Made by a program: the position numbers and the translations under genes
The notes under the pieces: model-generated
The model's input: the letters and a program-made list of their open reading frames with translations, nothing else
Databases searched by the model: none
What the model was told of the DNA's origin: nothing
Source: Victivallales bacterium
GTDB taxonomy: Bacteria; Verrucomicrobiota; Lentisphaeria; Victivallales; UBA1829
Assembly (NCBI GenBank): GCA_045594005.1
Contig: JAZNXT010000015.1
Location: forward strand, 13,418-77,417
Length of the DNA: 64,000 nucleotides
Direction of reading: 5' to 3'
Shown here: positions 1 to 64,000 of the stretch, in pieces
Layout of the letters: each line of letters opens with the position of its first letter
How positions within the stretch are numbered: position 1 is the first letter of the stretch

Positions 1-705
1 ATCCGCAATGGTACCCAACGCCACATAATCCAGCACTTCCTGCATATTGGTGTTGGTTCCGCCGTAAAGTACAAACGCGTGAGCCAGTTTGAAAGCCACA
101 CCCACTCCGGAAAGATTCCGCAGATCGGCAACTTCATCATGCACTTTCGGGTTGATGATCGCGATGGCGTCCGGCAGTTCTTCTGCAGGATCGTGGTGAT
201 CCGTAATGATCACATCGATCCCTTTTGCACGGGCAGTGGCGACTGCTTCCGCGCTGTTGATACCGCAGTCCACAGTGACCAGTACGCCGCAGGAACCGCC
301 GCATCCATCCAGAGCCTTCTGGAGAGATTCGGGGGTAAATCCGTATCCGTCGTCAAATCTGTGCGGGAGGAACGAACTGACAATACCGCCGTTATTTTCG
401 AGTACCCAAGCCAGAAGCGCAGTAGCCGTGATCCCGTCGGTGTCATAATCACCGTGGATCAGGATCTGCTCGCGATTCCGGATTGCCTTCCAAAGACGTT
501 CAACGGCAAGATCGATACCGGGGAACCGGAACGGATCACTCAAATCTGCAAAAGACGCATTGAAATACATATCAACGTCGTCTGCTTCAATGCCCCTTGC
601 TGCGAGAAAAAGAGCCACAGCACGGGGGAGTGATTTCGTTCTGATCAACTGATCTGTTATTTGTTCTTTACCGTCGGACGCGCATTTCCATTGTTTGCTG
701 TCCAT
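1..705 (-). CDS. recJ: Single-stranded-DNA-specific exonuclease RecJ, N-terminal part (gene continues beyond window start)
   Basis: Own translation of minus strand from ATG at 705: MDSKQWKCASDGKEQITDQLIRTKSLPRAVALFLAARGIEADDV...REQILIHGDYDTDGITATALL...VLVTVDCGINS...IDVIITDHHDP...NLSGVGVAFKLAH. DHH-family motifs occur in RecJ order. Absent from the ORF track because it runs off the window edge; the listed + ORF 79..633 is its antisense shadow. Confidence 0.85.
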   Translation of the reverse strand, partial: MDSKQWKCASDGKEQITDQLIRTKSLPRAVALFLAARGIEADDVDMYFNASFADLSDPFRFPGIDLAVERLWKAIRNREQILIHGDYDTDGITATALLAWVLENNGGIVSSFLPHRFDDGYGFTPESLQKALDGCGGSCGVLVTVDCGINSAEAVATARAKGIDVIITDHHDPAEELPDAIAIINPKVHDEVADLRNLSGVGVAFKLAHAFVLYGGTNTNMQEVLDYVALGTIAD

Positions 706-820
706 TTTGCTTTCTGTTTTCTTTTGTTAATACTACTGATAACACGCTAACAATATAACCCTTTTTTCCGGAATCGCCAATCTTTTTTTGCAAAAAAACG
801 CTTTTTTTTCCAAAAAAAAC

Positions 821-848
821 TTGACATCTGCAAAAAACGGAGTAAATT
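821..848 (+). promoter_or_regulatory. sigma70-type promoter for tRNA-Leu
   Basis: TTGACA (821-826), 16-nt spacer, TAAATT (843-848), preceded by long A/T tracts (781-820), about 35 nt upstream of the tRNA. Motif match only. Confidence 0.5.
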
Positions 849-883
849 AGATGCATGATCGAATGAGATTTGATCGATTCCGT

Positions 884-969
884 GCCGACGTGGCGGAATG
901 GCAGACGCGCTGCGTTCAGGTCGCAGTGGCTTCACGGCCGTGAAGGTTCAACTCCTTTCGTCGGCACCA
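884..969 (+). tRNA. tRNA-Leu (anticodon CAG)
   Basis: Hand-folded class II cloverleaf: acceptor GCCGACG/CGTCGGC, anticodon stem CTGCG/CGCAG with loop TTCAGGT, long variable arm TGGCTTCACGGCCGT, T-loop TTCAACT, discriminator A and encoded CCA. Confidence 0.9.
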
Positions 970-1195
970 TTTTTTGTGCTGCAAGCATCTTTCTGTGTAA
1001 GGAAGGTGCTTTTTTTGTGCCGTGATTTTTTTCATAACGCGTTGTTCCCGATGAGGAGAGATGCCGGAGCCGGAAAAGCAGAAAAGACCGATCCGGAAAA
1101 GTCTTCAGTCGACAGTCTTCAGCCGGCAGCCGTTTTTGCTGCGGGCGAAGCGGATGAGCGGCTTTGCCGTTCAGGGTCAACAATTACAACGCCTC

Positions 1196-1285
1196 CCGCA
1201 CGCCTTCAGCGTGCAAGTGGTATGATATGCCTTTTGAACCTATGGGCAAGCCCATAGGCTGTAATCCTGCACGCCTTCAGCGTGC
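1196..1285. repeat. Cluster of three hairpins; outer two are identical 17-nt palindromic units
   Basis: GCACGCCTTCAGCGTGC occurs at 1198-1214 and 1269-1285 (stem GCACGC/GCGTGC). These flank CCTATGGG-CAAG-CCCATAGG (1239-1258). Located between tRNA-Leu and dnaE. Confidence 0.6.
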
Positions 1286-1431
1286 TTATCTCCCCACAAT
1301 GGGAATAGAGAGATCAAAAAAAACTTTTTCGCAAGAAAATGCAATTCCCCGCTTGAAATTTTGCCGTTTTGGTGTGATAGTTCCACCGTGATGATGTTTT
1401 GATAAAGAGATAATACGGAAGGATCAGCGGG

Positions 1432-4400
1432 ATGTCAAGCGAAAATGCGGGAGCCGCACCCGGAGAAAAAACGGTAAAATGCAAACATGATTTTGTACAT
1501 TTGCACCTTCATTCGGATTACAGTCTTCTGGATGGTGCGTGTGCGATCTCGTGGGCAAAATTGAAAGATGCCAGCGGGAAGACCGATATTGTGACCATGG
1601 CGCAGGAATACGGGATGCGGGCTGTGGCTCTTACCGACCACGGCGTGATGGGCGGCTGTCTGGAATTTCATAATGCCATGAAGGATAAAGGGATCAAACC
1701 CATCATCGGATGCGAAACTTATATCGCGCCCTGTCCCCGTACAGTCAAATCCATCGATGTTCCCAATGTCCGCGGGTTCCATTTGATCCTGCTGGCGGAA
1801 AATCAGAAGGGGTATCACAATCTGTGCAAACTCATCAGCGAAGCGCATACCAGCGGGTTCTACTACAAACCGCGTATCGATAAAGAGCTGCTGCGGGAAT
1901 ATCACGAAGGGATCATCGGGATGAGTGCGTGTATCCAGGGGGAGATCGCTCAGGCGGCTCTGTTGCGGGATTATGAGGGTGCGAAAGAAGCACTGACGGA
2001 ATATCTGGATATTTTCGGACGGAAGAATTTTTATCTGGAGATCATGAGTCACCGCACCAAAGATCCGGTTCCTGCAGATATCCGGGACGATTACAATGAA
2101 ATGATCGATCAGCAGGACAAGATCAACCGGATCCTGCTGAAACTCTCCAGAGATGTGGAAGTGCCGGTGGTGGCGACCAACGACTGTCATTATCTGCGCA
2201 AAGAACACGCAAAAGCCCATGAAGTCATGCTCTGTATCCAGACGCGCACCACCATGGAAATGAGCAAGCGCATGCGTCTTTCCAGTGAAGAATTTTATTT
2301 CAAGAGCGGCGATGAGATGTTCGAGATCTTCGGCAATGAAGCCCCGGAAGCCATCAGCAACACGCTGGAAGTGGCAGAACGGTGCAATGTGACGATCGGC
2401 TACGAAAACCATTATCCCGAATACGATCCGCCGGAAGAATTTGTTGCCCGTCTGGATCTGGATGCCATTAAAGCGGAATCCGAAAAAGAGATCGCCGCCG
2501 AGATCGAAAAGGACAGTCAGCCCGGCGATGACGGCAAACCCGGGAAAGTTTTTTCCGATGATGATAAAGCCGATTTGATCCGCCGGCGGATCGTGCTGAA
2601 AAAAGCCAGTGCCTATCTGCGGGAGATCTGTCTTTTCGGGACCGGAGAAAATTCCGTTTGCGGATACAAAAAGAAATACGGCTATGATCCCTTTGATCCG
2701 CCGGAAGATAAAAAAGCGGAAGCGGAAGAAAATCTCAAACGCATGGATTACGAACTTTCCGTGATCAACCGCACAAAATATCCCAGTTATTTTCTGTGTG
2801 TGTGGGACTTTATCAACTGGGCGAAAGAACACGATATCCCCGTGGGACCCGGGCGTGGATCCGGAGCCGGATCCATTGTGGCGTATCTTTCCGGGATCAC
2901 CAATATCGACCCCATGAAATATGACCTGCTCTTTGAGCGTTTTCTGAATCCTGACCGCGTATCTCCGCCGGACTTCGATACAGACTTCTGCGAACGCAAC
3001 CGCCAGCGTGTGATCGATTATGTGGTGGATAAATACGGTGCGGACAGTGTTTCACAGATCGGGACTTACGGCACGCTCAAGGCGAAAGTTGTCCTGAAAG
3101 ATATTGCCCGTGCGCTGGGCAGACAGCCTTCCGACGGGAACATGATCACCAAAGCTGTGCCGGACGATCCGAAGATGACGCTGAAAAAAGCAAAAGAGGA
3201 ATCTCCCGATTTCCGTCAGCTGCTGGAAAATGAACCCTGGGTGGAAAATATCTACAATTACGGTATGACGCTGGAACAGCTGAACCGTCAGATGGGGATC
3301 CATGCCTGCGGAGTGATCATCTGTAATCAGCCGTTGGCGGATCTTGTGCCGCTTGGACGGGGAGCCAACGATGAAGTCATTACGCAATATGTGGCTCCGC
3401 TGTGCGAAAGTGTGGGTTTGCTGAAGATGGACTTCCTGGGGTTGCGTACGCTCACGGTGATCCAGGATGCCTGCGACAATGTGTTCCGGAACCGGGGGAT
3501 CAAACTGGATATGGATCAGATCCCTCTTGACGATCAGGCGACATTTGATCTGCTCAACAACGGTGATACCGTGGCGGTGTTCCAGCTGGAATCCGGCGGT
3601 ATGCAGAATCTCTGCCGGAAATTCGGTGTGGAAAATCTGAAACACATCATTGCTCTTGTTGCGATCTACCGACCCGGTCCCATGCAGTTCATCGACCTTT
3701 TTGTGGGGCGTAAAAAAGGCACCATCCCCATTGAATACGATCACCCGAAAATGGAGGCACTGCTCAAAGAAACTTACGGGATCATGCTTTATCAGGAGCA
3801 GATCATGCAGGTGGTGCAGGTGCTGGCGGGCTTCTCGCTGGGTCAGGCGGATATTCTGCGCCGTGCCATCGGGAAAAAGAAGATCAAAGATATGCTCAAG
3901 CAGCATGATAAATTTGTGGAAGGCTGTGCAGCCACCAATAATATTCCTGCGGAACAGGCGGAAAAGATTTGGGAAAACATCAAAAAATTTGCCGATTACG
4001 GGTTCAACAAGAGCCACAGTGCGGCATACGCGATCATGTCTTACCGGACTGCTTATCTCAAAGCGAATTTCCGCCCGGAATTTATGGCGGCGGTGATGAC
4101 CAGCGAACTTTCCAACAGCGAAAAACTCACCTTCCTTATCAGCGAATGTCGTGATGCAGGGATCCGGCTGCTGCCGCCGGATGTGAGTTCCAGCAATGTC
4201 AACTTTACTGTGGACGGGGATGCGATCCGGTTCGGACTGGGTGCGATCAAGGGGTTCGGAGCGGGTGTTTCCCAAAGTATCATCGACGCACGGAAAGACG
4301 GTCCGTTCAAATCCATTACCGACCTTCTGGAGCGCACGGAAGGGATCAACTCCAAGGCATTGGAAAGTCTGATCCGTGCCGGAGCATTGGATTCATTGGG

Positions 4401-5286
4401 ATTGAAACGCTCCCAGCTTGTGGCGATGATCGACAGTGCCATTGCCAGTGCCAATGCGTCAAAACGCGATAAAGACAGCGGGCAGGGCAGTCTTTTTGAT
4501 TTCCTTTCCGAAGAAGATCAGAAGGGGATGACCGATGTGCCTGTGCCGGATATTCCGGAATTTGACGATCAGGAATTGCTGGACAATGAAAAAGCCCTGT
4601 TGGGATTCTATGTTTCCGGACATCCGCTGCAGCGGTATGATAAACTGTTGAAAACGTATTCTTCCGCCAAGATTTCGGACATTACGCAGATGCCGTCGGA
4701 TATCGGTGTGAAACTGGGAGGTATGATCACAGCATTTACGCGGAAACTCACCAAAAAAGATCAGAAACCTTTTGCGATCTTCCAGTTGGAGGATCTGACC
4801 GGGAATCTGGAATGTATCTGCTACAACAAAGTCTATGAAAAAGTCAGTACATATCTTGCGGAAGGCGCGAAAGTATTTGTCCGCGCTCTCACGAAGAAAG
4901 GGGAGGAGGAAAATTCCCCGTGTGCGCTGATGGTGGAGGATGTGATCCCGCTGGAAGAAGTGTACGGTTCCGATACGGAAGAACTGCATATCCATCTGGA
5001 CGCATCGAAGCATGACCGGAGTCATCTGGAGGCATTGCGGCAGTTGATCCGGAACAATACCGGGGATGTGCGGCTGATCCTGTGTGCGCATACAGCAAAA
5101 GGTGTTACTGCATTTATCGAACCTTCTGCGCGGTATGCGGTCAGAGTCAGCGCGGATCTGCTGCTTCAGCTGGAGGCATTGCTGGGAGAAAACTGCTGCA
5201 AACTCAAAGCGAAAAGCGATGTTCCCCAGCCGCGTCCGCAATACAACAGAGATTGGAAGAAAGAAAAAGAAGGAGAAAAACAATGA
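1432..5286 (+). CDS. dnaE: DNA polymerase III alpha subunit
   Basis: 1284-aa ORF with N-terminal PHP motif HLHLHSDYSLLDGA, catalytic region PDFDTDF and GPGRGSGAGS, and FLGLRTLTVI; SD GGAAGGA 7 nt upstream of ATG. Confidence 0.95.
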   Translation: MSSENAGAAPGEKTVKCKHDFVHLHLHSDYSLLDGACAISWAKLKDASGKTDIVTMAQEYGMRAVALTDHGVMGGCLEFHNAMKDKGIKPIIGCETYIAPCPRTVKSIDVPNVRGFHLILLAENQKGYHNLCKLISEAHTSGFYYKPRIDKELLREYHEGIIGMSACIQGEIAQAALLRDYEGAKEALTEYLDIFGRKNFYLEIMSHRTKDPVPADIRDDYNEMIDQQDKINRILLKLSRDVEVPVVATNDCHYLRKEHAKAHEVMLCIQTRTTMEMSKRMRLSSEEFYFKSGDEMFEIFGNEAPEAISNTLEVAERCNVTIGYENHYPEYDPPEEFVARLDLDAIKAESEKEIAAEIEKDSQPGDDGKPGKVFSDDDKADLIRRRIVLKKASAYLREICLFGTGENSVCGYKKKYGYDPFDPPEDKKAEAEENLKRMDYELSVINRTKYPSYFLCVWDFINWAKEHDIPVGPGRGSGAGSIVAYLSGITNIDPMKYDLLFERFLNPDRVSPPDFDTDFCERNRQRVIDYVVDKYGADSVSQIGTYGTLKAKVVLKDIARALGRQPSDGNMITKAVPDDPKMTLKKAKEESPDFRQLLENEPWVENIYNYGMTLEQLNRQMGIHACGVIICNQPLADLVPLGRGANDEVITQYVAPLCESVGLLKMDFLGLRTLTVIQDACDNVFRNRGIKLDMDQIPLDDQATFDLLNNGDTVAVFQLESGGMQNLCRKFGVENLKHIIALVAIYRPGPMQFIDLFVGRKKGTIPIEYDHPKMEALLKETYGIMLYQEQIMQVVQVLAGFSLGQADILRRAIGKKKIKDMLKQHDKFVEGCAATNNIPAEQAEKIWENIKKFADYGFNKSHSAAYAIMSYRTAYLKANFRPEFMAAVMTSELSNSEKLTFLISECRDAGIRLLPPDVSSSNVNFTVDGDAIRFGLGAIKGFGAGVSQSIIDARKDGPFKSITDLLERTEGINSKALESLIRAGALDSLGLKRSQLVAMIDSAIASANASKRDKDSGQGSLFDFLSEEDQKGMTDVPVPDIPEFDDQELLDNEKALLGFYVSGHPLQRYDKLLKTYSSAKISDITQMPSDIGVKLGGMITAFTRKLTKKDQKPFAIFQLEDLTGNLECICYNKVYEKVSTYLAEGAKVFVRALTKKGEEENSPCALMVEDVIPLEEVYGSDTEELHIHLDASKHDRSHLEALRQLIRNNTGDVRLILCAHTAKGVTAFIEPSARYAVRVSADLLLQLEALLGENCCKLKAKSDVPQPRPQYNRDWKKEKEGEKQ

Positions 5287-6764
5287 AACTGACACATATT
5301 TTTCTGTTGACGGCTTTATCCGCCTGTCCGACTCTTTATGCACAGGGCTTGGACGCTGATTACAAGCCCCGTGTCATTGAAAAACGCAAAGCGGATCCGG
5401 AAGATGAAGAAAAAGCGGTTCAGAAATTGATGGCTCCGGAGGAACTTTATACCATCGGAAACCATTTCAAAAAGGAATACCGGCGCACATCTGTTTCCGG
5501 ATTTGTGATCGACAATAAGGATTTGACTGCGGAAAAGATCACGGCGTTCCGCAGTGTGTTTGCCGCGAAACCGGTCACGGAAAAAGGCGGTCTGGAATAT
5601 GCCGACATCCTGATGATCCCTGTCAGATCCACATTCCGTCTGGACAAGGCATTGCAGCTGGATGCCAAAAAAACGGATCCGGCAACTGCGGATTTCTTTT
5701 ACAGCCAATATGGTTTTCAGTGGCGTTATCTGGAAAGCGGATTGAAACATTATACGCTGTATCTCGGACGGAATAAAGACTATTATTTTTTCGGTACTTC
5801 CAATCTTCCGTTTCTTGTAAAAGTCAAAAAACTGCTTGCTCTGAAGGGCGGTTTTTCCGTGGAGGAATATCTTTCGGAAGCCTTATCCGTTCAGGATGCG
5901 GAGGACCGTACTGCGGAAGAAGCCAGTGTGCTTCTGCCGGAATCCGGGAACAGAGCATTGCCTTATCTGAAAAGTTCCATTCAGGCGATTACTGAACTGG
6001 ATGAAGGGGCGTATCCTCATTTCCGTGTACTGGCAAAGATCGCCACACCGGAAGCATTTGAGATGATGAATTCCTATGCGGACGATGCGTCGCTGAAATA
6101 TGTGCTGCTGCCGCTTTTCGATGCGATCATTTCCGGGAAACTGATCAACAAGCAGCTGCTTCCCTGCTATTATGCCATGCTGCGGGAACAGGTGGCGATC
6201 ACCTTTGCGGCAGAAGCTCTGGCAAAATTGAATTTGCGGACGGAAGCGCGTGACCGCCTGCGTGCAGTGGTTCGCGAACCGCAGGATTTTGACAGTTATA
6301 AATTTGCGACATTTCTCATTTTCGGGATGGAAAATCCGGGCGTGATCCCGCCTCATAAGATCGCGGAGGAGGAGATCCGCGTTCTGCTGGTGCGCGGCGG
6401 TGATATTCCGGAATCCACAAAATTTGTCAACACCCGTGAAACGGAAACGGAACGGGAATTGCGTCTGGCAAAAAAAGATATGGAACGGATCAAAGAGCAT
6501 TATGACAAATTGATCCTTTCCCCCAATAAAGATCTGACCATGATCATGGCATTGGAACTGATCCTGACGAGGATTCCCCGGAAAGATGTTTCCGCGCTCT
6601 ATGAACAGCGGCTCCATGCTGTGGGATATAAATTGCTGAAAGATATTCCCGGACAGCGTCTGGAACTCACAAGACTGGTCAAGCGTCTTGCTTCCGACCG
6701 CAACCGGAATGCGGCGGAACGGGAAAAATTCCGTGCCATTGCCAAGCGTTTGGGGATCTATTGA
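5283..6764 (+). CDS. Hypothetical secreted protein (no family recognised)
   Basis: ATG at 5283 overlaps the dnaE stop (ATGA). Begins MKLTHIFLLTALSACPTLYAQG, which is signal-peptide-like. The track start at 5082 would overlap dnaE by 200 nt and is rejected. Confidence 0.6.
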   Translation: MKLTHIFLLTALSACPTLYAQGLDADYKPRVIEKRKADPEDEEKAVQKLMAPEELYTIGNHFKKEYRRTSVSGFVIDNKDLTAEKITAFRSVFAAKPVTEKGGLEYADILMIPVRSTFRLDKALQLDAKKTDPATADFFYSQYGFQWRYLESGLKHYTLYLGRNKDYYFFGTSNLPFLVKVKKLLALKGGFSVEEYLSEALSVQDAEDRTAEEASVLLPESGNRALPYLKSSIQAITELDEGAYPHFRVLAKIATPEAFEMMNSYADDASLKYVLLPLFDAIISGKLINKQLLPCYYAMLREQVAITFAAEALAKLNLRTEARDRLRAVVREPQDFDSYKFATFLIFGMENPGVIPPHKIAEEEIRVLLVRGGDIPESTKFVNTRETETERELRLAKKDMERIKEHYDKLILSPNKDLTMIMALELILTRIPRKDVSALYEQRLHAVGYKLLKDIPGQRLELTRLVKRLASDRNRNAAEREKFRAIAKRLGIY

Positions 6765-6767
6765 TAT

Positions 6768-9668
6768 ATGCCGAAAAAAATTTTTTATAAAGGGTTTGAT
6801 GCCGATCTGATCAAAACAGCGGCAGAGTTTTTGTGTTCACTTTCCAGTGGAACACCGATCGTCGATCTGGCGGACTGTATAGCCGTCCTGCCCGGAAAAA
6901 ATATGATCCGGACACTGAATTGCGAACTGGCAAAAGCGGAACACGGGATCTTTCCGCCGCTGATGCTGACTCCGGCAACATTGCTGCGGTTCGGATTGGA
7001 TCACGGTGTCCGGAAAACGGCGTCGGATATGGAACAGCTGCAGATCTGGCAGAATGTGCTGAAAGCCGCTGATCCGGCTCAATATCAAAATTTGTTCAAT
7101 GGCGTATTTCCGCAACAGGATCCGGCATTGCTGTATTCTGTGGCTTCAGACTTGCTGGCTCTCCGCAAAGAATTGAGCCGGAACGCTCATACCATTTCAA
7201 GTGCCGGCGCGTTTCTGAAGGAGGAATACGGACGCTGGGATGCACTGGATGTGCTGGAAAAAGAGTTTCTCCGTCAGTTGGAGGAACACAATCTGACGGA
7301 TCCGACGGCAGAGATCGTATCGGCAGTGGATGATGTTTCCGTCTTCCGCAAATACAAAAAACTGGTTCTGATCTCCACACCGGATCTGCCGCCGGTATTG
7401 ATCCGGCGGTTGAAAAATGTGCTGGCTCAAACAGAGATCGAGATCAATATTCTCATTGCCGCGCCCGATCCGGAAACGCTGGAATCCAAAGAACATCTTT
7501 TTGATGAATGGGGACAGGTCATTCCGGAGATGTGGAAAAATTATTCTCTCCCCATCCGGGAAACACATCATCATCTTCATGCGGTGAACAATCCCGCCGC
7601 CGCCGCTGAACTGGCAGTGGTACTTGCCCGGAATCACGGGATCTTTGATACAGAGCAAACTTGTGCCGCCATTGCGGATCCTGCCGTTTTTCCGGATTTT
7701 GAAAAAGCGTTTTCCCGTTTCCGGAAAGAGGATTCCGGCGCGGGACTGGATATTTACGACCCCGCAGGGATCGCCATGAAAAAACTGCGGATCCTGCCTG
7801 TGCTGGAATGTCTGGCGGCATTGGGGAAAAACTCCTCGCCGGAAACGGTCCGTCTGTTTCTCCGGAATCAGGATCTTGCCCGGTTCTGTGTGAAAAATAC
7901 CGGATTTTCTTCTGAAGATCAGCTTCTTGCGGCATCGGATCAATATCTTCTTGCAAAATTGCCGGATATGATCCATCCGGGTCTGCCGGATCCCGGAAAA
8001 GACCGTTATCAGAGTTCTCCGGAGGAATTGAAAAAACTTTTTGCCCTGCTCGGAGAATTGCAGGAGCTTTTCTCCGGAAAAAAAGAAAACGGCGTGACGC
8101 AGCTGCGGGAACTGTTGAAAAATATCTTTCCCGCAGAAAATTATCCGCCGATCCGCGCTGTGGCGTTTGCAAGCGAAGAAACGGAAGTGCGCAACACGCT
8201 TTCCGCCATGGAAAAAAGTACTCTATTCAAGGATCTTGATTGTGCGGAAGTGCTTGATATTCTGATCCGGACGCTCCGGGAACATGCCTGTTATCCGGAA
8301 CATACCGCTGATGCCATGGAGATCTGCGGGTTTCTGGATCTGCCGTTCCGGAATGCACAGCATATCATTCTCTGCGGCGTGAATGACGGACTGATCCCGG
8401 AAAAAACATCGCAGAATCCGTATCTGACCGATACCAGACGCAAAGCACTCGGTCTGCCGGATAATGACAGCCGTTTTGCCCGTGACTGTTTTTATCTGAC
8501 CACGCTGCTGGAAAAGACAGCCTGCGATGACAAATCGCTGCATCTGATTTCCTGGAAATTCAATAAAGACGGCAGCAATTCCCGTTTTTCGCCTATACTT
8601 TTCAAGTGCAGCGACGCAGAACTGCTGCAACGGATCCACAGACTCTACGATGAACAGGAGGAAATACCGTCTTTCTCTTTACAAAATCACGGCAACAACA
8701 GCATCACGCTCCAACCGGATTTCAGTCGTGCGTTTCTGAAGAAGGATCCGGACGGAAACGATGCACTCATTCTTTCCGTGACAGATTTCAAACTGCTGCT
8801 GGCAAGTCCGCTCCGTGCATTTCTTTCGCGTTCTCTGGGCATGAATAAAATTGATTATGACAGACTGGATCTGGATCATGCCGGCTTTGGTACGGATTGC
8901 CACAAGATATTTGAAAATATCAAAAATCCTTTTGATACGGATTGCCGGCAATTACAGGAAACGCTGAAAAAGATACTTTATGCCTATATGAAGAAAACAT
9001 ACGGAGATCCGCTTCCTATGTTGATCGGGATCCAGCAGGAGATTCTGGAAAAACGCCTTTACCACGCAGCGATCGCCATTGCCGATGACTCAAAAGGATT
9101 TGAGTGTATTGAAACAGAATGGAAACTGGGAGGCAGACAGCAGAACGGGATCCCCTTTGAAGGTGCGGTCATCCGCGGCACGATCGACCGGATCGAAGTC
9201 AGCCGTGACCGCAAAACATTGCGTCTGATCGATTTCAAGACCTTCAGCAGGAAAGAGACACCCGCCAAAAAGCATTTGCATACAAACAGACAGGGCTGTC
9301 AGACATTTATTGATCTTCAGCTGCCGTTGTATAAACTTCTGCTGCCGCTGGATGAAACTTTCCGGGAGGCACATCCGGAACTTGATTTGGAACATATCAA
9401 TATCATTTGCGGGTATTTCTGCCTGCCGACCGCAGTCACAGAAACAGGCTATGCGCTCTGGAACGATCTTTCTGATGATATTATGGAAAGTGCCAAAAGT
9501 CAAACCTGCCGTTTTATCAATGCGATCAAAATCATGCAGGAGCGGAATTTCTGCATCGATGATTTTACATCTGTCGCTTATGATGATTTCAAAAATATTC
9601 TGCTGCCGGATAAAGAACTGGCAATGCCGGATATTCTTTTTCATCAGGATAGTCTGACTTCAATTTAA
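6768..9668 (+). CDS. AddB-like PD-(D/E)XK nuclease subunit of an AddAB-type helicase-nuclease
   Basis: 966-aa ORF with C-terminal RecB-family nuclease motifs GTIDRIEV...LRLIDFKT and QLPLY. No intact Walker A seen near the N terminus. Lies 15 nt upstream of the UvrD/AddA-like gene. Confidence 0.6.
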   Translation: MPKKIFYKGFDADLIKTAAEFLCSLSSGTPIVDLADCIAVLPGKNMIRTLNCELAKAEHGIFPPLMLTPATLLRFGLDHGVRKTASDMEQLQIWQNVLKAADPAQYQNLFNGVFPQQDPALLYSVASDLLALRKELSRNAHTISSAGAFLKEEYGRWDALDVLEKEFLRQLEEHNLTDPTAEIVSAVDDVSVFRKYKKLVLISTPDLPPVLIRRLKNVLAQTEIEINILIAAPDPETLESKEHLFDEWGQVIPEMWKNYSLPIRETHHHLHAVNNPAAAAELAVVLARNHGIFDTEQTCAAIADPAVFPDFEKAFSRFRKEDSGAGLDIYDPAGIAMKKLRILPVLECLAALGKNSSPETVRLFLRNQDLARFCVKNTGFSSEDQLLAASDQYLLAKLPDMIHPGLPDPGKDRYQSSPEELKKLFALLGELQELFSGKKENGVTQLRELLKNIFPAENYPPIRAVAFASEETEVRNTLSAMEKSTLFKDLDCAEVLDILIRTLREHACYPEHTADAMEICGFLDLPFRNAQHIILCGVNDGLIPEKTSQNPYLTDTRRKALGLPDNDSRFARDCFYLTTLLEKTACDDKSLHLISWKFNKDGSNSRFSPILFKCSDAELLQRIHRLYDEQEEIPSFSLQNHGNNSITLQPDFSRAFLKKDPDGNDALILSVTDFKLLLASPLRAFLSRSLGMNKIDYDRLDLDHAGFGTDCHKIFENIKNPFDTDCRQLQETLKKILYAYMKKTYGDPLPMLIGIQQEILEKRLYHAAIAIADDSKGFECIETEWKLGGRQQNGIPFEGAVIRGTIDRIEVSRDRKTLRLIDFKTFSRKETPAKKHLHTNRQGCQTFIDLQLPLYKLLLPLDETFREAHPELDLEHINIICGYFCLPTAVTETGYALWNDLSDDIMESAKSQTCRFINAIKIMQERNFCIDDFTSVAYDDFKNILLPDKELAMPDILFHQDSLTSI

Positions 9669-9683
9669 CGGGGGGAGCAAGTT

Positions 9684-12600
9684 ATGGATACAAAAACATT
9701 TTTTGGAAATATTGCGATCAAGGCTTCTGCCGGAACAGGCAAAACATACAGACTTGCCATGCGTTATATCAGTATGCTGCTCAGCGGTGTGGAACCGGAG
9801 CGGATCTTGGCGGTCACATTCACCAATAAAGCAGCGGGCGAAATTCTGGAAAAGATCGTGACCGAATCTCTGAAAATGGCTGAAGATCCAACAGCATTGC
9901 AGCGCGCAATAAAAAACGGCATGATCCCGCCTGCGGCAACACAGAAAAATATTATATGCGCGATGCGGAAACTTCTTGCCTGCGACAAGAAATTGATGAT
10001 CAGCACCATAGACAGCCTCTTTCTCAATATTGTGCGGTCTTTTCCGCTGGAATGCGGGATCCTGGGCGAGATCATGATCTATGATGAAAGCGTGATTAAA
10101 AAAATGCAGATCCGCGCATTACTCAGACTCATCCGGGAAACCGATGCCGTTCAGCGCGATATCATCACCAATGAACTGAACCAGGCAACATTCGGATCCA
10201 GCGAAAAAAGTCTGATCGATGCGATGAAAAATGCTGTACTGACCTATGGCGAAACCTTCCTGAACGATACAGCTCCGGAAAAATGGGGAAATCTGAGTAA
10301 TCCTTACAGCGGATATGCATTAAGTGCAAAAAAAATTCAGCAGTTGGGGGATGATATCAAATCTCTGACAGTGGAAGAGAATATTTCTGATAAAACATTC
10401 CGGGACAACTGCTCTGTATTGGTCGACTCCGCATTGACTTATGCAAATGGGACGCGTAATCTTTCCAAAGGCGCAAAGGATCTTTTCAAGAAATTCTATG
10501 AAAAATCCGGTAATTCTGTTTCATTCCTTTCCGGAGAACTGCCGTCGCTGGCAACTCTGCTGAAAAAAGGTTCAGAGATCGTATTGGAGCAGAAGAAAGA
10601 AAAGATCCTGTTGGAAAATATCCGCCTGCTTCTCCTGCATCTGTTGTCTCTGGAAATCGATTTTCTCAATGACAAGACGAAAGCAGTTTTCTCGTTGCTG
10701 GAAAAATTCAACAAATCCTATACGGAAACAGCACGCAAGGCAGGTATTCTTTCCTTTTCAGATATACCTTATCTCATTACCGGCGAAGACCACTCTGCCT
10801 GCTTCGGGCAAGTTGCGGTACTGGAGGAACGGTTGGATTCCAGGATCGATCATTATATGCTGGATGAATTTCAGGATACATCCGACCGGCAGTGGACATT
10901 ATTGGAAAATCTTGTCAATGAAGTTTTTATGAATGAATTTGACGAAGAACGGAATCGCTCGTTTTTTTATGTGGGCGATATCAAACAATCCATCTATCAG
11001 TGGCGGCAGGGGAATCCGCGTCTTTTCGACAAAATCCGTGAAAAATATGCGATCCCGGAAGAAACACTCATTGAATCCTTCCGCTCTTCCGGAGAAGTGA
11101 TCGCATGCGTCAACAGGGTATTCGGATCACCCGATACCGAACCGGAAACAGCACCATCTGCAACATCAAAAGCAGGGATAAAGATCAGAGAAAATCTGCA
11201 AAAACTTATTCCGTCGATGGAACGGCTGGATTTTGAGGAACACTGCTCCTCTGAATCTGCGGCGAAACAACCGGGCTGTGCCATGCTTCTGGAGTTGGAA
11301 ATGGAAGATCCCAAAGATGAAATGCCGAAAGCCGAACAAATTTACGCTATCCTCCGGCAGATCGATCCCTTCAGTAAAAAAAGAAAAAAAACTTTATCTG
11401 TGGGGATCCTCCTGCGTGAAAATAAGGATACAGCAACATATTTGGAGGCATTCCGTCAGATCAATAACAGACCGGAAAATCAGGATAATATGATCCCGGT
11501 CCAAAAGGATGGGGATATGACTCCCGCAGACAGTATGGCTGTCTCCGCATTGATTCAGATGCTGCGGTTCGCATACCATCCCTCTGATACATTTTCCGCA
11601 GAATATCTGAAAATGCTGCGATTCCCGACCACAGATCTGCACAGTCTGGATTTGCTCAACAAGCTGTTCTATCCGGAAAAATGGGAATCTTCCGGGCTGG
11701 CAGAAAACATCCGGAACGAAATCAGCACAAACTCACTTTATGCTTTTATCTGTCATTTCCGGAAAACATTCAGCGGACTCAACGAATTTGATGCCGTCCG
11801 GCTGGATATCGTTGCCGATGCCGCAATGTATTATGAAGACCGCGATATTGATCTTTTTATCGGGCAGATCAATACAGCCAGATATAAAACAGGTTCCGGC
11901 AGAAACCGTAATGCTGTGGAGATCATGACCATCCACAAATCCAAAGGATTGGATTTCGATATCGTGTTCCTGCCGGAAAATGGAGACGGAGACGGAATCA
12001 CATCTACCAATCTTGCGGGAAAGATCGTTGTTCATAAAGACAGCAACGACCGTACAGAAAACATTTCTTTTCTGACTGCAACAGATCTGCTGCCCGCATT
12101 TCCGGAACAGGAAAAAATCAAAAACAAAGCGGATCAGGATGCCTGTTATGAAGCACTTTGCCTCCTTTATGTGGCAATGACACGCGCCCGTCATGCGCTT
12201 TATATGTTCGTAGCCCGGAAAACAGAGGGCGGCGTCAGGAAAAAAGATGATCCCGTAAACTGGGAAACGATCCGCTATGACACACTTCTGCGGCACTATC
12301 TTACCGATCCGGTCAGTGTGGAAAGATCCTGGACGGAAATCAAAGGAAATATCCTGTATCTGAATGGCAAAAGGAACTGGTACGAGAGTTTGCCGGAAAA
12401 AGAAAATACCCCCGACATAAAAGAAAAAACGGAATTGAGTTTCTGTGTCCGCACACACCGCAGAGCGGAACAGATCACGCCTTCTGCGCTGCACGATGTC
12501 AGCAGTGCTGCGTCCTACCGTTTTGCTCCGCAGAAAAGTGCGGATATCGGGGTACGCGTCCACGAGATCTTTGCGGGGATCACCACCATTCAGGAATTTG

Positions 12601-13004
12601 ATCCGGAAAGCGTTCTCACTCCATTGGAATCTGCGGGAGAGATCGGCACCATTGTGAAGGGAGCCTTGCGATCCGATGCCATCCGGGAAAAACTTTCCGA
12701 TCCCGGGTCACGGCTGTGGCGGGAAAAACATTTTCTCATCACCGGTGAAAACGGAGCAGTCGTGTCCGGTTGTTTCGACCGCGTTACGGTACATGACGAT
12801 CCGGACGGAAATGCAGTTTCTGCGGAAGTGATCGACTTCAAAACAGATGTTGCCGGCGATGATTCATACTATATCGGCACCTATTCCAAACAGTTGGAAC
12901 TCTACCGCAGAACTCTTGCAAAGATGCTCTCTCTGCCGGAAGAAAAGATCCGTTGTACGATCCTTGCACTCCGGCACGGAAAAGTGATCAGTCTTACAGC
13001 CTGA
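9684..13004 (+). CDS. AddA-like UvrD-family helicase with C-terminal RecB-type nuclease
   Basis: 1106-aa ORF with helicase motif I ASAGTGKTYRL, motif II MLDEFQDT, and C-terminal nuclease GCFDRVTV...AEVIDFKTD...YSKQLELY. Confidence 0.75.
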   Translation: MDTKTFFGNIAIKASAGTGKTYRLAMRYISMLLSGVEPERILAVTFTNKAAGEILEKIVTESLKMAEDPTALQRAIKNGMIPPAATQKNIICAMRKLLACDKKLMISTIDSLFLNIVRSFPLECGILGEIMIYDESVIKKMQIRALLRLIRETDAVQRDIITNELNQATFGSSEKSLIDAMKNAVLTYGETFLNDTAPEKWGNLSNPYSGYALSAKKIQQLGDDIKSLTVEENISDKTFRDNCSVLVDSALTYANGTRNLSKGAKDLFKKFYEKSGNSVSFLSGELPSLATLLKKGSEIVLEQKKEKILLENIRLLLLHLLSLEIDFLNDKTKAVFSLLEKFNKSYTETARKAGILSFSDIPYLITGEDHSACFGQVAVLEERLDSRIDHYMLDEFQDTSDRQWTLLENLVNEVFMNEFDEERNRSFFYVGDIKQSIYQWRQGNPRLFDKIREKYAIPEETLIESFRSSGEVIACVNRVFGSPDTEPETAPSATSKAGIKIRENLQKLIPSMERLDFEEHCSSESAAKQPGCAMLLELEMEDPKDEMPKAEQIYAILRQIDPFSKKRKKTLSVGILLRENKDTATYLEAFRQINNRPENQDNMIPVQKDGDMTPADSMAVSALIQMLRFAYHPSDTFSAEYLKMLRFPTTDLHSLDLLNKLFYPEKWESSGLAENIRNEISTNSLYAFICHFRKTFSGLNEFDAVRLDIVADAAMYYEDRDIDLFIGQINTARYKTGSGRNRNAVEIMTIHKSKGLDFDIVFLPENGDGDGITSTNLAGKIVVHKDSNDRTENISFLTATDLLPAFPEQEKIKNKADQDACYEALCLLYVAMTRARHALYMFVARKTEGGVRKKDDPVNWETIRYDTLLRHYLTDPVSVERSWTEIKGNILYLNGKRNWYESLPEKENTPDIKEKTELSFCVRTHRRAEQITPSALHDVSSAASYRFAPQKSADIGVRVHEIFAGITTIQEFDPESVLTPLESAGEIGTIVKGALRSDAIREKLSDPGSRLWREKHFLITGENGAVVSGCFDRVTVHDDPDGNAVSAEVIDFKTDVAGDDSYYIGTYSKQLELYRRTLAKMLSLPEEKIRCTILALRHGKVISLTA

Positions 13005-14046
13005 CTTTGATGAATGTGGCAGATGTCTTTGCCGAGGTGCAGACCACATAGAGGGATCCGCCGTCTTCCACAGCGGCGGGATAACTCCATTCCGGAGTGG
13101 CGTTCAGCGTTTCATCGACTCCGTTCCGCAGCAGGAAGGCTTCGGAAAAAGTACGCTTTCCGGGCTTGGAAAGAAACAGTGCCAGCGTGTCCCGTTTCTG
13201 ATTCGCAAGATTGGTGATGAGATAACTTCTGCCGTCGGAAAGAACGCCGGAAAAAAGTTTGCTGTCACCCACAGGAATATCGTGTACCTGCGACGGAGTC
13301 CAGCTTTCGCCGAAATCGAAACTTTCATAGATTTGCGGATAACGGCGGTCGTGACGCACAAAGGCGATGATCGAACCGTCTTCATAGATACTCAAACAGG
13401 TTTCCGGCAGATAATTCCAGCCGTCGAATCCCTTGTTGTACGGGCAGATCTGCACGATCCGCCAATCACCGTCGATCTTTCCGGAATCGGAGATCGCCAC
13501 GGCGGTATAAACCGGAAAATCGTTATCCAGTTCGGACATTCTGCCGCCCATGATGAGTTTGCCGTTGTTCATGCGGTAAACGGGGGTGTTGGGCAGAAAT
13601 GCGTGGTCGATCCGCCGCACGGAATGGAATGTTTCCGTGGCTTCATCCAGTTCAAAAATTTCAAAATCGTGAACCAGATCCGGACCCACCATGCGGGTGG
13701 CGATAAGGTAGAGATGACCGTTCTGCGGACAGATCCCGAAGGAAGGCGGCACATACATGAAATTCTGATCGTGATCCTGTGCAAAAGTTTTGACTTCACT
13801 CCAACTTCTGCCGTCATCGGCACTGATCCTGCCGCGGATCACGGAATCTTCCTGCATCTCGCCTTTCGGGCAGTTGTACCACGCAGTATAGATCTTGCCG
13901 TGATATTTCGTGATCATGCAGTCGTGCAGAAAAGAATATTTTTCATCCGGGCGTTGAATGATCTGTGCCTCCGCATCCGGGTGCATGGGTAAATCGCGGA
14001 TATCCAGAGCCTGTCCGCCGCTCCACATTTCTTTTACAAAGGACAT
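12994..14046 (-). CDS. BNR/Asp-box repeat beta-propeller protein (sialidase-like)
   Basis: Asp-box motifs SADDGRSW and SFDFGESW. Start moved to ATG 14046 (MSFVKEMW) directly behind AGGAGG. No signal peptide seen. The 3' end overlaps the addA-like gene convergently by 11 nt. Confidence 0.55.
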   Translation of the reverse strand: MSFVKEMWSGGQALDIRDLPMHPDAEAQIIQRPDEKYSFLHDCMITKYHGKIYTAWYNCPKGEMQEDSVIRGRISADDGRSWSEVKTFAQDHDQNFMYVPPSFGICPQNGHLYLIATRMVGPDLVHDFEIFELDEATETFHSVRRIDHAFLPNTPVYRMNNGKLIMGGRMSELDNDFPVYTAVAISDSGKIDGDWRIVQICPYNKGFDGWNYLPETCLSIYEDGSIIAFVRHDRRYPQIYESFDFGESWTPSQVHDIPVGDSKLFSGVLSDGRSYLITNLANQKRDTLALFLSKPGKRTFSEAFLLRNGVDETLNATPEWSYPAAVEDGGSLYVVCTSAKTSATFIKVRL

Positions 14047-14227
14047 ATTTTTTCCTCCTGTCAGTTCGGTAGATGTCTGCATTTCTCCGGTAATGTAACC
14101 GCCCGGAGACAGATTGCAAATATTTTTTCCGCAGAGCAATATAAAAAAAACTTGATTTTTGACAAATCACTGGTATAGTTTTCAGGATGTTACCGTAAAA
14201 ATATAAAAACAGAAAGGAAAAACGATC

Positions 14228-15310
14228 ATGTTCCCTGCTGCAAGCATCAAATTTCTCGAAGATTTTCTGAAAGCGTCCGGTCCCTCCGGATTTGAATTTG
14301 AACAGGCTGCGATCTTCCGCAAATATCTTTCCAAATACACGAAGGATATCGAAGTGGACAATCTTGGCAACTCCATTGTGCGCCTGAACCCGAAAGCAAA
14401 ATTTCAGGTCATGCTCGCAGGGCATTACGATGAAATCGGTTTTCAGGTGGTCAATGTTATGGATGAAGGGTTGATCTCTTTCCGGAGCGTGGGCGGGATC
14501 GACCCCCTGACCGTTCCCGGGATCGAAGTGGAGATCATCACCGCAAAAGGCAGGATCCCCGGCGTGATCGGCAGAAAACCTATTCATTTGCAGACGCCGG
14601 AAGAACGCACAAAAGTTCCTGAACTCAAACGGATGTGGATCGATATCGGTGCCACCAGCAAAAAAGAAGCGGAAAAAATGGTCTCCGTAGGGGATCCCGT
14701 GGCTTTCCGCGCCAATTTCCGTATGCTTTCCAAAAATCGCGTCATGTCCAAAGGTTTGGATGATAAGATCGGTGCATTCGTGATCGCGGAAGCCTTCCGT
14801 ATCGTGGCACAGTCCGGCAAACTCTCCAAAGATGTGGGCGTAGCTTGCGTGGGTACGGTGCAGGAAGAACTCGGTCTCCGTGGCGCGACAGCCGGCGCAT
14901 TCGGTGTCAATCCCAATGTGGGGATCGCCGTGGATGTGGGTTTTGCCACAGAAGTGCCGGGCATCAGTGCCGATGAATACGGCGTTCTCACCATGGGGAA
15001 AGGACCCGGTCTGACGCGCAATGCAGATAATAACCCGCCTCTGCTGGCACGGATCACCAAATTGGCAGATAAGAAAAAACTGCCCTATCAGCTGGAAACC
15101 GGTCACCGTTCCACCGGCGGCACCGATACTGCCGCTCTGCAGCTGACCCGCGGCGGCGTGGCAACGGCATTGTTCAGTATCCCCAACCGCTATATGCACA
15201 CTCCGGTGGAGATCTGCGATTTGCGCGACGCGGAAAATGCGGCAAAGATCATTGCGGAAACGATCCTCTCCTTCAAGGGTGATGAAACGTTCCGTCCCGG
15301 ACTGGATTAA
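14228..15310 (+). CDS. M42 family aminopeptidase (FrvX/YsdC/CelM-like)
   Basis: 360 aa with MLAGHYDEIGFQV, SKGLDDKIGAFV, VQEELGLRGA and GGTDTAA, typical M42 metal-binding regions; SD GAAAGGAAA. Confidence 0.85.
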   Translation: MFPAASIKFLEDFLKASGPSGFEFEQAAIFRKYLSKYTKDIEVDNLGNSIVRLNPKAKFQVMLAGHYDEIGFQVVNVMDEGLISFRSVGGIDPLTVPGIEVEIITAKGRIPGVIGRKPIHLQTPEERTKVPELKRMWIDIGATSKKEAEKMVSVGDPVAFRANFRMLSKNRVMSKGLDDKIGAFVIAEAFRIVAQSGKLSKDVGVACVGTVQEELGLRGATAGAFGVNPNVGIAVDVGFATEVPGISADEYGVLTMGKGPGLTRNADNNPPLLARITKLADKKKLPYQLETGHRSTGGTDTAALQLTRGGVATALFSIPNRYMHTPVEICDLRDAENAAKIIAETILSFKGDETFRPGLD

Positions 15311-15334
15311 GTAAATCTTTTCTGCGGGGGACGC

Positions 15335-16456
15335 ATGGGCGGCGCACTTTATCTTATTTCCGGAAACGAGGATTTCTCCATCAAGGAACGGTCCAATGAA
15401 CTGGTCCGTCAGCTTTGCGGAGAGATCCCCGAGGAAAATGCCGGACTGGAGATCATTCGCGGCGATGAGGACAGCGAAAAAGCGGGTCCGGTGCTGGACA
15501 GGGTACTGGACGCGCTGGAAACACCTTCCTTTCTTGCACCCGAAAAAGTGGTCTGGCTCAAGCATTTCAATAAATTTGACGAAGCTGCGGCAGAGGCATC
15601 CACCAAAAAGAAACCCTCCCGTCTGGATAAACTTTCCGATTTTCTGAAAGAGGGGATCCCTGCCGATCTGACGCTGATCATTGACGGACCCATGGACCGG
15701 CGGAAAGCCTTTTACAAACTCTGCGAAAAAGTCTGTGCCTCCAGCGGCGGAAAACTGGAATGGTTTGAAAAAGCCGATGTGAAGAGCCGGGATTATCTTA
15801 CCAATCTGATCCACCGGATCAAAACGATCGTGCTGGATTCCTCCGGAAAACGGATCAACGACAATGCCGCATCTTATCTTGCGGAGACCCTCGGAAGCGA
15901 TGCAGGAAGGATCCGCAACGAACTGGATAAACTCATTGCCTATGCCGGAGATGCACGGGTCATCACACTGGAGGATTGTTTTGAAGTATGCAGCCGCAAC
16001 AGCGAAACTCTTTCGTGGGTGTTTGCCTCCGCGCTGGCGGAACGCAACGCCCGGAAAGCATTGGAACTGATTCCCGGTCTGATCGAAACGCTGGAACAGG
16101 AAAAAGGTTCTTCCTCCAAACCGGAAATGGCGATCTCCGCGGCGGCACACAATGAATTCCAGCGGCTTCTTTCCATCCGCTGTGAAGGGCAGAAATTCAA
16201 TATTCCGGAACATACCAATCCCGATACCTTCCGCAGGATCGTGGAAGCCGCCAAAGCGGATCATCCGGAAAGTCCCCTCTGCACCATGCACCCGTACCGG
16301 GCGTATAAGACATGGGAAAATGCCGTCCGGTTCTCTCCTATGGATTTTGTGAAAGCATTTCAGGCGATCCTTACCGCAAGCAGACAGATGATCAGCAGTT
16401 CCGATGCGCGGCTTGCATTGGAAAATCTGGTTATGAACATCGCCGGAAATAAATAA
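15335..16456 (+). CDS. holA: DNA polymerase III delta subunit
   Basis: 373 aa with N terminus LYLISGNEDFSIKERSNELV and central ASYLAETLGSDAGRIRNELDKLIAY, as in HolA proteins. Confidence 0.75.
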   Translation: MGGALYLISGNEDFSIKERSNELVRQLCGEIPEENAGLEIIRGDEDSEKAGPVLDRVLDALETPSFLAPEKVVWLKHFNKFDEAAAEASTKKKPSRLDKLSDFLKEGIPADLTLIIDGPMDRRKAFYKLCEKVCASSGGKLEWFEKADVKSRDYLTNLIHRIKTIVLDSSGKRINDNAASYLAETLGSDAGRIRNELDKLIAYAGDARVITLEDCFEVCSRNSETLSWVFASALAERNARKALELIPGLIETLEQEKGSSSKPEMAISAAAHNEFQRLLSIRCEGQKFNIPEHTNPDTFRRIVEAAKADHPESPLCTMHPYRAYKTWENAVRFSPMDFVKAFQAILTASRQMISSSDARLALENLVMNIAGNK

Positions 16457-16469
16457 GAAAGATACTTCG

Positions 16470-17042
16470 ATGAAAGATCCGAAACTGATTGCACTGGATA
16501 TTGGAAATGTATGTGTGTTCATCCATCCGGAACGCCTGACAAAAAAAATGGGATTGATCTCCGCTCTGTTCTATTCCCATAAGATCTTCGACCGGGAAAA
16601 AATGTTGGAACGGGGCGAAATATACAGTCAGGAATGGCTGGACGATATGATGGCGTTCACCAAAGGAAAATACTCTGCGGAAGAATTGCGTACTGCCTGG
16701 GATTCCATTATCGGCGATCCCATCCCCGGAATGAAAGAAGCCATGCGCCGCGCCGTGGCAAAAGGATACCGGTTCGTATTTTTTTCCAACACAAGCGCAA
16801 TGCACATGCAAACATTTTTGAGCCGGACTGAACTCGCCGGACTGGTCAGCGGCGCGATCTTCAGTTTCGATGTCTCCTCCATGAAACCGGATCCGGTGAT
16901 CTATGAGGAATTTGAAAAACAGTACGGGATACCCGGCTTCTATTTTGATGACAATAAAGACAATATCGCCGCCGGAAAAGCACGCGGCTGGAACGCGATC
17001 CTCTTTCATTCGTCCGATCAGCTGGATCAACTGCTGCAATAA
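16470..17042 (+). CDS. HAD-superfamily phosphatase (YihX-like subfamily IA)
   Basis: 190 aa with motif I IALDIGNV (D-x-G-N variant as in YihX-type enzymes), motif II FFSNTS, and motif IV FDDNKDNI. Confidence 0.7.
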   Translation: MKDPKLIALDIGNVCVFIHPERLTKKMGLISALFYSHKIFDREKMLERGEIYSQEWLDDMMAFTKGKYSAEELRTAWDSIIGDPIPGMKEAMRRAVAKGYRFVFFSNTSAMHMQTFLSRTELAGLVSGAIFSFDVSSMKPDPVIYEEFEKQYGIPGFYFDDNKDNIAAGKARGWNAILFHSSDQLDQLLQ

Positions 17043-17047
17043 AAAAA

Positions 17048-19186
17048 TCAATCCTCTTTCTGCAATGCCCGGATCTGATCGCGCAACTCGGCTGCACGCT
17101 CAAATTCCAGATTTTCTGCCGCCAGAAGCATTTGTCTTTCCAATTCCTCTATGACTTCTTCCACGCTCGCGGCTCCGCATTTTTCCAGGATCCGTTCCGC
17201 ATCGGAACGGGTGATCTGTTTCTTCCTGCCGCCGGATTTTTTCGTTTCTTTGTAATTTGAACCATCCTGTGCCTGATAGACAGGCTTTTTCCCTTCCTCC
17301 CGCAACAGCAGAGCCTCCCGGCGCAAACCGTCCAGACGATCCTGATCCCCCGCAAGATATGCTCCCGTTTTCGGCGAGATCCCCAGCACATCGGTAATGG
17401 TCTCACGATCCCGTTTCCCCGCGACCGAACGGGGTTGGATCCCGTGTTCTTCGTTGTATTGTGCCTGCCGTTTCCGGCGTTTTTCCGTAATATCCATCAG
17501 GGCTTTCATGCTGTCGGTGACATGATCGGCGTACAGGATCACATAGCCATCCACATTTCGTGCGGCACGCCCTGCCACCTGCACCAGCGACCGGGACGAC
17601 CGCAGGAATCCTTCCTTATCCGCATCAAGGATCGCCACAAGCCGCAATTCCGGCATATCGATCCCTTCCCGGAGCAGATTGATCCCAACGATACAATCAA
17701 AATCACCGTTCCGCAATTCATTGAGGATCCGGACACGCTCAATGGCATCCAGTTCGGAGTGCAGATATTTGATACGGATCCCCAGATTGGAAAGATAATC
17801 GGCAATACGCTCCGCGCTCTTTTTGGTAAGTGTCGCCACCATGGAACGCGCTCCGGCATCGGTGCATTTGCGGATCTCCGCGATCACATCGTCGATCTGA
17901 TCGGCAAGCGGACGGACTTCCACCGGCGGATCCAGCAGCCCTGTGGGGCGTACCACCTGTTCCACCACGCAGGGGCCGGATTGCTGCAGCTCCCAATCTC
18001 CGGGCGTGGCGGAAACAAAAACCGTCTTGCCCATCATGGAAAGAAATTCCTCGTATTTCAACGGACGGTTGTCAAGCGCGGAAGGCAGACGGAACCCGTA
18101 ATCCACTAACATTTGTTTGCGGTTCCGGTCCGCTTTGTACATTGCCTGAAGCTGGGGAAGTGTCACATGGGATTCATCAATAAAAAGCAGATAATCTTTG
18201 GGGAAGAAATCCAGCAGACAATACGGGCGTGATCCCTCGGCACGGAACGCCAGATGCCGGGAATAATTTTCGATCCCGGAACAATAGCCGCATTCCCGCA
18301 TCATTTCCACATCGTAGGTGACGCGTTGAAAAAGACGCTGTGCCTCCACCAGTTTTCCCTGTTCTTCAAAATTTTTCACACAGAGTTTCATCTCATCCAG
18401 AATATTGTGCGTTGCCGCCTCCACCTGTTCCTGCGGCATCACAAAATGCCGTGCCGGAAAAACAAGGGCACTGTCCGGTTTCCCCTTCGGACGGCGGCTC
18501 ACGGGATCCAGCCGGATGAGGGCATCAATGGTATCACCCCAGTAGTCCACCCGCAGGATCTCCTCTTTCTGGGAAAGATAGATCTCCACGGAATCTCCCC
18601 GCGCACGGAACTGCCCGCGTTCCGGGGAAGTATCATTGCGGTCGTACTGCACTGCCACAAGCCGCCGCAGGAGATCGTTGCGGGAAAGATCCTGTCCCAC
18701 TTTCAGACGGATGCTCATATTGTCGTAGTCGATCGGAGAAGTCAAACCGTAGATACAGGACACGCTGGCGACGACAAGGGTATCCTGCCGTTCCAGCAGA
18801 GAAGCGGTACTGCTCATACGGAGCCGTTCAATATTTTCGTTGATGCTGGCATCTTTGGCGATATAGGTATCGGTTTGAGGGATATAGGATTCCGGCAGAT
18901 AATAATCGTAGTAACTCACAAAATATTCCACCGCATTTTCCGGCAGAAATCCTTTGAATTCGCTGTAAAGCTGTGCCGCCAGGGTTTTGTTGTGGGACAA
19001 CACAAGAGTGGGACGGCGTCCCAGTTCCTGCAGCACATTTGCGAGGGTGAAAGTCTTTCCGGAGCCGGTCACCCCCAGCAGTGTTTGAAACGGCACACCT
19101 TTTTTCAAGCCTTCCGTAAGCGCACGGATCGCCTGCGGCTGATCGCCGGCGGGTGCATATTCTGAAACGACTTTGAAATCGGGCAT
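17048..19186 (-). CDS. uvrB: Excinuclease ABC subunit B
   Basis: MPDFKVVSEYAPAGDQPQAI..., Walker A GVTGSGKT, helicase motifs, and C-terminal UVR domain ERAAELRDQIRAL. Start set at ATG 19186 behind AGGAGAAG; the 30-aa upstream extension in the track is rejected. Confidence 0.95.
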   Translation of the reverse strand: MPDFKVVSEYAPAGDQPQAIRALTEGLKKGVPFQTLLGVTGSGKTFTLANVLQELGRRPTLVLSHNKTLAAQLYSEFKGFLPENAVEYFVSYYDYYLPESYIPQTDTYIAKDASINENIERLRMSSTASLLERQDTLVVASVSCIYGLTSPIDYDNMSIRLKVGQDLSRNDLLRRLVAVQYDRNDTSPERGQFRARGDSVEIYLSQKEEILRVDYWGDTIDALIRLDPVSRRPKGKPDSALVFPARHFVMPQEQVEAATHNILDEMKLCVKNFEEQGKLVEAQRLFQRVTYDVEMMRECGYCSGIENYSRHLAFRAEGSRPYCLLDFFPKDYLLFIDESHVTLPQLQAMYKADRNRKQMLVDYGFRLPSALDNRPLKYEEFLSMMGKTVFVSATPGDWELQQSGPCVVEQVVRPTGLLDPPVEVRPLADQIDDVIAEIRKCTDAGARSMVATLTKKSAERIADYLSNLGIRIKYLHSELDAIERVRILNELRNGDFDCIVGINLLREGIDMPELRLVAILDADKEGFLRSSRSLVQVAGRAARNVDGYVILYADHVTDSMKALMDITEKRRKRQAQYNEEHGIQPRSVAGKRDRETITDVLGISPKTGAYLAGDQDRLDGLRREALLLREEGKKPVYQAQDGSNYKETKKSGGRKKQITRSDAERILEKCGAASVEEVIEELERQMLLAAENLEFERAAELRDQIRALQKED

Positions 19187-19352
19187 GATCACTTCTCCTG
19201 TTGAAAAATCCGGTTCTGTTGCGGATAATATGCCCTTTTTTACAGATTTGTCAAGGGAAAGAAAGAAAAATTGCAATACTGCGGTTGAAAAAATCTTTCA
19301 GGCGTGATAAATTGATATGCTAATATAAATTAATTTCAACGGGGAAATATCT

Positions 19353-20669
19353 ATGTTCAAAATCCGTTTCATACGGTCTGTGGTTTTTTCCGCCGCATGG
19401 CTCCTGATGCTTTGCGGCGCGTCCGTTGTGTCCGCACAGGATGATGACGGCAATCTGCAGGTATTGATGCTGGATTTTGAAGATGCCGCCACTTCCGATC
19501 ATTACCGCTCCATGCATCTGGCGGAACGGTTCCGCACCATTGCCGCCAATGCCGTGCCGTCCTCCAAAAATTCATGGAAAGTCCAGATCGAATTGGCTGA
19601 TGCCGATGCGGTACAGAAATTCGCGGCACGGGTCAGCACCCGGCAGAAGGAATTGAAAGTCACGATCCCCCTGAAATACGATTTGTGGAAAAACGATACC
19701 CATTCCCACGAATGGCTCATGTCGCTGCTGATCCTGGCTCAACTGGGGGATCCGCTGCGTGGACTGGATCCGGGCTTTGAAAACAGTCTGCGTTCCCATT
19801 GGATCGTCCGCGGGCTGGCACGGAAAGCGGGGACCGATCTGCGGTTTGTGAACCGTCCCTTTGCCCGGACTTTCCCTATGGCATACGCGCTTTGTTCCAA
19901 CGGTATCACGCCCACGGTGAAACAGACTCTTTCCACAACGGCGTTTTTCCGGAAATCCGCTCTGTCCATGCTGGAAGCGGAATACGCGGAACTTTTTCTT
20001 GATCTGTGCAAAACAAAAAAATTCTATCGTTCCCGTACTGCCGAAACGATCCTCCGCGCGGCACTGGTCGCACCCGATGCAGATCCCTATACGGCTTTTC
20101 TCAATGCGTCTGCCGATCTGAATATCCCCCGGGATGTGGATACCTGGTTCCGGGAATATCTGGAAAAGACGCTCATTTCCTATTTTTCGCCGTACAGTCC
20201 GGAATATTTTGAAACGAAATACCGGGATGTCACCACTGTGAAATTCATGGATAAAGACGGATTCCCCCAGCAGTATTCATTGAGCGATCTGCCCGCACAC
20301 CGGAAATCTTTTGAAGACTGGAATCAACTGCTGGACAGATTGCTTTCCGAATTGAACATCCTCGCATTCCGCGCACCCTCCGGTTTTCAGGTGGATCTTT
20401 CCCGGATCCGGATCGCGCTTTCCGGATGCCGTATCGATCAGACCGGAAAAGCGGCGCAGGCGTTGAAAAATGCGGAACGCGATCTGTATAAAAATCTGGC
20501 AAAGACCATCGAACGGGAACAGATCCTGCGTCAGGCGGAACAGAAATTCATGCCTCATGCTCTGCGGATGAAAGCGACTTTCGGTACGGCATCGACCTAT
20601 CATGAAGAATCATTGGAAATCACTCCGGCGATCCAGGAAAAACTGAATCGCTGGGATGACTACAAATAA
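19353..20669 (+). CDS. Hypothetical secreted protein directly upstream of mreC
   Basis: 438 aa with N-terminal signal-like MFKIRFIRSVVFSAAWLLMLCGASVVSAQ. No family recognised. Stop lies 14 nt before the mreC ATG. Confidence 0.55.
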   Translation: MFKIRFIRSVVFSAAWLLMLCGASVVSAQDDDGNLQVLMLDFEDAATSDHYRSMHLAERFRTIAANAVPSSKNSWKVQIELADADAVQKFAARVSTRQKELKVTIPLKYDLWKNDTHSHEWLMSLLILAQLGDPLRGLDPGFENSLRSHWIVRGLARKAGTDLRFVNRPFARTFPMAYALCSNGITPTVKQTLSTTAFFRKSALSMLEAEYAELFLDLCKTKKFYRSRTAETILRAALVAPDADPYTAFLNASADLNIPRDVDTWFREYLEKTLISYFSPYSPEYFETKYRDVTTVKFMDKDGFPQQYSLSDLPAHRKSFEDWNQLLDRLLSELNILAFRAPSGFQVDLSRIRIALSGCRIDQTGKAAQALKNAERDLYKNLAKTIEREQILRQAEQKFMPHALRMKATFGTASTYHEESLEITPAIQEKLNRWDDYK

Positions 20670-20683
20670 AAAAGGAGACTCGG

Positions 20684-21574
20684 ATGAAACGGGATATCAC
20701 ATCAAAAGCCTGGTTATTGATCTCCATGCTTTTCTTTCTGCTGCTGATCGTGCTGGCGATCTCATTTTTTGTGCTTCAGCCCACATTGAACCGTTTTTCC
20801 ATGGATTTTTATTATCCCGTATTCAAATTGACCGATCAGACTGCAAAAGTTGCCATCGATCAAACACTGCTGCTGGAAGATAAAAACACCCTCGCTGCTG
20901 CCATCAGACTGCTTCAGCAGCAGAACGATCAGCTCTCTGCTGAAAATGCGGCTCTCGCAGAATTGAAAGCGGAAAATGATGCCATGCGCAATCAGCTCCG
21001 GCTGGCAAAACGCAACGGATTCAAACCGGTTCCGGCACAGATCCTGCTGCGGGAGCCGGCAAAATGGCAGACGGAATTCACCATTGACAAAGGGGAAAAT
21101 TCCGGTGTCAATGTGGGGGATCTTGTGGTGACCAATGTGTTGAACGAAAAAAATCAGCTTGTTTCCGTGGCTGTCGGCAGGATCCGGGCTGTGACGAAGC
21201 ACTCTGCCGTGGTGATCACGCTGGCGAATCCGGATTGTCAGTTGAGTGCCTATCTGCCGGACAGCGGTCCCTACGGGATCCACGGAGTCACCGCAGGCAC
21301 ACAGAAAAGCGCGGATCACGAATTCATCCTGCTGCGGAATCTGCCGCGGGATGGAAAATATACGGTGGGAAAAGGAGTCACCACCAGTAAAATGTCCCTC
21401 CTGCTTCCCGCAGATATTCTGTTGGGGACTCTGGCGGCAACGCCCGAAGGCAATGCCGCGATCATTTTCGATGAAAAAGGCTTGAGTGTGTCCGCCCTTG
21501 TGAAACCTGCCGCCGATTATTCCCGGCTGCGGATGGTGACGGTGATGACGGCGGCGGCAGGAGAGGTAAAATGA
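20684..21574 (+). CDS. mreC: Rod shape-determining protein MreC
   Basis: N-terminal TM helix, coiled coil LQQQNDQLSAENAALAELKAENDAMRNQL, then beta-rich domain; followed by mreD and PBP2; SD AAGGAGA. Confidence 0.8.
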   Translation: MKRDITSKAWLLISMLFFLLLIVLAISFFVLQPTLNRFSMDFYYPVFKLTDQTAKVAIDQTLLLEDKNTLAAAIRLLQQQNDQLSAENAALAELKAENDAMRNQLRLAKRNGFKPVPAQILLREPAKWQTEFTIDKGENSGVNVGDLVVTNVLNEKNQLVSVAVGRIRAVTKHSAVVITLANPDCQLSAYLPDSGPYGIHGVTAGTQKSADHEFILLRNLPRDGKYTVGKGVTTSKMSLLLPADILLGTLAATPEGNAAIIFDEKGLSVSALVKPAADYSRLRMVTVMTAAAGEVK

Positions 21575-22083
21575 TCCGTTTTCTCTTTGCCGCGATCTGG
21601 GGTTCGCTTTGGATGATACTGGAAGCTCTTTTCCGGTCAGCCGGATTGTTTCTGCCGCTGACGGCATTTGCGGTATTTTATTTTTCCTGCACATACGGGC
21701 TGAAAAACGGATTGATCGCAGCGGCGGTGTTCGGAATTTTACTGGACGGGATCTACGGGCAGATCTCTCTGCTTTCGCCCGTTCTGCTGATGACGGCTGT
21801 TCCGTTTGCATTGCTGTTCCGTAAAAATATCACCAATTATTCCGCGCTGCTGCTGCCTGCGGTGGGCGGACTTCTGGCGATATTCATTGCGCCGCTGCAT
21901 ATTCTGAATCACAGTTCGATCCCGGCTCTGGTGGCACTGGCTCCCCATTTGTTTATCAGCGTGCTTTTTTCCGTTCTGCTGCTGCCTGCTGTAACAACAC
22001 TTTCCGATCAGGTTTGTGCGCCGCTGGCATTGACGCGTTTTGCAGAGATCCTTCACCGTGGAACCGATGTTGAAATGGAATAA
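21571..22083 (+). CDS. mreD: Rod shape-determining protein MreD (polytopic membrane protein)
   Basis: 170-aa hydrophobic ORF whose ATG overlaps the mreC stop (ATGA); position between mreC and mrdA. Confidence 0.6.
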   Translation: MIRFLFAAIWGSLWMILEALFRSAGLFLPLTAFAVFYFSCTYGLKNGLIAAAVFGILLDGIYGQISLLSPVLLMTAVPFALLFRKNITNYSALLLPAVGGLLAIFIAPLHILNHSSIPALVALAPHLFISVLFSVLLLPAVTTLSDQVCAPLALTRFAEILHRGTDVEME

Positions 22084-22090
22084 AGATATC

Positions 22091-24019
22091 ATGTCAGATC
22101 AGGAAGAGATCAAAAATTTTCAGAAAGAACAGAATGTGCGGCTGCGCATTTCCCTGCTGCTGTTTTTTATCTTTCTGCTTTTTACGATCCTGGCTGTCAA
22201 ACTCTGGGATATTCAGGTGATCCGCACCGATGAATATAAAAACAGAGCGCAGCAGCAGACCATCCGGAAGATCCGGATCCCGCCTGTCCGCGGCTGTATC
22301 CGTGCTTCCGGCGGCGAAGCCCTCGCTTTGAACCGGACTTCGTGGAACGTGTTTCTTTATCCTGCGGAAATGGGACGCTCCGGATTCCGGAAAAAAGTGC
22401 AAATGGTGATCGCGGCGGCAGATTCCGTGGCTGCCTGTATCGGACGGGAAAACACGCTTGACCGGGAAAAGATCGAAAGGCATCTGCACCAGACGCCGGG
22501 ATTGCCCATTGAATTGTTCCGTGACCTGAACGAACGGGAACTGACGCTGTTGTGGGAGATGATGCCTCACATTCAGGGATTGGAGATCAGCGAGATGCCT
22601 GTCCGGATGTATCCCTTTGATACATTGGCGGTACATATTTTGGGGCATACCCGCAAATCCGATCCGTCGGCGGCAGATGACCGGAGAGAGTTCAATTATT
22701 ATGTTCCGGACATTATCGGCGTGGAGGGGATCGAAGCGTTGCAGGATGAAGACCTCGGCGGCGATGCGGGAAGTGAAATCGTGATCGTGAACAGTGCCGG
22801 TTATGTAACAAGCCGCGTGGAGGGCGAAGGTTCATTTCCCGCCCTCAACGGCAATGATGTGTGGTTGACTCTGGATCTCTCCGCACAACAGATCGTGGAG
22901 GATCTGCTGCGCAGGGAACTGGTCAGGGGGCGTCCCGGTGCAATGGTGGTGCTGGATGCACAGACCGGTGCGGTCGTTGCCATGGCATCTTCGCCGTCCT
23001 TCTCCTACGGGGATTTCAAGTCCAGAGACAAATACAATGCCCTGAACGAAAATCCCGATAAACCGTTTCTGAACCGTTGTACCCGGGGGATCTATCTGCC
23101 CGGATCTGTGATCAAACCGCTGTGTGCGATCGCAACACTGGAAAACGGGATCAGCCCGGAAGACACGGTCTATTGTGCGAAAAAAGCCTCCGTGGGATAC
23201 GGAAGCGGGATCAAATGTACCGGCTATCACCATGACATGGATGCGGCAAATGCACTGAAACATTCCTGCAATGTTTATTTCGTGGAAAATGCCGCACGGA
23301 TCGGGATCGATGCCCTTTCCGAAGTTTATGCCACCGCCGGGATCGGCAGAAAAACCGGGATCGATATCCCGGAAAATGCCGGATTCCTGCCAAAACGCAA
23401 TGTGTCTTCCATGCTTCTGCCGATCCTGCCCGCCTGCGCGGAATTGATGGCTCATCCCAATGAATTCGGCTGGAATAAAAATGAAACGGCGTATGTGGGA
23501 TTCGGTCAGGGAAAAGTGGGGGTGACACCTTTGCAGGTGGCGGTGTATTATGCGGCTCTTGCCAATGGCGGTTATATGCTGAAACCTTTTCTGGTCGATT
23601 GTATCACGCCGCCGGGTGAATCCCGGGAAAAAGCATTCAAACATACCGATACACAGGTGGTGGGCAGACTCGCCGCTTCTCCGGAAACACTGGAGATCGT
23701 CCGTTCCGGACTTTTCAAGGTCGTGAATGAGGATGGCGGCAGCGGTCAGCGCGCCCGTCTGAAAAAAACGGTCATCTACGGAAAAACGGGGACTGCTGAT
23801 GTGGAAACAGAAGATGCTCCCACAAAAAATGTGTGGTTCGCCGGGTTTGCCAGCCATCCGGTCACGGGAAAAACATACAGCATTGCCGTTATGATCGAAC
23901 GGGGAGATTTCGGCGGAACGACCTGCGCGCCGCTGGTACGGGAATTCTTTGACCGGTTCTTTCCCGATATGGGACCGGAAGATGAGGAAGTCAGCGAAGA
24001 AGACGGTGTGGAAAACTGA
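22091..24019 (+). CDS. mrdA: Penicillin-binding protein 2 (elongasome transpeptidase)
   Basis: Active-site motifs GSVIKP (SxxK), HSCN (SxN) and KTGTA (KTG); N-terminal TM anchor. Start set at ATG 22091 (MSDQEEIK), just after the mreD stop. Confidence 0.85.
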   Translation: MSDQEEIKNFQKEQNVRLRISLLLFFIFLLFTILAVKLWDIQVIRTDEYKNRAQQQTIRKIRIPPVRGCIRASGGEALALNRTSWNVFLYPAEMGRSGFRKKVQMVIAAADSVAACIGRENTLDREKIERHLHQTPGLPIELFRDLNERELTLLWEMMPHIQGLEISEMPVRMYPFDTLAVHILGHTRKSDPSAADDRREFNYYVPDIIGVEGIEALQDEDLGGDAGSEIVIVNSAGYVTSRVEGEGSFPALNGNDVWLTLDLSAQQIVEDLLRRELVRGRPGAMVVLDAQTGAVVAMASSPSFSYGDFKSRDKYNALNENPDKPFLNRCTRGIYLPGSVIKPLCAIATLENGISPEDTVYCAKKASVGYGSGIKCTGYHHDMDAANALKHSCNVYFVENAARIGIDALSEVYATAGIGRKTGIDIPENAGFLPKRNVSSMLLPILPACAELMAHPNEFGWNKNETAYVGFGQGKVGVTPLQVAVYYAALANGGYMLKPFLVDCITPPGESREKAFKHTDTQVVGRLAASPETLEIVRSGLFKVVNEDGGSGQRARLKKTVIYGKTGTADVETEDAPTKNVWFAGFASHPVTGKTYSIAVMIERGDFGGTTCAPLVREFFDRFFPDMGPEDEEVSEEDGVEN

Positions 24020-24045
24020 CCGTATCCACACCGTTGTTTCTGTTC
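24005..24045 (+). terminator. Possible terminator hairpin between convergent mrdA and apbE
   Basis: GGTGTGGA (24005-24012) pairs with TCCACACC (24025-24032), followed by a T-rich stretch; overlaps the mrdA stop. Confidence 0.35.
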
Positions 24046-24049
24046 ATTT

Positions 24050-25207
24050 TTATTTCGATTTCAGGATCGGCGGCACAATGTCCCGCCAATCCCCGATGGT
24101 GTGATATCTGACTTTTTCCGGCTCATTTTTATCCGTATAAAAGATCAGCACCCGCAAGCCGGGATACTGCGATTTCATTTTTTCAGCAAAGTCGATCCCG
24201 CGCACATAAATGGCAGTGGAAAGGGCATCGGCATCAATACCGTTTTCCGCCACAACGGATACCGAGATCATATTTTCCACCGGCATCCCGGTTCGCGGAT
24301 CCAGAATATGCCCGTACCGTTTGCCGTCAAATTCCACAAACCGTTCATAATTTCCGCTGGTGGAAACACACGCATCCAGAATATCCACATAAGCACAGGG
24401 CGGACCTCCGGCAGGATTCCGGACGCCGATACTGTAAAATTCTTTTTCCGGCGGCGGTTCGGAAAGAACAATCACATTGCCGCCCGCATTGATATAACCG
24501 CGGTTCAGTGTTACCAGTTTTTTCAGATACCAGGCTTCCGCAACTTTCATAAACGGTACATCTTTTGCATTTTCCGTACCGACCAGACGGGTCTTTTCTG
24601 CCCGTTCCGCGCACAGATCCAATGCCGCACCTTTGGCGATCCCTCCGAGGTCGACAGACATTCCCTCCACGGTGAAACGGACTGTTTTTGCTTTTTCGTC
24701 GAACAGGATCTTATCCAGACCGACGCGTTTTTTTGCCGCCGCAAGTTCCTCTGGTGCCGGTACAGATTTGCGTCCTTTGGCACGCCATAATTCAATGAAG
24801 GGTGTCACGGTCACATCAAAGCCGCCATCGGAAAGTTCATACATCTTTTTCGCTTTCATCAGGATCGCCCACAGTTCCGCAGAACAGACAAACGGTTCCC
24901 GGTATGCCGTCGCATTCAGACGGGAAAGTTCACTTTCCGGATCAAAACGGTTGCACATTTTATTGATGTCGCGGAACGATTGCTGTACCAGATGTGCCGC
25001 CGGAGCCACAGATTTTTTGTCCGGCGTGTAAAAGCGGAATTCCACCCGGGTGGACATGGAATAAAATCCCACATCCGGCTCCTGCCAGTAAATATTTTTT
25101 TCAGCAAAGATCAAATGAAAAACCAGCGCAAGGATCGCCGCAAGAGCCAGAGTCCGCAGCACGCGCCGGAGGATCAGTTTCGGTAAAGATTTCTGTTGTT
25201 CGTCCAT
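24050..25207 (-). CDS. apbE: FAD:protein FMN transferase (ApbE family)
   Basis: 385 aa with N-terminal TM/signal anchor and ApbE-like segments FDVTVTPFIELW, DLGGIAKGAALD, SGNYERF and HILDPRTG. Confidence 0.8.
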   Translation of the reverse strand: MDEQQKSLPKLILRRVLRTLALAAILALVFHLIFAEKNIYWQEPDVGFYSMSTRVEFRFYTPDKKSVAPAAHLVQQSFRDINKMCNRFDPESELSRLNATAYREPFVCSAELWAILMKAKKMYELSDGGFDVTVTPFIELWRAKGRKSVPAPEELAAAKKRVGLDKILFDEKAKTVRFTVEGMSVDLGGIAKGAALDLCAERAEKTRLVGTENAKDVPFMKVAEAWYLKKLVTLNRGYINAGGNVIVLSEPPPEKEFYSIGVRNPAGGPPCAYVDILDACVSTSGNYERFVEFDGKRYGHILDPRTGMPVENMISVSVVAENGIDADALSTAIYVRGIDFAEKMKSQYPGLRVLIFYTDKNEPEKVRYHTIGDWRDIVPPILKSK

Positions 25208-25231
25208 AAAAATATCTTCCTGTCTGTCAGC

Positions 25232-26125
25232 TCACGCACGGGGATGAAACCGGCGGTGGATGGATAAAAGTTGTTTCTGATTCACATGGGTATAAATTTG
25301 TGTGGTGCTGATATCTGCATGACCCAGCATTTCCTGAATAACACGGAGATCCGCGCCGTTTTCCAGCAGATGGCTGGCAAAGGAATGGCGCAGCGTATGC
25401 GGATGGATATTTTTCCGGATCCCCGCCTGAAGTGCTGCTTCTTTCACCACTTGCCAGACGCGCTCGCGGTCAAGTCCTCTGCCGCGGACCGAAAGGAACA
25501 TAAAGCCCGGATCGCAATCTTTCACCAGTTGAGGCCGTCCTTTTTCCAGATAGATCCGCAGCGAATTCAAAGCCAGATTCCCCACGGGGACCAACCGTTC
25601 CTTGGAACCTTTTCCGAATACACGGATCAAGCCTTCTTCAAAATTCACGGTGCCGCATTTCATGGTGGCACATTCCGAAACACGCAGTCCGCTGGAATAA
25701 AGCAGTTCCAGGATCGCACGGTTCCGCAGATTCAACGGATCGTGTCCGCGGTTGGAAAAAACATGCAGCAGCGATTCCACTTCCTGCGGAGTCAGAAAAT
25801 CCGGCAGGATCCGCCAGAGTTTTGGAGATGTCATCACATCGGTGATGTCGGAAGGAACAAGCCGTTCCTGATAAAGATAGCGGAAAAATGCCTTGATCGC
25901 GACCAATCTGCGTGCCACACTGGTTGTTTCCATATCCCGGTCTTTACAATCACCGAGATAATCCACGATATCATCCCGGGTGATATCCGGAAAAGAAAGG
26001 ATCGCATGTGTTTTCAGATAAGAAATAAAATCGGTAAGATCGGAACGGTAGGAATCGACGGTATTTTTGCTGCAGCCGCGTTCAATGGAAAGGAAACCGG
26101 TAAACTGGGTAAGGATGCGTTCCAT
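25232..26125 (-). CDS. xerD: Tyrosine recombinase XerD/XerC type
   Basis: 297 aa with N-terminal SAM-like core-binding domain (FLSIERGCSKNTVDSYRSDL) and catalytic HPHTLRHSFASHLLENGADLRVIQEMLGHADISTTQIYTHV. Confidence 0.8.
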   Translation of the reverse strand: MERILTQFTGFLSIERGCSKNTVDSYRSDLTDFISYLKTHAILSFPDITRDDIVDYLGDCKDRDMETTSVARRLVAIKAFFRYLYQERLVPSDITDVMTSPKLWRILPDFLTPQEVESLLHVFSNRGHDPLNLRNRAILELLYSSGLRVSECATMKCGTVNFEEGLIRVFGKGSKERLVPVGNLALNSLRIYLEKGRPQLVKDCDPGFMFLSVRGRGLDRERVWQVVKEAALQAGIRKNIHPHTLRHSFASHLLENGADLRVIQEMLGHADISTTQIYTHVNQKQLLSIHRRFHPRA

Positions 26126-26183
26126 ATTGATTGATCCTCCCGCGTTGAATATTCACGGATGCGGTGCCATTTCTGAAAGAAAA

Positions 26184-26260
26184 TGGCGGGAGCGACGGGA
26201 CTCGAACCCGCAACATCCACCGTGACAGGGTGGCACTCTAACCAATTGAGCTACGCCCCC
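26184..26260 (-). tRNA. tRNA-Asp (anticodon GTC)
   Basis: Minus-strand read GGGGGCGTAGCTCAATTGGTTAGAGTGCCACCCTGTCACGGTGGATGTTGCGGGTTCGAGTCCCGTCGCTCCCGCCA. Anticodon loop is CTGTCAC; acceptor is GGGGGCG/CGCTCCC with one G-U; discriminator G and CCA. Confidence 0.9.
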
Positions 26261-26278
26261 GCATCTCGTTATGCCATT

Positions 26279-26306
26279 ACTATACACCACCGGAAAGAAA
26301 ATGCAA
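26279..26306 (-). promoter_or_regulatory. sigma70-type promoter for tRNA-Asp
   Basis: On the minus strand: TTGCAT (26306-26301), 16-nt spacer, TATAGT (26284-26279). Same GGTGTATAGTAATG context as rRNA P1, with an A/T-rich upstream region. Confidence 0.5.
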
Positions 26307-26440
26307 GTGCAAAAACGAAAAAAAACGCAATTTTTTCCGTTTTTTCCGTTTTTTGCGTTGCAGAATCCCGTTTTTGTGGTATTTTCCCGGAAGACAAGCC
26401 ACATCAAACATGGATAAATGAACATCGTTGAGGAATCAAT

Positions 26441-27205
26441 ATGAAAGAGATCGATCAACTGGAACAAGTCATGAAACGCCTCCGCGCGCCGGACGGCTGT
26501 CCCTGGGACCGGGAACAGACTCATTTGACGCTGCTGGATAACCTGCTGGGGGAGGCAGCCGAATTCATGGATGCTGTCACCGCAGAAGATGATGCGGAAA
26601 TGCGGGAGGAATTGGGGGATCTTCTGATGCAGATCGTACTGCACGCATGTATCGCCGAAGAACGGAACGCATTTACACTGGAAGATGTCACAAGAGATAT
26701 CAAGGAAAAAATGATCCGCCGTCATCCCCATGTTTTCGGCACGGAAAGCGTCAAAGATTCTTCCGAAGTTCTCAAACTCTGGGAAACGATCAAAAAAGAG
26801 GAAAAAGGCGGTAAACGCAAATCACTGCTGGACGGGATACCCAATCATGTGGCACTCCTTCAGGCGGAAAAAATGCAGAAGAAAGCCGCAAAAGCCGGAT
26901 TCGACTGGAAAGATCAGAAAGATATTCTCCAAAAGATCCGGGAGGAGATCGATGAATTGGAGGACGCCCTCCGGATCGGTGATGAAAGTCATATTGATGA
27001 AGAAGCCGGAGACCTGCTTTTTTCCGTGATCAATTTTATCCGGTTCCGGAAAAAACATCCCGAGGATATCCTGGCTGCCGCAAACGCAAAATTTGCACGC
27101 CGCTTCCGCTGCGTGGAACAGAAACTGGCAGCGCAGGGCAGAGAATGGTCCGAAACCGGTCCGGATGAATTGGATGCCCTCTGGAACGAAGCGAAAAAAT
27201 CGTAA
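26441..27205 (+). CDS. mazG: Nucleoside triphosphate pyrophosphohydrolase MazG
   Basis: 254 aa with RLRAPDGCPWDREQTHLTLLDNLLGEAAEFMDAV plus a second MazG repeat (EEAGDLLFSVINFIRF). Confidence 0.85.
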   Translation: MKEIDQLEQVMKRLRAPDGCPWDREQTHLTLLDNLLGEAAEFMDAVTAEDDAEMREELGDLLMQIVLHACIAEERNAFTLEDVTRDIKEKMIRRHPHVFGTESVKDSSEVLKLWETIKKEEKGGKRKSLLDGIPNHVALLQAEKMQKKAAKAGFDWKDQKDILQKIREEIDELEDALRIGDESHIDEEAGDLLFSVINFIRFRKKHPEDILAAANAKFARRFRCVEQKLAAQGREWSETGPDELDALWNEAKKS

Positions 27206-27230
27206 AGGAAGGCGGTCAATGCACACTGCG

Positions 27231-27364
27231 GCGGGCGCGGCGGCGCCGGAAAATGCGGAAAAATTTTCCGCATTTTCCGGCTGATGTCCCGGCAGGAAAG
27301 GCTGGAAAGCCTGTTCCGCCGGGACATGGGTCCGGCTTGCTGCCGGACCTGCCGCCGCGCCCGC
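27231..27364. other. GC-rich structured element: 14-bp closing stem enclosing three hairpins (four-way junction on paper)
   Basis: GCGGGCGCGGCGGC (27231-27244) is perfectly complementary to GCCGCCGCGCCCGC (27351-27364). Inside: a 35-nt perfect palindrome (27246-27280), an imperfect ~20-bp hairpin (27284-27327), and GGTCCGGC/GCCGGACC (27329-27349). Linkers are 1-3 nt. Confidence 0.6.
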
Positions 27365-27400
27365 GAATGCCCGTATGGAGAAAAAAATCTGCAAAAAAAT

Positions 27401-27428
27401 TTGCATTATCCGGAAAGAGTTGTATATT
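27401..27428 (+). promoter_or_regulatory. Candidate sigma70 promoter for the CNNM/CorC transporter gene
   Basis: TTGCAT (27401-27406), 16-nt spacer, TATATT (27423-27428); implies a ~165-nt leader. Motif match only. Confidence 0.4.
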
Positions 27429-27598
27429 AATATACTATCGCCCTGAAACAGGAAACAACAAAAGGAACAATTTGTGAGAACTGAATCTGCCGTTGCCGGT
27501 CCTGCAAACATGCAGGAAAGTCAGTCGGAATCTGCCGACCCGTTGTCGTGCATCTGCGCACGGCGTTGCACCCTGTCTGAAACAGCCGGAGGTGCAAA

Positions 27599-28873
27599 AT
27601 GATACCTACGATCAATCCCGAAGCAACCCTGCTGAACTGGATTATATTTTGCGGCAGCATCATGCTTGCTGTTTCTGTATCGTTCTGCTGCTCCCTTCTG
27701 GAATCTGCGCTTTTGAGTCTTGGTCCCTCCCAGCTTGCGGAGATCCGTAAAAAGAAAGCGAAACGCGCCGATCTCTGTACAGAATTGAGAAATAATGTTG
27801 AAACACCGTTGGCGGTGATCCTGATCAGCAATACTGCGGCGCATACCATCGGTGCTGCAGTCGCCGGTGCGGAAATTGCCTTTATTTTCGGCAGTGCATG
27901 GCTGGGTGTTTTTACACTGCTTTTTACCCTGATCATGGTCCAGTACACGGAACTTCTGCCTAAAACACTGGGTGTCCGTTTCAATGTTGAGATCATGAGT
28001 GTTGCGGCTCCGATGCTGAATGTGCTGGGATTTGTTTTTCTGCCGTTCATCCGTCTGGCGCACTATCTGAACCGTCCGTTTGAGCCGGAAGATGATGAGT
28101 CCAAACTTTCTGCGACTGCGGAAATTTCCGCGTTGGCGAGTATGGCGCGCAGTACCCGTGAGATCAGTTCCCGTCAGGAACACATCATCAAAGCGGCACC
28201 GCGTCTTTCGGAACAGACGCTTGACCAGCTGATGATCCCGAAAAATCAGATTTCTTTTCTTTCCACCACGCAGAGTGTGATCGATGCCATCAATGTGGCG
28301 CACATGGATTTTCATACCCGTTATCCGGTGTGTGAAAACGGCGACCGCAACGATGTGGTGGGTTATGTGAACTTCAAGGAACTGGTGGCGGCATTCCGAG
28401 CCAGACCGGAAACGATGAAGCTGACGGATATCATCCGCCCCATTGCATTTGTTTCTCCTGAAGATACCGGTGCCGATCTGCTGGAACGCTTTGCGGTGAA
28501 AAATGAACACCTTGCCATTGTGCGCTCCTCCAAAGGTCATACACTGGGATTGGTGACGATGGAAGACATTGTGGAAGAACTTGTGGGGGATCTGGATGAT
28601 GAATTCGACTCCCTTTCCCGAACCTTCTTCTCACCCAACGATGGTGTTTGGGTTATCGGCGGCGGTCTTCAACTTTCCATGGTGGCTTCTGAAACTCATC
28701 TGATGCTGCCGGAAAGCAATATGAACGTTTCCGAATGGTTCTGCAGGAAAATCAAAAGTAAAGATAAAGTCAGACCCGGCGTGACCTACCGCATTGAAAA
28801 TGCAGAGTTCACGGTCCGGAAAGTCCGTCGCGGCAGAGTGATGGAATTCAATCTCCGCCGGATCGACGAATAA
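27599..28873 (+). CDS. CNNM/HlyC-CorC family transporter (DUF21 membrane domain, CBS pair, CorC_HlyC C-terminal domain)
   Basis: 424 aa: an N-terminal four-helix hydrophobic region ending ...TELLPKTLG, a central CBS-like pair (IPKNQISFL..., HLAIVRSSKGHTLGLVTMEDIVEELVG), and a C-terminal beta domain. Confidence 0.8.
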   Translation: MIPTINPEATLLNWIIFCGSIMLAVSVSFCCSLLESALLSLGPSQLAEIRKKKAKRADLCTELRNNVETPLAVILISNTAAHTIGAAVAGAEIAFIFGSAWLGVFTLLFTLIMVQYTELLPKTLGVRFNVEIMSVAAPMLNVLGFVFLPFIRLAHYLNRPFEPEDDESKLSATAEISALASMARSTREISSRQEHIIKAAPRLSEQTLDQLMIPKNQISFLSTTQSVIDAINVAHMDFHTRYPVCENGDRNDVVGYVNFKELVAAFRARPETMKLTDIIRPIAFVSPEDTGADLLERFAVKNEHLAIVRSSKGHTLGLVTMEDIVEELVGDLDDEFDSLSRTFFSPNDGVWVIGGGLQLSMVASETHLMLPESNMNVSEWFCRKIKSKDKVRPGVTYRIENAEFTVRKVRRGRVMEFNLRRIDE

Positions 28874-28893
28874 GATTTTTACAGGATTTGCAG

Positions 28894-28933
28894 CGGGATC
28901 GCTCTGTTTTGCACAGGCGGTCCCGTTTTTTTT
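28894..28933 (+). terminator. Intrinsic terminator after the CNNM gene
   Basis: CGGGATCGC (28894-28902) pairs with GCGGTCCCG (28917-28925), 9 bp including one G-U, followed by T8 (28926-28933). Confidence 0.7.
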
Positions 28934-29045
28934 ATGACAAATCGGCAAACCGTTGTTTTTTGCGGTATTCTGCCTTGATTTTCCTGCTTTCTGTTGTATA
29001 TTTACTCAAATTAAAAAATTTGTTGCAACAGAAACCGGGATAAAA

Positions 29046-30920
29046 ATGAATACGCCGCTGCTGGACCGGATCCGGTCGCCGAAAGATTTGAAAGAACTGG
29101 AACTTCAGGAGTTGACCGCACTCTCTGCCGAGCTGCGGTCCGTGATCCTTGCAACAGTTTCGGAAAATGGCGGACACCTTGCCTCCAATCTGGGAGTGGT
29201 GGAGCTGACCGTGGCACTGCACCGGATCTTTCAGGTGCCGGAAGACCGTATTTTGTGGGATGTGGGGCATCAATCCTATGTCCACAAACTGCTCACCGGC
29301 AGGGCGGAAACATTTCATACATTGCGTAAAACCGGCGGGGTGAGCGGGTTCTGCAATCCGCAGGAATCTCCGTGCGATGCATTTATTTCCGGACATGCAG
29401 GCAATGCGGTTTCTGCCGCAATGGGTATGGTTGTTTCCAACCGGATGGACGGAAAAGACGCTCATGTGGTGGCTGTTTTAGGGGATGGTGCGCTGGTGAA
29501 CGGGATCTCTCTGGAGGCATTGAACAATCTGGAATCTGCCACCGGCAGAATGATCGTGGTGCTGAACGATAATAAAATGTCCATTTCCCACAGCACGGGA
29601 GCCATTCCCCGTTATCTGAACCGCCTGATCACAGGACGCGGCTACAATCAGCTGAAATCCGCCTGTAAACGCTTTCTCGCGAAACTGCCCGGAGGAAAAA
29701 AGATGATCCGCGGGATCCAACGGTGGGAAAGTGCAGTAAAAAATCTGGTGGTGCCTGCAACATTTTTTGAGGAAATGGGGATCCGGTATGTGGGACCTAT
29801 TGACGGGCATGACCTGAAAACACTGATCAGAACTTTTGACCGGGTCCGGGATTTCACCCGCCCCGTGCTGGTGCATGTGATCACGGAAAAAGGACACGGC
29901 TGCGATTATGCCATGCGCGCGCCGGAACAATATCACGGAGTTTCCGCTTTCGATCCGGCAAACGGGAATGTCCGGACTGTTTCCGGGAAAATGACTTTTT
30001 CCAATACTTTCGGGGAAACATTGTTTGCGTTGGCTCAAAAAGACCCACGGGTCGTTGCCATTACTGCGGCAATGGCGTCCGGCTGCGGGATCACAAAAGA
30101 TTTTGTTCATGCGTTTCCCGACCGTTTTTTTGATGTGGGGATCGCCGAAGAACACGCGTTGATTTTTGCTGCCGGTCTTGCTGCCGGAGGAAAACGCCCC
30201 GTAGTTGCCATGTATGCCACATTCCTGCAGCGGGCGTTGGATTGTGTGTTTCATGATATCTGCCTGCAAAATCTGCCGGTCCTGCTGTGTATCGACCGTG
30301 CGGGGATCGTGGAGGATGGTCCGACGCATCACGGGATCCAGGATCTCGGTTTTCTCGGAGCCATGCCCAATCTGGCGATCCTGACTCCGGAAAATGAATC
30401 TGTCCTCGCAGAAATGATGCACCTTGCATTGGAACAGGATCACCCGGTGGCGATCCGCTATCCCAGAGGAAATTCCGGACCTGCGGCAGAGATCAAGGCT
30501 CCGCCTGTCCGCTGGGGACATTCCTGCTGTCTGCGCGAAGGCACCGATCTGGCGATCTGGGCAAGCGGGAAGGAAGCCGGAGCTGCATTGGAAACGGCTT
30601 TGATCCTGGAACAGCAATACGGTCTTTCCTGTGCCGTTTACAGTGTGCGTTTCCTGAAGCCTTTTGACCGTGAGGCATTTCTTGCCTGCGCACAAAAAAT
30701 GCCGGTCGTCACGCTGGAAGATCACAGTTTGCACGGCGGGCTTGCAGATATTGCCGCACGGATCCTTGCGGATGTGCATCATTGCGGATTCTTTTCCTTC
30801 GGATGGGATCCGGAAAAGATCGTTCCCCACGGGTCAGGCGCGGAGTTGCGGAAAAATGCGGGTCTGCTCCCCGGACAGATCGCGGAAACATTGAATCAGA
30901 AGATCAGAAAAATTAAATAA
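29046..30920 (+). CDS. dxs: 1-deoxy-D-xylulose-5-phosphate synthase
   Basis: MNTPLLDRIRSPKDLKEL..., GGHLASNLGVVELTVALH, ILWDVGHQSYVHKLLTGR, GDGALVNG. Start set at ATG 29046; the 31-aa upstream extension in the track is rejected. Confidence 0.95.
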   Translation: MNTPLLDRIRSPKDLKELELQELTALSAELRSVILATVSENGGHLASNLGVVELTVALHRIFQVPEDRILWDVGHQSYVHKLLTGRAETFHTLRKTGGVSGFCNPQESPCDAFISGHAGNAVSAAMGMVVSNRMDGKDAHVVAVLGDGALVNGISLEALNNLESATGRMIVVLNDNKMSISHSTGAIPRYLNRLITGRGYNQLKSACKRFLAKLPGGKKMIRGIQRWESAVKNLVVPATFFEEMGIRYVGPIDGHDLKTLIRTFDRVRDFTRPVLVHVITEKGHGCDYAMRAPEQYHGVSAFDPANGNVRTVSGKMTFSNTFGETLFALAQKDPRVVAITAAMASGCGITKDFVHAFPDRFFDVGIAEEHALIFAAGLAAGGKRPVVAMYATFLQRALDCVFHDICLQNLPVLLCIDRAGIVEDGPTHHGIQDLGFLGAMPNLAILTPENESVLAEMMHLALEQDHPVAIRYPRGNSGPAAEIKAPPVRWGHSCCLREGTDLAIWASGKEAGAALETALILEQQYGLSCAVYSVRFLKPFDREAFLACAQKMPVVTLEDHSLHGGLADIAARILADVHHCGFFSFGWDPEKIVPHGSGAELRKNAGLLPGQIAETLNQKIRKIK

Positions 30921-30932
30921 TGAGGTGATGTG

Positions 30933-33911
30933 ATGAAAATTGTAAGCAGTCTGTGTAAAATCCCCCTGCTGGTCCTGACAGCAGCATATCTGTTGATGCC
31001 GTGTGCGGCGGCAGAAAAGAGCGGATCGTCCAAACGCGGAAAATCCGGTGGAGAAGATGAAGGGATCGTGATCAAGCGTGAGATCAAGATGAGCGAAGTG
31101 CCTTATCTTTCCACCTACTACATTCAGCCGATCGTATCCCACAAAGAAAAAATCAGGATCAGTTTTTATGTGACGGACTGGTGGCAGTCGGAATACCGTC
31201 TGCTGGATTTCAGTCACCGTTTCGATGTTACGCTCACTTACGGGAAAGATGAAAATCCCGATGAACATGTGAAAGTGATGAAGGGGATCAAAGGCGGCGA
31301 TCATACCTTTGAGATCGATCCACTGCCTACCGGGACCTATTATCTGGCACTTCATGTGGTGGATCAGCACGGACGGCACGGCAGATCCCTTTTTCACGAA
31401 TTCCGTGTGTTGAATCTGGAGAAATTTGCCATTACGGAAGAACAGACCTATCGTATGAAAGAATCGGATCTGAAAAAATTTGATATTCACAATAAGGATA
31501 CAGCCGGATCCATCCATTTCTTCGACGCCACCGGAAAAGATTGGAAGACCACACAGAAAATGGCTGAAGAACTTGCCAAAACGATGAAACCGGAAAGCAA
31601 AAAATATCTGGTGATCGCCGGCGGTGAAAAATATGATCCGGAAAAAAATAAAAATCATCGCGGCGCAAATAACGCCCCGCAGCCGGAATGGCTCCCCAAT
31701 TCCTGGGGATGGAAAAGCTGCAAAGTTCTTTTTGCTCCGGACTACAATTTTGAAGCGGTGGAAAACCGTGCCATCCGCAATGGTGACCGTCTGAATATGC
31801 TGATCCGCGCGGCAGTGCGGAAAAATTACCGGAAACTTGTTCTGCTTCCGGGCGTTTACCGTATTTCCAATACGACACCGATCATCGTTCCGAAAAATTT
31901 CACCCTTGACCTGAATGGTGCGACCATCAAGATGAACCGTTTTGCCGGATCCGGTGCCACGATCATGGAAATCCAGAACGGCTACGATTCCCACATTGTG
32001 AACGGGATCGTGGAAGGGGATTATTTTGAACACGATTACGAAAATTCCCCCAACAGTTCCGAATGGGTCTGCGGGATCGGTATGAAGGGCGACTGCCGCT
32101 ATTCCAGCTACGAGCGTGTTCTGGTGCGCTACATTACCGGATACGGTGTGAGTCACGGATTCAGCGGACAGTTTACGCAGGCGCGGAAATTCCCCGGGAT
32201 CAACAAGGGGACTGTGGATTTGAAGACGGGCGAATATCTGCCGGAGAAGGAGAATTTTTATGTGACCGATCCATTGGATATCGTGGATTTCTCCTACAAC
32301 GGCGGCTATATGACAGCATCCAAACTGCTGGGGTATCAGGGGATCGGTGCCGATGAATGGAATTTGATGTATCATTTTTATGATGCGGACAACAAATATC
32401 TGGAAACGATCCACGGCGCACAATACCGCCGTGTGCGTATCCCCACCGGCGCACAGTATGTCCGCGTGACATCCTGGGGACCGCCGATCATTTTCAGTGC
32501 AAATATGTTCCGTATGCCCTGGAACAGTTGGTACGAAGATGTATTCATTCTCAGTGCGCGTTGCGTGGGTATGGCTCCGGGAGCCATGTATAACTTCAAG
32601 ATAGCAAACTGTTCCTTCGTGCGCAGCGGCGAAAATCTGGCGAAATGTGCCTTTGACGCGGAAGACGGCTGGGATATGGTGCAGGATACCTGGATGTATC
32701 GCAATAAATTCTTCAAAAACCCGTTGAATGAACTGCTTACCTGTTCCGGACACAACTTTATTTTTGAAGACAACGAAGGAAAGATCTATCTATGGGAGCG
32801 CACCAATGCCTATGTGATCCGCAATAACGAATTTTACAGCGGATTTTTCGGCAGCGGCGGCCGTACCAGATCGCTGTATCCCCGTATCACCAACAATACC
32901 TTTATCAAAAGCGTGCAATTCTGCCGTCCGCCTAAAATCAAAACCAAAGGTCAGGGCGGTGCAGATGACGGCGGATCTAAAGTGGATGTGGCTGCTTTGC
33001 TGGCTCCCGGTGATGTGGAAAACCGTAACGCCGCAGAAGTTTCCGACGGGATTGATCCCAATGATGCCGATGCCGAAAGAGAAAAAGCCGAAAAAGAAGA
33101 AAAGGAACGGAAAGAAAAAGATTTCCTGCTGGATACCTGGTTCGTGGCGATGCACGATGTGGACAGCAGCCGGATCAAAACCATCGGTTGCGGCGTGAAC
33201 GGGCTTCTGGTGAAAGCAAAACTGGATGGCGGGAAATACCGCGCGCTGAACCTGCTGAAAAGCTCGGTGAAAAATTCAGAAGTCCAGTTCGCCGGATCCA
33301 AAATGTATTACAGCACACTGGAAAAAGTGACCGGGCGTGTCTATGGCGATCTGCTCATGGTGGGATGCAATGTGAAAGAATTATCATCCGGTCTGGGGCC
33401 GGAAAGTTCAGTGGTGATCCGCGATTGCAAGATCAAAAATCTGACCTTTTCCTATTCCTACTGGACCAATCCCGGAAAAGTGAAATTCATCAACTGTACC
33501 ATCGACAATGATGACAAGACGCTGCTGCGCATTCCCTCCTATTCTGTGGGTGATATCCAGTTCATCGATTGCAAAATTGATACCGGAAAAGCTCCGCTGA
33601 TGGAGGTGTATGATATGCGTCCCAGTCCCGGTGATGCCATCGATGGAACAGTTACTTTCCAAAATTGTGATGTCAGAACCAGAGCCTCCCGGGTCGTCAA
33701 ACTGCCTGAAACTCTCCAGGAAACAAAAAAGAATGTCACATTCAAAAGTGAAGGCAGCACATTCAATACCGCTCTGATCGGAGAAATGCCGCCCGCATGG
33801 ATCATTTCCGCCAAAGATAAAAACGGCAGACATGTCCGCTCCTCCTCTCTTCAGAAACAGGAACGCAGCAGCAGTAAAGACCGTAAATCCAAACGCAACA
33901 AAAGACGGTGA
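30933..33911 (+). CDS. Large secreted protein with probable right-handed beta-helix (pectate-lyase-fold) region; function unknown
   Basis: 992 aa with signal-like MKIVSSLCKIPLLVLTAAYLLMPCAAA and beta-helix-like repeats (FTLDLNGATIKMNRF..., IVNGIVEGD, ANCSFVRSGENL, IRNNEFYSG, ITNNTFI). Also an acidic/basic low-complexity insert and a basic C-terminal tail KDRKSKRNKRR. ATG 30933 follows GAGGTGA. Confidence 0.5.
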   Translation: MKIVSSLCKIPLLVLTAAYLLMPCAAAEKSGSSKRGKSGGEDEGIVIKREIKMSEVPYLSTYYIQPIVSHKEKIRISFYVTDWWQSEYRLLDFSHRFDVTLTYGKDENPDEHVKVMKGIKGGDHTFEIDPLPTGTYYLALHVVDQHGRHGRSLFHEFRVLNLEKFAITEEQTYRMKESDLKKFDIHNKDTAGSIHFFDATGKDWKTTQKMAEELAKTMKPESKKYLVIAGGEKYDPEKNKNHRGANNAPQPEWLPNSWGWKSCKVLFAPDYNFEAVENRAIRNGDRLNMLIRAAVRKNYRKLVLLPGVYRISNTTPIIVPKNFTLDLNGATIKMNRFAGSGATIMEIQNGYDSHIVNGIVEGDYFEHDYENSPNSSEWVCGIGMKGDCRYSSYERVLVRYITGYGVSHGFSGQFTQARKFPGINKGTVDLKTGEYLPEKENFYVTDPLDIVDFSYNGGYMTASKLLGYQGIGADEWNLMYHFYDADNKYLETIHGAQYRRVRIPTGAQYVRVTSWGPPIIFSANMFRMPWNSWYEDVFILSARCVGMAPGAMYNFKIANCSFVRSGENLAKCAFDAEDGWDMVQDTWMYRNKFFKNPLNELLTCSGHNFIFEDNEGKIYLWERTNAYVIRNNEFYSGFFGSGGRTRSLYPRITNNTFIKSVQFCRPPKIKTKGQGGADDGGSKVDVAALLAPGDVENRNAAEVSDGIDPNDADAEREKAEKEEKERKEKDFLLDTWFVAMHDVDSSRIKTIGCGVNGLLVKAKLDGGKYRALNLLKSSVKNSEVQFAGSKMYYSTLEKVTGRVYGDLLMVGCNVKELSSGLGPESSVVIRDCKIKNLTFSYSYWTNPGKVKFINCTIDNDDKTLLRIPSYSVGDIQFIDCKIDTGKAPLMEVYDMRPSPGDAIDGTVTFQNCDVRTRASRVVKLPETLQETKKNVTFKSEGSTFNTALIGEMPPAWIISAKDKNGRHVRSSSLQKQERSSSKDRKSKRNKRR

Positions 33912-33984
33912 TCCTCCGGCAGGTTTTTTGTACGGAGGACAGATGGGTACGGAGAAAAAAAACTTCGGATTACGCCTCATCCGC

Positions 33985-34028
33985 GTCCCATAAGTCCCAT
34001 AAGTCCCATAAGTCCCAGATGTCCTCCC
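33985..34028. repeat. 9-bp tandem repeat (GTCCCATAA x3 plus two degenerate copies)
   Basis: GTCCCATAA at 33985, 33994 and 34003; GTCCCAGAT at 34012; GTCCTCCC at 34021. Intergenic, between convergent genes. Confidence 0.8.
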
Positions 34029-34190
34029 GAAAATAAAAATCCCCCCTGCGCAGGCTTCAAGCAAGCGGCAAGCGCAGCTGAAAAGCCTTTCCCGGATCGG
34101 TGGCTCAACTGCGCTCCGCTTGTTTGCCACAGGCGGCACGCGAAGCGAGAGCCGCCCGATCCAAAAAAGCGTCAAAAAAAACGCTGAATA

Positions 34191-35207
34191 TCAGGGAGTC
34201 AGGAGTTGTTTCAGTTCGGGATCCCGGGCAATTTCTGCGGGTGTTTTCTGACTTCTGCCGAGATTTGCTTTCTGCGACAGGAGTTTTTTACCGGCTCCGC
34301 GTTTCAGGAGCAATTCTGCCATGGCGCGGCTGTTTTTCATTGCGGCAAGATGGAATACATTGGTATTTGCTTTGTCGCAACGGTTCAGATCCGCACCATG
34401 ATCCAACAGTAATTCCGTCACTGCGGGATCCCGGTGAAAATAAACTGCGTAATGGATGGGATAGACCTGATACTGTTCCTGAACGGGAGCATTGATATCC
34501 ACGCCGGATTTCAGGAGTTTTTTCAGGATTTCGACCGGTGCATTTTTTTGCAGGGCAACACCGAGAATGGCATTTTTTTCTTGTTTTTTCAATGTCTTCA
34601 AAACGCCTTTTTCAATCAGGATATCGGCTCCCTCCGGATTGTTGGATTGAAATGCAACGGAAAGAACATGTACTCCGAAATGATCATGCGCAGTCAGATT
34701 TTTTCCATGTGCCAGCGCACGGACTTTTTCGTTATCGCCACTTTTGACAGCGGTAATGATCTCCGGCAGAGGCTGCAGTGATTTTTCAAGGACATCCAGA
34801 TAATTCGGACGGAATCCGCCGATCCGCGTGATCTCCTCCCCATCTGCCGTCAACAGGACCGCTGTGGGATATCCGCCGCCTTTCATATATTTCCGCTGTA
34901 AATCTTTGTTATGCTGAATCTGCTCCTGAGAAAGTTTTTTTCTCTGGGGGAAATCCACATAAACCGGGACGATGTTTTTTTTGGCAAAATCTTTGAATTC
35001 CTGTTTTTCAAAAACATCTTTTTTCAGCTTAATACACCAGCCGCACCAATCGGAACCGGTGAAAAGCAGCATGATTTTTTTGTTCTGCTTCTGCGCCAGT
35101 GCTTTAGCCTGTTCAAAGTCCGTCAGCCATCCTTCCGGAGCGGTTGCTCCCAGGATCACAGCGCAGAAAAGCAATACCGCCGTCAAGATTTTTTTCATCA
35201 TTTTCAC
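34191..35207 (-). CDS. Secreted thioredoxin-fold domain fused to ankyrin repeats
   Basis: Signal-like MKMMKKILTAVLLFCAVILGA, thioredoxin-like LLFTGSDWCGWCIKLKKDVF (CxxC), and a C-terminal half with ankyrin-type repeats (YPIHYAVYFHRDPAVTELLLDHGADLNRCD, NVFHLAAMKNSRAMAELLLKRGAG). Confidence 0.65.
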   Translation of the reverse strand: MKMMKKILTAVLLFCAVILGATAPEGWLTDFEQAKALAQKQNKKIMLLFTGSDWCGWCIKLKKDVFEKQEFKDFAKKNIVPVYVDFPQRKKLSQEQIQHNKDLQRKYMKGGGYPTAVLLTADGEEITRIGGFRPNYLDVLEKSLQPLPEIITAVKSGDNEKVRALAHGKNLTAHDHFGVHVLSVAFQSNNPEGADILIEKGVLKTLKKQEKNAILGVALQKNAPVEILKKLLKSGVDINAPVQEQYQVYPIHYAVYFHRDPAVTELLLDHGADLNRCDKANTNVFHLAAMKNSRAMAELLLKRGAGKKLLSQKANLGRSQKTPAEIARDPELKQLLTP

Positions 35208-35247
35208 TTACTCCTTATTATTTTTTTGTGTTGAAGAAAAAAACGGG

Positions 35248-36120
35248 TCATGCGTTGCCGCTTAAAGCGATCGCGCGTTTGATCCCGATTACGATTTTTT
35301 CCATTTCCGCTTTTACGGCAGCAGATTCTTCCAGACCTTCCGCGATCCTGCCTTCATCGCAATTTTTCAGGAACACGGGATCCATGGGGACCTGTGCCAG
35401 CAGGGGGATCTCAAAGTGATCTGCCAGTTTCTGACCGCCGCCGGAAGAAAAGAGATCATGCCGTGTGCTGCAGGAGGGGCAGACGAATCCGCTCATATTT
35501 TCCACGATCCCCAATACCGGCACGCCGACCTGTTCGCAGAAATCCAGACATTTGCGGCAATCCGCCAGTGAAACTTCCTGCGGGGTGGTCACCATCACAG
35601 CCTGCTTGTCGCCGGTGATCAGCTGACACGCAGAAAGGACTTCGTCGCCGGTTCCCGGAGGAAAGTCGAGGATCAGAAAATCCAGATCATCACCCCAGTT
35701 GACTTCTTCAAAAAGCTGTTTCAGCACGCCGATCTTTGCGGGACCGCGCCAGATCACGGCAGTATCGGCATCTTCCACCAGCAGACCGAGGGAGACCAGT
35801 TTCACGCCTGCGGCTTCTGCGGGGATCAGCCCTTCTTCATTGGCGTTCATGCGATAGTGTTTCAGATTGAAAAGTGTGGGTTGGGAGGGACCGTGAAAAT
35901 CCACATCCAGCAGAGCCACTTTGTATCCGGCTTTCACCAGCGAAACGGCAATGGATGCCGCCATGGTGCTTTTGCCGACACCGCCTTTGCCGGAAAGGAC
36001 CATCAGTTTGTGTTTGATCTTGTCAAGTCTGGATGGTTTCTGTTCTGCTTTGCGGTCGGAGCAGGACTGACCGCAGGAACTGCAATCGTGTGTACATTCG
36101 CTCATGTTATCATTCCTCAT
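35248..36120 (-). CDS. Mrp/NBP35/ApbC-family Fe-S cluster carrier ATPase
   Basis: Deviant Walker A VLSGKGGVGKST, FPPGTGD, CPxC-like FVCPSC, and an N-terminal Cys-rich CTHDCSSCGQSC. Confidence 0.85.
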   Translation of the reverse strand: MRNDNMSECTHDCSSCGQSCSDRKAEQKPSRLDKIKHKLMVLSGKGGVGKSTMAASIAVSLVKAGYKVALLDVDFHGPSQPTLFNLKHYRMNANEEGLIPAEAAGVKLVSLGLLVEDADTAVIWRGPAKIGVLKQLFEEVNWGDDLDFLILDFPPGTGDEVLSACQLITGDKQAVMVTTPQEVSLADCRKCLDFCEQVGVPVLGIVENMSGFVCPSCSTRHDLFSSGGGQKLADHFEIPLLAQVPMDPVFLKNCDEGRIAEGLEESAAVKAEMEKIVIGIKRAIALSGNA

Positions 36121-36294
36121 TTTTGATGATGCTTTCCATAATATACACCTTCACGGAGTTTTTTCAAATCTGCCCCGGTTGCACATCAGCTTTTTTCTGT
36201 GAAAAAACAGTTTTTTACAGTTGAATTTTTACGGGATTCGTGCTATCTTTACTTTCCAGTGATAACTTTATTGAAATACGGAAAGAACTTGATC

Positions 36295-38091
36295 ATGGCA
36301 AAAAACAGTTTACCTGCCCGTTCGGAAATGGATCCGGCATACTGCTGGGATCTTACGCCCATCTATAAAGATGTGGACGCCTGGGAAAAAGATTTCAAAA
36401 AACTGGATCAGCTGCTGGAAAAAATTCAGACCTTCAAAGGACATCTGGCAGATTCAGCGGAAACGCTGCGCGATGCGTTCAAAGCGGAAGATGAAATGGC
36501 TGTTATCATCGACCGCCTTTATCATTATGCAGGACATAATCACGATGCAGATGTGACCGATCCGGTATATACGGCACTCCATGACCGTATTTCCGCACGG
36601 GATGCGGAGATCTCCGGCGATACCGCATGGTTCACGCCGGAACTGCAGGCGATCCCGAAAAAGAAAATGGAAGCCTATCTCAAATCACCCGTGCTGGCAT
36701 TTTACAAACGGTCACTGGATGAAGTGGCGCGTTTCCGGCCTCATGTGCTTTCCGAAGCGGAAGAACGCATCCTCGGTTTGAGTGCCGATGCCCTTTCCAC
36801 TCCCGGAAATATTTTCAAGATGCTCAACGATGCAGATCTTGTCTTCCCGGAAATTCAGGGTGCAAAAGGTAAAAAAAAGGTACAGGTCACCCACGGGAAT
36901 TATTCTGCACTGCAGGAAAGCAGCGACCGCCGGGTCCGTAAGGATTCCTTCTCCGCCGTTTATGATACATACAAAGGCGTGGCGAAGACCTTTGCTGCGA
37001 TTCTGGACGGGACCGTGAAAGCGGAAGTCCTGAGTGCAAAACTCCGCAATTACGGTTCCGCGCGGGAGATGGCTCTTTTCAATGACAATATCCCTTTGAG
37101 CGTGTACGACAATCTTATTGATACCGTCCATGCGTATCTTCCGGCACTTCACCGCTATTTCAAGCTCCGTGCAAAAATCATGGGTCTGAAAAAACTGGAT
37201 ATGTACGATATCCGCAATCCCCTTGTTCCGGGAAATGATAAAGCCGTCCCCTACGAACAGGCGGTAAAAATGGTCAAGCATGCCATGCTGCCTATGGGGA
37301 AGGAATATTGCAAGATCCTCGATCATGCGTTTACAGACCGGTGGATCGATGTTTTTGAATGTCGCGGTAAACGCTCCGGTGCTTATTCCGGCGGATTCTT
37401 CCGGACGCCCCCTGTGGTGCTGCTGAACTATTCCGGCACGCTGGATTCTGTATTTACGCTGGCGCATGAGCTTGGACATTCCATGCATTCCTATTTTTCC
37501 GATCACGCACAGGAATACCGCTATTCCAGCTACCGGATCTTTGCGGCGGAAGTCGCTTCCACCACCAACGAACTGCTGTTGTATCACGATCTGATGAAAC
37601 AGGCACAGACCAAAGAGGAAAAGGCGTCGCTGATCAATTTCCTGCTGGATACGATCCGCGGGACGGCGTTCCGTCAGACCATGTTTGCAGAATTTGAACG
37701 GGATATTTACGGCTGGAGCGAAAGCGGCACCCCGCTCACGGAAGATGCGCTTTCCGACCGTTATTTTGAGTTGAACAAATTGTATCACGGTCCGGCGGTC
37801 AAAGCCGATCCGCGGATCCGTTATGAATGGGCGCGCATCCCCCATTTCCATTATGTTTTCTATGTTTACAAATATGCCACCGGCATTTCCGCAGCAGCCG
37901 CACTTTCGCAGGATATTCTCAACGGGAAGACCGACCGTTATCTCAACTTCCTGAAATCCGGCGACAGCAAGGATGTGATCGATATTCTGAAAGATGCAGG
38001 AGTCGATTTCACCACACCCGCTCCGGTGGAAGCCTGCATGAAACTTTTTGATGAAAATGTGAAAGCATTGGAAAAACTGCTGAAAGCATGA
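36295..38091 (+). CDS. pepF: Oligoendopeptidase F (M3B)
   Basis: HELGHSMHS zinc motif and M3B-like length and layout. Start set at ATG 36295 (MAKNSLPARSEMDP); the 32-aa upstream extension is rejected. Confidence 0.85.
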   Translation: MAKNSLPARSEMDPAYCWDLTPIYKDVDAWEKDFKKLDQLLEKIQTFKGHLADSAETLRDAFKAEDEMAVIIDRLYHYAGHNHDADVTDPVYTALHDRISARDAEISGDTAWFTPELQAIPKKKMEAYLKSPVLAFYKRSLDEVARFRPHVLSEAEERILGLSADALSTPGNIFKMLNDADLVFPEIQGAKGKKKVQVTHGNYSALQESSDRRVRKDSFSAVYDTYKGVAKTFAAILDGTVKAEVLSAKLRNYGSAREMALFNDNIPLSVYDNLIDTVHAYLPALHRYFKLRAKIMGLKKLDMYDIRNPLVPGNDKAVPYEQAVKMVKHAMLPMGKEYCKILDHAFTDRWIDVFECRGKRSGAYSGGFFRTPPVVLLNYSGTLDSVFTLAHELGHSMHSYFSDHAQEYRYSSYRIFAAEVASTTNELLLYHDLMKQAQTKEEKASLINFLLDTIRGTAFRQTMFAEFERDIYGWSESGTPLTEDALSDRYFELNKLYHGPAVKADPRIRYEWARIPHFHYVFYVYKYATGISAAAALSQDILNGKTDRYLNFLKSGDSKDVIDILKDAGVDFTTPAPVEACMKLFDENVKALEKLLKA

Positions 38092-38137
38092 CAATAAACC
38101 AAAAAAGAGTCCCCAGAAAGAATAAGGAAATAACAAC

Positions 38138-39556
38138 ATGATGAAACACACCATCCGTCTTGCCGCTGCGGTCCTGGCGATCGCAACCACTCTCGGTGCT
38201 GCCGAAGCTGCAAAACCGGAACCGAAACCGACCGTTTACACAAAGTATGTGGATTGGCAGTGGGTCCCGAAAACGATTCAGGACAACGACTCTGCAAACA
38301 ATGTCCGTAATCAGATGGACTTCACCGTTCCCATTCACGGACCGTGGCTGACCAATCCTATGCCCGATGGTATGACGGTTACCTGGATCACCCGTGTAAA
38401 ATGTGCCGGCGGGATTGAATACCGGGAAAAAGGCACGGAGGAATTCAAACGGCTGTGGTTCGTGAAATACGGTCAGATCGATTACAGCAAGGATCTTCAT
38501 TCCTTCCATCTTACCGGTCTGAAACCCGGCACGGAATATGAATACCGCCTGCTTTCCAATATGGATCACTATTCCACTGCGTATCACGGCGTGCTTGCCG
38601 AGGGCAGAGAGATCTATTCCTTCAAGACCCTTGATCCGAAAAAAGATAAATATAAAGTCATGCTCACCGCTGACTTCCACGGAACCGCACGGCTCAGTCT
38701 GGATCCCCTCTACAAAGGAGTGGACGGCGACAACTGCGACATGTTCTTCTTCCTCGGCGACATTGTGGAAGACGGTCCCTACCGCGATATCCGCTACTAC
38801 ACCACTTTCGGATTCCTGGATGACATCACCCGCGTGTGGGGCAAATACAAACCCAGCATCTTCATCCGCGGCAATCATGATATCAACGGACGCGACACCT
38901 ACAAGTGGGGCGATTATTTCCCGCAGCCCAACGAACGCACCTATCAGGCATTCCGTCAGGGGCCCGTCCTTTTCATCTGCATTGATACCATGTGGTTCTG
39001 CCGTACGAAACTGCAGGACGAGCAGCACATGAAATATCTTCAGGAACAGGCAGACTGGATCAAAGCTCTGAAGAAGACCAAAGACTGGAAGGAAGCCAAG
39101 TTCCGCGTTGTGCTGGGACATGTTGCGCCCTATTCCGGGGAAGGCGATAAACTGGTGGGGACCTACTTCAATGAAGTCTTTTCCGATGACAGCAAAAACG
39201 GCAGGATCCATGCTTATCTCTGCGGACACGAACACGCTTACTGGCGCATCAACGCCAGGAGCGGCGAAACCCGTTATCAGAAAGGACTGGATCTTTCCAA
39301 AGTCAAACGCCTCTTCGGCAATACCTGGAAAGAAGGTCATCCGGTAAAAGCTCCCTATACTCTGGTGGTGCTGCATCTGGTGGAAGGTATGACTTTGGAA
39401 GTTTCTCCGGAAAAACTGATCTTCAAGAGCCACAACTGGCACAGTGTCACGCCGGATCTCTATGATGCTTTTGAAATCTATCCCGACGGCAGTGTGAAAG
39501 ATCTGATCGAAGTCCCCGTGCGTCCCATCGTGTTCCCCGTCAAGAAAGCAAAATGA
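38138..39556 (+). CDS. Secreted calcineurin-like metallophosphoesterase with N-terminal purple-acid-phosphatase-type FN3 domain (paralog 1)
   Basis: Signal-like MMKHTIRLAAAVLAIATTLGAAEA. Metallophosphoesterase motifs in order: ADFHG, GDIVEDG, RGNHD, LGHVAP, CGHEHAY. Confidence 0.75.
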   Translation: MMKHTIRLAAAVLAIATTLGAAEAAKPEPKPTVYTKYVDWQWVPKTIQDNDSANNVRNQMDFTVPIHGPWLTNPMPDGMTVTWITRVKCAGGIEYREKGTEEFKRLWFVKYGQIDYSKDLHSFHLTGLKPGTEYEYRLLSNMDHYSTAYHGVLAEGREIYSFKTLDPKKDKYKVMLTADFHGTARLSLDPLYKGVDGDNCDMFFFLGDIVEDGPYRDIRYYTTFGFLDDITRVWGKYKPSIFIRGNHDINGRDTYKWGDYFPQPNERTYQAFRQGPVLFICIDTMWFCRTKLQDEQHMKYLQEQADWIKALKKTKDWKEAKFRVVLGHVAPYSGEGDKLVGTYFNEVFSDDSKNGRIHAYLCGHEHAYWRINARSGETRYQKGLDLSKVKRLFGNTWKEGHPVKAPYTLVVLHLVEGMTLEVSPEKLIFKSHNWHSVTPDLYDAFEIYPDGSVKDLIEVPVRPIVFPVKKAK

Positions 39557-40983
39557 TCATGATGATGAGAAATTTTGATCTTGTAAAATTGACTGTACTG
39601 ACTGCCGGTCTGCTGACGGCTTCCGCCTGCGCTCTGGCTCAGTCCGATTATGTCGATCCCGGAAAATATATCGAATGGCATCACAAGGGTGTTGAAGTTC
39701 AGGATCCGGAAGCGGAAAAGAATGTCCGCCAGCTGGGTGATCTGACCAAACCCATGCACGGACCGTGGATCATGAATCCCACCTACAATTCCATGACGGT
39801 CAGCTGGATCTCCCGTACAAAATGTGCGGCGGGGATCCAGTATCGGGAAAAAGGAACAGAGGAATTCAAGACCCAGTGGCAGACCACCTACGGTCAGCTG
39901 CATTTCTTCAAGGAAAACCATGCGTTCCATCTGAAAAATCTGAAACCCGGCACGGAATATGAATACCGTTTCCTTACCGCTTGGAATTATTATCAGGGAA
40001 AAGGTCACCGGATGTTCACCGGAAAAGAGATCTATACCTTCAAAACGCCGGATCCCAAACGGGATACCTACAAGGCAGCGTTCTTCGCAGATGTTCACGG
40101 AGGCGAACGGTTGAACCTGGATCCCCGGATGGAACGGACCGATGCGCTGAAGTCCGATATGTTCTTCTATCTCGGCGATACAGTGGAAGACAGTTTCTAC
40201 GAACCGGCGCGTTATTATACCACATTCGGTTATCTGGATGATATCACCCGCTTCTGGGGAAAGAGCAAACCCACTATTTTCGTGCGTGGAAATCACGATG
40301 CGTGGGGCGTGGAATCCCATGAATACGGCGATTATATGCCCAGCCCGGACGGAAAGACTTATCAGGCTTTTTCTCAGGGACCCGTCCTGTATGTGGTCTT
40401 CGATTATTTCAGCGGTCACTATGGAAACAGTCCTGTTGCCATGCAGATCCGCGCCTATATGGAAGAACAGCTGGAATGGCTCCGCGCCCTGAAAAAGACC
40501 GATCAGTGGAAAAAAGCAAAATTCCGCGTTGTGATGGCTCATGTCAGCCCTCACGATATCGATTACAACAAGAATAAAGATTTTGCTGCAGGTGTGGCAT
40601 GGCGCAAGGAACTCAACGGCAATACAAAAGAAGACCGGATCCATATTTTCCTTGCAGGACATGAACACCGCTACCGCCGCCTCGATCCCAGGCTCCAGAA
40701 GGTCAAAGTGGGGAAAATGCGCGGATTTGTCAACGACTTCAACTACACCAATGTCGTGTTGGATCAGACAGAATGTATGACTCTGGATGTTTCCCCGGAA
40801 AAACTGGTGTTCAAAAGTTATGACTGGACCAGAGGAAAAGATGTACTGCGGGACTCTTTTGAGATCTATCCGGACGGATCCGTTAAAGATCTGATGAAAG
40901 TGAAGGTCAATCCCCTTCTCACGCCGGAAGAATGGATGGAATTGCAGAAAAAACTCCGTCAGGAAAAGAAGAAAAAGAAATAA
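39553..40983 (+). CDS. Secreted calcineurin-like metallophosphoesterase (paralog 2, tandem duplicate)
   Basis: Motifs ADVHG, GDTVEDS, RGNHD, MAHVSP, AGHEHRY. Roughly half the residues are identical to paralog 1 by eye. Shares an identical 29-nt stretch with paralog 1 (38519-38547 = 39940-39968). ATG overlaps the upstream stop (ATGA). Lys-rich tail. Confidence 0.75.
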   Translation: MIMMMRNFDLVKLTVLTAGLLTASACALAQSDYVDPGKYIEWHHKGVEVQDPEAEKNVRQLGDLTKPMHGPWIMNPTYNSMTVSWISRTKCAAGIQYREKGTEEFKTQWQTTYGQLHFFKENHAFHLKNLKPGTEYEYRFLTAWNYYQGKGHRMFTGKEIYTFKTPDPKRDTYKAAFFADVHGGERLNLDPRMERTDALKSDMFFYLGDTVEDSFYEPARYYTTFGYLDDITRFWGKSKPTIFVRGNHDAWGVESHEYGDYMPSPDGKTYQAFSQGPVLYVVFDYFSGHYGNSPVAMQIRAYMEEQLEWLRALKKTDQWKKAKFRVVMAHVSPHDIDYNKNKDFAAGVAWRKELNGNTKEDRIHIFLAGHEHRYRRLDPRLQKVKVGKMRGFVNDFNYTNVVLDQTECMTLDVSPEKLVFKSYDWTRGKDVLRDSFEIYPDGSVKDLMKVKVNPLLTPEEWMELQKKLRQEKKKKK

Positions 40984-41004
40984 CAGTAAAGGTTTGAAGC
41001 TCTT

Positions 41005-42477
41005 ATGTGGCAGAATTTTACATCCGATGTGCCGGAAACTACCGGTAAAGTCCGTTATGCAGAAGCATCCTGCAAAACGCTGGACAATGTTTCCATCTGT
41101 TCTGCACGGGACGATGCGGAACGGTTCCTGATCGTTTCCGGTAACAGCACAAGTGCTGTGTTTCAGGCATTTGAAGGCATCGTTTCCGGCAGCATCAAAA
41201 AAGCACCGTACACCCATGCCAATGCCGAAGCTCTCCGGAAATATTTTCCGTGGACAAAACCTGTACCTGTGCTGCGGAAACGCTGTTCTTTCGGTTGCGG
41301 AGACCGCCTCGGATGTGCCACCAGTGCCCATGCCGAACTGTTCAAAAAGTATGATGCCGCACCGGTATTCGCACAGCAGTCCGTGCGGGAACTGACGCTG
41401 ACACACCGTACCTTTGAAAGTGTGATCGATGATGCCACCTTCGAGGTCTTTCAGGCTGATTATCAGGGCGGTTTCGGCGCAGATGGCGATCACCTGAAAA
41501 GTTTTGAACATATCGGTGAAGCTGTCAAAGCCGGTGTGACCATGCTGACGCTGGATCTTTCCGAACAGCTCAAGCCCGAATTCGCCGGAGCCGATGAAGA
41601 AAGTATCCGCGCCGCATACGGAAAACTGGATGCGGATCTCCGCGCCCGGATGGAAAGTTCTTATACTTCCGTTCCCGCGCTGGGCTTGGAATTTTCCGAA
41701 CTGGAACGGATGCGCTGCGCACTCATTTATACGCAGGCAATGGATTTTTCTGCACAGGTCCACAAATTCCTTTGCGAAAATGGCGGAGCCGATACCGATT
41801 TGGAAATTTCCATCGACGAAACCACCGCACCCACCATTCCGGAACACCACTTCTTCGTGGCGTCCGAACTCAAATTCCGCAATGTTCCCTTCGTTTCTCT
41901 TGCACCCCGGTTCATCGGCGAGTTTCAGAAAGGGATCGATTATATCGGCGATCTGGCGGAATTTGAAAAACAGTTCGCCGTTCATGCGAAGATTGCGGCA
42001 TTTTTCGGCTTCTACAAACTTTCCATCCATTCCGGCAGCGATAAATTCAGCGCGTTTCCCATCATCGGAAAACTCACAGAAGGCAGAGTCCATGTGAAAA
42101 CCGCCGGAACCAGCTGGCTGGAAGCCGCACATACCATTGCGATCGCAGAACCGGAATTGTTCCGGGATATGGTCAAATATGCCTTCGTGGTCCTTGCCGA
42201 CGCACGCAAACTTTATCATGTCACTGCCGATTTTGATGCACTTCCTGATCCCGACAGTATCCCCGCTGATGAGCTGGTGAAACTGCTGGATGCAGACTGC
42301 ATCGCCGGCAGACAGCTGATCCATATCACTTACGGCGGTATGCTGGGCGGCAGTGATCCGGATCTTACGAAACGGATCCGTAAAGCATTGCTGGATCATG
42401 CAGAGGGATATGTGGCGTGTATCGACCGCCACTTCACCCGCCATCTGGAATGTCTCGGGATTTCAAAAAAAGCCTGA
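41005..42477 (+). CDS. uxaE: Tagaturonate/fructuronate epimerase UxaE family
   Basis: Matches my memory of Thermotoga UxaE: FGCGDRLG, PVFAQQSVREL, GFGADGDHLK, RFIGEFQKGIDYIGDL, SIHSGSDKFS, HVKTAGTSWLEA, RQLIHITYG. Confidence 0.75.
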   Translation: MWQNFTSDVPETTGKVRYAEASCKTLDNVSICSARDDAERFLIVSGNSTSAVFQAFEGIVSGSIKKAPYTHANAEALRKYFPWTKPVPVLRKRCSFGCGDRLGCATSAHAELFKKYDAAPVFAQQSVRELTLTHRTFESVIDDATFEVFQADYQGGFGADGDHLKSFEHIGEAVKAGVTMLTLDLSEQLKPEFAGADEESIRAAYGKLDADLRARMESSYTSVPALGLEFSELERMRCALIYTQAMDFSAQVHKFLCENGGADTDLEISIDETTAPTIPEHHFFVASELKFRNVPFVSLAPRFIGEFQKGIDYIGDLAEFEKQFAVHAKIAAFFGFYKLSIHSGSDKFSAFPIIGKLTEGRVHVKTAGTSWLEAAHTIAIAEPELFRDMVKYAFVVLADARKLYHVTADFDALPDPDSIPADELVKLLDADCIAGRQLIHITYGGMLGGSDPDLTKRIRKALLDHAEGYVACIDRHFTRHLECLGISKKA

Positions 42478-42501
42478 AGATCTGATTTTTCCTGATCGAC
42501 C

Positions 42502-42531
42502 GCGCACCGGGGACCCCGGTGCGCTTTTTTG
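42502..42531 (+). terminator. Strong intrinsic terminator after uxaE
   Basis: GCGCACCGGGG (42502-42512) pairs with CCCCGGTGCGC (42514-42524), perfect complement, followed by T6. Confidence 0.85.
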
Positions 42532-42549
42532 TTTGTCATAAAACTGTGA

Positions 42550-42594
42550 TTGTCGCAGTTTTGTCGCACCGTTCATCTGCGTCATTTTGTCGCA
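42550..42594 (+). promoter_or_regulatory. Three direct copies of TTGTCGCA upstream of the clpB sigma54 promoter (candidate activator sites)
   Basis: TTGTCGCA at 42550-42557, 42561-42568 and 42587-42594. Degenerate TTTGTCA at 42532 and 42650. Partial inverted copy TGCGTCA at 42578. Confidence 0.4.
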
Positions 42595-42625
42595 TATTTC
42601 ATCTTCTTTCTGCAAAAATCTGTAT

Positions 42626-42641
42626 TGGCACGCCTTTTGCT
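42626..42641 (+). promoter_or_regulatory. sigma54 (-24/-12) promoter upstream of clpB
   Basis: TGGCACGCCTTTTGCT matches TGGCAC-N5-TTGC(A/T) exactly; GG (42627-28) and GC (42639-40) are separated by 10 nt; 48 nt upstream of the clpB ATG. Confidence 0.7.
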
Positions 42642-42688
42642 TTTATCTGTTTGTCAAAACAAACATCAACCAAAAGGAGATTTTGACT

Positions 42689-45310
42689 ATGGACATGCAG
42701 AAACTCACAGAAAAATCCCGCGCCGCCATGATGCGCGCACAGGAAATCGCATTGGAACACGGCAATCACGAGATCACCGGGGCTCATTTGCTTTATGCTT
42801 TGCTCACACAGGATGAAGGGTTGATCCCCTCTCTTTTCAAACACATGGGACTTTCTGCGGCAGATGCCGCCGTGAAAGCCGGACAGGAGATCGGCAAACT
42901 TTCCAGTGTTTCCGGACCGGGCGCACAGCAGCCCCACACCTCCCGGGAGTTCAGCGAAATTTTGATCGCGGCAAAGAACAATGCGGAATCCATGAAAGAT
43001 GAATATATCAGCGTGGAACATCTTTTCCGGGGGATCATGGAAAAATCGCCCGCCTGCCGGACTCTTCTTCAGCAGATGGGGGTGACGGAAGACACATTTC
43101 TCAAGGCATTGATGGCGGTACGCGGCAATCAGCGCGTTACCAGTGAAACGCCGGAAGCCGCCTTTGAAGCATTGGAAAAATACGGAAAAGATCTGACACG
43201 CCTTGCCGCCGATGATAAACTTGATCCCGTGATCGGCAGAGATGATGAGATCCGCCGTGCCATCCAGATCCTTGCCCGCCGTACCAAAAACAACCCTGTT
43301 CTCATCGGGGAACCGGGTGTGGGCAAGACTGCCATTGTGGAAGGACTGGCTGTGCGTATGGTCCGCGGAGATGTGCCGGAATCTCTGAAAAACAAACGGA
43401 TCATTGCGCTGGATATGGGCGCACTCATTGCCGGAGCAAAATACCGGGGCGAATTTGAAGAACGGTTGAAAGCTGTCCTGAAAGAAGTGGCATCTGCCAA
43501 CGGTGATATTATTCTGTTTATTGACGAACTGCATACCGTGGTGGGTGCCGGTGCCTCCGAAGGCAGTATGGATGCAGGAAATCTGCTGAAACCCATGCTG
43601 GCACGGGGCGAACTGCATTGCATCGGTGCGACCACGCTGGATGAATACCGTAAATATATCGAAAAGGATGCTGCGCTGGAACGCCGTTTTCAGGCGATCC
43701 TCGCGGCGGAACCGGATGTGGAGGATACCATTGCCATTTTGCGCGGACTCAAAGAACGCTATGAGATCCATCATGGCGTCAAGATCCGCGACGGTGCAGT
43801 GGTGGCGGCGGCGACTCTTTCCGATAAATATATTTCCGACCGTTTCCTGCCGGATAAAGCCATTGACCTGATGGATGGAGCCGCAGCAAAACTGCGCACG
43901 GAAATCGATTCCTGTCCTGTGGAGATCGACGAACTGGAACGCAAAGCCATGCGGTTGGAAATCGAACTTTCCGCCTTGAAAAAGGAAAAAGACGACGCTT
44001 CCAAAAAACGCCGTGCCGATCTGGAAAAAGAATTGGCTGATGTGAAAGAAAAAGTCCATTCCTTCCGCGCGGAATGGGATGCGGAAAAACGCGCCATTGA
44101 TGAATCCCGCACCTTGCGGGAAAGTCTGGAGATCGCCAAAGCAAAACTGGATAAAGCGGAACGGGAATCCGATCTTGAACGGGCGGGCGAACTGCGTTTT
44201 TCTGTGATCCCCGGTCTGGAAAAACAGATCGCTGATGCCAATAAACGCGCGTCGCAGGAACGGAATCTGCTCAAAGAGGAAGTCACCGAGGAAGATATTG
44301 CGGAGATCGTGAGCCGCTGGACTCATATTCCGGTGGCGAAACTGGTGCAGAGTGAACGGGAAAAACTCCTTCATTTGAGCGATGAACTCCATAAACGGGT
44401 GATCGGTCAGGATGAAGCCGTGGACGCAGTGGCAGATGCCGTCCTGCGCAGCAGAGCAGGCTTGAAAGATCCCAAACGCCCCGGTGCAAGTTTTATTTTT
44501 CTCGGACCTACCGGTGTGGGAAAAACGGAACTGGCACGCACACTTGCGGAAGAATTGTTCGACGACGAACGCGCCATGGTGCGGATCGATATGAGTGAAT
44601 ACATGGAAAAACACACTGTGTCCCGTCTCATCGGTGCCGCTCCCGGATATGTGGGATTCGATGAAGGCGGTCAGCTCACGGAAGCAGTCCGGCGCAAACC
44701 CTATTGCGTGCTGCTTTTTGATGAGATCGAAAAAGCACATCCCGATGTGTTCAATATCTTTCTGCAGATTTTGGATGACGGACAGCTCACAGATTCCCAC
44801 GGCAGAACGGTGAACTTCAAAAACACCATCATCATTATGACCAGCAACATCGGTAGTGATCTGCTGCTGGATGCTGCCAGCGGTTCAAAAGACGGCAGTT
44901 TCGATTCGGAAGCACTGCGTCCGGAGTTGATGAAACTCCTGCGCACACATTTCCGTCCGGAATTCCTGAACCGTGTGGACGCCACGCTCATTTTCAAACC
45001 GCTCACAAAAGATCAGATCCGCAGTATTCTGGATCTGCAGATCGCTCATGTGGCGGCACGGCTGGCTGATCAGGGGATCGCGCTGGAAGTGGACGAAGCC
45101 GCAAAAGATCTGATGGCAGCGGAAGGATACGATCCCGGATTCGGCGCACGGCCGATCAAACGCGTGGTGGTGAAAGAGATCGAAACGCCGGTTTCCCGTA
45201 TGATCATCAGCGGCATGGTAAAAGGCGGCATGGTGATCAAAGCGGGTGTGAATACGGAAGGCTCCGCCCTTGTCTTCACTCCTGTGGAAAAGAATGAAGA
45301 GCGCGTTTGA
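42689..45310 (+). CDS. clpB: ATP-dependent chaperone/disaggregase ClpB
   Basis: 873 aa with Clp N domain, two AAA+ modules ([16 protein letters not shown]) and a long coiled-coil middle domain. Start set at ATG 42689 behind AAGGAGA; upstream extension rejected. Confidence 0.95.
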
Positions 45311-45378
45311 TTTTCCCGTTTCAGCGTGTATATTATACGCTTGTGCGATTATTAACAGAAAAATGAAGGTGACTTATT

Positions 45379-46062
45379 ATGGACCGGGACGAAGATAAAA
45401 AGATCAACGAAGAAGCTGTTGCAGAAGAAAATACTGCTGCGGCAGAAGAAGAAACGGCGTCAACGCCGGAAACGGAAAATGCCGGGATCGCGGAGGAAAA
45501 AAAGAAAAACTCCTGGAAGATCTTCGGCGGTAAAGATAAAAAGGAAGAAAAGAAAGAACAGACTCCGGAAGAACGGATCAATGAATTGACCGGAAAACTG
45601 GCAGAAGCGGAAAAACTGCGTCTGCTCGCTTTGGCGGAAATGGACAATCAGCGCAAACGCGCGGCGAAAGAACGGGAAAATATGCGGTTGAATATTACAC
45701 AGGATACCGTGATGCCCTTTTTGCAGGTGTTCGACTTTTTCACCATGGCGGTCAAATCCGCACAGCAGAGTCAGAATCTGGATGCCCTGCTTCAGGGCAT
45801 GCAGATGATCCAGCAGCTTTTTGATAAAGCGTTGGATGAACTGGGTGTGGAAAAGATCGAAGCGGTCGGCAAAAAATTTGATCCTGCGCTTCACGACGCA
45901 AAAGAACAGCGTCCTTCCGATACCGTTCCCGAAGGGATCGTGATCGAACAGTGGAACACCGGCTTCAAATTCGGAGACCGTCTGATGAAACCGGCTATGG
46001 TGATCGTCAGCTCCGGCAAAGAAAAAACGGAACCGGCAGCGGAGCAGGAAACGGAAGGCTGA
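45379..46062 (+). CDS. grpE: Nucleotide exchange factor GrpE
   Basis: 227 aa with an acidic/Lys-rich N-terminal tail, then LLALAEMDNQRKRAAKERE...FLQVFDFF...GVEKIEAVGKKFDPALHDA. Confidence 0.85.
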   Translation: MDRDEDKKINEEAVAEENTAAAEEETASTPETENAGIAEEKKKNSWKIFGGKDKKEEKKEQTPEERINELTGKLAEAEKLRLLALAEMDNQRKRAAKERENMRLNITQDTVMPFLQVFDFFTMAVKSAQQSQNLDALLQGMQMIQQLFDKALDELGVEKIEAVGKKFDPALHDAKEQRPSDTVPEGIVIEQWNTGFKFGDRLMKPAMVIVSSGKEKTEPAAEQETEG

Positions 46063-46084
46063 TCTTTCAGAATCGAGGTGAAAG

Positions 46085-47053
46085 ATGGCAACAAATGATT
46101 ACTATGCGGCATTGGGTGTCAATAAAACTGCCAGTGCCGATGAAATCAAAAAAGCATACCGGAAACTTGCGGTGAAATATCACCCGGATAAAAATCCCGG
46201 TGATAAAAATGCGGAAGAAAAATTCAAAGAGATCTCCCGCGCTTACGAAGTTTTGAGCGATCCGGAAAAACGCAAACAGTATGACCAGTTCGGTGCCGAT
46301 TTCTTTGAAAAAGGCGGCATGGGCGGCGGCGCGTACAATGGCGGAAATCCTTTCGGCGGTGCCGGCGGTTTCCACGGCGGATTCAGCGATCCCCGGGATC
46401 TGTTCAGCCAGATCTTCGGCAATATGTTCGGAGGCGGCGGCATGGGCGGCATGGGCGGTGGATTCCACCGGAACGCCGCACAGAAGGGAGCCGATCTTCA
46501 GACGGCTATAACCATTGATTTTGAAGATGCGGTCCTCGGTGCAACCAAAAAAATCGCCATCAATGCCCCCGGCGGAAAACGGGAATTGCAAATGAATATC
46601 CCGCCCGGCGTGGACGACGGATCAAAACTGCGTCTTGCCGGAAACGGTGAAGCCGGAATCAACGGCGGACCGAAAGGGGATCTTTATGTGACGGTGAAGA
46701 TTGCGCCTCACGATGTTTTTACCCGGGATGGCACGGATATTATCTGCGAGATCCCCGTTCCGCTGATGACCGCTCTTTCCGGCGGCGTGATCGATGTCCC
46801 CACCATTTCCGGAAAAACCCGGATCAAGGTCGCTCCCGGTACACAGAGCGGCACGATGATGCGGCTCCGCGGCAAAGGTATGCCCGCATTGAAAGGCGGC
46901 GCCAGAGGCGATGAATTGATCCGGATCATGGTGGAAACGCCATCCAATCTGACAAAAGAACAGCTTGCGGCACTGGAATCGCTGAATCTGACGGAACAGA
47001 ACAGCCCGAAGCAACAGGAATTTCTGAAACGGGCAGCCCGGTTCCTGAAATAA
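46085..47053 (+). CDS. J-domain co-chaperone without zinc-finger domain (class B, CbpA-like)
   Basis: J domain [36 protein letters not shown], Gly/Phe/Met-rich linker and C-terminal substrate-binding domains. No CxxCxGxG repeats; a single Cys in the whole protein. Confidence 0.8.
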
Positions 47054-47076
47054 CTTTTTTTTGAAAGACCCCTTCT

Positions 47077-47559
47077 ATGGCAAAAAAAGAACAACAGCAG
47101 AATGACGGCGGAAACGGCGTGATCGCGCAAAACCGTAAAGCACGGCATGATTACGAGATCCTGGAATCCATGGAAGCCGGGATCGAACTGCGCGGCACGG
47201 AAGCCAAAAGCTGCCGTCTTCATTCCGTACAGCTGCAGGACGCATTTGCACGGATCGAAAACGGCGAACTTTTTGCGTTCGGTATCCATATTTCCCCCTA
47301 CGCATTCGGGAACCGGTACAATCATGAACCGGCGCGGCGGCGGAAATTGCTGATGCACAAACGGGAGATCCTGCGTCTTTTTTCCCGCGTCCGGGAAAAA
47401 GGCTGTGCCCTGATCCCTTTGAAAATGTATATGAAAAACGGCAGAGTCAAGGTGGAACTGGGTGTGGCACGCGGCAAAACCTATGAAGATAAACGCGAAA
47501 CATTGAAAAAACGGCAGGATGATCTGGAAGCCCGCCGCAATCTGGGAGCAAAACGATGA
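47077..47559 (+). CDS. smpB: SsrA-binding protein
   Basis: 160 aa with IAQNRKARHDYEILESMEAGIELRGTE and a basic C-terminal tail. Confidence 0.9.
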   Translation: MAKKEQQQNDGGNGVIAQNRKARHDYEILESMEAGIELRGTEAKSCRLHSVQLQDAFARIENGELFAFGIHISPYAFGNRYNHEPARRRKLLMHKREILRLFSRVREKGCALIPLKMYMKNGRVKVELGVARGKTYEDKRETLKKRQDDLEARRNLGAKR

Positions 47560-49049
47560 TCTTTGAATCCGCTCTTTTTAAACGGTCCGTACGGGGCAAT
47601 ATCTGGGAAGTGATCGTAATGGCGTTCCCGCTGATCCTGGCATCTGCGGCACATTCCATCAACCTTTTTGTGGACAGACTTATGCTTCAGCATTTTTCTG
47701 AAGATGCCATGAGTGCCGCGTTTCCCGCCGGATTGACCAGTTTCGCACTCTCCTGTTATTTTGTGGGAACTGTGGGGTATGCCAACAGCTTTGTGGCTCA
47801 ATATTTCGGAGCAAAAATGTATCACCGCGTGGGTGCTGCAGTCTGGCAGGCGATCTATATGGCATTATTGGGCGGACTTTTTGCCATCGGGCTGACTTTC
47901 TTTGCCGAGGAGATTTTTGACTTTTTCGGTCACGAAGAACATCTGCGGGAAATGGAAGTGACCTATTTCCGTCTGCTGGGCTGGGGGACCGTGGCATATC
48001 TGCTGGTGATCGCCATGCTCTCCTTCTGGGGAGGTCAGGGAAAAACACACATGGTCATGTTTTTTGACCTGATCATCACTGCAGGAAATATTCCCCTCAA
48101 TGCCATGCTTATCTTCGGTTGGAAAACGCCGTTTTTTGAGATCCCCTCCATGGGTGTGGTCGGTGCCGCGCTGGGGACGGTCGGTGCATCGTTGATCGGG
48201 TTGATCGTGATGGCGTGTCTGTTCTTCCTGCCGAAAAAGAACCGGGCGCGGTACCGTACCGGAAATATGAAACCGGATAAAGAACTTTTCCGGCGTCTTT
48301 TCAAATTCGGCGGACCCAATGGCGTACAGCTGTTTCTTGACCTTGCCGCATTCAATGCGTTTGTGATCCTGCTGGGGAAGATCGGGACGACTGAAATGAA
48401 CTCCTCCGGCGTGGCTTTTTCCCTGAATTCGCTGGCGATGATCCCCATGTTCGGATTGGGTCAGACCGTATCCATTCTGGTGGGGCAGGGCGTAGGCGGC
48501 AACGATATCCCGTATGCAGAACGGGCGGTAAAAAGCGCGCGGTTCTGGCTGTATCTGATGATGGTTGTGATCGGGATCCTTTTTGTGGTGGTACCGAAAC
48601 CGGCATTGACTCTGTTCAATCTGATACCCGGTACGGAAGCATACGATATGGCGAAGATCATGCTATGGTTCATTACCGCGTATCTGCTTTTTGATGCAAC
48701 GAGTATTCTGTACGGCAGTGCTGTAAAAGGTGCGGGTGATACCAAATTTTCCATGTGGATCGGTTCCACTTTTGCGTGGGTGTTCTACGGTCTGCCCTGT
48801 CTGGCGGTCTATTATATCTTTACCAGACCTTCCGTGATCGAAAAGATGGGAAAAGACCGTGCCGACGCTTACAATCTCTGGATCCTCTGGACCATCTGTG
48901 TGGTTTATATTATGATCCTGGGTGTGACATTCTATCTGCGGTATCGCGGGGGGAAGTGGAAAAAGATGAAAGTCATCGAAAGCGAAGCCAACGATCATAC
49001 CCGTGGCGCGATCCCGAAAGAAGTGGGTGTGGACGCTTATCTTCCGTAA
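47556..49049 (+). CDS. MATE family efflux transporter
   Basis: 497-aa polytopic membrane protein (12 predicted hydrophobic segments by eye) with MATE-like N terminus IWEVIVMAFPLILASAAHSINLFVDRLML. ATG overlaps the smpB stop (ATGA). Confidence 0.75.
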   Translation: MIFESALFKRSVRGNIWEVIVMAFPLILASAAHSINLFVDRLMLQHFSEDAMSAAFPAGLTSFALSCYFVGTVGYANSFVAQYFGAKMYHRVGAAVWQAIYMALLGGLFAIGLTFFAEEIFDFFGHEEHLREMEVTYFRLLGWGTVAYLLVIAMLSFWGGQGKTHMVMFFDLIITAGNIPLNAMLIFGWKTPFFEIPSMGVVGAALGTVGASLIGLIVMACLFFLPKKNRARYRTGNMKPDKELFRRLFKFGGPNGVQLFLDLAAFNAFVILLGKIGTTEMNSSGVAFSLNSLAMIPMFGLGQTVSILVGQGVGGNDIPYAERAVKSARFWLYLMMVVIGILFVVVPKPALTLFNLIPGTEAYDMAKIMLWFITAYLLFDATSILYGSAVKGAGDTKFSMWIGSTFAWVFYGLPCLAVYYIFTRPSVIEKMGKDRADAYNLWILWTICVVYIMILGVTFYLRYRGGKWKKMKVIESEANDHTRGAIPKEVGVDAYLP

Positions 49050-49097
49050 AAGGAATGTAAAATTTCCTGAAAAATCAACTTTTTTTATTTTTTTCAC

Positions 49098-49126
49098 TTG
49101 ACATTGTTTCAGAGCGGTGGTATTGT
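49098..49126 (+). promoter_or_regulatory. sigma70-type promoter of the ilv leader/operon
   Basis: TTGACA (49098-49103), 17-nt spacer, TATTGT (49121-49126), preceded by T-rich tracts. Motif match only. Confidence 0.5.
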
Positions 49127-49161
49127 AAAAAAGAATTTTGAGAATTGGAACAAGGAAAACA

Positions 49162-49251
49162 ATGAAACAGTTTTTCAACAACATTAACAGCATTATTACG
49201 ATTATCGCCATCATTATTATTGGTTGCGGTACTGCCGGTTGCTGTTGTTGA
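49162..49251 (+). CDS. Candidate ilv leader peptide 1 (Ile-rich, 29 aa)
   Basis: SD AAGGA a few nt upstream. Translates to MKQFFNNINSIITIIAIIIIGCGTAGCCC with 8 Ile in 10 consecutive codons (49192-49221). Followed by a terminator. Confidence 0.6.
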   Translation: MKQFFNNINSIITIIAIIIIGCGTAGCCC

Positions 49252-49278
49252 GTATGACTTGAAGAAAAGAAGATTCAG

Positions 49279-49319
49279 ACCTCTCTGCGGTGATCAGCCA
49301 CAGAGAGGTTTTTTCTTTT
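49279..49319 (+). terminator. Intrinsic terminator (attenuator 1)
   Basis: ACCTCTCTG (49279-49287) pairs with CAGAGAGGT (49301-49309), plus inner GG/CC pairs, followed by TTTTTTCTTTT. Confidence 0.75.
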
Positions 49320-49331
49320 ACGGGATTTGAA

Positions 49332-49487
49332 ATGAAAATGAATATGATGAAGTCTGAAAACAGTTTTGCTTATGCTCCGGTGCATTGTGATGCAGCCGGA
49401 TCTTCCATCATGTTCATTGCCGCCATTATTATGATCGCCATTATTATTATCAGCATCATTATTATTACGCCCCCCGGCACGGCATAA
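49332..49487 (+). CDS. Candidate ilv leader peptide 2 (Ile-rich, 51 aa; start uncertain)
   Basis: MKMNMMKSENSFAYAPVHCDAAGSSIMFIAAIIMIAIIIISIIIITPPGTA with 13 Ile in 20 consecutive codons (49407-49466). Weak SD; alternative in-frame starts exist (GTG 49290, ATG 49410). Confidence 0.55.
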   Translation: MKMNMMKSENSFAYAPVHCDAAGSSIMFIAAIIMIAIIIISIIIITPPGTA

Positions 49488-49517
49488 CATTCGATCCATC
49501 AGAACACATTGAAACAC

Positions 49518-49559
49518 AGCCCTGCCGGAGAAAAGATTTCCGGCAGGGCTTTTTTTATT
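49518..49559 (+). terminator. Intrinsic terminator (attenuator 2) immediately upstream of ilvB
   Basis: AGCCCTGCCGGA (49518-49529) pairs with TCCGGCAGGGCT (49539-49550), 12 bp with a 9-nt loop, followed by T7. Confidence 0.85.
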
Positions 49560-49586
49560 CAACCCAAAATGAAAGCATACAGAAAA

Positions 49587-51242
49587 ATGAAAAGATCAGG
49601 AGCAGCCATTGTAATTGAGGCATTATGCCGCAACAGCGTAGAAACGGTATTCGGTTATCCGGGTGGTGCAGTCCTGCCCATTTATGATGAACTGTATAAA
49701 AACGCCCACCGTATCAACCATGTGCTGTGCGCTCACGAACAGAATGCAGCCCATGCCGCAGACGGCTTTGCCCGTGTCACCGGAAAACCGGGTGTGGTCA
49801 TCGCCACCAGCGGTCCGGGCGCGACAAATCTTGTGACGGGGATCGCCAATGCTTATCTTGACAGTGTTCCGCTGGTTGCCATCACCGGCAATGTGGCAGT
49901 GCCGCTGTTGGGCAGAGACAGCTTTCAGGAAGTGGATATCACCGGGATCACCCGGGAGATCGTCAAGCATAATTTTTCCGTCAGCGATGTCCGGGAATTA
50001 TCCGGAACATTGGATGCGGCTTTTGAGATCGCCTCATCCGGTCGTCCCGGACCCGTGCTGGTGGATATCCCCAAAAGCGTTCAGACGGATCTGTGCGATG
50101 AATCGGAATTTGTGCGTCAGGAATTGTTTTTCAATGAATTACCGGAAGTCGATCTGACTGCTGCTGTGGCGGCAGTGACGGATTCCAAACGCCCGTTGAT
50201 CTATGCGGGAGGCGGCGTCGTTGCCGCCGGTGCGAGCCGGGAATTGCAGGCTCTGTCAGAAAAGATCTCTGCGCCGGTTGCCTTCAGCATGATGGGCTTG
50301 ACGGCATTGCCTGCGGATCATCCGGTAAATCTGGGGATGTGCGGTATGCACGGTTCGCAGAGTTCCGCAAAATTGCAGAGTGAATGTGATCTGATCATTG
50401 CACTGGGTGTCCGTTTTTCAGACCGTGCCACCGGAAATACTGCGAAATATAAAGAAGGCAGAAAAATAATCCATGTGGATATCGACTGTGCGGAGATCAG
50501 CAAAAATACAGCCACGGATATTGAATTGTGCGGAGATGTGAAAGATGTCCTGCAGAAACTTCTGGCAGTTTTGCCGCAGCAGGATCGTCCGGAATGGAAA
50601 AACAGAGTGGCAGAAGCCAAAAAACTGGATGTGCTGCCGGAAGAAAAAACGCTGACTCCACGGACTCTCCTGAAAACGGTTGCCAATTTTTGTAACGACG
50701 ATACCGTTGTCGCCACCGATGTGGGACAGCATCAGATGTGGACCATGCAATATTTCCCGTTCAAATCGCCCCGGACGCTGCTGACTTCCGGCGGACTCGG
50801 CACGATGGGATTCGGGCTGGGTGCTGCGATCGGCGGCTGCATTGCAAACGACCGGAAACGGACTGTGCTTTTTACCGGAGACGGTTCTTTCGGGATGAGC
50901 CTTCAGGAATTGGTGACGGCAGTTTCCCAAAATCTGCCTCTTCTGATCGTGATCTTCAATAATGGTGTTCTGGGAATGGTGCGGCAGTGGCAGACCATGT
51001 TTTATGAAAAGCATTATTCTTCCACGACATTGAACCGGGAAACTGATTTTCCCGCATTGGCAAAGGCATTCGGTGCGGAAGGGAAAAAGATCACTTCCGT
51101 ATCTGAATTGGAACATGCACTGAAAGATCTTGCGTCAGATGTGCCGACTGTGCTGGATTGTCAGCTGAATATGGATGAATTTGTATTGCCCATGATCCCC
51201 CCCGGTGGAAGTGTGCAGGATTTAATAACCAGGAGAAACTGA
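49587..51242 (+). CDS. ilvB: Acetolactate synthase large subunit (biosynthetic)
   Basis: SGAAIVIEALCRNSVETVFGYPGGAVLPIYDEL and the ThDP motif GDGSFGMSLQEL...NNGVLGMV. Start at ATG 49587 (alternative 49569). The track start 49509 lies inside the terminator and is rejected. Confidence 0.9.
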   Translation: MKRSGAAIVIEALCRNSVETVFGYPGGAVLPIYDELYKNAHRINHVLCAHEQNAAHAADGFARVTGKPGVVIATSGPGATNLVTGIANAYLDSVPLVAITGNVAVPLLGRDSFQEVDITGITREIVKHNFSVSDVRELSGTLDAAFEIASSGRPGPVLVDIPKSVQTDLCDESEFVRQELFFNELPEVDLTAAVAAVTDSKRPLIYAGGGVVAAGASRELQALSEKISAPVAFSMMGLTALPADHPVNLGMCGMHGSQSSAKLQSECDLIIALGVRFSDRATGNTAKYKEGRKIIHVDIDCAEISKNTATDIELCGDVKDVLQKLLAVLPQQDRPEWKNRVAEAKKLDVLPEEKTLTPRTLLKTVANFCNDDTVVATDVGQHQMWTMQYFPFKSPRTLLTSGGLGTMGFGLGAAIGGCIANDRKRTVLFTGDGSFGMSLQELVTAVSQNLPLLIVIFNNGVLGMVRQWQTMFYEKHYSSTTLNRETDFPALAKAFGAEGKKITSVSELEHALKDLASDVPTVLDCQLNMDEFVLPMIPPGGSVQDLITRRN

Positions 51243-51244
51243 AA

Positions 51245-51493
51245 ATGGAACATTTTATCGTGGAACTTACTGTGGCAAATCATTGCGGTGTACTCAACCG
51301 TATCACCGGACTTTATGCAAAGCGCAAATACAATATTGATTCGCTGACCGTGCATGAAAGCAATGATCCTGCCCTTTCGATCATGCGGATCGTATCCCGC
51401 GGCGATGCTGCGGTCCAGGTGCAGATGACAAGGCAGCTGCGCAAACTTTTTGATGTGAAAACCGTTGTTCTCCTGAACAATTCAATGCTCTGA
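51245..51493 (+). CDS. ilvN: Acetolactate synthase small subunit, short ACT-domain-only form
   Basis: 82 aa with [29 protein letters not shown] (ACT domain); starts 2 nt after the ilvB stop. Confidence 0.75.
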
Positions 51494-51527
51494 TATAACA
51501 AAAACTCCAAGGAAAGGAAAGAAAAAA

Positions 51528-52517
51528 ATGAGCAAAATGTATTATAACGAAAACTGCAACCTTGAACTCCTCAAAAATCTGACTGTCGCCGTGATCGGTT
51601 ACGGAAGCCAGGGGCATGCCCATGCACAGAATCTGCGTGACAGCGGCGTGAATGTGGTGGTGGGGCTTTATGAAAACTCCAAGAGTGCCGCTGTTGCAAA
51701 AGCAGACGGTTTTGAAGTCCTCAATACGCCCGATGCCGTCAGAAAAGCCGATTGGGTGATGATGCTGGTGAACGATGAAAAAATGCGTTCCATCTACGAA
51801 AACGGTGTGAAAGATAATCTTCGTCCGGGTATGACTTTGAGTTTTGCTCACGGCTTCAATGTTCATTTCAAAGAGATCGTTCCGCCGGATTTCGTCAATG
51901 TGGTTATGATCGCACCCAAAGGTCCCGGTCATACGGTGCGCAGTCAGTTCGTTGAGGGCAGAGGTGTTCCCTGTCTGGTGGCAGTTCAGCAGGATGCTTC
52001 CGGAAATGCCATGGATCTGGCTCTTGCTTATGCGTGCGGACTCGGTGCAGGCCGTGCGGGGATCCTGGAAACGACTTTCAGAGAAGAAACGGAAACGGAC
52101 CTTTTCGGCGAACAGGCAGTTTTGTGCGGCGGAGTTACCGCATTGATGCAGGCAGGCTTTGAAACGCTTGTGGAAGCCGGATACAAGCCGGAAAGTGCCT
52201 ATTTTGAGTGTATCCACGAAATGAAACTCATCATCGATCTGGTGGTCAAAGGCGGATTTTCCTTTATGCGTTACAGCATCAGCGATACTGCTGAATATGG
52301 TGATTACAATACCGGACACCGTCTGATCACCGATGCCACCAAAGCCGAGATGAAAAAAGTGCTTGCCGAGATCCAGGATGGCACATTTGCCCGTAAATGG
52401 CTGAAAGAAAATGCCGATGGCAGACCGCTTTTCAGCAAACAGCGTGAAGCAGCCAAAACGCATCAGTTGGAAACAGTCGGAGCTGAACTCCGCGCTAAAA
52501 TGAATTGGAACAAATGA
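51528..52517 (+). CDS. ilvC: Ketol-acid reductoisomerase (class I)
   Basis: 329 aa with [29 protein letters not shown] and [11 protein letters not shown]. Confidence 0.95.
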
Positions 52518-54145
52518 TGAACAGCGATAAACTGACAACAGGAGTATCTGCCGCTCCCCAGCGTGCTTTGCTTGGTGCGCTGGGGTACACCCCGGAACAG
52601 ATGAAACGCCCTCTGGTCGGAGTGGTCAACAGCTTCAACGAAGTCGTTCCCGGGCATACCCATTTGCAGCTGATCGCCCGGGCTGTGAAGGATGGGGTCC
52701 TTGCTGCCGGCGGAACCCCTATGGAATTCAATACCATTGCCGTGTGTGACGGATTGGCGATGGGGCATGACGGGATGCACTATTCCCTTGTGTCCCGGGA
52801 ATTGATCGCCGACAGCATCGAATGTATGGTCAAAGCTCACTGTTTTGATGCTCTGGTTTTTATCCCGAACTGTGATAAAGTCGTGCCCGGTATGCTGATG
52901 GCGGCAGCGCGGTGCAATCTGCCATCCATCTTCGTTTCCGGCGGTCCGATGCTGTCACTTGACGGCAGGGATCTGAATACCGTTTTTGAAGCAGTGGGTG
53001 CAGTCAATGCCGGAAAAATGAGCGAAGCGGAACTCGCGGAAGTGGAGTGTTCCAGTTGTCCCGGCTGCGGTTCCTGTTCGGGAATGTTTACTGCCAATTC
53101 CATGAATTGTCTTTGCGAAGCGATCGGGATGGCACTCCCCGGAAACGGTACGATCCCGGCGGTTTATTCACAGCGCATCCATCTTGCCAAACACGCGGGA
53201 ATGCAAGTTCTGGAGCTGCTTAAACGCGACCTCCGCGCCCGTGATATCATGACGGCAAAAGCGTTTCATAATGCGTTGACAGTGGATATGGCTCTTGGTT
53301 GTTCCACCAATACTGCATTGCATCTGCCTGCCATTGCCGCCGAAGCCGGAGTGGAGTTCGATCTCCATACCGTAAATGAAATCAGCGCACGCACACCCAA
53401 TTTGTGCCGTCTTGCTCCGGCAGGGAAACACCACATGCAGGATCTTCACCGTGCCGGAGGTGTTCCGGCTGTGATGAAAGAAGTTTCTCATCTGCTGAAT
53501 CCGGATTGCCTGACCGTTTCCGGTGTAACGCTCGGCGAACTCATTGCCCATGCGGAAGTCAGAGACCGTACAGTTATTCAACATTATACCGATGAGGGCG
53601 GACTTGCGGTATTGTACGGCAATCTTGCGCCGGATGGCGGGATCGTCAAACGGTGTGCCGTTCGCAAAGAAATGCTCCGTTTCACCGGCAGAGCAAGAGT
53701 TTTCGAGTGTGAAGAAGATGCTGTCAAAGCCATCCTTTCCGGAAAAATCGTCAAAGGAGATTGCGTGGTGATCCGCAATGAAGGTCCTGCCGGTGGTCCC
53801 GGTATGCGGGAGATGCTTTCTCCCACCAGTGCCATTGCCGGAATGGGACTGGATGCAGATGTGGCACTCATCACAGACGGCAGATTTTCCGGTGCGACCA
53901 GAGGTGCCGCGATCGGACATATTTCTCCTGAAGCGGTTTCCGGCGGTACGATCGCACTGGTGGAAGAAGGCGATTTAATAAAAATCGATATTCCGGATTA
54001 TTCACTGGAATTGCTGGTGGATGATAAAACTCTTGAGGCAAGACGGGCAGAAAAAGTATTCTCCCCTCAACGGCAGTTGACCGGATATCTCAAACGCTAT
54101 GCGGCACTGGTTTCCTCTGCGGACAAAGGAGCAAAGTTATGCTGA
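52514..54145 (+). CDS. ilvD: Dihydroxy-acid dehydratase
   Basis: [59 protein letters not shown]. First ATG (52514) overlaps the ilvC stop (ATGA). Confidence 0.95.
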
Positions 54146-55317
54146 CACTGGATAAAGTTTACAAGGCAAGTCATCTGCTGAAAAGTGTGGCTCGCTATAC
54201 CGATATGATCGAAAGCAACGGCTTGACCGATGATTGTCAGCTGCGTTTGAAAGCGGAAAATTTACAGTTGACCGGATCCTTCAAACTGCGTGGTGCATTT
54301 TTCAAGATCGCCAATCTGCCGCAGGATGGCAGAGAGATCGTTGCCTGTTCTGCGGGCAATCACTCGCAAGGTGTTTCCCTCGCGGCGGGAAAATTGCATC
54401 GTAAAGCGGTCGTTTTCATGCCAAGTATCGCTCCCATATCCAAGGTGGAAGCAACCAAGAAACTGGGTGCTGAAGTCCATCTGGTGGATGGCGTTTACGA
54501 TGACGCTTATCTGGCGGCAGAAAAATATTGCAAAGAGCATGACAGCATTTTTGTTCATCCCTTTGATGATGAAGATGTGATTGCCGGTCAGGGATCCATC
54601 GCGCTGGAAATTCTGGAACAATATCCCGAAGTCGATACGGTCCTCGTTCCTGTGGGCGGCGGCGGACTGGTTTCCGGGGTGGCATTCACTCTGAAACAAC
54701 TGAATCCGGCGTGTAAAGTTTACGGCGTTCAGGCAGAAGGCGCACCGGGGATGTGCAAAGCGTTCACTGAAAAACACGGTGTTACGCTGGAAAAAGTTTC
54801 CACTTTTGCCGATGGGATCGCCGTAAAAACACCCGGCACACTCACACGGGATTTGTGCTGTAAATATGTTGACGGCATCGTTACTGTGAGCGATGACGAG
54901 ATCGCCACTGCCATTTTGACTTTGATGGAAAAACAGAAACTGGTTGCCGAAGGAGCCGGAGCGGCAGGCGTTGCCGCCGTGCTGGCAAAGAAACTTGATC
55001 TCGCCGGAAAAAATGTCTGTGCCGTGATCTCCGGCGGAAATATCGATGTCAATATCCTCTCCCGGGTCATCAACCGCGGCTTGCTCTCAAGCGGCAGAGT
55101 GGCGGAGTTGAAAATCGCCATGCTGGATAAGCCCGGTCAGTTGCGGGAGGTGTCAACGATCATTGCCGACTGCGGAGCCAATGTCATTCAGGTACGGCAC
55201 GATCCCGGCGGAGAACACGCAGACATCATCGGTTGTTATCTCCATATCAAAATGGAAACAAGAAACTTTGAACAGTTGAAACAGATCCGTCAGGCTCTTG
55301 CAGCTGCGGGTTATTAG
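54139..55317 (+). CDS. ilvA: Threonine ammonia-lyase (threonine dehydratase) with single C-terminal ACT-like domain
   Basis: PLP lysine motif [27 protein letters not shown]; C-terminal regulatory domain of about 80 aa; overlaps the ilvD end by 7 nt. Confidence 0.85.
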
Positions 55318-55341
55318 ATTTTGAATTGAAAGGAATTGAAT

Positions 55342-55728
55342 ATGAATACCATCGTATCGACATCCAATGCTCCGGCAGCCGTCGGACCGTACTCACAGGC
55401 AGTCAGATCCGGCGATCTGCTCTTTTGTTCCGGACAGATCGCTCTTGATCCGGCAAGTGGCAATTTGACCGGAAACGATATAAAAAGTCAGACGGAACAG
55501 GTAATGAAAAATATTTCAGCGGTGCTTGCCGCCTCCGGAGCGACTTTTGCGGATGTGGTAAAGACGACCTGTTTTCTTGCAGATATCAACGATTTTGCAG
55601 AATTCAATGCCGTTTACGCTCAATATTTCACCGGGAAACCGGCAAGAAGCTGCGTCGCCGCAGCCGCCTTGCCTAAAGGAGCATTGGTCGAAGTGGAAGT
55701 TATTGCAGTTGTCGGAGCAGAAAAATGA
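55342..55728 (+). CDS. ridA: RidA/YjgF family reactive-enamine deaminase
   Basis: 128 aa with APAAVGPYSQAV, LFCSGQIALDP, ARSCVAAAALPKGALVEVEVIA. ATG 55342 follows AAAGGAA. Confidence 0.85.
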   Translation: MNTIVSTSNAPAAVGPYSQAVRSGDLLFCSGQIALDPASGNLTGNDIKSQTEQVMKNISAVLAASGATFADVVKTTCFLADINDFAEFNAVYAQYFTGKPARSCVAAAALPKGALVEVEVIAVVGAEK

Positions 55729-55776
55729 TCTTGATTCTCCGGGATCAGGAGCGGACCACATGGTGAAGATGCACAG

Positions 55777-55798
55777 ACGGGAAAAATCCGTTTTTTTT
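55777..55798 (+). terminator. Weak terminator-like hairpin after ridA
   Basis: ACGGG (55777-55781) pairs with TCCGT (55787-55791), followed by T8. Short stem. Confidence 0.35.
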
Positions 55799-55883
55799 CA
55801 TCATCCAACTTTTAAAATGAAAAAAATGTGATATAGTTCCATCGTGAGAAAAAATCTGTAAGAATATGCGCGATGGAGAAAAT

Positions 55884-58472
55884 ATGGCAGAATCCGATAA
55901 AATCACACCCATGATGAAACAGTATTTGCAAGCCAAAGCGGAAACCCCGCCCGGCTCGATCCTGCTGTTCCGGCTGGGAGATTTCTATGAAATGTTTTTC
56001 GATGATGCCAACCGTGCTGCACCCATTCTGGAAGTGGCTTTGACAAAGCGGGCAGGGTATCCCATGTGCGGCGTGCCGTATCATGCACTGGAAGCATATC
56101 TGCCGAAACTGCTGGAAGCCGGAGTGAAAGTTGCCATCGCGGAACAGATGGAGGATCCGAAACTTGCCAAAGGGATCGTAAAGCGCGCTATCACCAGAGT
56201 GATCACGCCCGGCACGATCCTGGATTCCAATTTTCTCAAACCGGGCGTGAGCAACTTTCTCTGTTCTGTCTGCATGAGTAAAGACCGTTTCGGGTTCTCC
56301 TGGCTGGATATCAGTACCGCAGAATTCAAAACTTGTGAACTTGCCAGCAGAGAGGAACTGGAAAGCGAACTGCAGAAACTGCAGCCGCGGGAATGTCTGC
56401 TGCCGGAATCCCTCCATGAACTCTGGACTGCCGCAAAAGGATTCCCGTTCACACACAAACCAGTGTTGTGGACTCCGGTGGACGACTGGATCTTCTCTCT
56501 GGAAAATACAGAAGATCTGCTGAAACGCCAGCTCCATGTTTTATCTCTGGACGGATTCGGGTTACGGGATGCGCCTCTGGCTGTTCGCGCTGCCGGTGCC
56601 GTGCTGCATTATGCGTCGGAAAATCTGCGGCACAATACAGGGCATATCCGCGCCATCCAATATGACAACTGCGGTGAATTTCTCGGTTTGGATCCTATTT
56701 GCCAGCGCAATCTGGAACTGGTGGAATCGCTCCACGGCGGCAATCGGGAAGGAACGCTTCTGCAGATATTGGACAAGACCGCCACGGCCATGGGAAGCCG
56801 TCTTATGCGGTCCTGGATCCTGAAACCTTTGTGCAACCGGGATCTGATCGTGGCGCGTCAGGATGTGGTGGGTTTGTTCCGGGATGATCCTTTTACTCTT
56901 GCGGAGATCCGGGAATGTCTGCGTGCCGTCCGTGATATTGAGCGATTGACCTCCAAATTGAATGTAGGTGCGTTCAACGGCAGGGATATGCTGGCTCTCG
57001 GAAGCAGTCTGGAAATGCTGCCGGGTCTGCAATCGATCCTGAATATCTGCGATCTGCCTTTGATCGAACGGTTGAAAAACAATATTCAAGCCACACCGGA
57101 ACTCGTGAACCGTATCGCACAGGCGATCGCCGACGATCCTCCGGCAACGACGACCGATGGCGGTCTGATCCGGACCGGTTATCACGCAGAACTGGATGAA
57201 TTGCGTTCTGCCGCCGCAAACGGAAAAAGCTGGGTGGCGGAACTTCAGGCAAAGGAACAGGAACGCACCGGCATCAAATCATTGAAAGTCAATTACAATA
57301 AAGTGTTCGGATATTTTATCGAGGTTACAAAGAGCAATCTTTCTCTTGTCCCGGATAATTATTTGCGGAAACAGACCATGGCGAACGGCGAACGGTTCAT
57401 CACACCTGAACTCAAGGAAATGGAAAGCAAGATCCTCGGTGCGGAAGATAAAGCCAAAGCATTGGAAGCACAGCTGTTTGAAGAATTGCGTCTGTTCGCT
57501 CAGACTTTTACCGGTACGATCCAGAGCGCGGCAAAGGCGATCGCCGAACTGGATGTGCTGTGCGCACTGGCAGAATGTGCCGCAAAATACAATTATTGCC
57601 GACCCCGAGTGCAGGACGATGATGTATTGCGGATCATCGGCGGCAGACACCCCGTGATCGAACCGAAAATGGATACGGAGCGTTTCGTCCCCAACGATAC
57701 CTGTCTGGATGGTGATAATAATCGTATGATGATCATTACCGGTCCGAATATGGCAGGAAAATCCACTTATATCCGTCAGACGGCATTGCTGGTCATCATG
57801 GCGCAGATGGGATCGTTCATCCCCGCAGATGAGGCGCAGATCGGAATCGCAGACCGCATCTTCACCCGCGTGGGCGCAATGGACGATATCGCACGCGGTC
57901 AAAGTACCTTCATGGTGGAAATGCTGGAAACCGCCAATATCCTCAACCATGCCACCAGCCGCAGTATTGTGATCCTGGATGAGATCGGACGCGGCACCAG
58001 TACATTCGACGGTTTGTCTATCGCGTGGGCTGTGGCGGAATATCTGTTGGAGCATCCCGTCTGCCGGACACAGTTCGCAACGCATTATCACGAATTGACA
58101 GAACTGGCTCTTACCCGGAAAGGCGTGAAAAATTATAATGTGGCAGTCCGCGAATACGGCGATCAGATCGTGTTCCTGCGGCAGATCGTGCCGGGGGCTG
58201 CCGATAAAAGTTACGGGATCCATGTTGCAAAACTGGCGGGACTTCCTGTGGAAGTCATCACCCGTGCCCGCGAGATATTGGAAAATCTGGAAAACAATGC
58301 CATCGGCGAAGCCGGTCTGCCGGCGATCATGCTTGCCCGTGAGGTGGGGCCTGCAGTTCATTACGATGCACAGGATGGCAAAGCGAAGACCCGCAGAAAA
58401 ACAGTCAAACAGGGAAAAGCGGACAACGACAGCGATGAAGACGCTTTCCTCCAGTTGTCGCTGTTCGATTGA
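55884..58472 (+). CDS. mutS: DNA mismatch repair protein MutS
   Basis: TPMMKQYLQAKAETP...LLFRLGDFYEMFFDDA, Walker A GPNMAGKST, DEIGRGTSTFDG. ATG 55884 follows GGAGAA (alternative ATG 55866). Confidence 0.95.
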   Translation: MAESDKITPMMKQYLQAKAETPPGSILLFRLGDFYEMFFDDANRAAPILEVALTKRAGYPMCGVPYHALEAYLPKLLEAGVKVAIAEQMEDPKLAKGIVKRAITRVITPGTILDSNFLKPGVSNFLCSVCMSKDRFGFSWLDISTAEFKTCELASREELESELQKLQPRECLLPESLHELWTAAKGFPFTHKPVLWTPVDDWIFSLENTEDLLKRQLHVLSLDGFGLRDAPLAVRAAGAVLHYASENLRHNTGHIRAIQYDNCGEFLGLDPICQRNLELVESLHGGNREGTLLQILDKTATAMGSRLMRSWILKPLCNRDLIVARQDVVGLFRDDPFTLAEIRECLRAVRDIERLTSKLNVGAFNGRDMLALGSSLEMLPGLQSILNICDLPLIERLKNNIQATPELVNRIAQAIADDPPATTTDGGLIRTGYHAELDELRSAAANGKSWVAELQAKEQERTGIKSLKVNYNKVFGYFIEVTKSNLSLVPDNYLRKQTMANGERFITPELKEMESKILGAEDKAKALEAQLFEELRLFAQTFTGTIQSAAKAIAELDVLCALAECAAKYNYCRPRVQDDDVLRIIGGRHPVIEPKMDTERFVPNDTCLDGDNNRMMIITGPNMAGKSTYIRQTALLVIMAQMGSFIPADEAQIGIADRIFTRVGAMDDIARGQSTFMVEMLETANILNHATSRSIVILDEIGRGTSTFDGLSIAWAVAEYLLEHPVCRTQFATHYHELTELALTRKGVKNYNVAVREYGDQIVFLRQIVPGAADKSYGIHVAKLAGLPVEVITRAREILENLENNAIGEAGLPAIMLAREVGPAVHYDAQDGKAKTRRKTVKQGKADNDSDEDAFLQLSLFD

Positions 58473-58504
58473 TTTGCGGCACTTTCAAAATCTTGGATCA
58501 GAAT

Positions 58505-58540
58505 AAAAAAAAGGATCGCTCCCGTTGTATGAAGCGATCC
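58505..58540 (-). terminator. Terminator for the small minus-strand gene (also faces the mutS 3' end)
   Basis: GGATCGCT (58513-58520) pairs with AGCGATCC (58533-58540). The A8 tract at 58505-58512 gives a U-tract on the minus strand. Confidence 0.65.
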
Positions 58541-58567
58541 CATGATTTGCCGCAGAAATATCAAATA

Positions 58568-58792
58568 TTATTTCTTGAACGCCTCGCCGATCTTGTTAAA
58601 GCCTTTTTTGAGACCTTTTCCGGTATCTTCCACTGCATCTGCCGCTTTTTCAATACCTTCTCCGGTGGCTTCACCGGCATTTTCCAGTTTGTCTTCCGTT
58701 GTTTCTTCGCAGGCACAAAGTGCAAGTGCAAACACCGCAACAGCTGTCAGCATCGAGCCGCGCACAACCGCAGAGATCGCTTTCAAAGTCAT
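58568..58792 (-). CDS. Small secreted/lipoprotein-like protein (74 aa), function unknown
   Basis: MTLKAISAVVRGSMLTAVAVFALALCACEETT... is a hydrophobic leader ending in Cys residues, followed by an acidic/Lys-rich tail. ATG 58792 follows AAAGGAAAAAA. Own promoter-like TTGCAA-17-TATATT upstream. Confidence 0.5.
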   Translation of the reverse strand: MTLKAISAVVRGSMLTAVAVFALALCACEETTEDKLENAGEATGEGIEKAADAVEDTGKGLKKGFNKIGEAFKK

Positions 58793-58891
58793 GATTTTTT
58801 CCTTTCCTGTTGGATTTAGAATTTTCCTTTTACCTGTTTCAAATATAAACTGCAAAATGTTTCTTTGCAAGCGGAAAAACAGGATTTTTAC

Positions 58892-58924
58892 AAAAAAACG
58901 CCCCGCCGGATGTCCGGCAGAGCG
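58892..58924 (-). terminator. Intrinsic terminator after nagB
   Basis: Minus-strand read CGCTCTGCCGG-ACAT-CCGGCGGGGCG (11 bp including two G-U) followed by T7. Confidence 0.75.
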
Positions 58925-58955
58925 TTTTCAGTGATACAAAACCGGATCTTACAGA

Positions 58956-59747
58956 TCAGATGTTCTGATATGCAGCCCATTTCGGATCGTTTTTGAACTG
59001 GAACTTGTATTCTTCCGCGCCCACAAGTTTCGCAGCCGCAGCTTCGTCCAGAATGACGACTGCATCTTCATGCAGTTGCAGCGCAGTTGCGGAGATCATG
59101 CTGGTGACAGGTCCTTCCACGGTCTTGGAAACGATATCAGCTTTTTCATCGCCGGTGGCAACGAGCAGAAGTTTCTTCGCTTCGAGAATGGTGCCGACAC
59201 CCATGGTGACTGCGCGCATGGGCATATCTTCGGGCTTGTCAAAAAGCGGGGAGTTCTGTTCGTAGGTCGTTTTGGTGAGCGTCACCGCGCGGGTGCGGGA
59301 AGCAAAGGAGGAAAGGGGTTCGTTGAAGCCGATGTGACCGGTTCTGCCGATACCGAGCAGCTGCATATCCACGCCGCCGCATGCTTCCATCTGTTCTTCG
59401 TATTCTGCAGCGGCAGCTTCCAGATCTTCAGCCACGCCGTTGGGAACGAATGTATTGCGTTTGTCAATGTTGATCTTGTCAAACAGATGGAAATTCATAT
59501 AGTAACGGTAGGAATCCTTGTTGGATCCGTCGAAACCGACATATTCGTCCAGGTTGAAGGATTTGCACAGAGAGAAGTCCAGACCTTCGCTTTTGTGCCA
59601 TGCGGCAAGGAAGGAATAAAGACGTTCCATGGTGCGTCCGGTGGCAAGACCCAGCGTGTAAGCCGGTTTCGCTTTCACGGCATCTGCAATGATCCGTGCG
59701 GCAAGTTCTGACGCCTTTTCGGCTGTCGGCATGATGATAACTTCCAT
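58956..59747 (-). CDS. nagB: Glucosamine-6-phosphate deaminase
   Basis: 263 aa with LGLATGRTMERLY, FNLDEYVG, LLGIGRTGHIGFNEP. Start set at ATG 59747 behind AGGAG; the 62-aa upstream extension is rejected. Confidence 0.9.
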   Translation of the reverse strand: MEVIIMPTAEKASELAARIIADAVKAKPAYTLGLATGRTMERLYSFLAAWHKSEGLDFSLCKSFNLDEYVGFDGSNKDSYRYYMNFHLFDKINIDKRNTFVPNGVAEDLEAAAAEYEEQMEACGGVDMQLLGIGRTGHIGFNEPLSSFASRTRAVTLTKTTYEQNSPLFDKPEDMPMRAVTMGVGTILEAKKLLLVATGDEKADIVSKTVEGPVTSMISATALQLHEDAVVILDEAAAAKLVGAEEYKFQFKNDPKWAAYQNI

Positions 59748-59818
59748 TTTGAAGCTCCTTTCGGGCTTTTGCCCGTTTTTGTGATTTGGTTGATATTTGG
59801 GTTGTTGGTATTGTTTTT

Positions 59819-61189
59819 TCAGTTCAAACCGTAAAACGATTTCGGACCGCTGTAACTCATTTTGCGGACAAGTGCTTTGGCGGCATCTTCCGGGATCCTG
59901 CCGTGTTCCACCATGTCGCCGATCACATCGCACAACACTCTGCGGAACATTTCAAAACGGGAGGAATAACTCAACAGCTTTCTGGAGTCGGATACCATCC
60001 CCGCAAACGCAGAAAAAAGATCCACGCTGGAAATGTATTCCAACTGCCGCTTCATCCCGATGGGCGTATCATTGAACCACCATGCCGAACCCAGACGCAC
60101 TTTCGTGCCGAAAGAACGGGAAACCGTCGCAAGAGATGCCTGATGTGCCGGTTCCAGACAGTACAGAACCACTTTGAGTTTTTCATCAAAGATGTTCAGG
60201 AATTTGCACAGCGGCTTAACAATGTCGATCACATGATCGGAAACATCCCCGCCCGTGTCCGGTCCGAGGGTGGCGTAAAGCACATCCCGCACATCCCGCA
60301 CCGCTCCAATATGCAACTGGAAACACCAGCCTTTTTCTGCGTCAAACTCCGCAAATTTCCGCATCAGATAGGAACTCCACACATCTTCATCTTCCGCAGT
60401 GGCAGTTCCGCCGGAAAGCATCTTCTGCAAAATCGCATCCGCCTGTGCTTCCGTTGCCAGTCCGTCATAAGGCTTTTCCACACCGTGATCGCTGGCGATC
60501 GCTCCGTGCGCCGCAAAGAAATCATGGGACTTTTTCAGCACATCAATGAGGTCGGAAACCGATTTTATCGACTTATCCCAACGCAGGGAAAGTTTTTCCA
60601 GATACGCACAAAAATCAGCTTTGCGGATCTTCATCACGCGGTCGGGTCTCCAGGTCGGGCGGATCAGAATCTTTCCGAATGCCGCGTTGGCTCTGTCATG
60701 TTCCTCCAATGTATCCACAGGATCATCTGTGGAACACATTGTTTCAATATTCATGCGTTTAACCAGATTTTGAGGCTGATTTTCTTCCTTTGCCAATACT
60801 TCGCAACAGCCGTTCCAAAGCATTTCTGCGGTGTCTTCACACAAGAGAATATTGTCAAAACCAAGCACACGCAGATCCAGATGCACCCATTCATAAACAG
60901 GATTGCCCGCAAAGTCCGGAAAAACTTTCGCCATGGCAAGCCACTTGTCGTGATTTGAGGCTGATCCGGTGATCAGTTCTTCGCTCACACCGCATTTGCG
61001 CAGCATCTCCCACACATAGTGGTCGGTCGCCGCAAAAAGTTCCCACGGATCAGTAAAAGGAACATTGTCCGCAATCCGCTTCACATCCGCATGATTGTGC
61101 GGATCCACCACGGGCAGGGCGGCGACTTCCGGATAAAGCCGCTGTGCTGCACTGCTGCCCAAAAGATAATTGGAATCAAGAAATGCCAT
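59819..61189 (-). CDS. uxaC: Glucuronate isomerase
   Basis: MAFLDSNYLLGSSAAQRLYPEVAALPVVDPHNHA is a typical UxaC N terminus; 456 aa. ATG 61189 follows GAGGTGA. Confidence 0.85.
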   Translation of the reverse strand: MAFLDSNYLLGSSAAQRLYPEVAALPVVDPHNHADVKRIADNVPFTDPWELFAATDHYVWEMLRKCGVSEELITGSASNHDKWLAMAKVFPDFAGNPVYEWVHLDLRVLGFDNILLCEDTAEMLWNGCCEVLAKEENQPQNLVKRMNIETMCSTDDPVDTLEEHDRANAAFGKILIRPTWRPDRVMKIRKADFCAYLEKLSLRWDKSIKSVSDLIDVLKKSHDFFAAHGAIASDHGVEKPYDGLATEAQADAILQKMLSGGTATAEDEDVWSSYLMRKFAEFDAEKGWCFQLHIGAVRDVRDVLYATLGPDTGGDVSDHVIDIVKPLCKFLNIFDEKLKVVLYCLEPAHQASLATVSRSFGTKVRLGSAWWFNDTPIGMKRQLEYISSVDLFSAFAGMVSDSRKLLSYSSRFEMFRRVLCDVIGDMVEHGRIPEDAAKALVRKMSYSGPKSFYGLN

Positions 61190-61348
61190 AATCACCTCGC
61201 GTGTGTTGATTTTATCTATTGCTATATAATATAACGCAGGTCCGCCGAAAATCCAGAGCAAAATCGAAAATATGTCAAGTTAGCCTCATTTTTGAGCGTG
61301 GATTGAGTGTGGATACAAACTTTTTTGCGATTTTTTTGCAAAACTGAT

Positions 61349-61376
61349 TTGACAAATCGTGATTGAGGTGTATAGT
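61349..61376 (+). promoter_or_regulatory. rRNA operon promoter P1
   Basis: TTGACA (61349-61354), 16-nt spacer, TATAGT (61371-61376), with A/T tracts upstream. Confidence 0.55.
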
Positions 61377-61544
61377 AATGTCACAACGAAGCAAGAGTGC
61401 TTCACCGGTGAAAGTCCGGGTGATGATTGAAAGAGTGATTTAGAACTTTCTGGAAGCTTTTCAGAGTCGTGTTCGCGGTGAGCGCGGATGTTCTTCTCAA
61501 AGCGGTCCGGCGAAAAAAAAGTCGGAAAATTTTGAAAAGAGCAT

Positions 61545-61572
61545 TTGACAAACCGGAAAACGATGCTATATT
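61545..61572 (+). promoter_or_regulatory. rRNA operon promoter P2
   Basis: TTGACA (61545-61550), 16-nt spacer, TATATT (61567-61572), with A/T tracts upstream. Confidence 0.55.
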
Positions 61573-61663
61573 AAAGTTCTGTCGCCGCTGATGTGGCGTT
61601 GCTCCTGAAAAAAATGCGAAAGAGCGCGATGTGAAAAAAATCAAAAATTTTTCCGGATCGCAC

Positions 61664-61691
61664 TTGACAAAACAAAAATCAGGTGTAAATT
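61664..61691 (+). promoter_or_regulatory. rRNA operon promoter P3
   Basis: TTGACA (61664-61669), 16-nt spacer, TAAATT (61686-61691), with A/T tracts upstream. Confidence 0.55.
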
Positions 61692-61911
61692 AAGAACTCG
61701 TCAACCGAAACGTTGATGAAAGCGAATCGATAAGGTTTGCGATGCTGATTCTGAAAAGAATTTCCGATCTGTCGCGGTGAGAACTGCGAAACAGAGATGA
61801 AAGATAAAATCAATCCGGTACATTGGTACGAGAATTCGAGCGAAGTCCATTTTTCGTGAAAATGGAGAAAGGACTCCGGCGGGGAATTTTGCGCTGTATG
61901 TACGGGGTGTT

Positions 61912-61941
61912 CCTTGAAAAATTGAATAGTGCGATGAGCCC
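61912..61941 (+). other. 5' strand of the 16S processing stem (overlaps a boxA-like GTGTTCCTTGAAAAA)
   Basis: CCTTGAAAAATTGAATAGTGCGATGAGCCC pairs over 30 nt with 63709-63738; the three differences are all G-U compatible. The adjacent GTGTTCCTTGAAAA (61907-61920) resembles Firmicute-type boxA (from memory). Confidence 0.75.
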
Positions 61942-62083
61942 AGTCAGATTGAGATAATAATATCGAGATCGTAGTTGGGAGACAGTGACTCCTTAAAAAC
62001 ACTGAAATAAATCAAACATTGAAAGCAACAGTCAACTTTCGATGGGCAAAAGTAAGATAACAACTTTGGTTGTTTAACATTTT

Positions 62084-63602
<1,519 letters not shown>

Positions 63603-63708
63603 TAAGGAGCGAGACGATCGCCCGGCAACTCAGACAATCAACAAACTGAGGTGGCCGCCGGAGCCGAGTCGTCCAGGAGTAAACGTCAGGGGAGACTCTG
63701 ATGAATAC

Positions 63709-63738
63709 GGGTTCATTGCACTATTCAATTTTTCGAGG
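63709..63738 (+). other. 3' strand of the 16S processing stem in the ITS
   Basis: GGGTTCATTGCACTATTCAATTTTTCGAGG is the complement of 61912-61941. Followed by a second boxA-like GTGTTCATTACAAAG (63739-63753). Confidence 0.75.
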
Positions 63739-63786
63739 GTGTTCATTACAAAGATCATTACCGTAATTGGTAAGGAAGAGTTTTAA

Positions 63787-63863
63787 GGGGCCTTAACTCA
63801 GTTGGCTAGAGTGTCTGCTTTGCAAGCAGAATGTCGAGGGTTCGAATCCCTTAGGCTCCACCA
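63787..63863 (+). tRNA. tRNA-Ala (anticodon TGC)
   Basis: GGGGCCTTAACTCAGTTGGCTAGAGTGTCTGCTTTGCAAGCAGAATGTCGAGGGTTCGAATCCCTTAGGCTCCACCA with anticodon loop TTTGCAA, the G3-U70 pair, and encoded CCA. Confidence 0.9.
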
Positions 63864-63884
63864 GTTTTTTCTGAATTGGACCTT

Positions 63885-63961
63885 GGGCGTATAGCTCAGT
63901 TGGTTAGAGCGCGTCCCTGATAAGGACGAGGTCCTTGGTTCAACTCCAAGTACGCCCACCA
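63885..63961 (+). tRNA. tRNA-Ile (anticodon GAT)
   Basis: GGGCGTATAGCTCAGTTGGTTAGAGCGCGTCCCTGATAAGGACGAGGTCCTTGGTTCAACTCCAAGTACGCCCACCA with anticodon loop CTGATAA and encoded CCA. Confidence 0.9.
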
Positions 63962-64000
63962 TATACGATAAATGATCATGCGGATTATGAAAAATCGGAC

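Follow-up and report, generated by a model that had tools for sequence, protein, structure and literature searches.

How is clpB transcribed in the window (the whole 64-kb stretch of DNA analysed here), and what kind of control does its upstream region point to? The first-pass annotation had proposed that a sigma-54 promoter, with a cluster of activator sites upstream of it, drives clpB, grpE and a J-protein gene. Our analysis supports this proposal through conservation in relatives, phased spacing and recurrence of the same arrangement before other chaperone genes, and we consider it highly probable that the region 42550-42660 would act as a functional activator-dependent sigma-54 promoter of the clpB-grpE-J protein operon of this uncultured Lentisphaeria bacterium, one unit within a chaperone regulon. 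The features concerned are collected in Table 1.

Table 1. Positions of the genes and of the proposed regulatory features at the clpB locus of the window
Feature	Position	Strand	Remarks
uxaE	41005-42477		Pfam UxaE
Intrinsic terminator of uxaE	42502-42531	+	Stem 42502-42524 of 10 pairs (9 G-C), 3-nt loop, then TTTTTTGTTT
Distal accessory half-sites	42550-42568	+	TTGTCGCA at 42550 and 42561; direct repeat with 11-bp period
Proximal 17-bp palindrome	42578-42594	.	TGCGTCATTTTGTCGCA; consensus TGYGWCA-WWW-TGWCNCA; putative upstream activator sequence
Sigma-54 -24/-12 promoter element	42626-42641	+	TGGCACGCCTTTTGCT; GG 42627-42628, GC 42639-42640
Box at predicted transcription start	42652-42659	+	TGTCAAAA; +1/+2 if the C of GC is -12
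Shine-Dalgarno sequence of clpB	42674-42680	+	AAGGAGA
clpB	42689-45310	+	873 aa; Pfam Clp_N, AAA, AAA_lid_9, AAA_2, ClpB_D2-small
grpE	45379-46062	+	Pfam GrpE, 9.6e-41
J-domain co-chaperone gene	46085-47053	+	CbpA-like type; Pfam DnaJ and DnaJ_C, no zinc-finger domain
smpB and MATE transporter gene	47077-49049	+	Pfam; same strand, closely spaced or overlapping

The promoter element and its surroundings

TGGCACGCCTTTTGCT agrees with the sigma-54 consensus at 16 of 16 positions, and since a T lies just 5′ of it, the extended consensus YTGGCACG-N4-TTGCW is matched in full (TTGGCACGCCTTTTGCT, 42625-42641), with GG and GC exactly 10 nt apart. The first-pass annotation had described it as an exact consensus and as the only one noticed in the intergenic regions; its coordinates are right, and it is the sole exact match to TGGCAC-N5-TTGCW in the 64-kb window, where 0.06 would be expected from shuffled sequences. 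With one mismatch permitted, no further credible site was found in the window. Transcription is predicted to start at about 42652, 37 nt 5′ of the clpB ATG, a geometry compatible with a sigma-54 promoter. The Shine-Dalgarno sequence and the start codon also lie where they had been placed.

It had further been claimed that the region holds no convincing sigma-70 pair, sigma-32-type promoter or CIRCE, and our searches bear this out. Upstream of clpB (42478-42691), the best match to a sigma-70 promoter was 7/12 and the best match to a sigma-32 promoter 9/13, and neither a CtsR box nor HAIR was found there at up to three mismatches. CIRCE was absent from the window at up to three mismatches and from the intergenic region at up to four. 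The strong terminator said to insulate the clpB unit from uxaE was confirmed, with its 10-pair stem and T run. Downstream, no terminator-like site was found on the plus strand between clpB and grpE, and smpB and the MATE transporter gene may form the distal part of the clpB transcription unit. The stretch between clpB and grpE (45307-45380) contains five sigma-70-like matches against 3.6 expected, one of which overlaps the grpE start codon.

Upstream of the promoter element lies the repeat cluster, for which all the positions first reported are right: TTGTCGCA at 42550, 42561 and 42587, TTTGTCA at 42532 and 42650, and TGCGTCA at 42578. The octamer occurs six times in the window against 3.2 expected, which alone is not significant, and three of the six copies fall inside 45 nt. 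The third octamer (42587), together with the TGCGTCA that had been described as a partial inverted copy, makes up the palindrome TGCGTCATTTTGTCGCA, which is unique in the window at up to one mismatch, against 0.09 expected. A dyad-symmetric site is therefore present upstream of the -24 element, its centre at about -66 relative to the predicted start and about 41 bp upstream of GG.

Conservation ahead of clpB and dnaK

The window ClpB is 99% identical to P0001, a metagenomic protein encoded on a 308-kb contig, and shares 71-81% identity with a number of other proteins, several of them source-named 'Lentisphaeria bacterium'. This class belongs to the phylum Lentisphaerota of the PVC group.

Ten clpB loci (L081-L088, L145 and L146) were chosen by similarity of ClpB alone (69-81% identity), and no DNA motif was used in their choice. 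The genes upstream of clpB differ from locus to locus among the ten, so that the intergenic DNA is not kept together by synteny. Downstream, most of the ten have the order clpB-grpE-dnaJ-smpB(-MATE), the complete order clpB-grpE-dnaJ-smpB-MATE being kept in L081-L084, L087 and L146; at the position of the J protein, most relatives encode a full DnaJ with a CXXCXGXG domain. A GG-N10-GC element stands 50-67 nt before the clpB ATG in all ten loci. In eight of them (L081-L088), an exact TGGCAY-N5-(T/A)TGCT is preceded by an exact TGYGWCA-WWW-TGWCNCA, a pattern that occurs upstream of clpB and nowhere else in those loci. The other two, L145 and L146, are the most distant of the ten. L145 has degenerate versions of the two signals, TGGCAAACATCCTGCT with TGAGTCATTATGTCCCT, its promoter element being the weaker TGGCAA-N5-CTGCT, in which GG-N10-GC is retained; L146 has TGGCACAGAAAATGCT with a single palindrome arm, and its element fits TGGCAY-N5-(T/A)TGCT. 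Ahead of clpB in relatives, the -24/-12 element is thus conserved in 10 of 10 loci and a palindrome of this type in nine, with one arm in the tenth.

Two dnaK loci (L147 and L148) were also chosen by protein similarity alone, and in both the module stands in front of dnaK, with degenerate palindromes. In L147, cGTGACATTATGTCTCg is followed by exactly the window's 16-mer, ahead of dnaK-groES-groEL; the DnaK of this assembly is source-named Kiritimatiellia. A scan of contigs with ClpB yielded only relatives of at most 61% identity from many phyla, because ClpB is too conserved for orthologous promoters to be obtained in that way. It did supply a negative control, made up of 80 clpB loci from Firmicutes, Actinobacteria, Acidobacteria, Cyanobacteria, two Phycisphaerae, one Verrucomicrobia and other bacteria. 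The sigma-54-like site and the palindrome were found in none of the 80 within 350 nt upstream of clpB.

When the clpB upstream regions were aligned, the invariant columns were essentially the palindrome arms, TTGGCA and TTGCT, while the rest was scrambled, with 49% mean column identity. This alignment bears on the idea that the sigma-54 consensus arose by chance or is a relic and that clpB is transcribed from a sigma-70- or sigma-32-type promoter, with the palindrome as an operator. TTGGCA does match five of the six positions of the -35 hexamer, and a single exact match to TGGCAC-N5-TTGCW turned up in 6 of 100 shuffles of the 64-kb sequence. However, no usable -10 element lies at 16-18 nt, the best sigma-32 match falls outside the invariant columns, and TTGCT, which a -35 element would not need, is conserved at the fixed 5-nt spacing in relatives with ClpB of about 70% identity and before other chaperone genes. 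Because the -12 TTGCT is conserved at a fixed spacing and a -10 element is lacking, a chance match is very unlikely, and we regard this explanation as most improbable. Judged by the comparison of loci, TGGCACGCCTTTTGCT is not a chance match.

The same alignment changes how the repeat cluster is to be seen. The first-pass annotation had described the cluster as three direct octamers with weaker copies; their positions stand, but the conserved unit is the one 17-bp palindrome. The half-site at 42561 aligns with TGACACA in L081, L082 and L084, where the right arm of the proximal palindrome follows this distal half-site at 25-26 or 37 nt, and the octamer at 42550 is common only to the window and L084. 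The dnaK promoter of L108 similarly has two direct TGTCACA half-sites upstream of its palindrome. Since the palindrome is conserved and the first two octamers are kept in few relatives, the cluster is best read as one strong dyad site with weaker, presumably accessory, half-sites. Such an arrangement is common for oligomerising AAA+ activators.

At the other end of the region, the TGTCAAAA box is kept at +1/+2 in L081-L084 and lies a few nucleotides further 3′ in L146; it is not present in L085-L088. The reverse complement of GTCAAAA (42653-42659) recurs as TTTTGAC at 42681-42687, flanking the Shine-Dalgarno sequence, and an RNA thermometer was considered for this reason. It was ruled out, as the folds of the 5′-UTRs of the window and of L081-L084 had z values from -1.8 to +1.9 and no common structure.

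The composite element in metagenome contigs and its spacing

Metagenome contigs were scanned for a composite element, consisting of the palindrome, 28-58 nt and TGGCAY-N5-TTGCT. The scan gave 56 sites, 31 of which (55%) lie directly upstream of clpB, dnaK(-groESL) or hsp20. The first downstream gene encodes a member of the ClpB family (among them a 691-aa form that lacks the N domain) at 16 sites, DnaK at 10 and Hsp20 at five, and is of another or unknown kind at 25; OsmC, an S1-domain protein, a T2SS-C-like protein, a periplasmic binding protein and small unknown proteins are among the non-chaperone products. As the hits were selected for both motifs, only the identities of the downstream genes and the spacing count as independent evidence. 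Chaperone genes account for more than half of the composite hits, although they form only a tiny part of any genome.

By source names, the contigs with hits are from Lentisphaeria/Victivallales or are Kiritimatiellia-like or Prevotella-like. Gut and sediment are the habitats of the related bacteria in which the pair of signals occurs. The Hsp20 of L097 is source-named Lentisphaeria, and the ClpB clusters are named Lentisphaeria and Victivallales; L108 carries a dnaK-groES-groEL operon whose DnaK shares 89% identity with a protein source-named Kiritimatiellia; and the contig of L110, an hsp20 locus, encodes an activator with about 88% identity to Prevotella-named proteins. The module thus heads clpB, an N-domain-less clpB paralogue, dnaK(-groES-groEL) and hsp20 in these three sets of contigs, so that one cis element is common to several chaperone operons. 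These occurrences are best read as a putative enhancer-dependent sigma-54 chaperone regulon, and because the palindrome and the sigma-54 element stand together before clpB, dnaK(-groESL) and hsp20 elsewhere, the clpB unit of the window would belong to it.

The regulon is presumably one of heat shock, and it is the gene set alone that suggests heat or protein misfolding as the signal. The cue for the sigma-54 regulon might instead be, for example, envelope stress, nutrient status, growth phase or a signal from the host, chaperones then being only part of the output, a reading to which the 25 of 56 composite hits that precede non-chaperone genes lend some weight. Against it, the majority class is the canonical heat-shock set (clpB, dnaK-groESL, hsp20 and grpE-dnaJ), some of the non-chaperone hits clearly belong to another system with its own NtrC-type activator (in L092, this activator is divergently encoded and the system is an unrelated transporter system), and others may be chance matches. 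We therefore consider a trigger other than heat or misfolding unlikely.

The distance between palindrome and promoter element is phased. Numbering from the C of GC as -12 puts the centre of the palindrome at -66 in the window and at -65, -65, -77, -66, -101, -67 and -88 in relatives, so that the positions shift in steps of roughly one helical turn. A less biased test of spacing comes from the metagenome scan, because every gap from 28 to 58 nt was permitted there. Among 33 distinct chaperone-linked sites, gaps of only 30-35, 39-42 or 50-54 nt occurred (Rayleigh p about 5e-5 when the period is set to 10 bp and about 3e-4 at 10.5 bp), p-values that are indicative only, since related sites are not statistically independent. 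Dependence on the face of the helix is what one expects of a DNA-bound activator that touches the polymerase from only 30-50 bp away.

Taken as a mechanism, sigma-54 RNA polymerase would sit on TGGCACGCCTTTTGCT as a closed complex, and a dimeric or oligomeric enhancer-binding AAA+ activator would bind the palindrome TGCGTCATTTTGTCGCA, aided by the distal half-sites (42550-42568). From the correct face of the helix, this activator would open the promoter by ATP hydrolysis, and transcription from about 42652 would then run through clpB, grpE and the J-protein gene, and perhaps through smpB and the MATE transporter gene.

A candidate activator and known systems

Scans for GAFTGA and for the RpoN box revealed no rpoN or enhancer-binding protein gene in the window, which has no open reading frame with an RpoN box, or in the Lentisphaeria and Kiritimatiellia loci examined. 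RpoN was present in both of the Lentisphaerae genomes available in 2011 (PMC3372290, Table 1). The sole candidate for the activator comes from the Prevotella-like contig L110; its gene lies 4.7 kb away from the hsp20 site there, and proximity is the only link between the two. This protein of 410 aa has the domains Sigma54_activat and AAA_lid_14 and a C-terminal HTH_8, with no N-terminal sensory or receiver domain, and its gene stands in the order pdxA-activator-lptE-TPR-secG. NCBIfam provides no named family for it, all matches being far below the cut-offs; against TIGR02974 (PspF) it scored 258.7 bits, the cut-off being 443.55. Many full-length receiver-less homologues (390-430 aa, 39-54% identity) occur in a representative protein set, and among the ten with available source names none is assigned to Lentisphaeria. 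The Fis-type HTH was compared between the L092 and L110 activators, and the motif is generic.

The palindrome at 42578-42594 is probably the activator's site. It might, alternatively, be the target of some other factor (a heat-shock repressor, an architectural protein or a co-regulator, for example), while the sigma-54 promoter is real and the AAA+ activator acts from solution. Many activators in Chlamydiae, Epsilonproteobacteria and Bacteroidetes are without enhancer-binding domains (PMC3372290, section 6), no activator gene is tied to the palindrome in the Lentisphaeria loci examined, and the site, at -66, is rather near the promoter. We nevertheless think this quite unlikely: the helical phasing is what a DNA-bound activator in contact with the polymerase would give, the palindrome is the only conserved upstream element in the alignment, the L110 candidate encoded near a target bears a C-terminal HTH_8, and a repressor site at -66 would lie clear of the polymerase footprint. 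Most characterised enhancer sites lie further from the promoter than a centre at about -66, which counts as a point against an enhancer.

The activator of this lineage may resemble the receiver-less AAA+/HTH_8 protein of L110 and may be restrained by chaperones, much as PspF is by PspA. Lacking a sensory domain, such an activator would need control in trans; speculatively, titration by chaperones, as in PspA/PspF or DnaK/sigma-32, would be the obvious model. We put forward, tentatively and as something we would not yet expect to hold, that one orthologous receiver-less enhancer-binding protein recognising TGTGACA-N3-TGTCACA may be the heat-shock master regulator across Lentisphaerota, Kiritimatiellota and Bacteroidota, and that its targets may form an ancient sigma-54 regulon, probably governed by chaperone titration. 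These phyla are poorly served by the sigma-32, HrcA and CtsR paradigms, and if the proposal were true, the clpB promoter of the window would be among the clearest examples of an ancient sigma-54-based heat-shock regulon. The present sites would gain in interest if these phyla turned out to rely on a single conserved activator as their general heat-shock regulator.

Several known systems resemble the one proposed here. The PspF/PspA phage-shock system of Enterobacteria is a sigma-54 stress regulon; its activator has no regulatory domain at the N terminus and is subject to control in trans. The L110 candidate has the same AAA+/HTH architecture, a likeness seen in comparison with the NCBIfam PspF models only, whereas the targets here are cytosolic chaperone genes rather than psp genes, and no PspA-like partner was seen. 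In Myxococcus xanthus, HsfA and HsfB control the heat-shock gene lonD, HsfA being a response regulator, and in E. coli sigma-54 promoters are found at ibpB and at rpoH (P6). All three are likewise heat-shock genes transcribed by sigma-54 with an enhancer-binding activator, but they are single genes inside regulons run by sigma-32 or other systems, and we know of no enhancer sequence common to them. Sigma-32, HrcA/CIRCE, CtsR and HspR/HAIR serve the same target genes, and their own promoters and operators are absent upstream of the window clpB. Control of clpB as proposed here would be positive, ATP-dependent activation, in contrast to the alternative factor of the sigma-70 family or the repressor of the classical systems; the chaperone regulon could thereby be run as a strict, ATP-gated off/on switch, unlike one run by sigma-factor competition or de-repression.

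The literature searched contained no experimental study of a sigma-54/palindrome chaperone regulon. Major bacteria of the gut and rumen belong to the PVC and Bacteroidota groups, and for neither group did this literature describe a factor that regulates heat-shock genes. The closest precedent is a 2025 survey with position-specific scoring matrices, in which GroEL/ES, IbpA, GrpE, DnaJ, DnaK, the Clp ATPases of COG0542 and Lon are enriched at predicted sigma-54 promoters in Bacteroidota and Planctomycetota (PMC12316311). The survey also states, citing Sabree et al. (2009), that transcription of grpE and groES in Bacteroides thetaiotaomicron is sigma-54-dependent (PMC12316311). The gene set it predicts behind -24/-12 promoters (DnaK, DnaJ, GrpE, GroES/EL, IbpA/Hsp20 and COG0542 Clp) is the one met here, and the Prevotella-like contigs of our scan bear the same module. 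A sigma-54 chaperone operon, called unusual wiring by the first-pass annotation, is so when set against textbook models, but in view of these predictions it is not unprecedented. As chaperone sigma-54 promoters had already been predicted in Bacteroidota and Planctomycetota, the window's promoter would be a variant of known wiring.

The available text of the survey offers statistical enrichment only, naming neither an upstream activator sequence nor an activator for the chaperone genes; a term search of it gives no mention of Lentisphaer*, and none of Kiritimatiellota was seen in it (PMC12316311). In contrast, a specific palindrome, a phased spacing and the reuse of both across phyla are defined here. 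This is not a new kind of system, and what the present work does is to extend a predicted wiring to Lentisphaerota and Kiritimatiellota. What is added is the putative enhancer palindrome, the phased geometry and the sharing of both between the PVC group and Bacteroidota. Together these amount to a testable cis code, a sigma-54 promoter with a 17-bp palindrome at phased distances, common to clpB, dnaK-groESL and hsp20, and they turn the statistical enrichment of 2025 into defined sites for mutation, footprinting and activator fishing.

Genes behind the composite site

The scan for the composite site, a 17-bp palindrome followed by a sigma-54 -24/-12 element, led to a ClpB paralogue without the Clp_N domain, which shares 60% identity with the window's ClpB across residues 160-852. 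Its gene is preceded by the same palindrome and sigma-54 module at a constant gap of 50 nt, accompanied by extra half-sites, and this gene appears to give the regulon a second disaggregase. The composite site, with a gap of 51-52 nt, also lies upstream of uncharacterised proteins of 67-73 aa on eight metagenome contigs of 37-43% GC, and a recurring leader sequence, GGGTAGTTCTTTCTCAGTCCT(T/C)CGGGACTTCATATAAA, was present in both leaders inspected (L093 and L130).

In the Kiritimatiellia-like dnaK-groES-groEL operon (L108), both intergenic spacers are made up of degenerate short repeats, comprising GTTAGGAG/GTTAGGGG opposite CTCCAAC-type units and, as a further type, TTCTAACA-type units. These repeats could fold into long, imperfect hairpins, with a possible role in mRNA processing or stability.

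The clpB-grpE-J operon of the window

A TGTCAAA(A) box coincides with the predicted transcription start of the window's sigma-54 promoter. It occupies the same +1/+2 position in the clpB loci of four relatives (L081-L084) and is shifted a few nucleotides further downstream in a fifth (L146); more distant relatives do not have it. The box resembles one half-site of the palindrome (TGTC...).

Within the operon, the clpB-grpE spacer contains the sigma-70-like hexamer pairs TTGATT-16-TATATT and TTAACA-17-TATTAT, which could constitute an internal promoter for grpE and the J protein gene or could merely reflect an A+T-rich spacer, the scanned region holding five sigma-70-like matches against 3.6 expected. 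The J protein whose gene follows grpE has no zinc-finger (CXXCXGXG) domain, and neither has that of L081; in most relatives this operon slot is taken by a full DnaJ of 387-404 aa.

Sigma-54 activators and a putative look-alike enhancer

The Prevotella-like contig with an hsp20 site (L110) encodes a highly conserved sigma-54 activator, its gene flanked by pdxA and lptE-TPR-secG. No named NCBIfam family fits this protein, and it has many full-length homologues of 39-54% identity in a representative library. On three further contigs, the gene of an NtrC-type activator with a receiver diverges from that of a PBP_like_2 periplasmic binding protein. The sigma-54 promoter of the latter gene has a palindrome very similar to the chaperone one (TGCGACATTTTGTCCCA, gap 58), and the pair appears to be a separate system with a look-alike enhancer.

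Coordinates of the features described in this part
Feature	Location	Remarks
ClpB paralogue without Clp_N	L114:23-2095(-)	691 aa; also L118; partial copies L090, L101, L107, L113
Composite site with 67-73-aa proteins	L091, L093, L096, L134; L109, L129, L130, L143	
Degenerate short repeats	L108:4250-4340 and 4650-4790	both spacers
TGTCAAA(A) box	window 42652-42659	predicted +1/+2
Sigma-70-like hexamer pairs	window 45307-45380	clpB-grpE spacer, 68 nt
J protein	window 46085-47053	322 aa, CbpA-like
Sigma-54 activator	L110:1042-2274(+)	410 aa, no receiver domain
NtrC-type activator	L092:1354-2799(-), L133, L141	divergent from PBP_like_2 gene

Follow-up and report, generated by a model that had tools for sequence, protein, structure and literature searches.

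In Escherichia coli and Salmonella, the ilvGMEDA and ilvBN operons each have one leader-peptide attenuator, ilvL and ivbL, respectively; the ilvL leader mixes Ile, Val, and Leu codons, and the ivbL leader contains Val and Leu codons. To our knowledge, nearly all characterized cases of leader-peptide attenuation come from Proteobacteria, Actinobacteria, and a few Firmicutes, and have a single attenuator for each operon. Two serial terminator switches responding to the same ligand are known from tandem riboswitches and tandem T-boxes, and are thought to provide more digital control with a lower leak. In actinobacteria (Corynebacterium, Mycobacterium, Streptomyces), a candidate leader peptide and a terminator were described directly upstream of ilvB in the ilvBNC operons (PMC1262725, PMC11857589, PMC10272879); for the Streptomyces ilvB gene, mutation of the leader codons was reported to have no effect on regulation (PMC1262725). 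The term "tandem attenuators" was found in the literature only for the Salmonella mgtCBR operon and for synthetic circuits. In mgtCBR, two short ORFs, mgtM and mgtP, lie in one long leader, and their translation controls downstream transcription (PMC3641672).

The leader analyzed here belongs to the ilv operon of a gut Lentisphaeria bacterium and lies in a 64-kb stretch of DNA that was analyzed as a whole (the window). It consists of one promoter, two modules, each formed by a small ORF with an Ile run and an intrinsic terminator, and then ilvB; all features described below are on the plus strand. Judging from the sequence comparison, the modules are very probably two complete ribosome-mediated (leader-peptide) transcription attenuators arranged in series on one transcript. 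As in ilvL and ivbL, a short ORF with a run of branched-chain codons is combined with mutually exclusive 1:2, 2:3, and 3:4 pairings, the 1:2 element being evident in module 1, and an intrinsic terminator stands just before the first ilv gene; moreover, the GC-rich 3' segment of the leader doubles as the antiterminator strand both in ilvL (...IIIPPCGAA) and in the window (...IIIITPPGTA). The differences are that two attenuators follow one promoter, that the codons are for Ile only (Ile and Val in the relatives) with essentially no Leu, and that there is neither sequence homology nor an Rfam match. With tandem riboswitches and T-boxes the locus shares the serial arrangement of two complete terminator-based switches, whereas sensing there relies on an RNA aptamer or a tRNA-binding leader and here would fall to the translating ribosome. 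The actinobacterial leaders are likewise found outside Proteobacteria and were partly predicted by the same comparative logic; unlike the window, each has one module, with a mixed Ile/Val/Leu run and a terminator overlapping the ORF, and they are unrelated in sequence. Finally, mgtM and mgtP each respond to a signal of their own (ATP, and proline or osmotic stress) upstream of a virulence and Mg2+ transport operon (PMC3641672), whereas the window has two full ORF-plus-intrinsic-terminator units devoted to the same amino acid in front of a biosynthetic operon. The locus is thus the textbook mechanism in a doubled, isoleucine-specific form, which adds a variant and leaves the textbook picture unchanged.

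The sigma-70-type promoter (49098..49126) consists of TTGACA, a 17-nt spacer, and the -10 hexamer TATTGT preceded by TG, with 10 of 12 matches in the scan. It had already been recognized in the first-pass annotation, and in every one of the 11 relatives possessing module 1 the pattern TTGAC/AA-N16-17-TGnTAtATT is retained some 30 nt before the start codon of leader 1, despite differing upstream genes. Scanning of the plus strand at 49127-49586 returned no promoter-like site, the only candidate being that upstream of ORF1; this agrees with the earlier proposal that ilvB has no separate promoter, since no such site occurs from terminator 1 to ilvB. We predict that the 49098-49126 promoter serves the whole leader and the ilv operon. 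The T tract of terminator 1 is separated from the start of ORF2 by only 12-18 nt, so that two complete sensor-plus-terminator units would be carried by one transcript with no promoter between them.

The putatively regulated operon (49587..55317) starts about 30 nt downstream of terminator 2 and comprises ilvB (49587-51242, with an alternative in-frame ATG at 49569), ilvN (51245-51493), ilvC (51528-52517), ilvD (52505-54145), and ilvA (54139-55317), all identified by NCBIfam equivalog matches above the curated cut-offs. It encodes Ile and Val synthesis, including the Ile-specific ilvA, and the Ile runs therefore specify the product of the operon that they precede. The region 49130-49590, for which folding had been suggested as a check, is more stable than its dinucleotide shuffles (z = -5.8).

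Leader ORF 1 (49162..49251) has 29 codons and is translated as MKQFFNNINSIITIIAIIIIGCGTAGCCC before the stop codon. It is preceded by the Shine-Dalgarno sequence AAGGA (49153-49157; AAGGA-N5-ATG) and is kept in 11 relatives. Its regulatory run (I11-I20, 49192-49221) contains eight Ile in ten codons and neither Val nor Leu, exactly as first read; over the whole ORF, Ile is encoded by seven ATT and two ATC codons. Leader ORF 2 (49332..49487) has 51 codons if counted from 49332, ends with TPPGTA and the stop codon, and contains 13 Ile (nine ATT, four ATC) in the 20 codons at 49407-49466. For this ORF the translation and the Ile count of the first-pass annotation stand; the start is to be moved to the second ATG at 49338, which is aligned in all relatives and follows a weak Shine-Dalgarno sequence (GGGA/AGGA-N6-ATG). 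Both ORFs are conserved with in-frame indels only, consistent with their being translated. In the relatives, ORF1 shows Ile/Val/Ala exchanges inside the run and an in-frame 3-nt indel, and ORF2 differs by in-frame indels, one of which, 15 nt long, occurs within the species.

At the Ile frequency of the neighboring genes (5.8%), the probabilities of at least eight Ile in ten codons and of at least 13 in 20 are 5e-9 and 5e-12, respectively, which excludes a chance origin of the runs. A six-frame scan of the whole 64 kb yielded no other small ORF with an Ile run, save the antisense image of ORF2. An ATT microsatellite arising by chance was also ruled out, as the runs are in frame, are broken by conserved non-Ile codons, and exchange Ile for Val or Ala across species. 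Of the 22 Ile codons in the leaders, 16 are ATT, as against 59 ATT and 218 ATC in the neighboring genes; such non-preferred wobble codons are expected to sharpen ribosome stalling.

Relatives were gathered by a protein search with IlvB followed by contig look-ups, which gave 12 distinct loci with IlvB 80-89% identical. The first-pass annotation had proposed to look for small ORFs with Ile runs and for co-varying stems upstream of ilvB in related genomes, and both are there. Two complete modules are kept in ten of the 12 relatives behind seven kinds of upstream neighbor, the Ile-rich ORFs thus traveling with ilvB and not with the upstream gene. The remaining two show that two modules are not obligatory: one (L202) is without module 1, and in another (L214) leader 2 no longer has its Ile run. 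The runs change between Ile, Val, and Ala, mostly at third and first codon positions, whereas the stem-forming codons are frozen at all three. Compensatory changes were seen in the module 1 hairpin, both terminators, the ORF2 hairpin, and the module 2 antiterminator. The description of the leaders as Ile-only holds for this species and fails for the clade, where both leaders mix Val with Ile and almost never include Leu. This suggests that the clade senses Ile plus Val without Leu, and that the pure-Ile state is a species-level one. A covariance model of module 1 scores 152-185 bits across the clade. With module 2 the same model reaches only 22-27 bits (E about 0.003-0.04); generic features, namely a T tract, a hairpin, and an AT-rich run, could account for this, and we therefore do not propose that module 2 arose by duplication of module 1. 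A DNA scan of metagenomes with a back-translated FNNINSII motif was also discarded, all of its 120 matches (120/120) being chance hits in AT-rich DNA.

In module 1, the codons for FNNINS pair with the GCCC-stop codons to form the outer stem of a predicted "1:2" hairpin (49174..49252, dG -24.2 by folding), and an inner stem (49203-49231) encloses the last Ile codons. This hairpin, which overlaps the regulatory codons, is predicted to act as an anti-antiterminator or as a pause structure. Across the relatives, 93.1% of its alignment cells are paired, six pairs have changed on both sides, the covariation score was reached by none of 500 shuffles, and the third codon positions are nearly invariant within the stems. 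Terminator 1 (49280..49319) has an 11-bp stem with one C.A mismatch and a 7-nt loop (dG -22.1); it is formed by CCTCTCTGCGG (49280-49290), the loop TGATCAG, CCACAGAGAGG (49298-49308), and TTTTTTCTTTT extending to 49319. The hairpin and T tract noted earlier behind ORF1 are thus present, and the one internal mismatch explains why a simple scan missed them. In the relatives, 94.0% of the cells are paired and three pairs (eight cells) are compensatory, for instance UG/CA versus AC/GU.

No convincing antiterminator had been recognized for module 1. Comparison of the relatives provides a candidate "2:3" pairing (49233..49299), in which UGCCGGUUGCUG (49233-49244) pairs with CGGUGAUCAGCC (49288-49299) and GAG (49250-49252) additionally pairs with CUC (49281-49283). 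It is a G-U-rich helix of 12-14 bp kept in relatives, and its upstream strand (49233-49252) spans the stop codon. In 11 sequences 96.7% of the cells are paired, versus 22-61% in slid controls. Ten of the 12 pairs vary on one side and one has changed on both sides; a column-shuffle control does not distinguish this mostly one-sided, G-U-tolerant change from chance. Against composition-matched shuffles, the duplex is weakest in this strain (dG -15.3, z = -1.6), which is why it had been overlooked, and significant in ten relatives (dG -18 to -28, z = -2.8 to -5.0); significance is reached only in the relatives, and only for the longer helix, which takes in loop nucleotides of the terminator and the beginning of its right arm. 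A shorter version (8 bp plus 3 bp) was dropped, having z about 0 relative to shuffled sequence. In this strain the antiterminator of dG -15.3 stands against terminator 1 of dG -22.1. The leuA leader of relatives has a perfect 9-bp equivalent of the module 1 antiterminator.

These values bear on an alternative in which only module 2 is a working amino-acid-sensing attenuator, and module 1 is a constitutive partial terminator, a read-through insulator, or a decaying duplicate with an unread Ile run. The weak antiterminator of this strain, the one-sided character of the comparative evidence for it, and the existence of a relative managing without module 1 all fit this explanation. It is nevertheless improbable: module 1 is more strongly conserved than module 2, with covariance scores of 152-185 bits across the clade; it retains six compensatory pairs in the hairpin around a run conserved as Ile/Val and devoid of Leu; ten relatives have a significant module 1 antiterminator; and where one module has decayed, in L214, it is module 2 and not module 1.

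In module 2, a conserved hairpin (49376..49400, CCGGUGCAU / AUGCAGCCGG, dG -13.4) occupies the N-terminal half of ORF2. It has an invariant CCGG core, and four of its pairs have changed on both sides while the encoded peptide varies. The hairpin precedes the Ile run, and sequestration of the antiterminator strand by it is not evident; as a guess, it is possibly a pause or synchronizing element. We found no clear conserved "1:2" anti-antiterminator in module 2. Pairing of the 3' strand of the hairpin with the antiterminator strand was considered for this role and not adopted, being plausible in relatives and only 5 bp long here.

The antiterminator of module 2 (49474..49528) had been proposed in the first-pass annotation on the basis of 9/10 complementarity between CCGGCACGGC (49474-49483), in the last leader codons, and GCCCTGCCGG (49519-49528) in the left arm of terminator 2, and it withstood the comparison. 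The nine pairs of CCGGCACGGC with GCCCUGCCGG (49519-49528; dG -18.1) are formed in 100% of cells in 12 of 12 sequences, include one compensatory change from C-G to U-A that is matched in the right arm of the terminator, and exceed composition-matched shuffles of the upstream sequence (z = -1.1 to -5.5). The upstream strand ends 1 nt before the stop codon. By this geometry the pairing excludes the terminator; a ribosome standing at the stop codon would cover the upstream strand, and stalling in the Ile run would leave it exposed. Terminator 2 (49518..49556, dG -27.7) comprises a hairpin at 49518-49550 with a 5-nt loop, followed by T7; 93.9% of its cells are paired across 12 sequences. The GC-rich hairpin and T7 were correctly placed from the outset, and the stem has 14 pairs, nine of them G-C, instead of the 12 first counted. 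An intrinsic terminator with a T tract thus follows each leader ORF upstream of ilvB.

The attenuation interpretation of the first-pass annotation is supported by these comparisons, and the two switches most likely pass transcription only when isoleucine-charged tRNA is scarce. In module 1, a ribosome would translate the 29-codon leader. When Ile-tRNA(GAU) is charged, it would reach the stop codon (49249-49251) and cover 49233-49252, so that terminator 1 forms and transcription ends. When Ile-tRNA is scarce, it would stall in 49192-49221 and prevent the "1:2" hairpin, and the freed 49233-49252 strand could pair with the apical left arm and the loop of terminator 1, allowing RNA polymerase to read through. 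On transcripts extending past terminator 1, a new ribosome would initiate at 49338, and the 49376-49400 hairpin may pause the polymerase while translation catches up. With a ribosome stalled in 49407-49466, CCGGCACGGC would be available to pair with the left arm of terminator 2, and one at the stop codon (49485-49487) would mask this strand, so that terminator 2 forms. Only transcripts passing both checkpoints would reach ilvBNCDA; hence the two read-through fractions would roughly multiply to give the basal leak, and expression would respond more steeply to Ile limitation than with one module. Equilibrium folding with ribosome-footprint masking kept both terminators whatever region was masked. 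The model therefore depends on co-transcriptional kinetics, and the persistence of terminator 1 in such folds says nothing about a kinetic switch.

Another explanation is that a trans-acting factor, such as an RNA-binding protein, uncharged tRNA as in T-boxes, or Rho, acts on the structures, the Ile runs being incidental AU-rich spacers. The link between codons and regulation is drawn here from sequence, Streptomyces ilvB leader-like elements can work differently (PMC1262725), and the ineffective codon mutations in that system mean that a leader-like look is no proof. Still, we consider this explanation quite improbable, slightly more so than that of a working module 2 alone. No T-box was matched by Rfam in the window even at E <= 10, nor was a T-box motif seen in the scanned upstream regions; neither the window nor 18 related loci, among them the single-module loci of Clostridia and Oligosphaera, gave a gathering-level match to any Rfam family, riboswitches included, and the Thr_leader family (RF00506) scored 22.2 and 19.3 bits versus a gathering score of 55. 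Moreover, in all relatives the AU-rich runs preserve the reading frame, retain Ile/Val codons specifically, and are free of stop codons, and Rho is not needed, because both terminators are canonical intrinsic ones. The least probable explanation, and a very improbable one, is that the ORFs encode functional hydrophobic micro-proteins (membrane or toxin-like peptides) followed by plain terminators. In its favor, both peptides are very hydrophobic, gene callers annotate genes of 29-52 aa in several assemblies, and peptide-level conservation is seen for the C-terminal GCGTAGCCC and TPPGTA motifs. Against it, these motifs are the exact RNA stem strands and do not vary even where a change would be synonymous; in the N-terminal part of ORF2, it is the RNA hairpin that is preserved and the peptide that differs; runs of a single species differ in length by in-frame indels; the enriched residue tracks the pathway product; and the modules always lie between the promoter and a biosynthetic operon without its own promoter.

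Similar leaders precede another branched-chain biosynthetic operon. In two relatives (L203 and L206), the divergent leuA gene is preceded by two tandem Leu-rich leaders with terminators, one of which matches the module 1 covariance model (37.6 bits). The enriched residue thus follows the end product: Ile/Val before ilvB and Leu before leuA. Further, a leader of this type was found upstream of ilvB in approximately 36 of 77 loci, and single mixed Ile/Leu/Val leaders precede the closest ilvB homologs in many Clostridia and in Oligosphaera/Lentisphaeria; the module 1 model gives 40-41 bits for two loci (L007 and L043), and the single-module version is also carried by a cultured species, Oligosphaera ethanolica DSM 24202 (L050). 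The Clostridia and Oligosphaera leaders resemble the window in position and architecture, with SD-ATG, a run enclosed by a hairpin, and a terminator located 15-100 nt upstream of ilvB, and differ in having one module per operon and abundant Leu codons. Among the loci compared, the tandem arrangement was seen only in the clade of the window and in one Verrucomicrobia MAG (L038). The host had been regarded as PVC-like, with the mechanism uncharacterized there. Indeed, our literature search found no description of attenuation or leader peptides in Verrucomicrobia or other PVC bacteria; the predicted mechanism is nevertheless not confined to the PVC superphylum, single-module leaders of similar architecture being present in many Clostridia.

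There is about an even chance that serial stacking of two leader-peptide attenuators is a lineage-wide design rule of this gut Lentisphaeria group and at least one Verrucomicrobia MAG, codon-matched on ilvB (Ile/Val, no Leu) and leuA (Leu). Control by the same amino acid would then be multiplicative, ultrasensitive, and low in leak, and the arrangement would be the ribosome-based equivalent of tandem riboswitches and T-boxes, with in-frame slippage of the ATT runs tuning their length between strains.

The predicted attenuators would extend the mechanism to Lentisphaerae and the PVC superphylum, and they draw attention to ilvB leaders of gut Clostridia that lack annotation, no Rfam family having been found in the scanned loci. 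For annotation, the "hypothetical proteins" of 29-52 aa upstream of ilvB in these MAGs are probably regulatory leaders. The ilvB and leuA loci offer a natural case of two same-signal leader-peptide attenuators in series, on two operons, and allow a direct test of whether serial ribosome-sensing switches are sharper and less leaky, as proposed for tandem riboswitches. They also suggest that branched-chain control in these bacteria is split by amino acid, Ile/Val versus Leu, in contrast to the multivalent control of Enterobacteria.

The leader region begins after the MATE transporter gene (47556-49049), ends at ilvB, and contains a promoter-like site (49098-49126, forward strand by promoter scan; TTGACA-17-TATTGT with an extended -10 TG) followed by two modules, each consisting of a small ORF and a terminator on the same strand. 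Module 1 comprises leader ORF 1 (49162-49251; 29 codons, MKQFFNNINSIITIIAIIIIGCGTAGCCC), preceded by AAGGA, and terminator 1 (49280-49319), a hairpin with a T tract (dG -22.1). Module 2 comprises leader ORF 2 (49332-49487), ending in ...IMFIAAIIMIAIIIISIIIITPPGTA, and terminator 2 (49518-49556), a 14-bp GC-rich hairpin followed by T7 (dG -27.7). The coordinates and counts reported for this region in the first-pass annotation all proved correct on recheck. The conserved ilvB start is at 49587 (forward strand); an alternative in-frame ATG lies 18 nt 5' of it at 49569, the longer 557-aa form of IlvB is annotated in some relatives, and a strong SD is absent at both starts in the window strain. The operon has the order ilvB-ilvN-ilvC-ilvD-ilvA, each gene scoring above its NCBIfam equivalog cut-off, and its products are isoleucine and valine, with the Ile-specific threonine deaminase included. 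The acetolactate synthase small subunit (51245-51493) is an ACT domain alone of 82 aa, a length that is the same in all relatives.

Given a local Ile frequency of 5.8%, the Ile-codon runs of leader 1 (49192-49221) and leader 2 (49407-49466) have chance probabilities of 5e-9 and 5e-12, respectively, and a scan of the 64-kb window found no comparable run in any other small ORF. The codon choice in the leaders (49162-49487; ATT 16/22, ATC 6/22) is inverted relative to the neighboring genes (42587-58472; 218 ATC, 59 ATT, and 8 ATA). Such a preference for the non-preferred, wobble-read ATT is expected if stalling sensitivity is under selection. The tRNA that would read both codons, tRNA-Ile(GAT), is encoded within the window, where it comes after a 16S rRNA gene (62084-63601) and tRNA-Ala(TGC) (whole locus 62084-63961).

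Metagenome assemblies at NCBI and ENA contain proteins 100% identical to the window IlvB; proteins labeled as coming from Lentisphaeria or Lentisphaerae MAGs share 80-89% identity with it. From the latter band, 12 distinct relatives were taken for a comparison of the regions upstream of ilvB, and the search for conserved Ile-rich ORFs proposed in the first-pass annotation recovered both ORFs, each with its own terminator and in unchanged order, in 10 of them. The gene upstream of the leader varies (MATE, NamZ, an AMP-binding enzyme, divergent leuA, an AraC regulator, a radical-SAM enzyme, or a DHH protein), whereas the promoter position is constant, about 30 nt 5' of leader 1 in all 11 relatives possessing it; thus the leader belongs to ilvB. 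Locus L202 (1105-1323) has module 2 alone, about 200 nt from ilvB in a shortened ilvB-ilvN-ilvA operon; in L213 (937-1265) an insertion of about 330 nt separates the two modules; and L214 (1248-1464) retains the module 2 hairpins, the Ile run being gone. The Ile-only character first ascribed to both leaders holds for the window species and its nearest relatives, but in others Val is mixed in, most of all in the leader-2 peptide of L211, with up to 13 Val versus 10 Ile over the whole peptide. The regulatory runs contain almost no Leu.

A reading of the leader ORFs as codons, and of the remainder as RNA structure, is supported by the pattern of substitutions. Both between and within species, indels in either ORF are always multiples of three, and exchanges within the runs are I<->V<->A, most often at third codon positions. 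The stem-forming codons (FNNINS; GCGTAGCCC-stop) are nearly invariant at all three positions, and in the first half of ORF2 the encoded peptide is free to vary while the RNA hairpin is kept. As an example of an in-frame indel within the species, the common strain (L217-L219; IlvB 99% identical, found on 47 contigs) lacks five codons (15 nt; AIIMI) of the window's leader-2 run (49420-49440), a difference suggestive of in-frame slippage or of a duplication of CGCCATTATTAT. Leader 1 of the common strain carries the substitution I19M, and the left arm of its terminator 2 has a C-to-T change at which a G-U pair is retained.

The entire leader folds far more stably than its shuffles (z = -5.8). The module 2 antiterminator proposed from the window sequence, CCGGCACGGC (49474-49483) with GCCCUGCCGG (49519-49528), is paired in 12 of 12 sequences, and at locus L003 a compensatory change involves both partners and the right arm of terminator 2 as well. 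Its stability exceeds that obtained with shuffled versions of the upstream sequence (z = -1.1 to -5.5), and terminator 2 itself is paired in 94% of cells. Since the antiterminator strand stops one base short of the stop codon, a terminating ribosome would mask it; stalls at most leader-2 Ile codons would leave it free. A conserved hairpin within ORF2 (49376-49400) has double changes at four pairs; it may be a polymerase pause site that would allow a fresh ribosome to couple. The terminal Pro-Pro-Gly of leader 2 (49470-49478) sits on the antiterminator strand. Pro-Pro-Gly stalls ribosomes without EF-P, and here it could keep the ribosome over that strand. The motif is replaced by PSG in L201 and SSG in L206, so it may merely reflect the pairing sequence CCCCCCGG.

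In module 1, the FNNINS codons and the GCCC-stop codons form the two sides of a long hairpin (49174-49252), whose inner stem surrounds the last Ile codons. Among 11 sequences, 93% of cells of this hairpin are paired and six pairs are changed on both sides; its covariation is matched by no column shuffle, and slid controls pair in 23-67%. Terminator 1 is paired in 94% of cells, with three compensatory pairs (e.g., UG/CA versus AC/GU). The first-pass annotation saw no convincing antiterminator here, but comparison of the relatives yields a candidate, UGCCGGUUGCUG (49233-49244; GGCUGGUUGCUG in relatives) with CGGUGAUCAGCC (49288-49299), plus an extra GAG-CUC pairing. The 49288-49299 strand takes in the apical part of the left arm, the loop, and the initial right-arm bases of terminator 1. 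The duplex is paired in 96.7% of cells; one-sided variation that keeps the pairing occurs at 10 of the 12 pairs, and a compensatory change at one. Its energy in relatives ranges from -18 to -28 kcal/mol (z = -2.8 to -5.0); in the window strain two synonymous changes weaken it to -15.3 (z = -1.6). A ribosome at the leader 1 stop codon (49249-49251) would mask the 49233-49244 strand, and one stalled at 49192-49221 would leave it uncovered.

Every sequence-level feature of a classical attenuator is present, with the antiterminator of module 1 as a candidate, apart from a clear 1:2 element (the pause or anti-antiterminator hairpin) in module 2. The original interpretation as serial Ile attenuators is supported, and we consider it highly probable that the two modules work in series, each as a ribosome-mediated attenuator, the main doubt being the response of module 1 in the window strain.

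Leader peptides of ilv operons are established in Enterobacteria. Those of Actinobacteria (PMC1262725, PMC11857589, PMC10272879) and Staphylococcus (PMC5794164) are predicted or have been studied. Each of these leaders has one module only, with mixed codons, whereas the window leader is doubled and Ile(/Val)-specific. In the searchable literature, "tandem attenuators" means Salmonella mgtCBR, whose two ORFs, in contrast, read different signals (PMC3641672); the search turned up no account of leader-peptide attenuation for Verrucomicrobia/PVC. No Rfam family reached its gathering score, either in the window or in the 18 related loci scanned, 14 of which are among the distant ilvB loci described below. 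The only sub-threshold echoes are Thr_leader matches in module 1 (22.2 bits, 49178-49317) and module 2 (19.3 bits, 49423-49558), against a gathering score of 55; they probably stem from a layout in common, with a terminator after an ATT/ACN-rich run.

Distant ilvB loci (L004-L080) were scanned in Clostridia, Oligosphaera ethanolica DSM 24202, and other Lentisphaeria. In about 36 of the 77, one mixed Ile/Leu/Val leader with its terminator directly precedes ilvB (e.g., L007:406-567, L043:2783-2942, and L050:2801-2966); these are mostly gut or rumen Clostridia and include the cultured O. ethanolica. The sole tandem case seen outside the window's clade is a MAG labeled Verrucomicrobia (L038:376-830), where a promoter is followed by two Ile/Val ORF-terminator modules before ilvB. 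Within the clade, the divergent leuA beside the ilvB leader has its own two tandem modules in L203 (585-945, reverse strand) and L206 (564-918, reverse strand). Their leaders are Leu-rich, each followed by a terminator (MKQILINLITLPGLELILLERAVSSCG; MNRRFFNSISF...ALILLLIGLLLIALLLLIRSGGMRLC / MNRRFFNSISF...LILLLIGLLLIALLLLIRSGGMRLC). The first leuA module has a perfect 9-bp antiterminator and scores 37.6 bits (L206) and 27.4 bits (L203) against the ilv module 1 covariance model. Thus, in this clade, at least two operons have doubled leaders whose codons match the product. The ilvB leader is a well-known mechanism in a new form, doubled and Ile(/Val)-specific in Lentisphaeria, and not a new kind of system. 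The locus helps annotation and offers a naturally occurring system in which to test serial ribosome-sensing switches.
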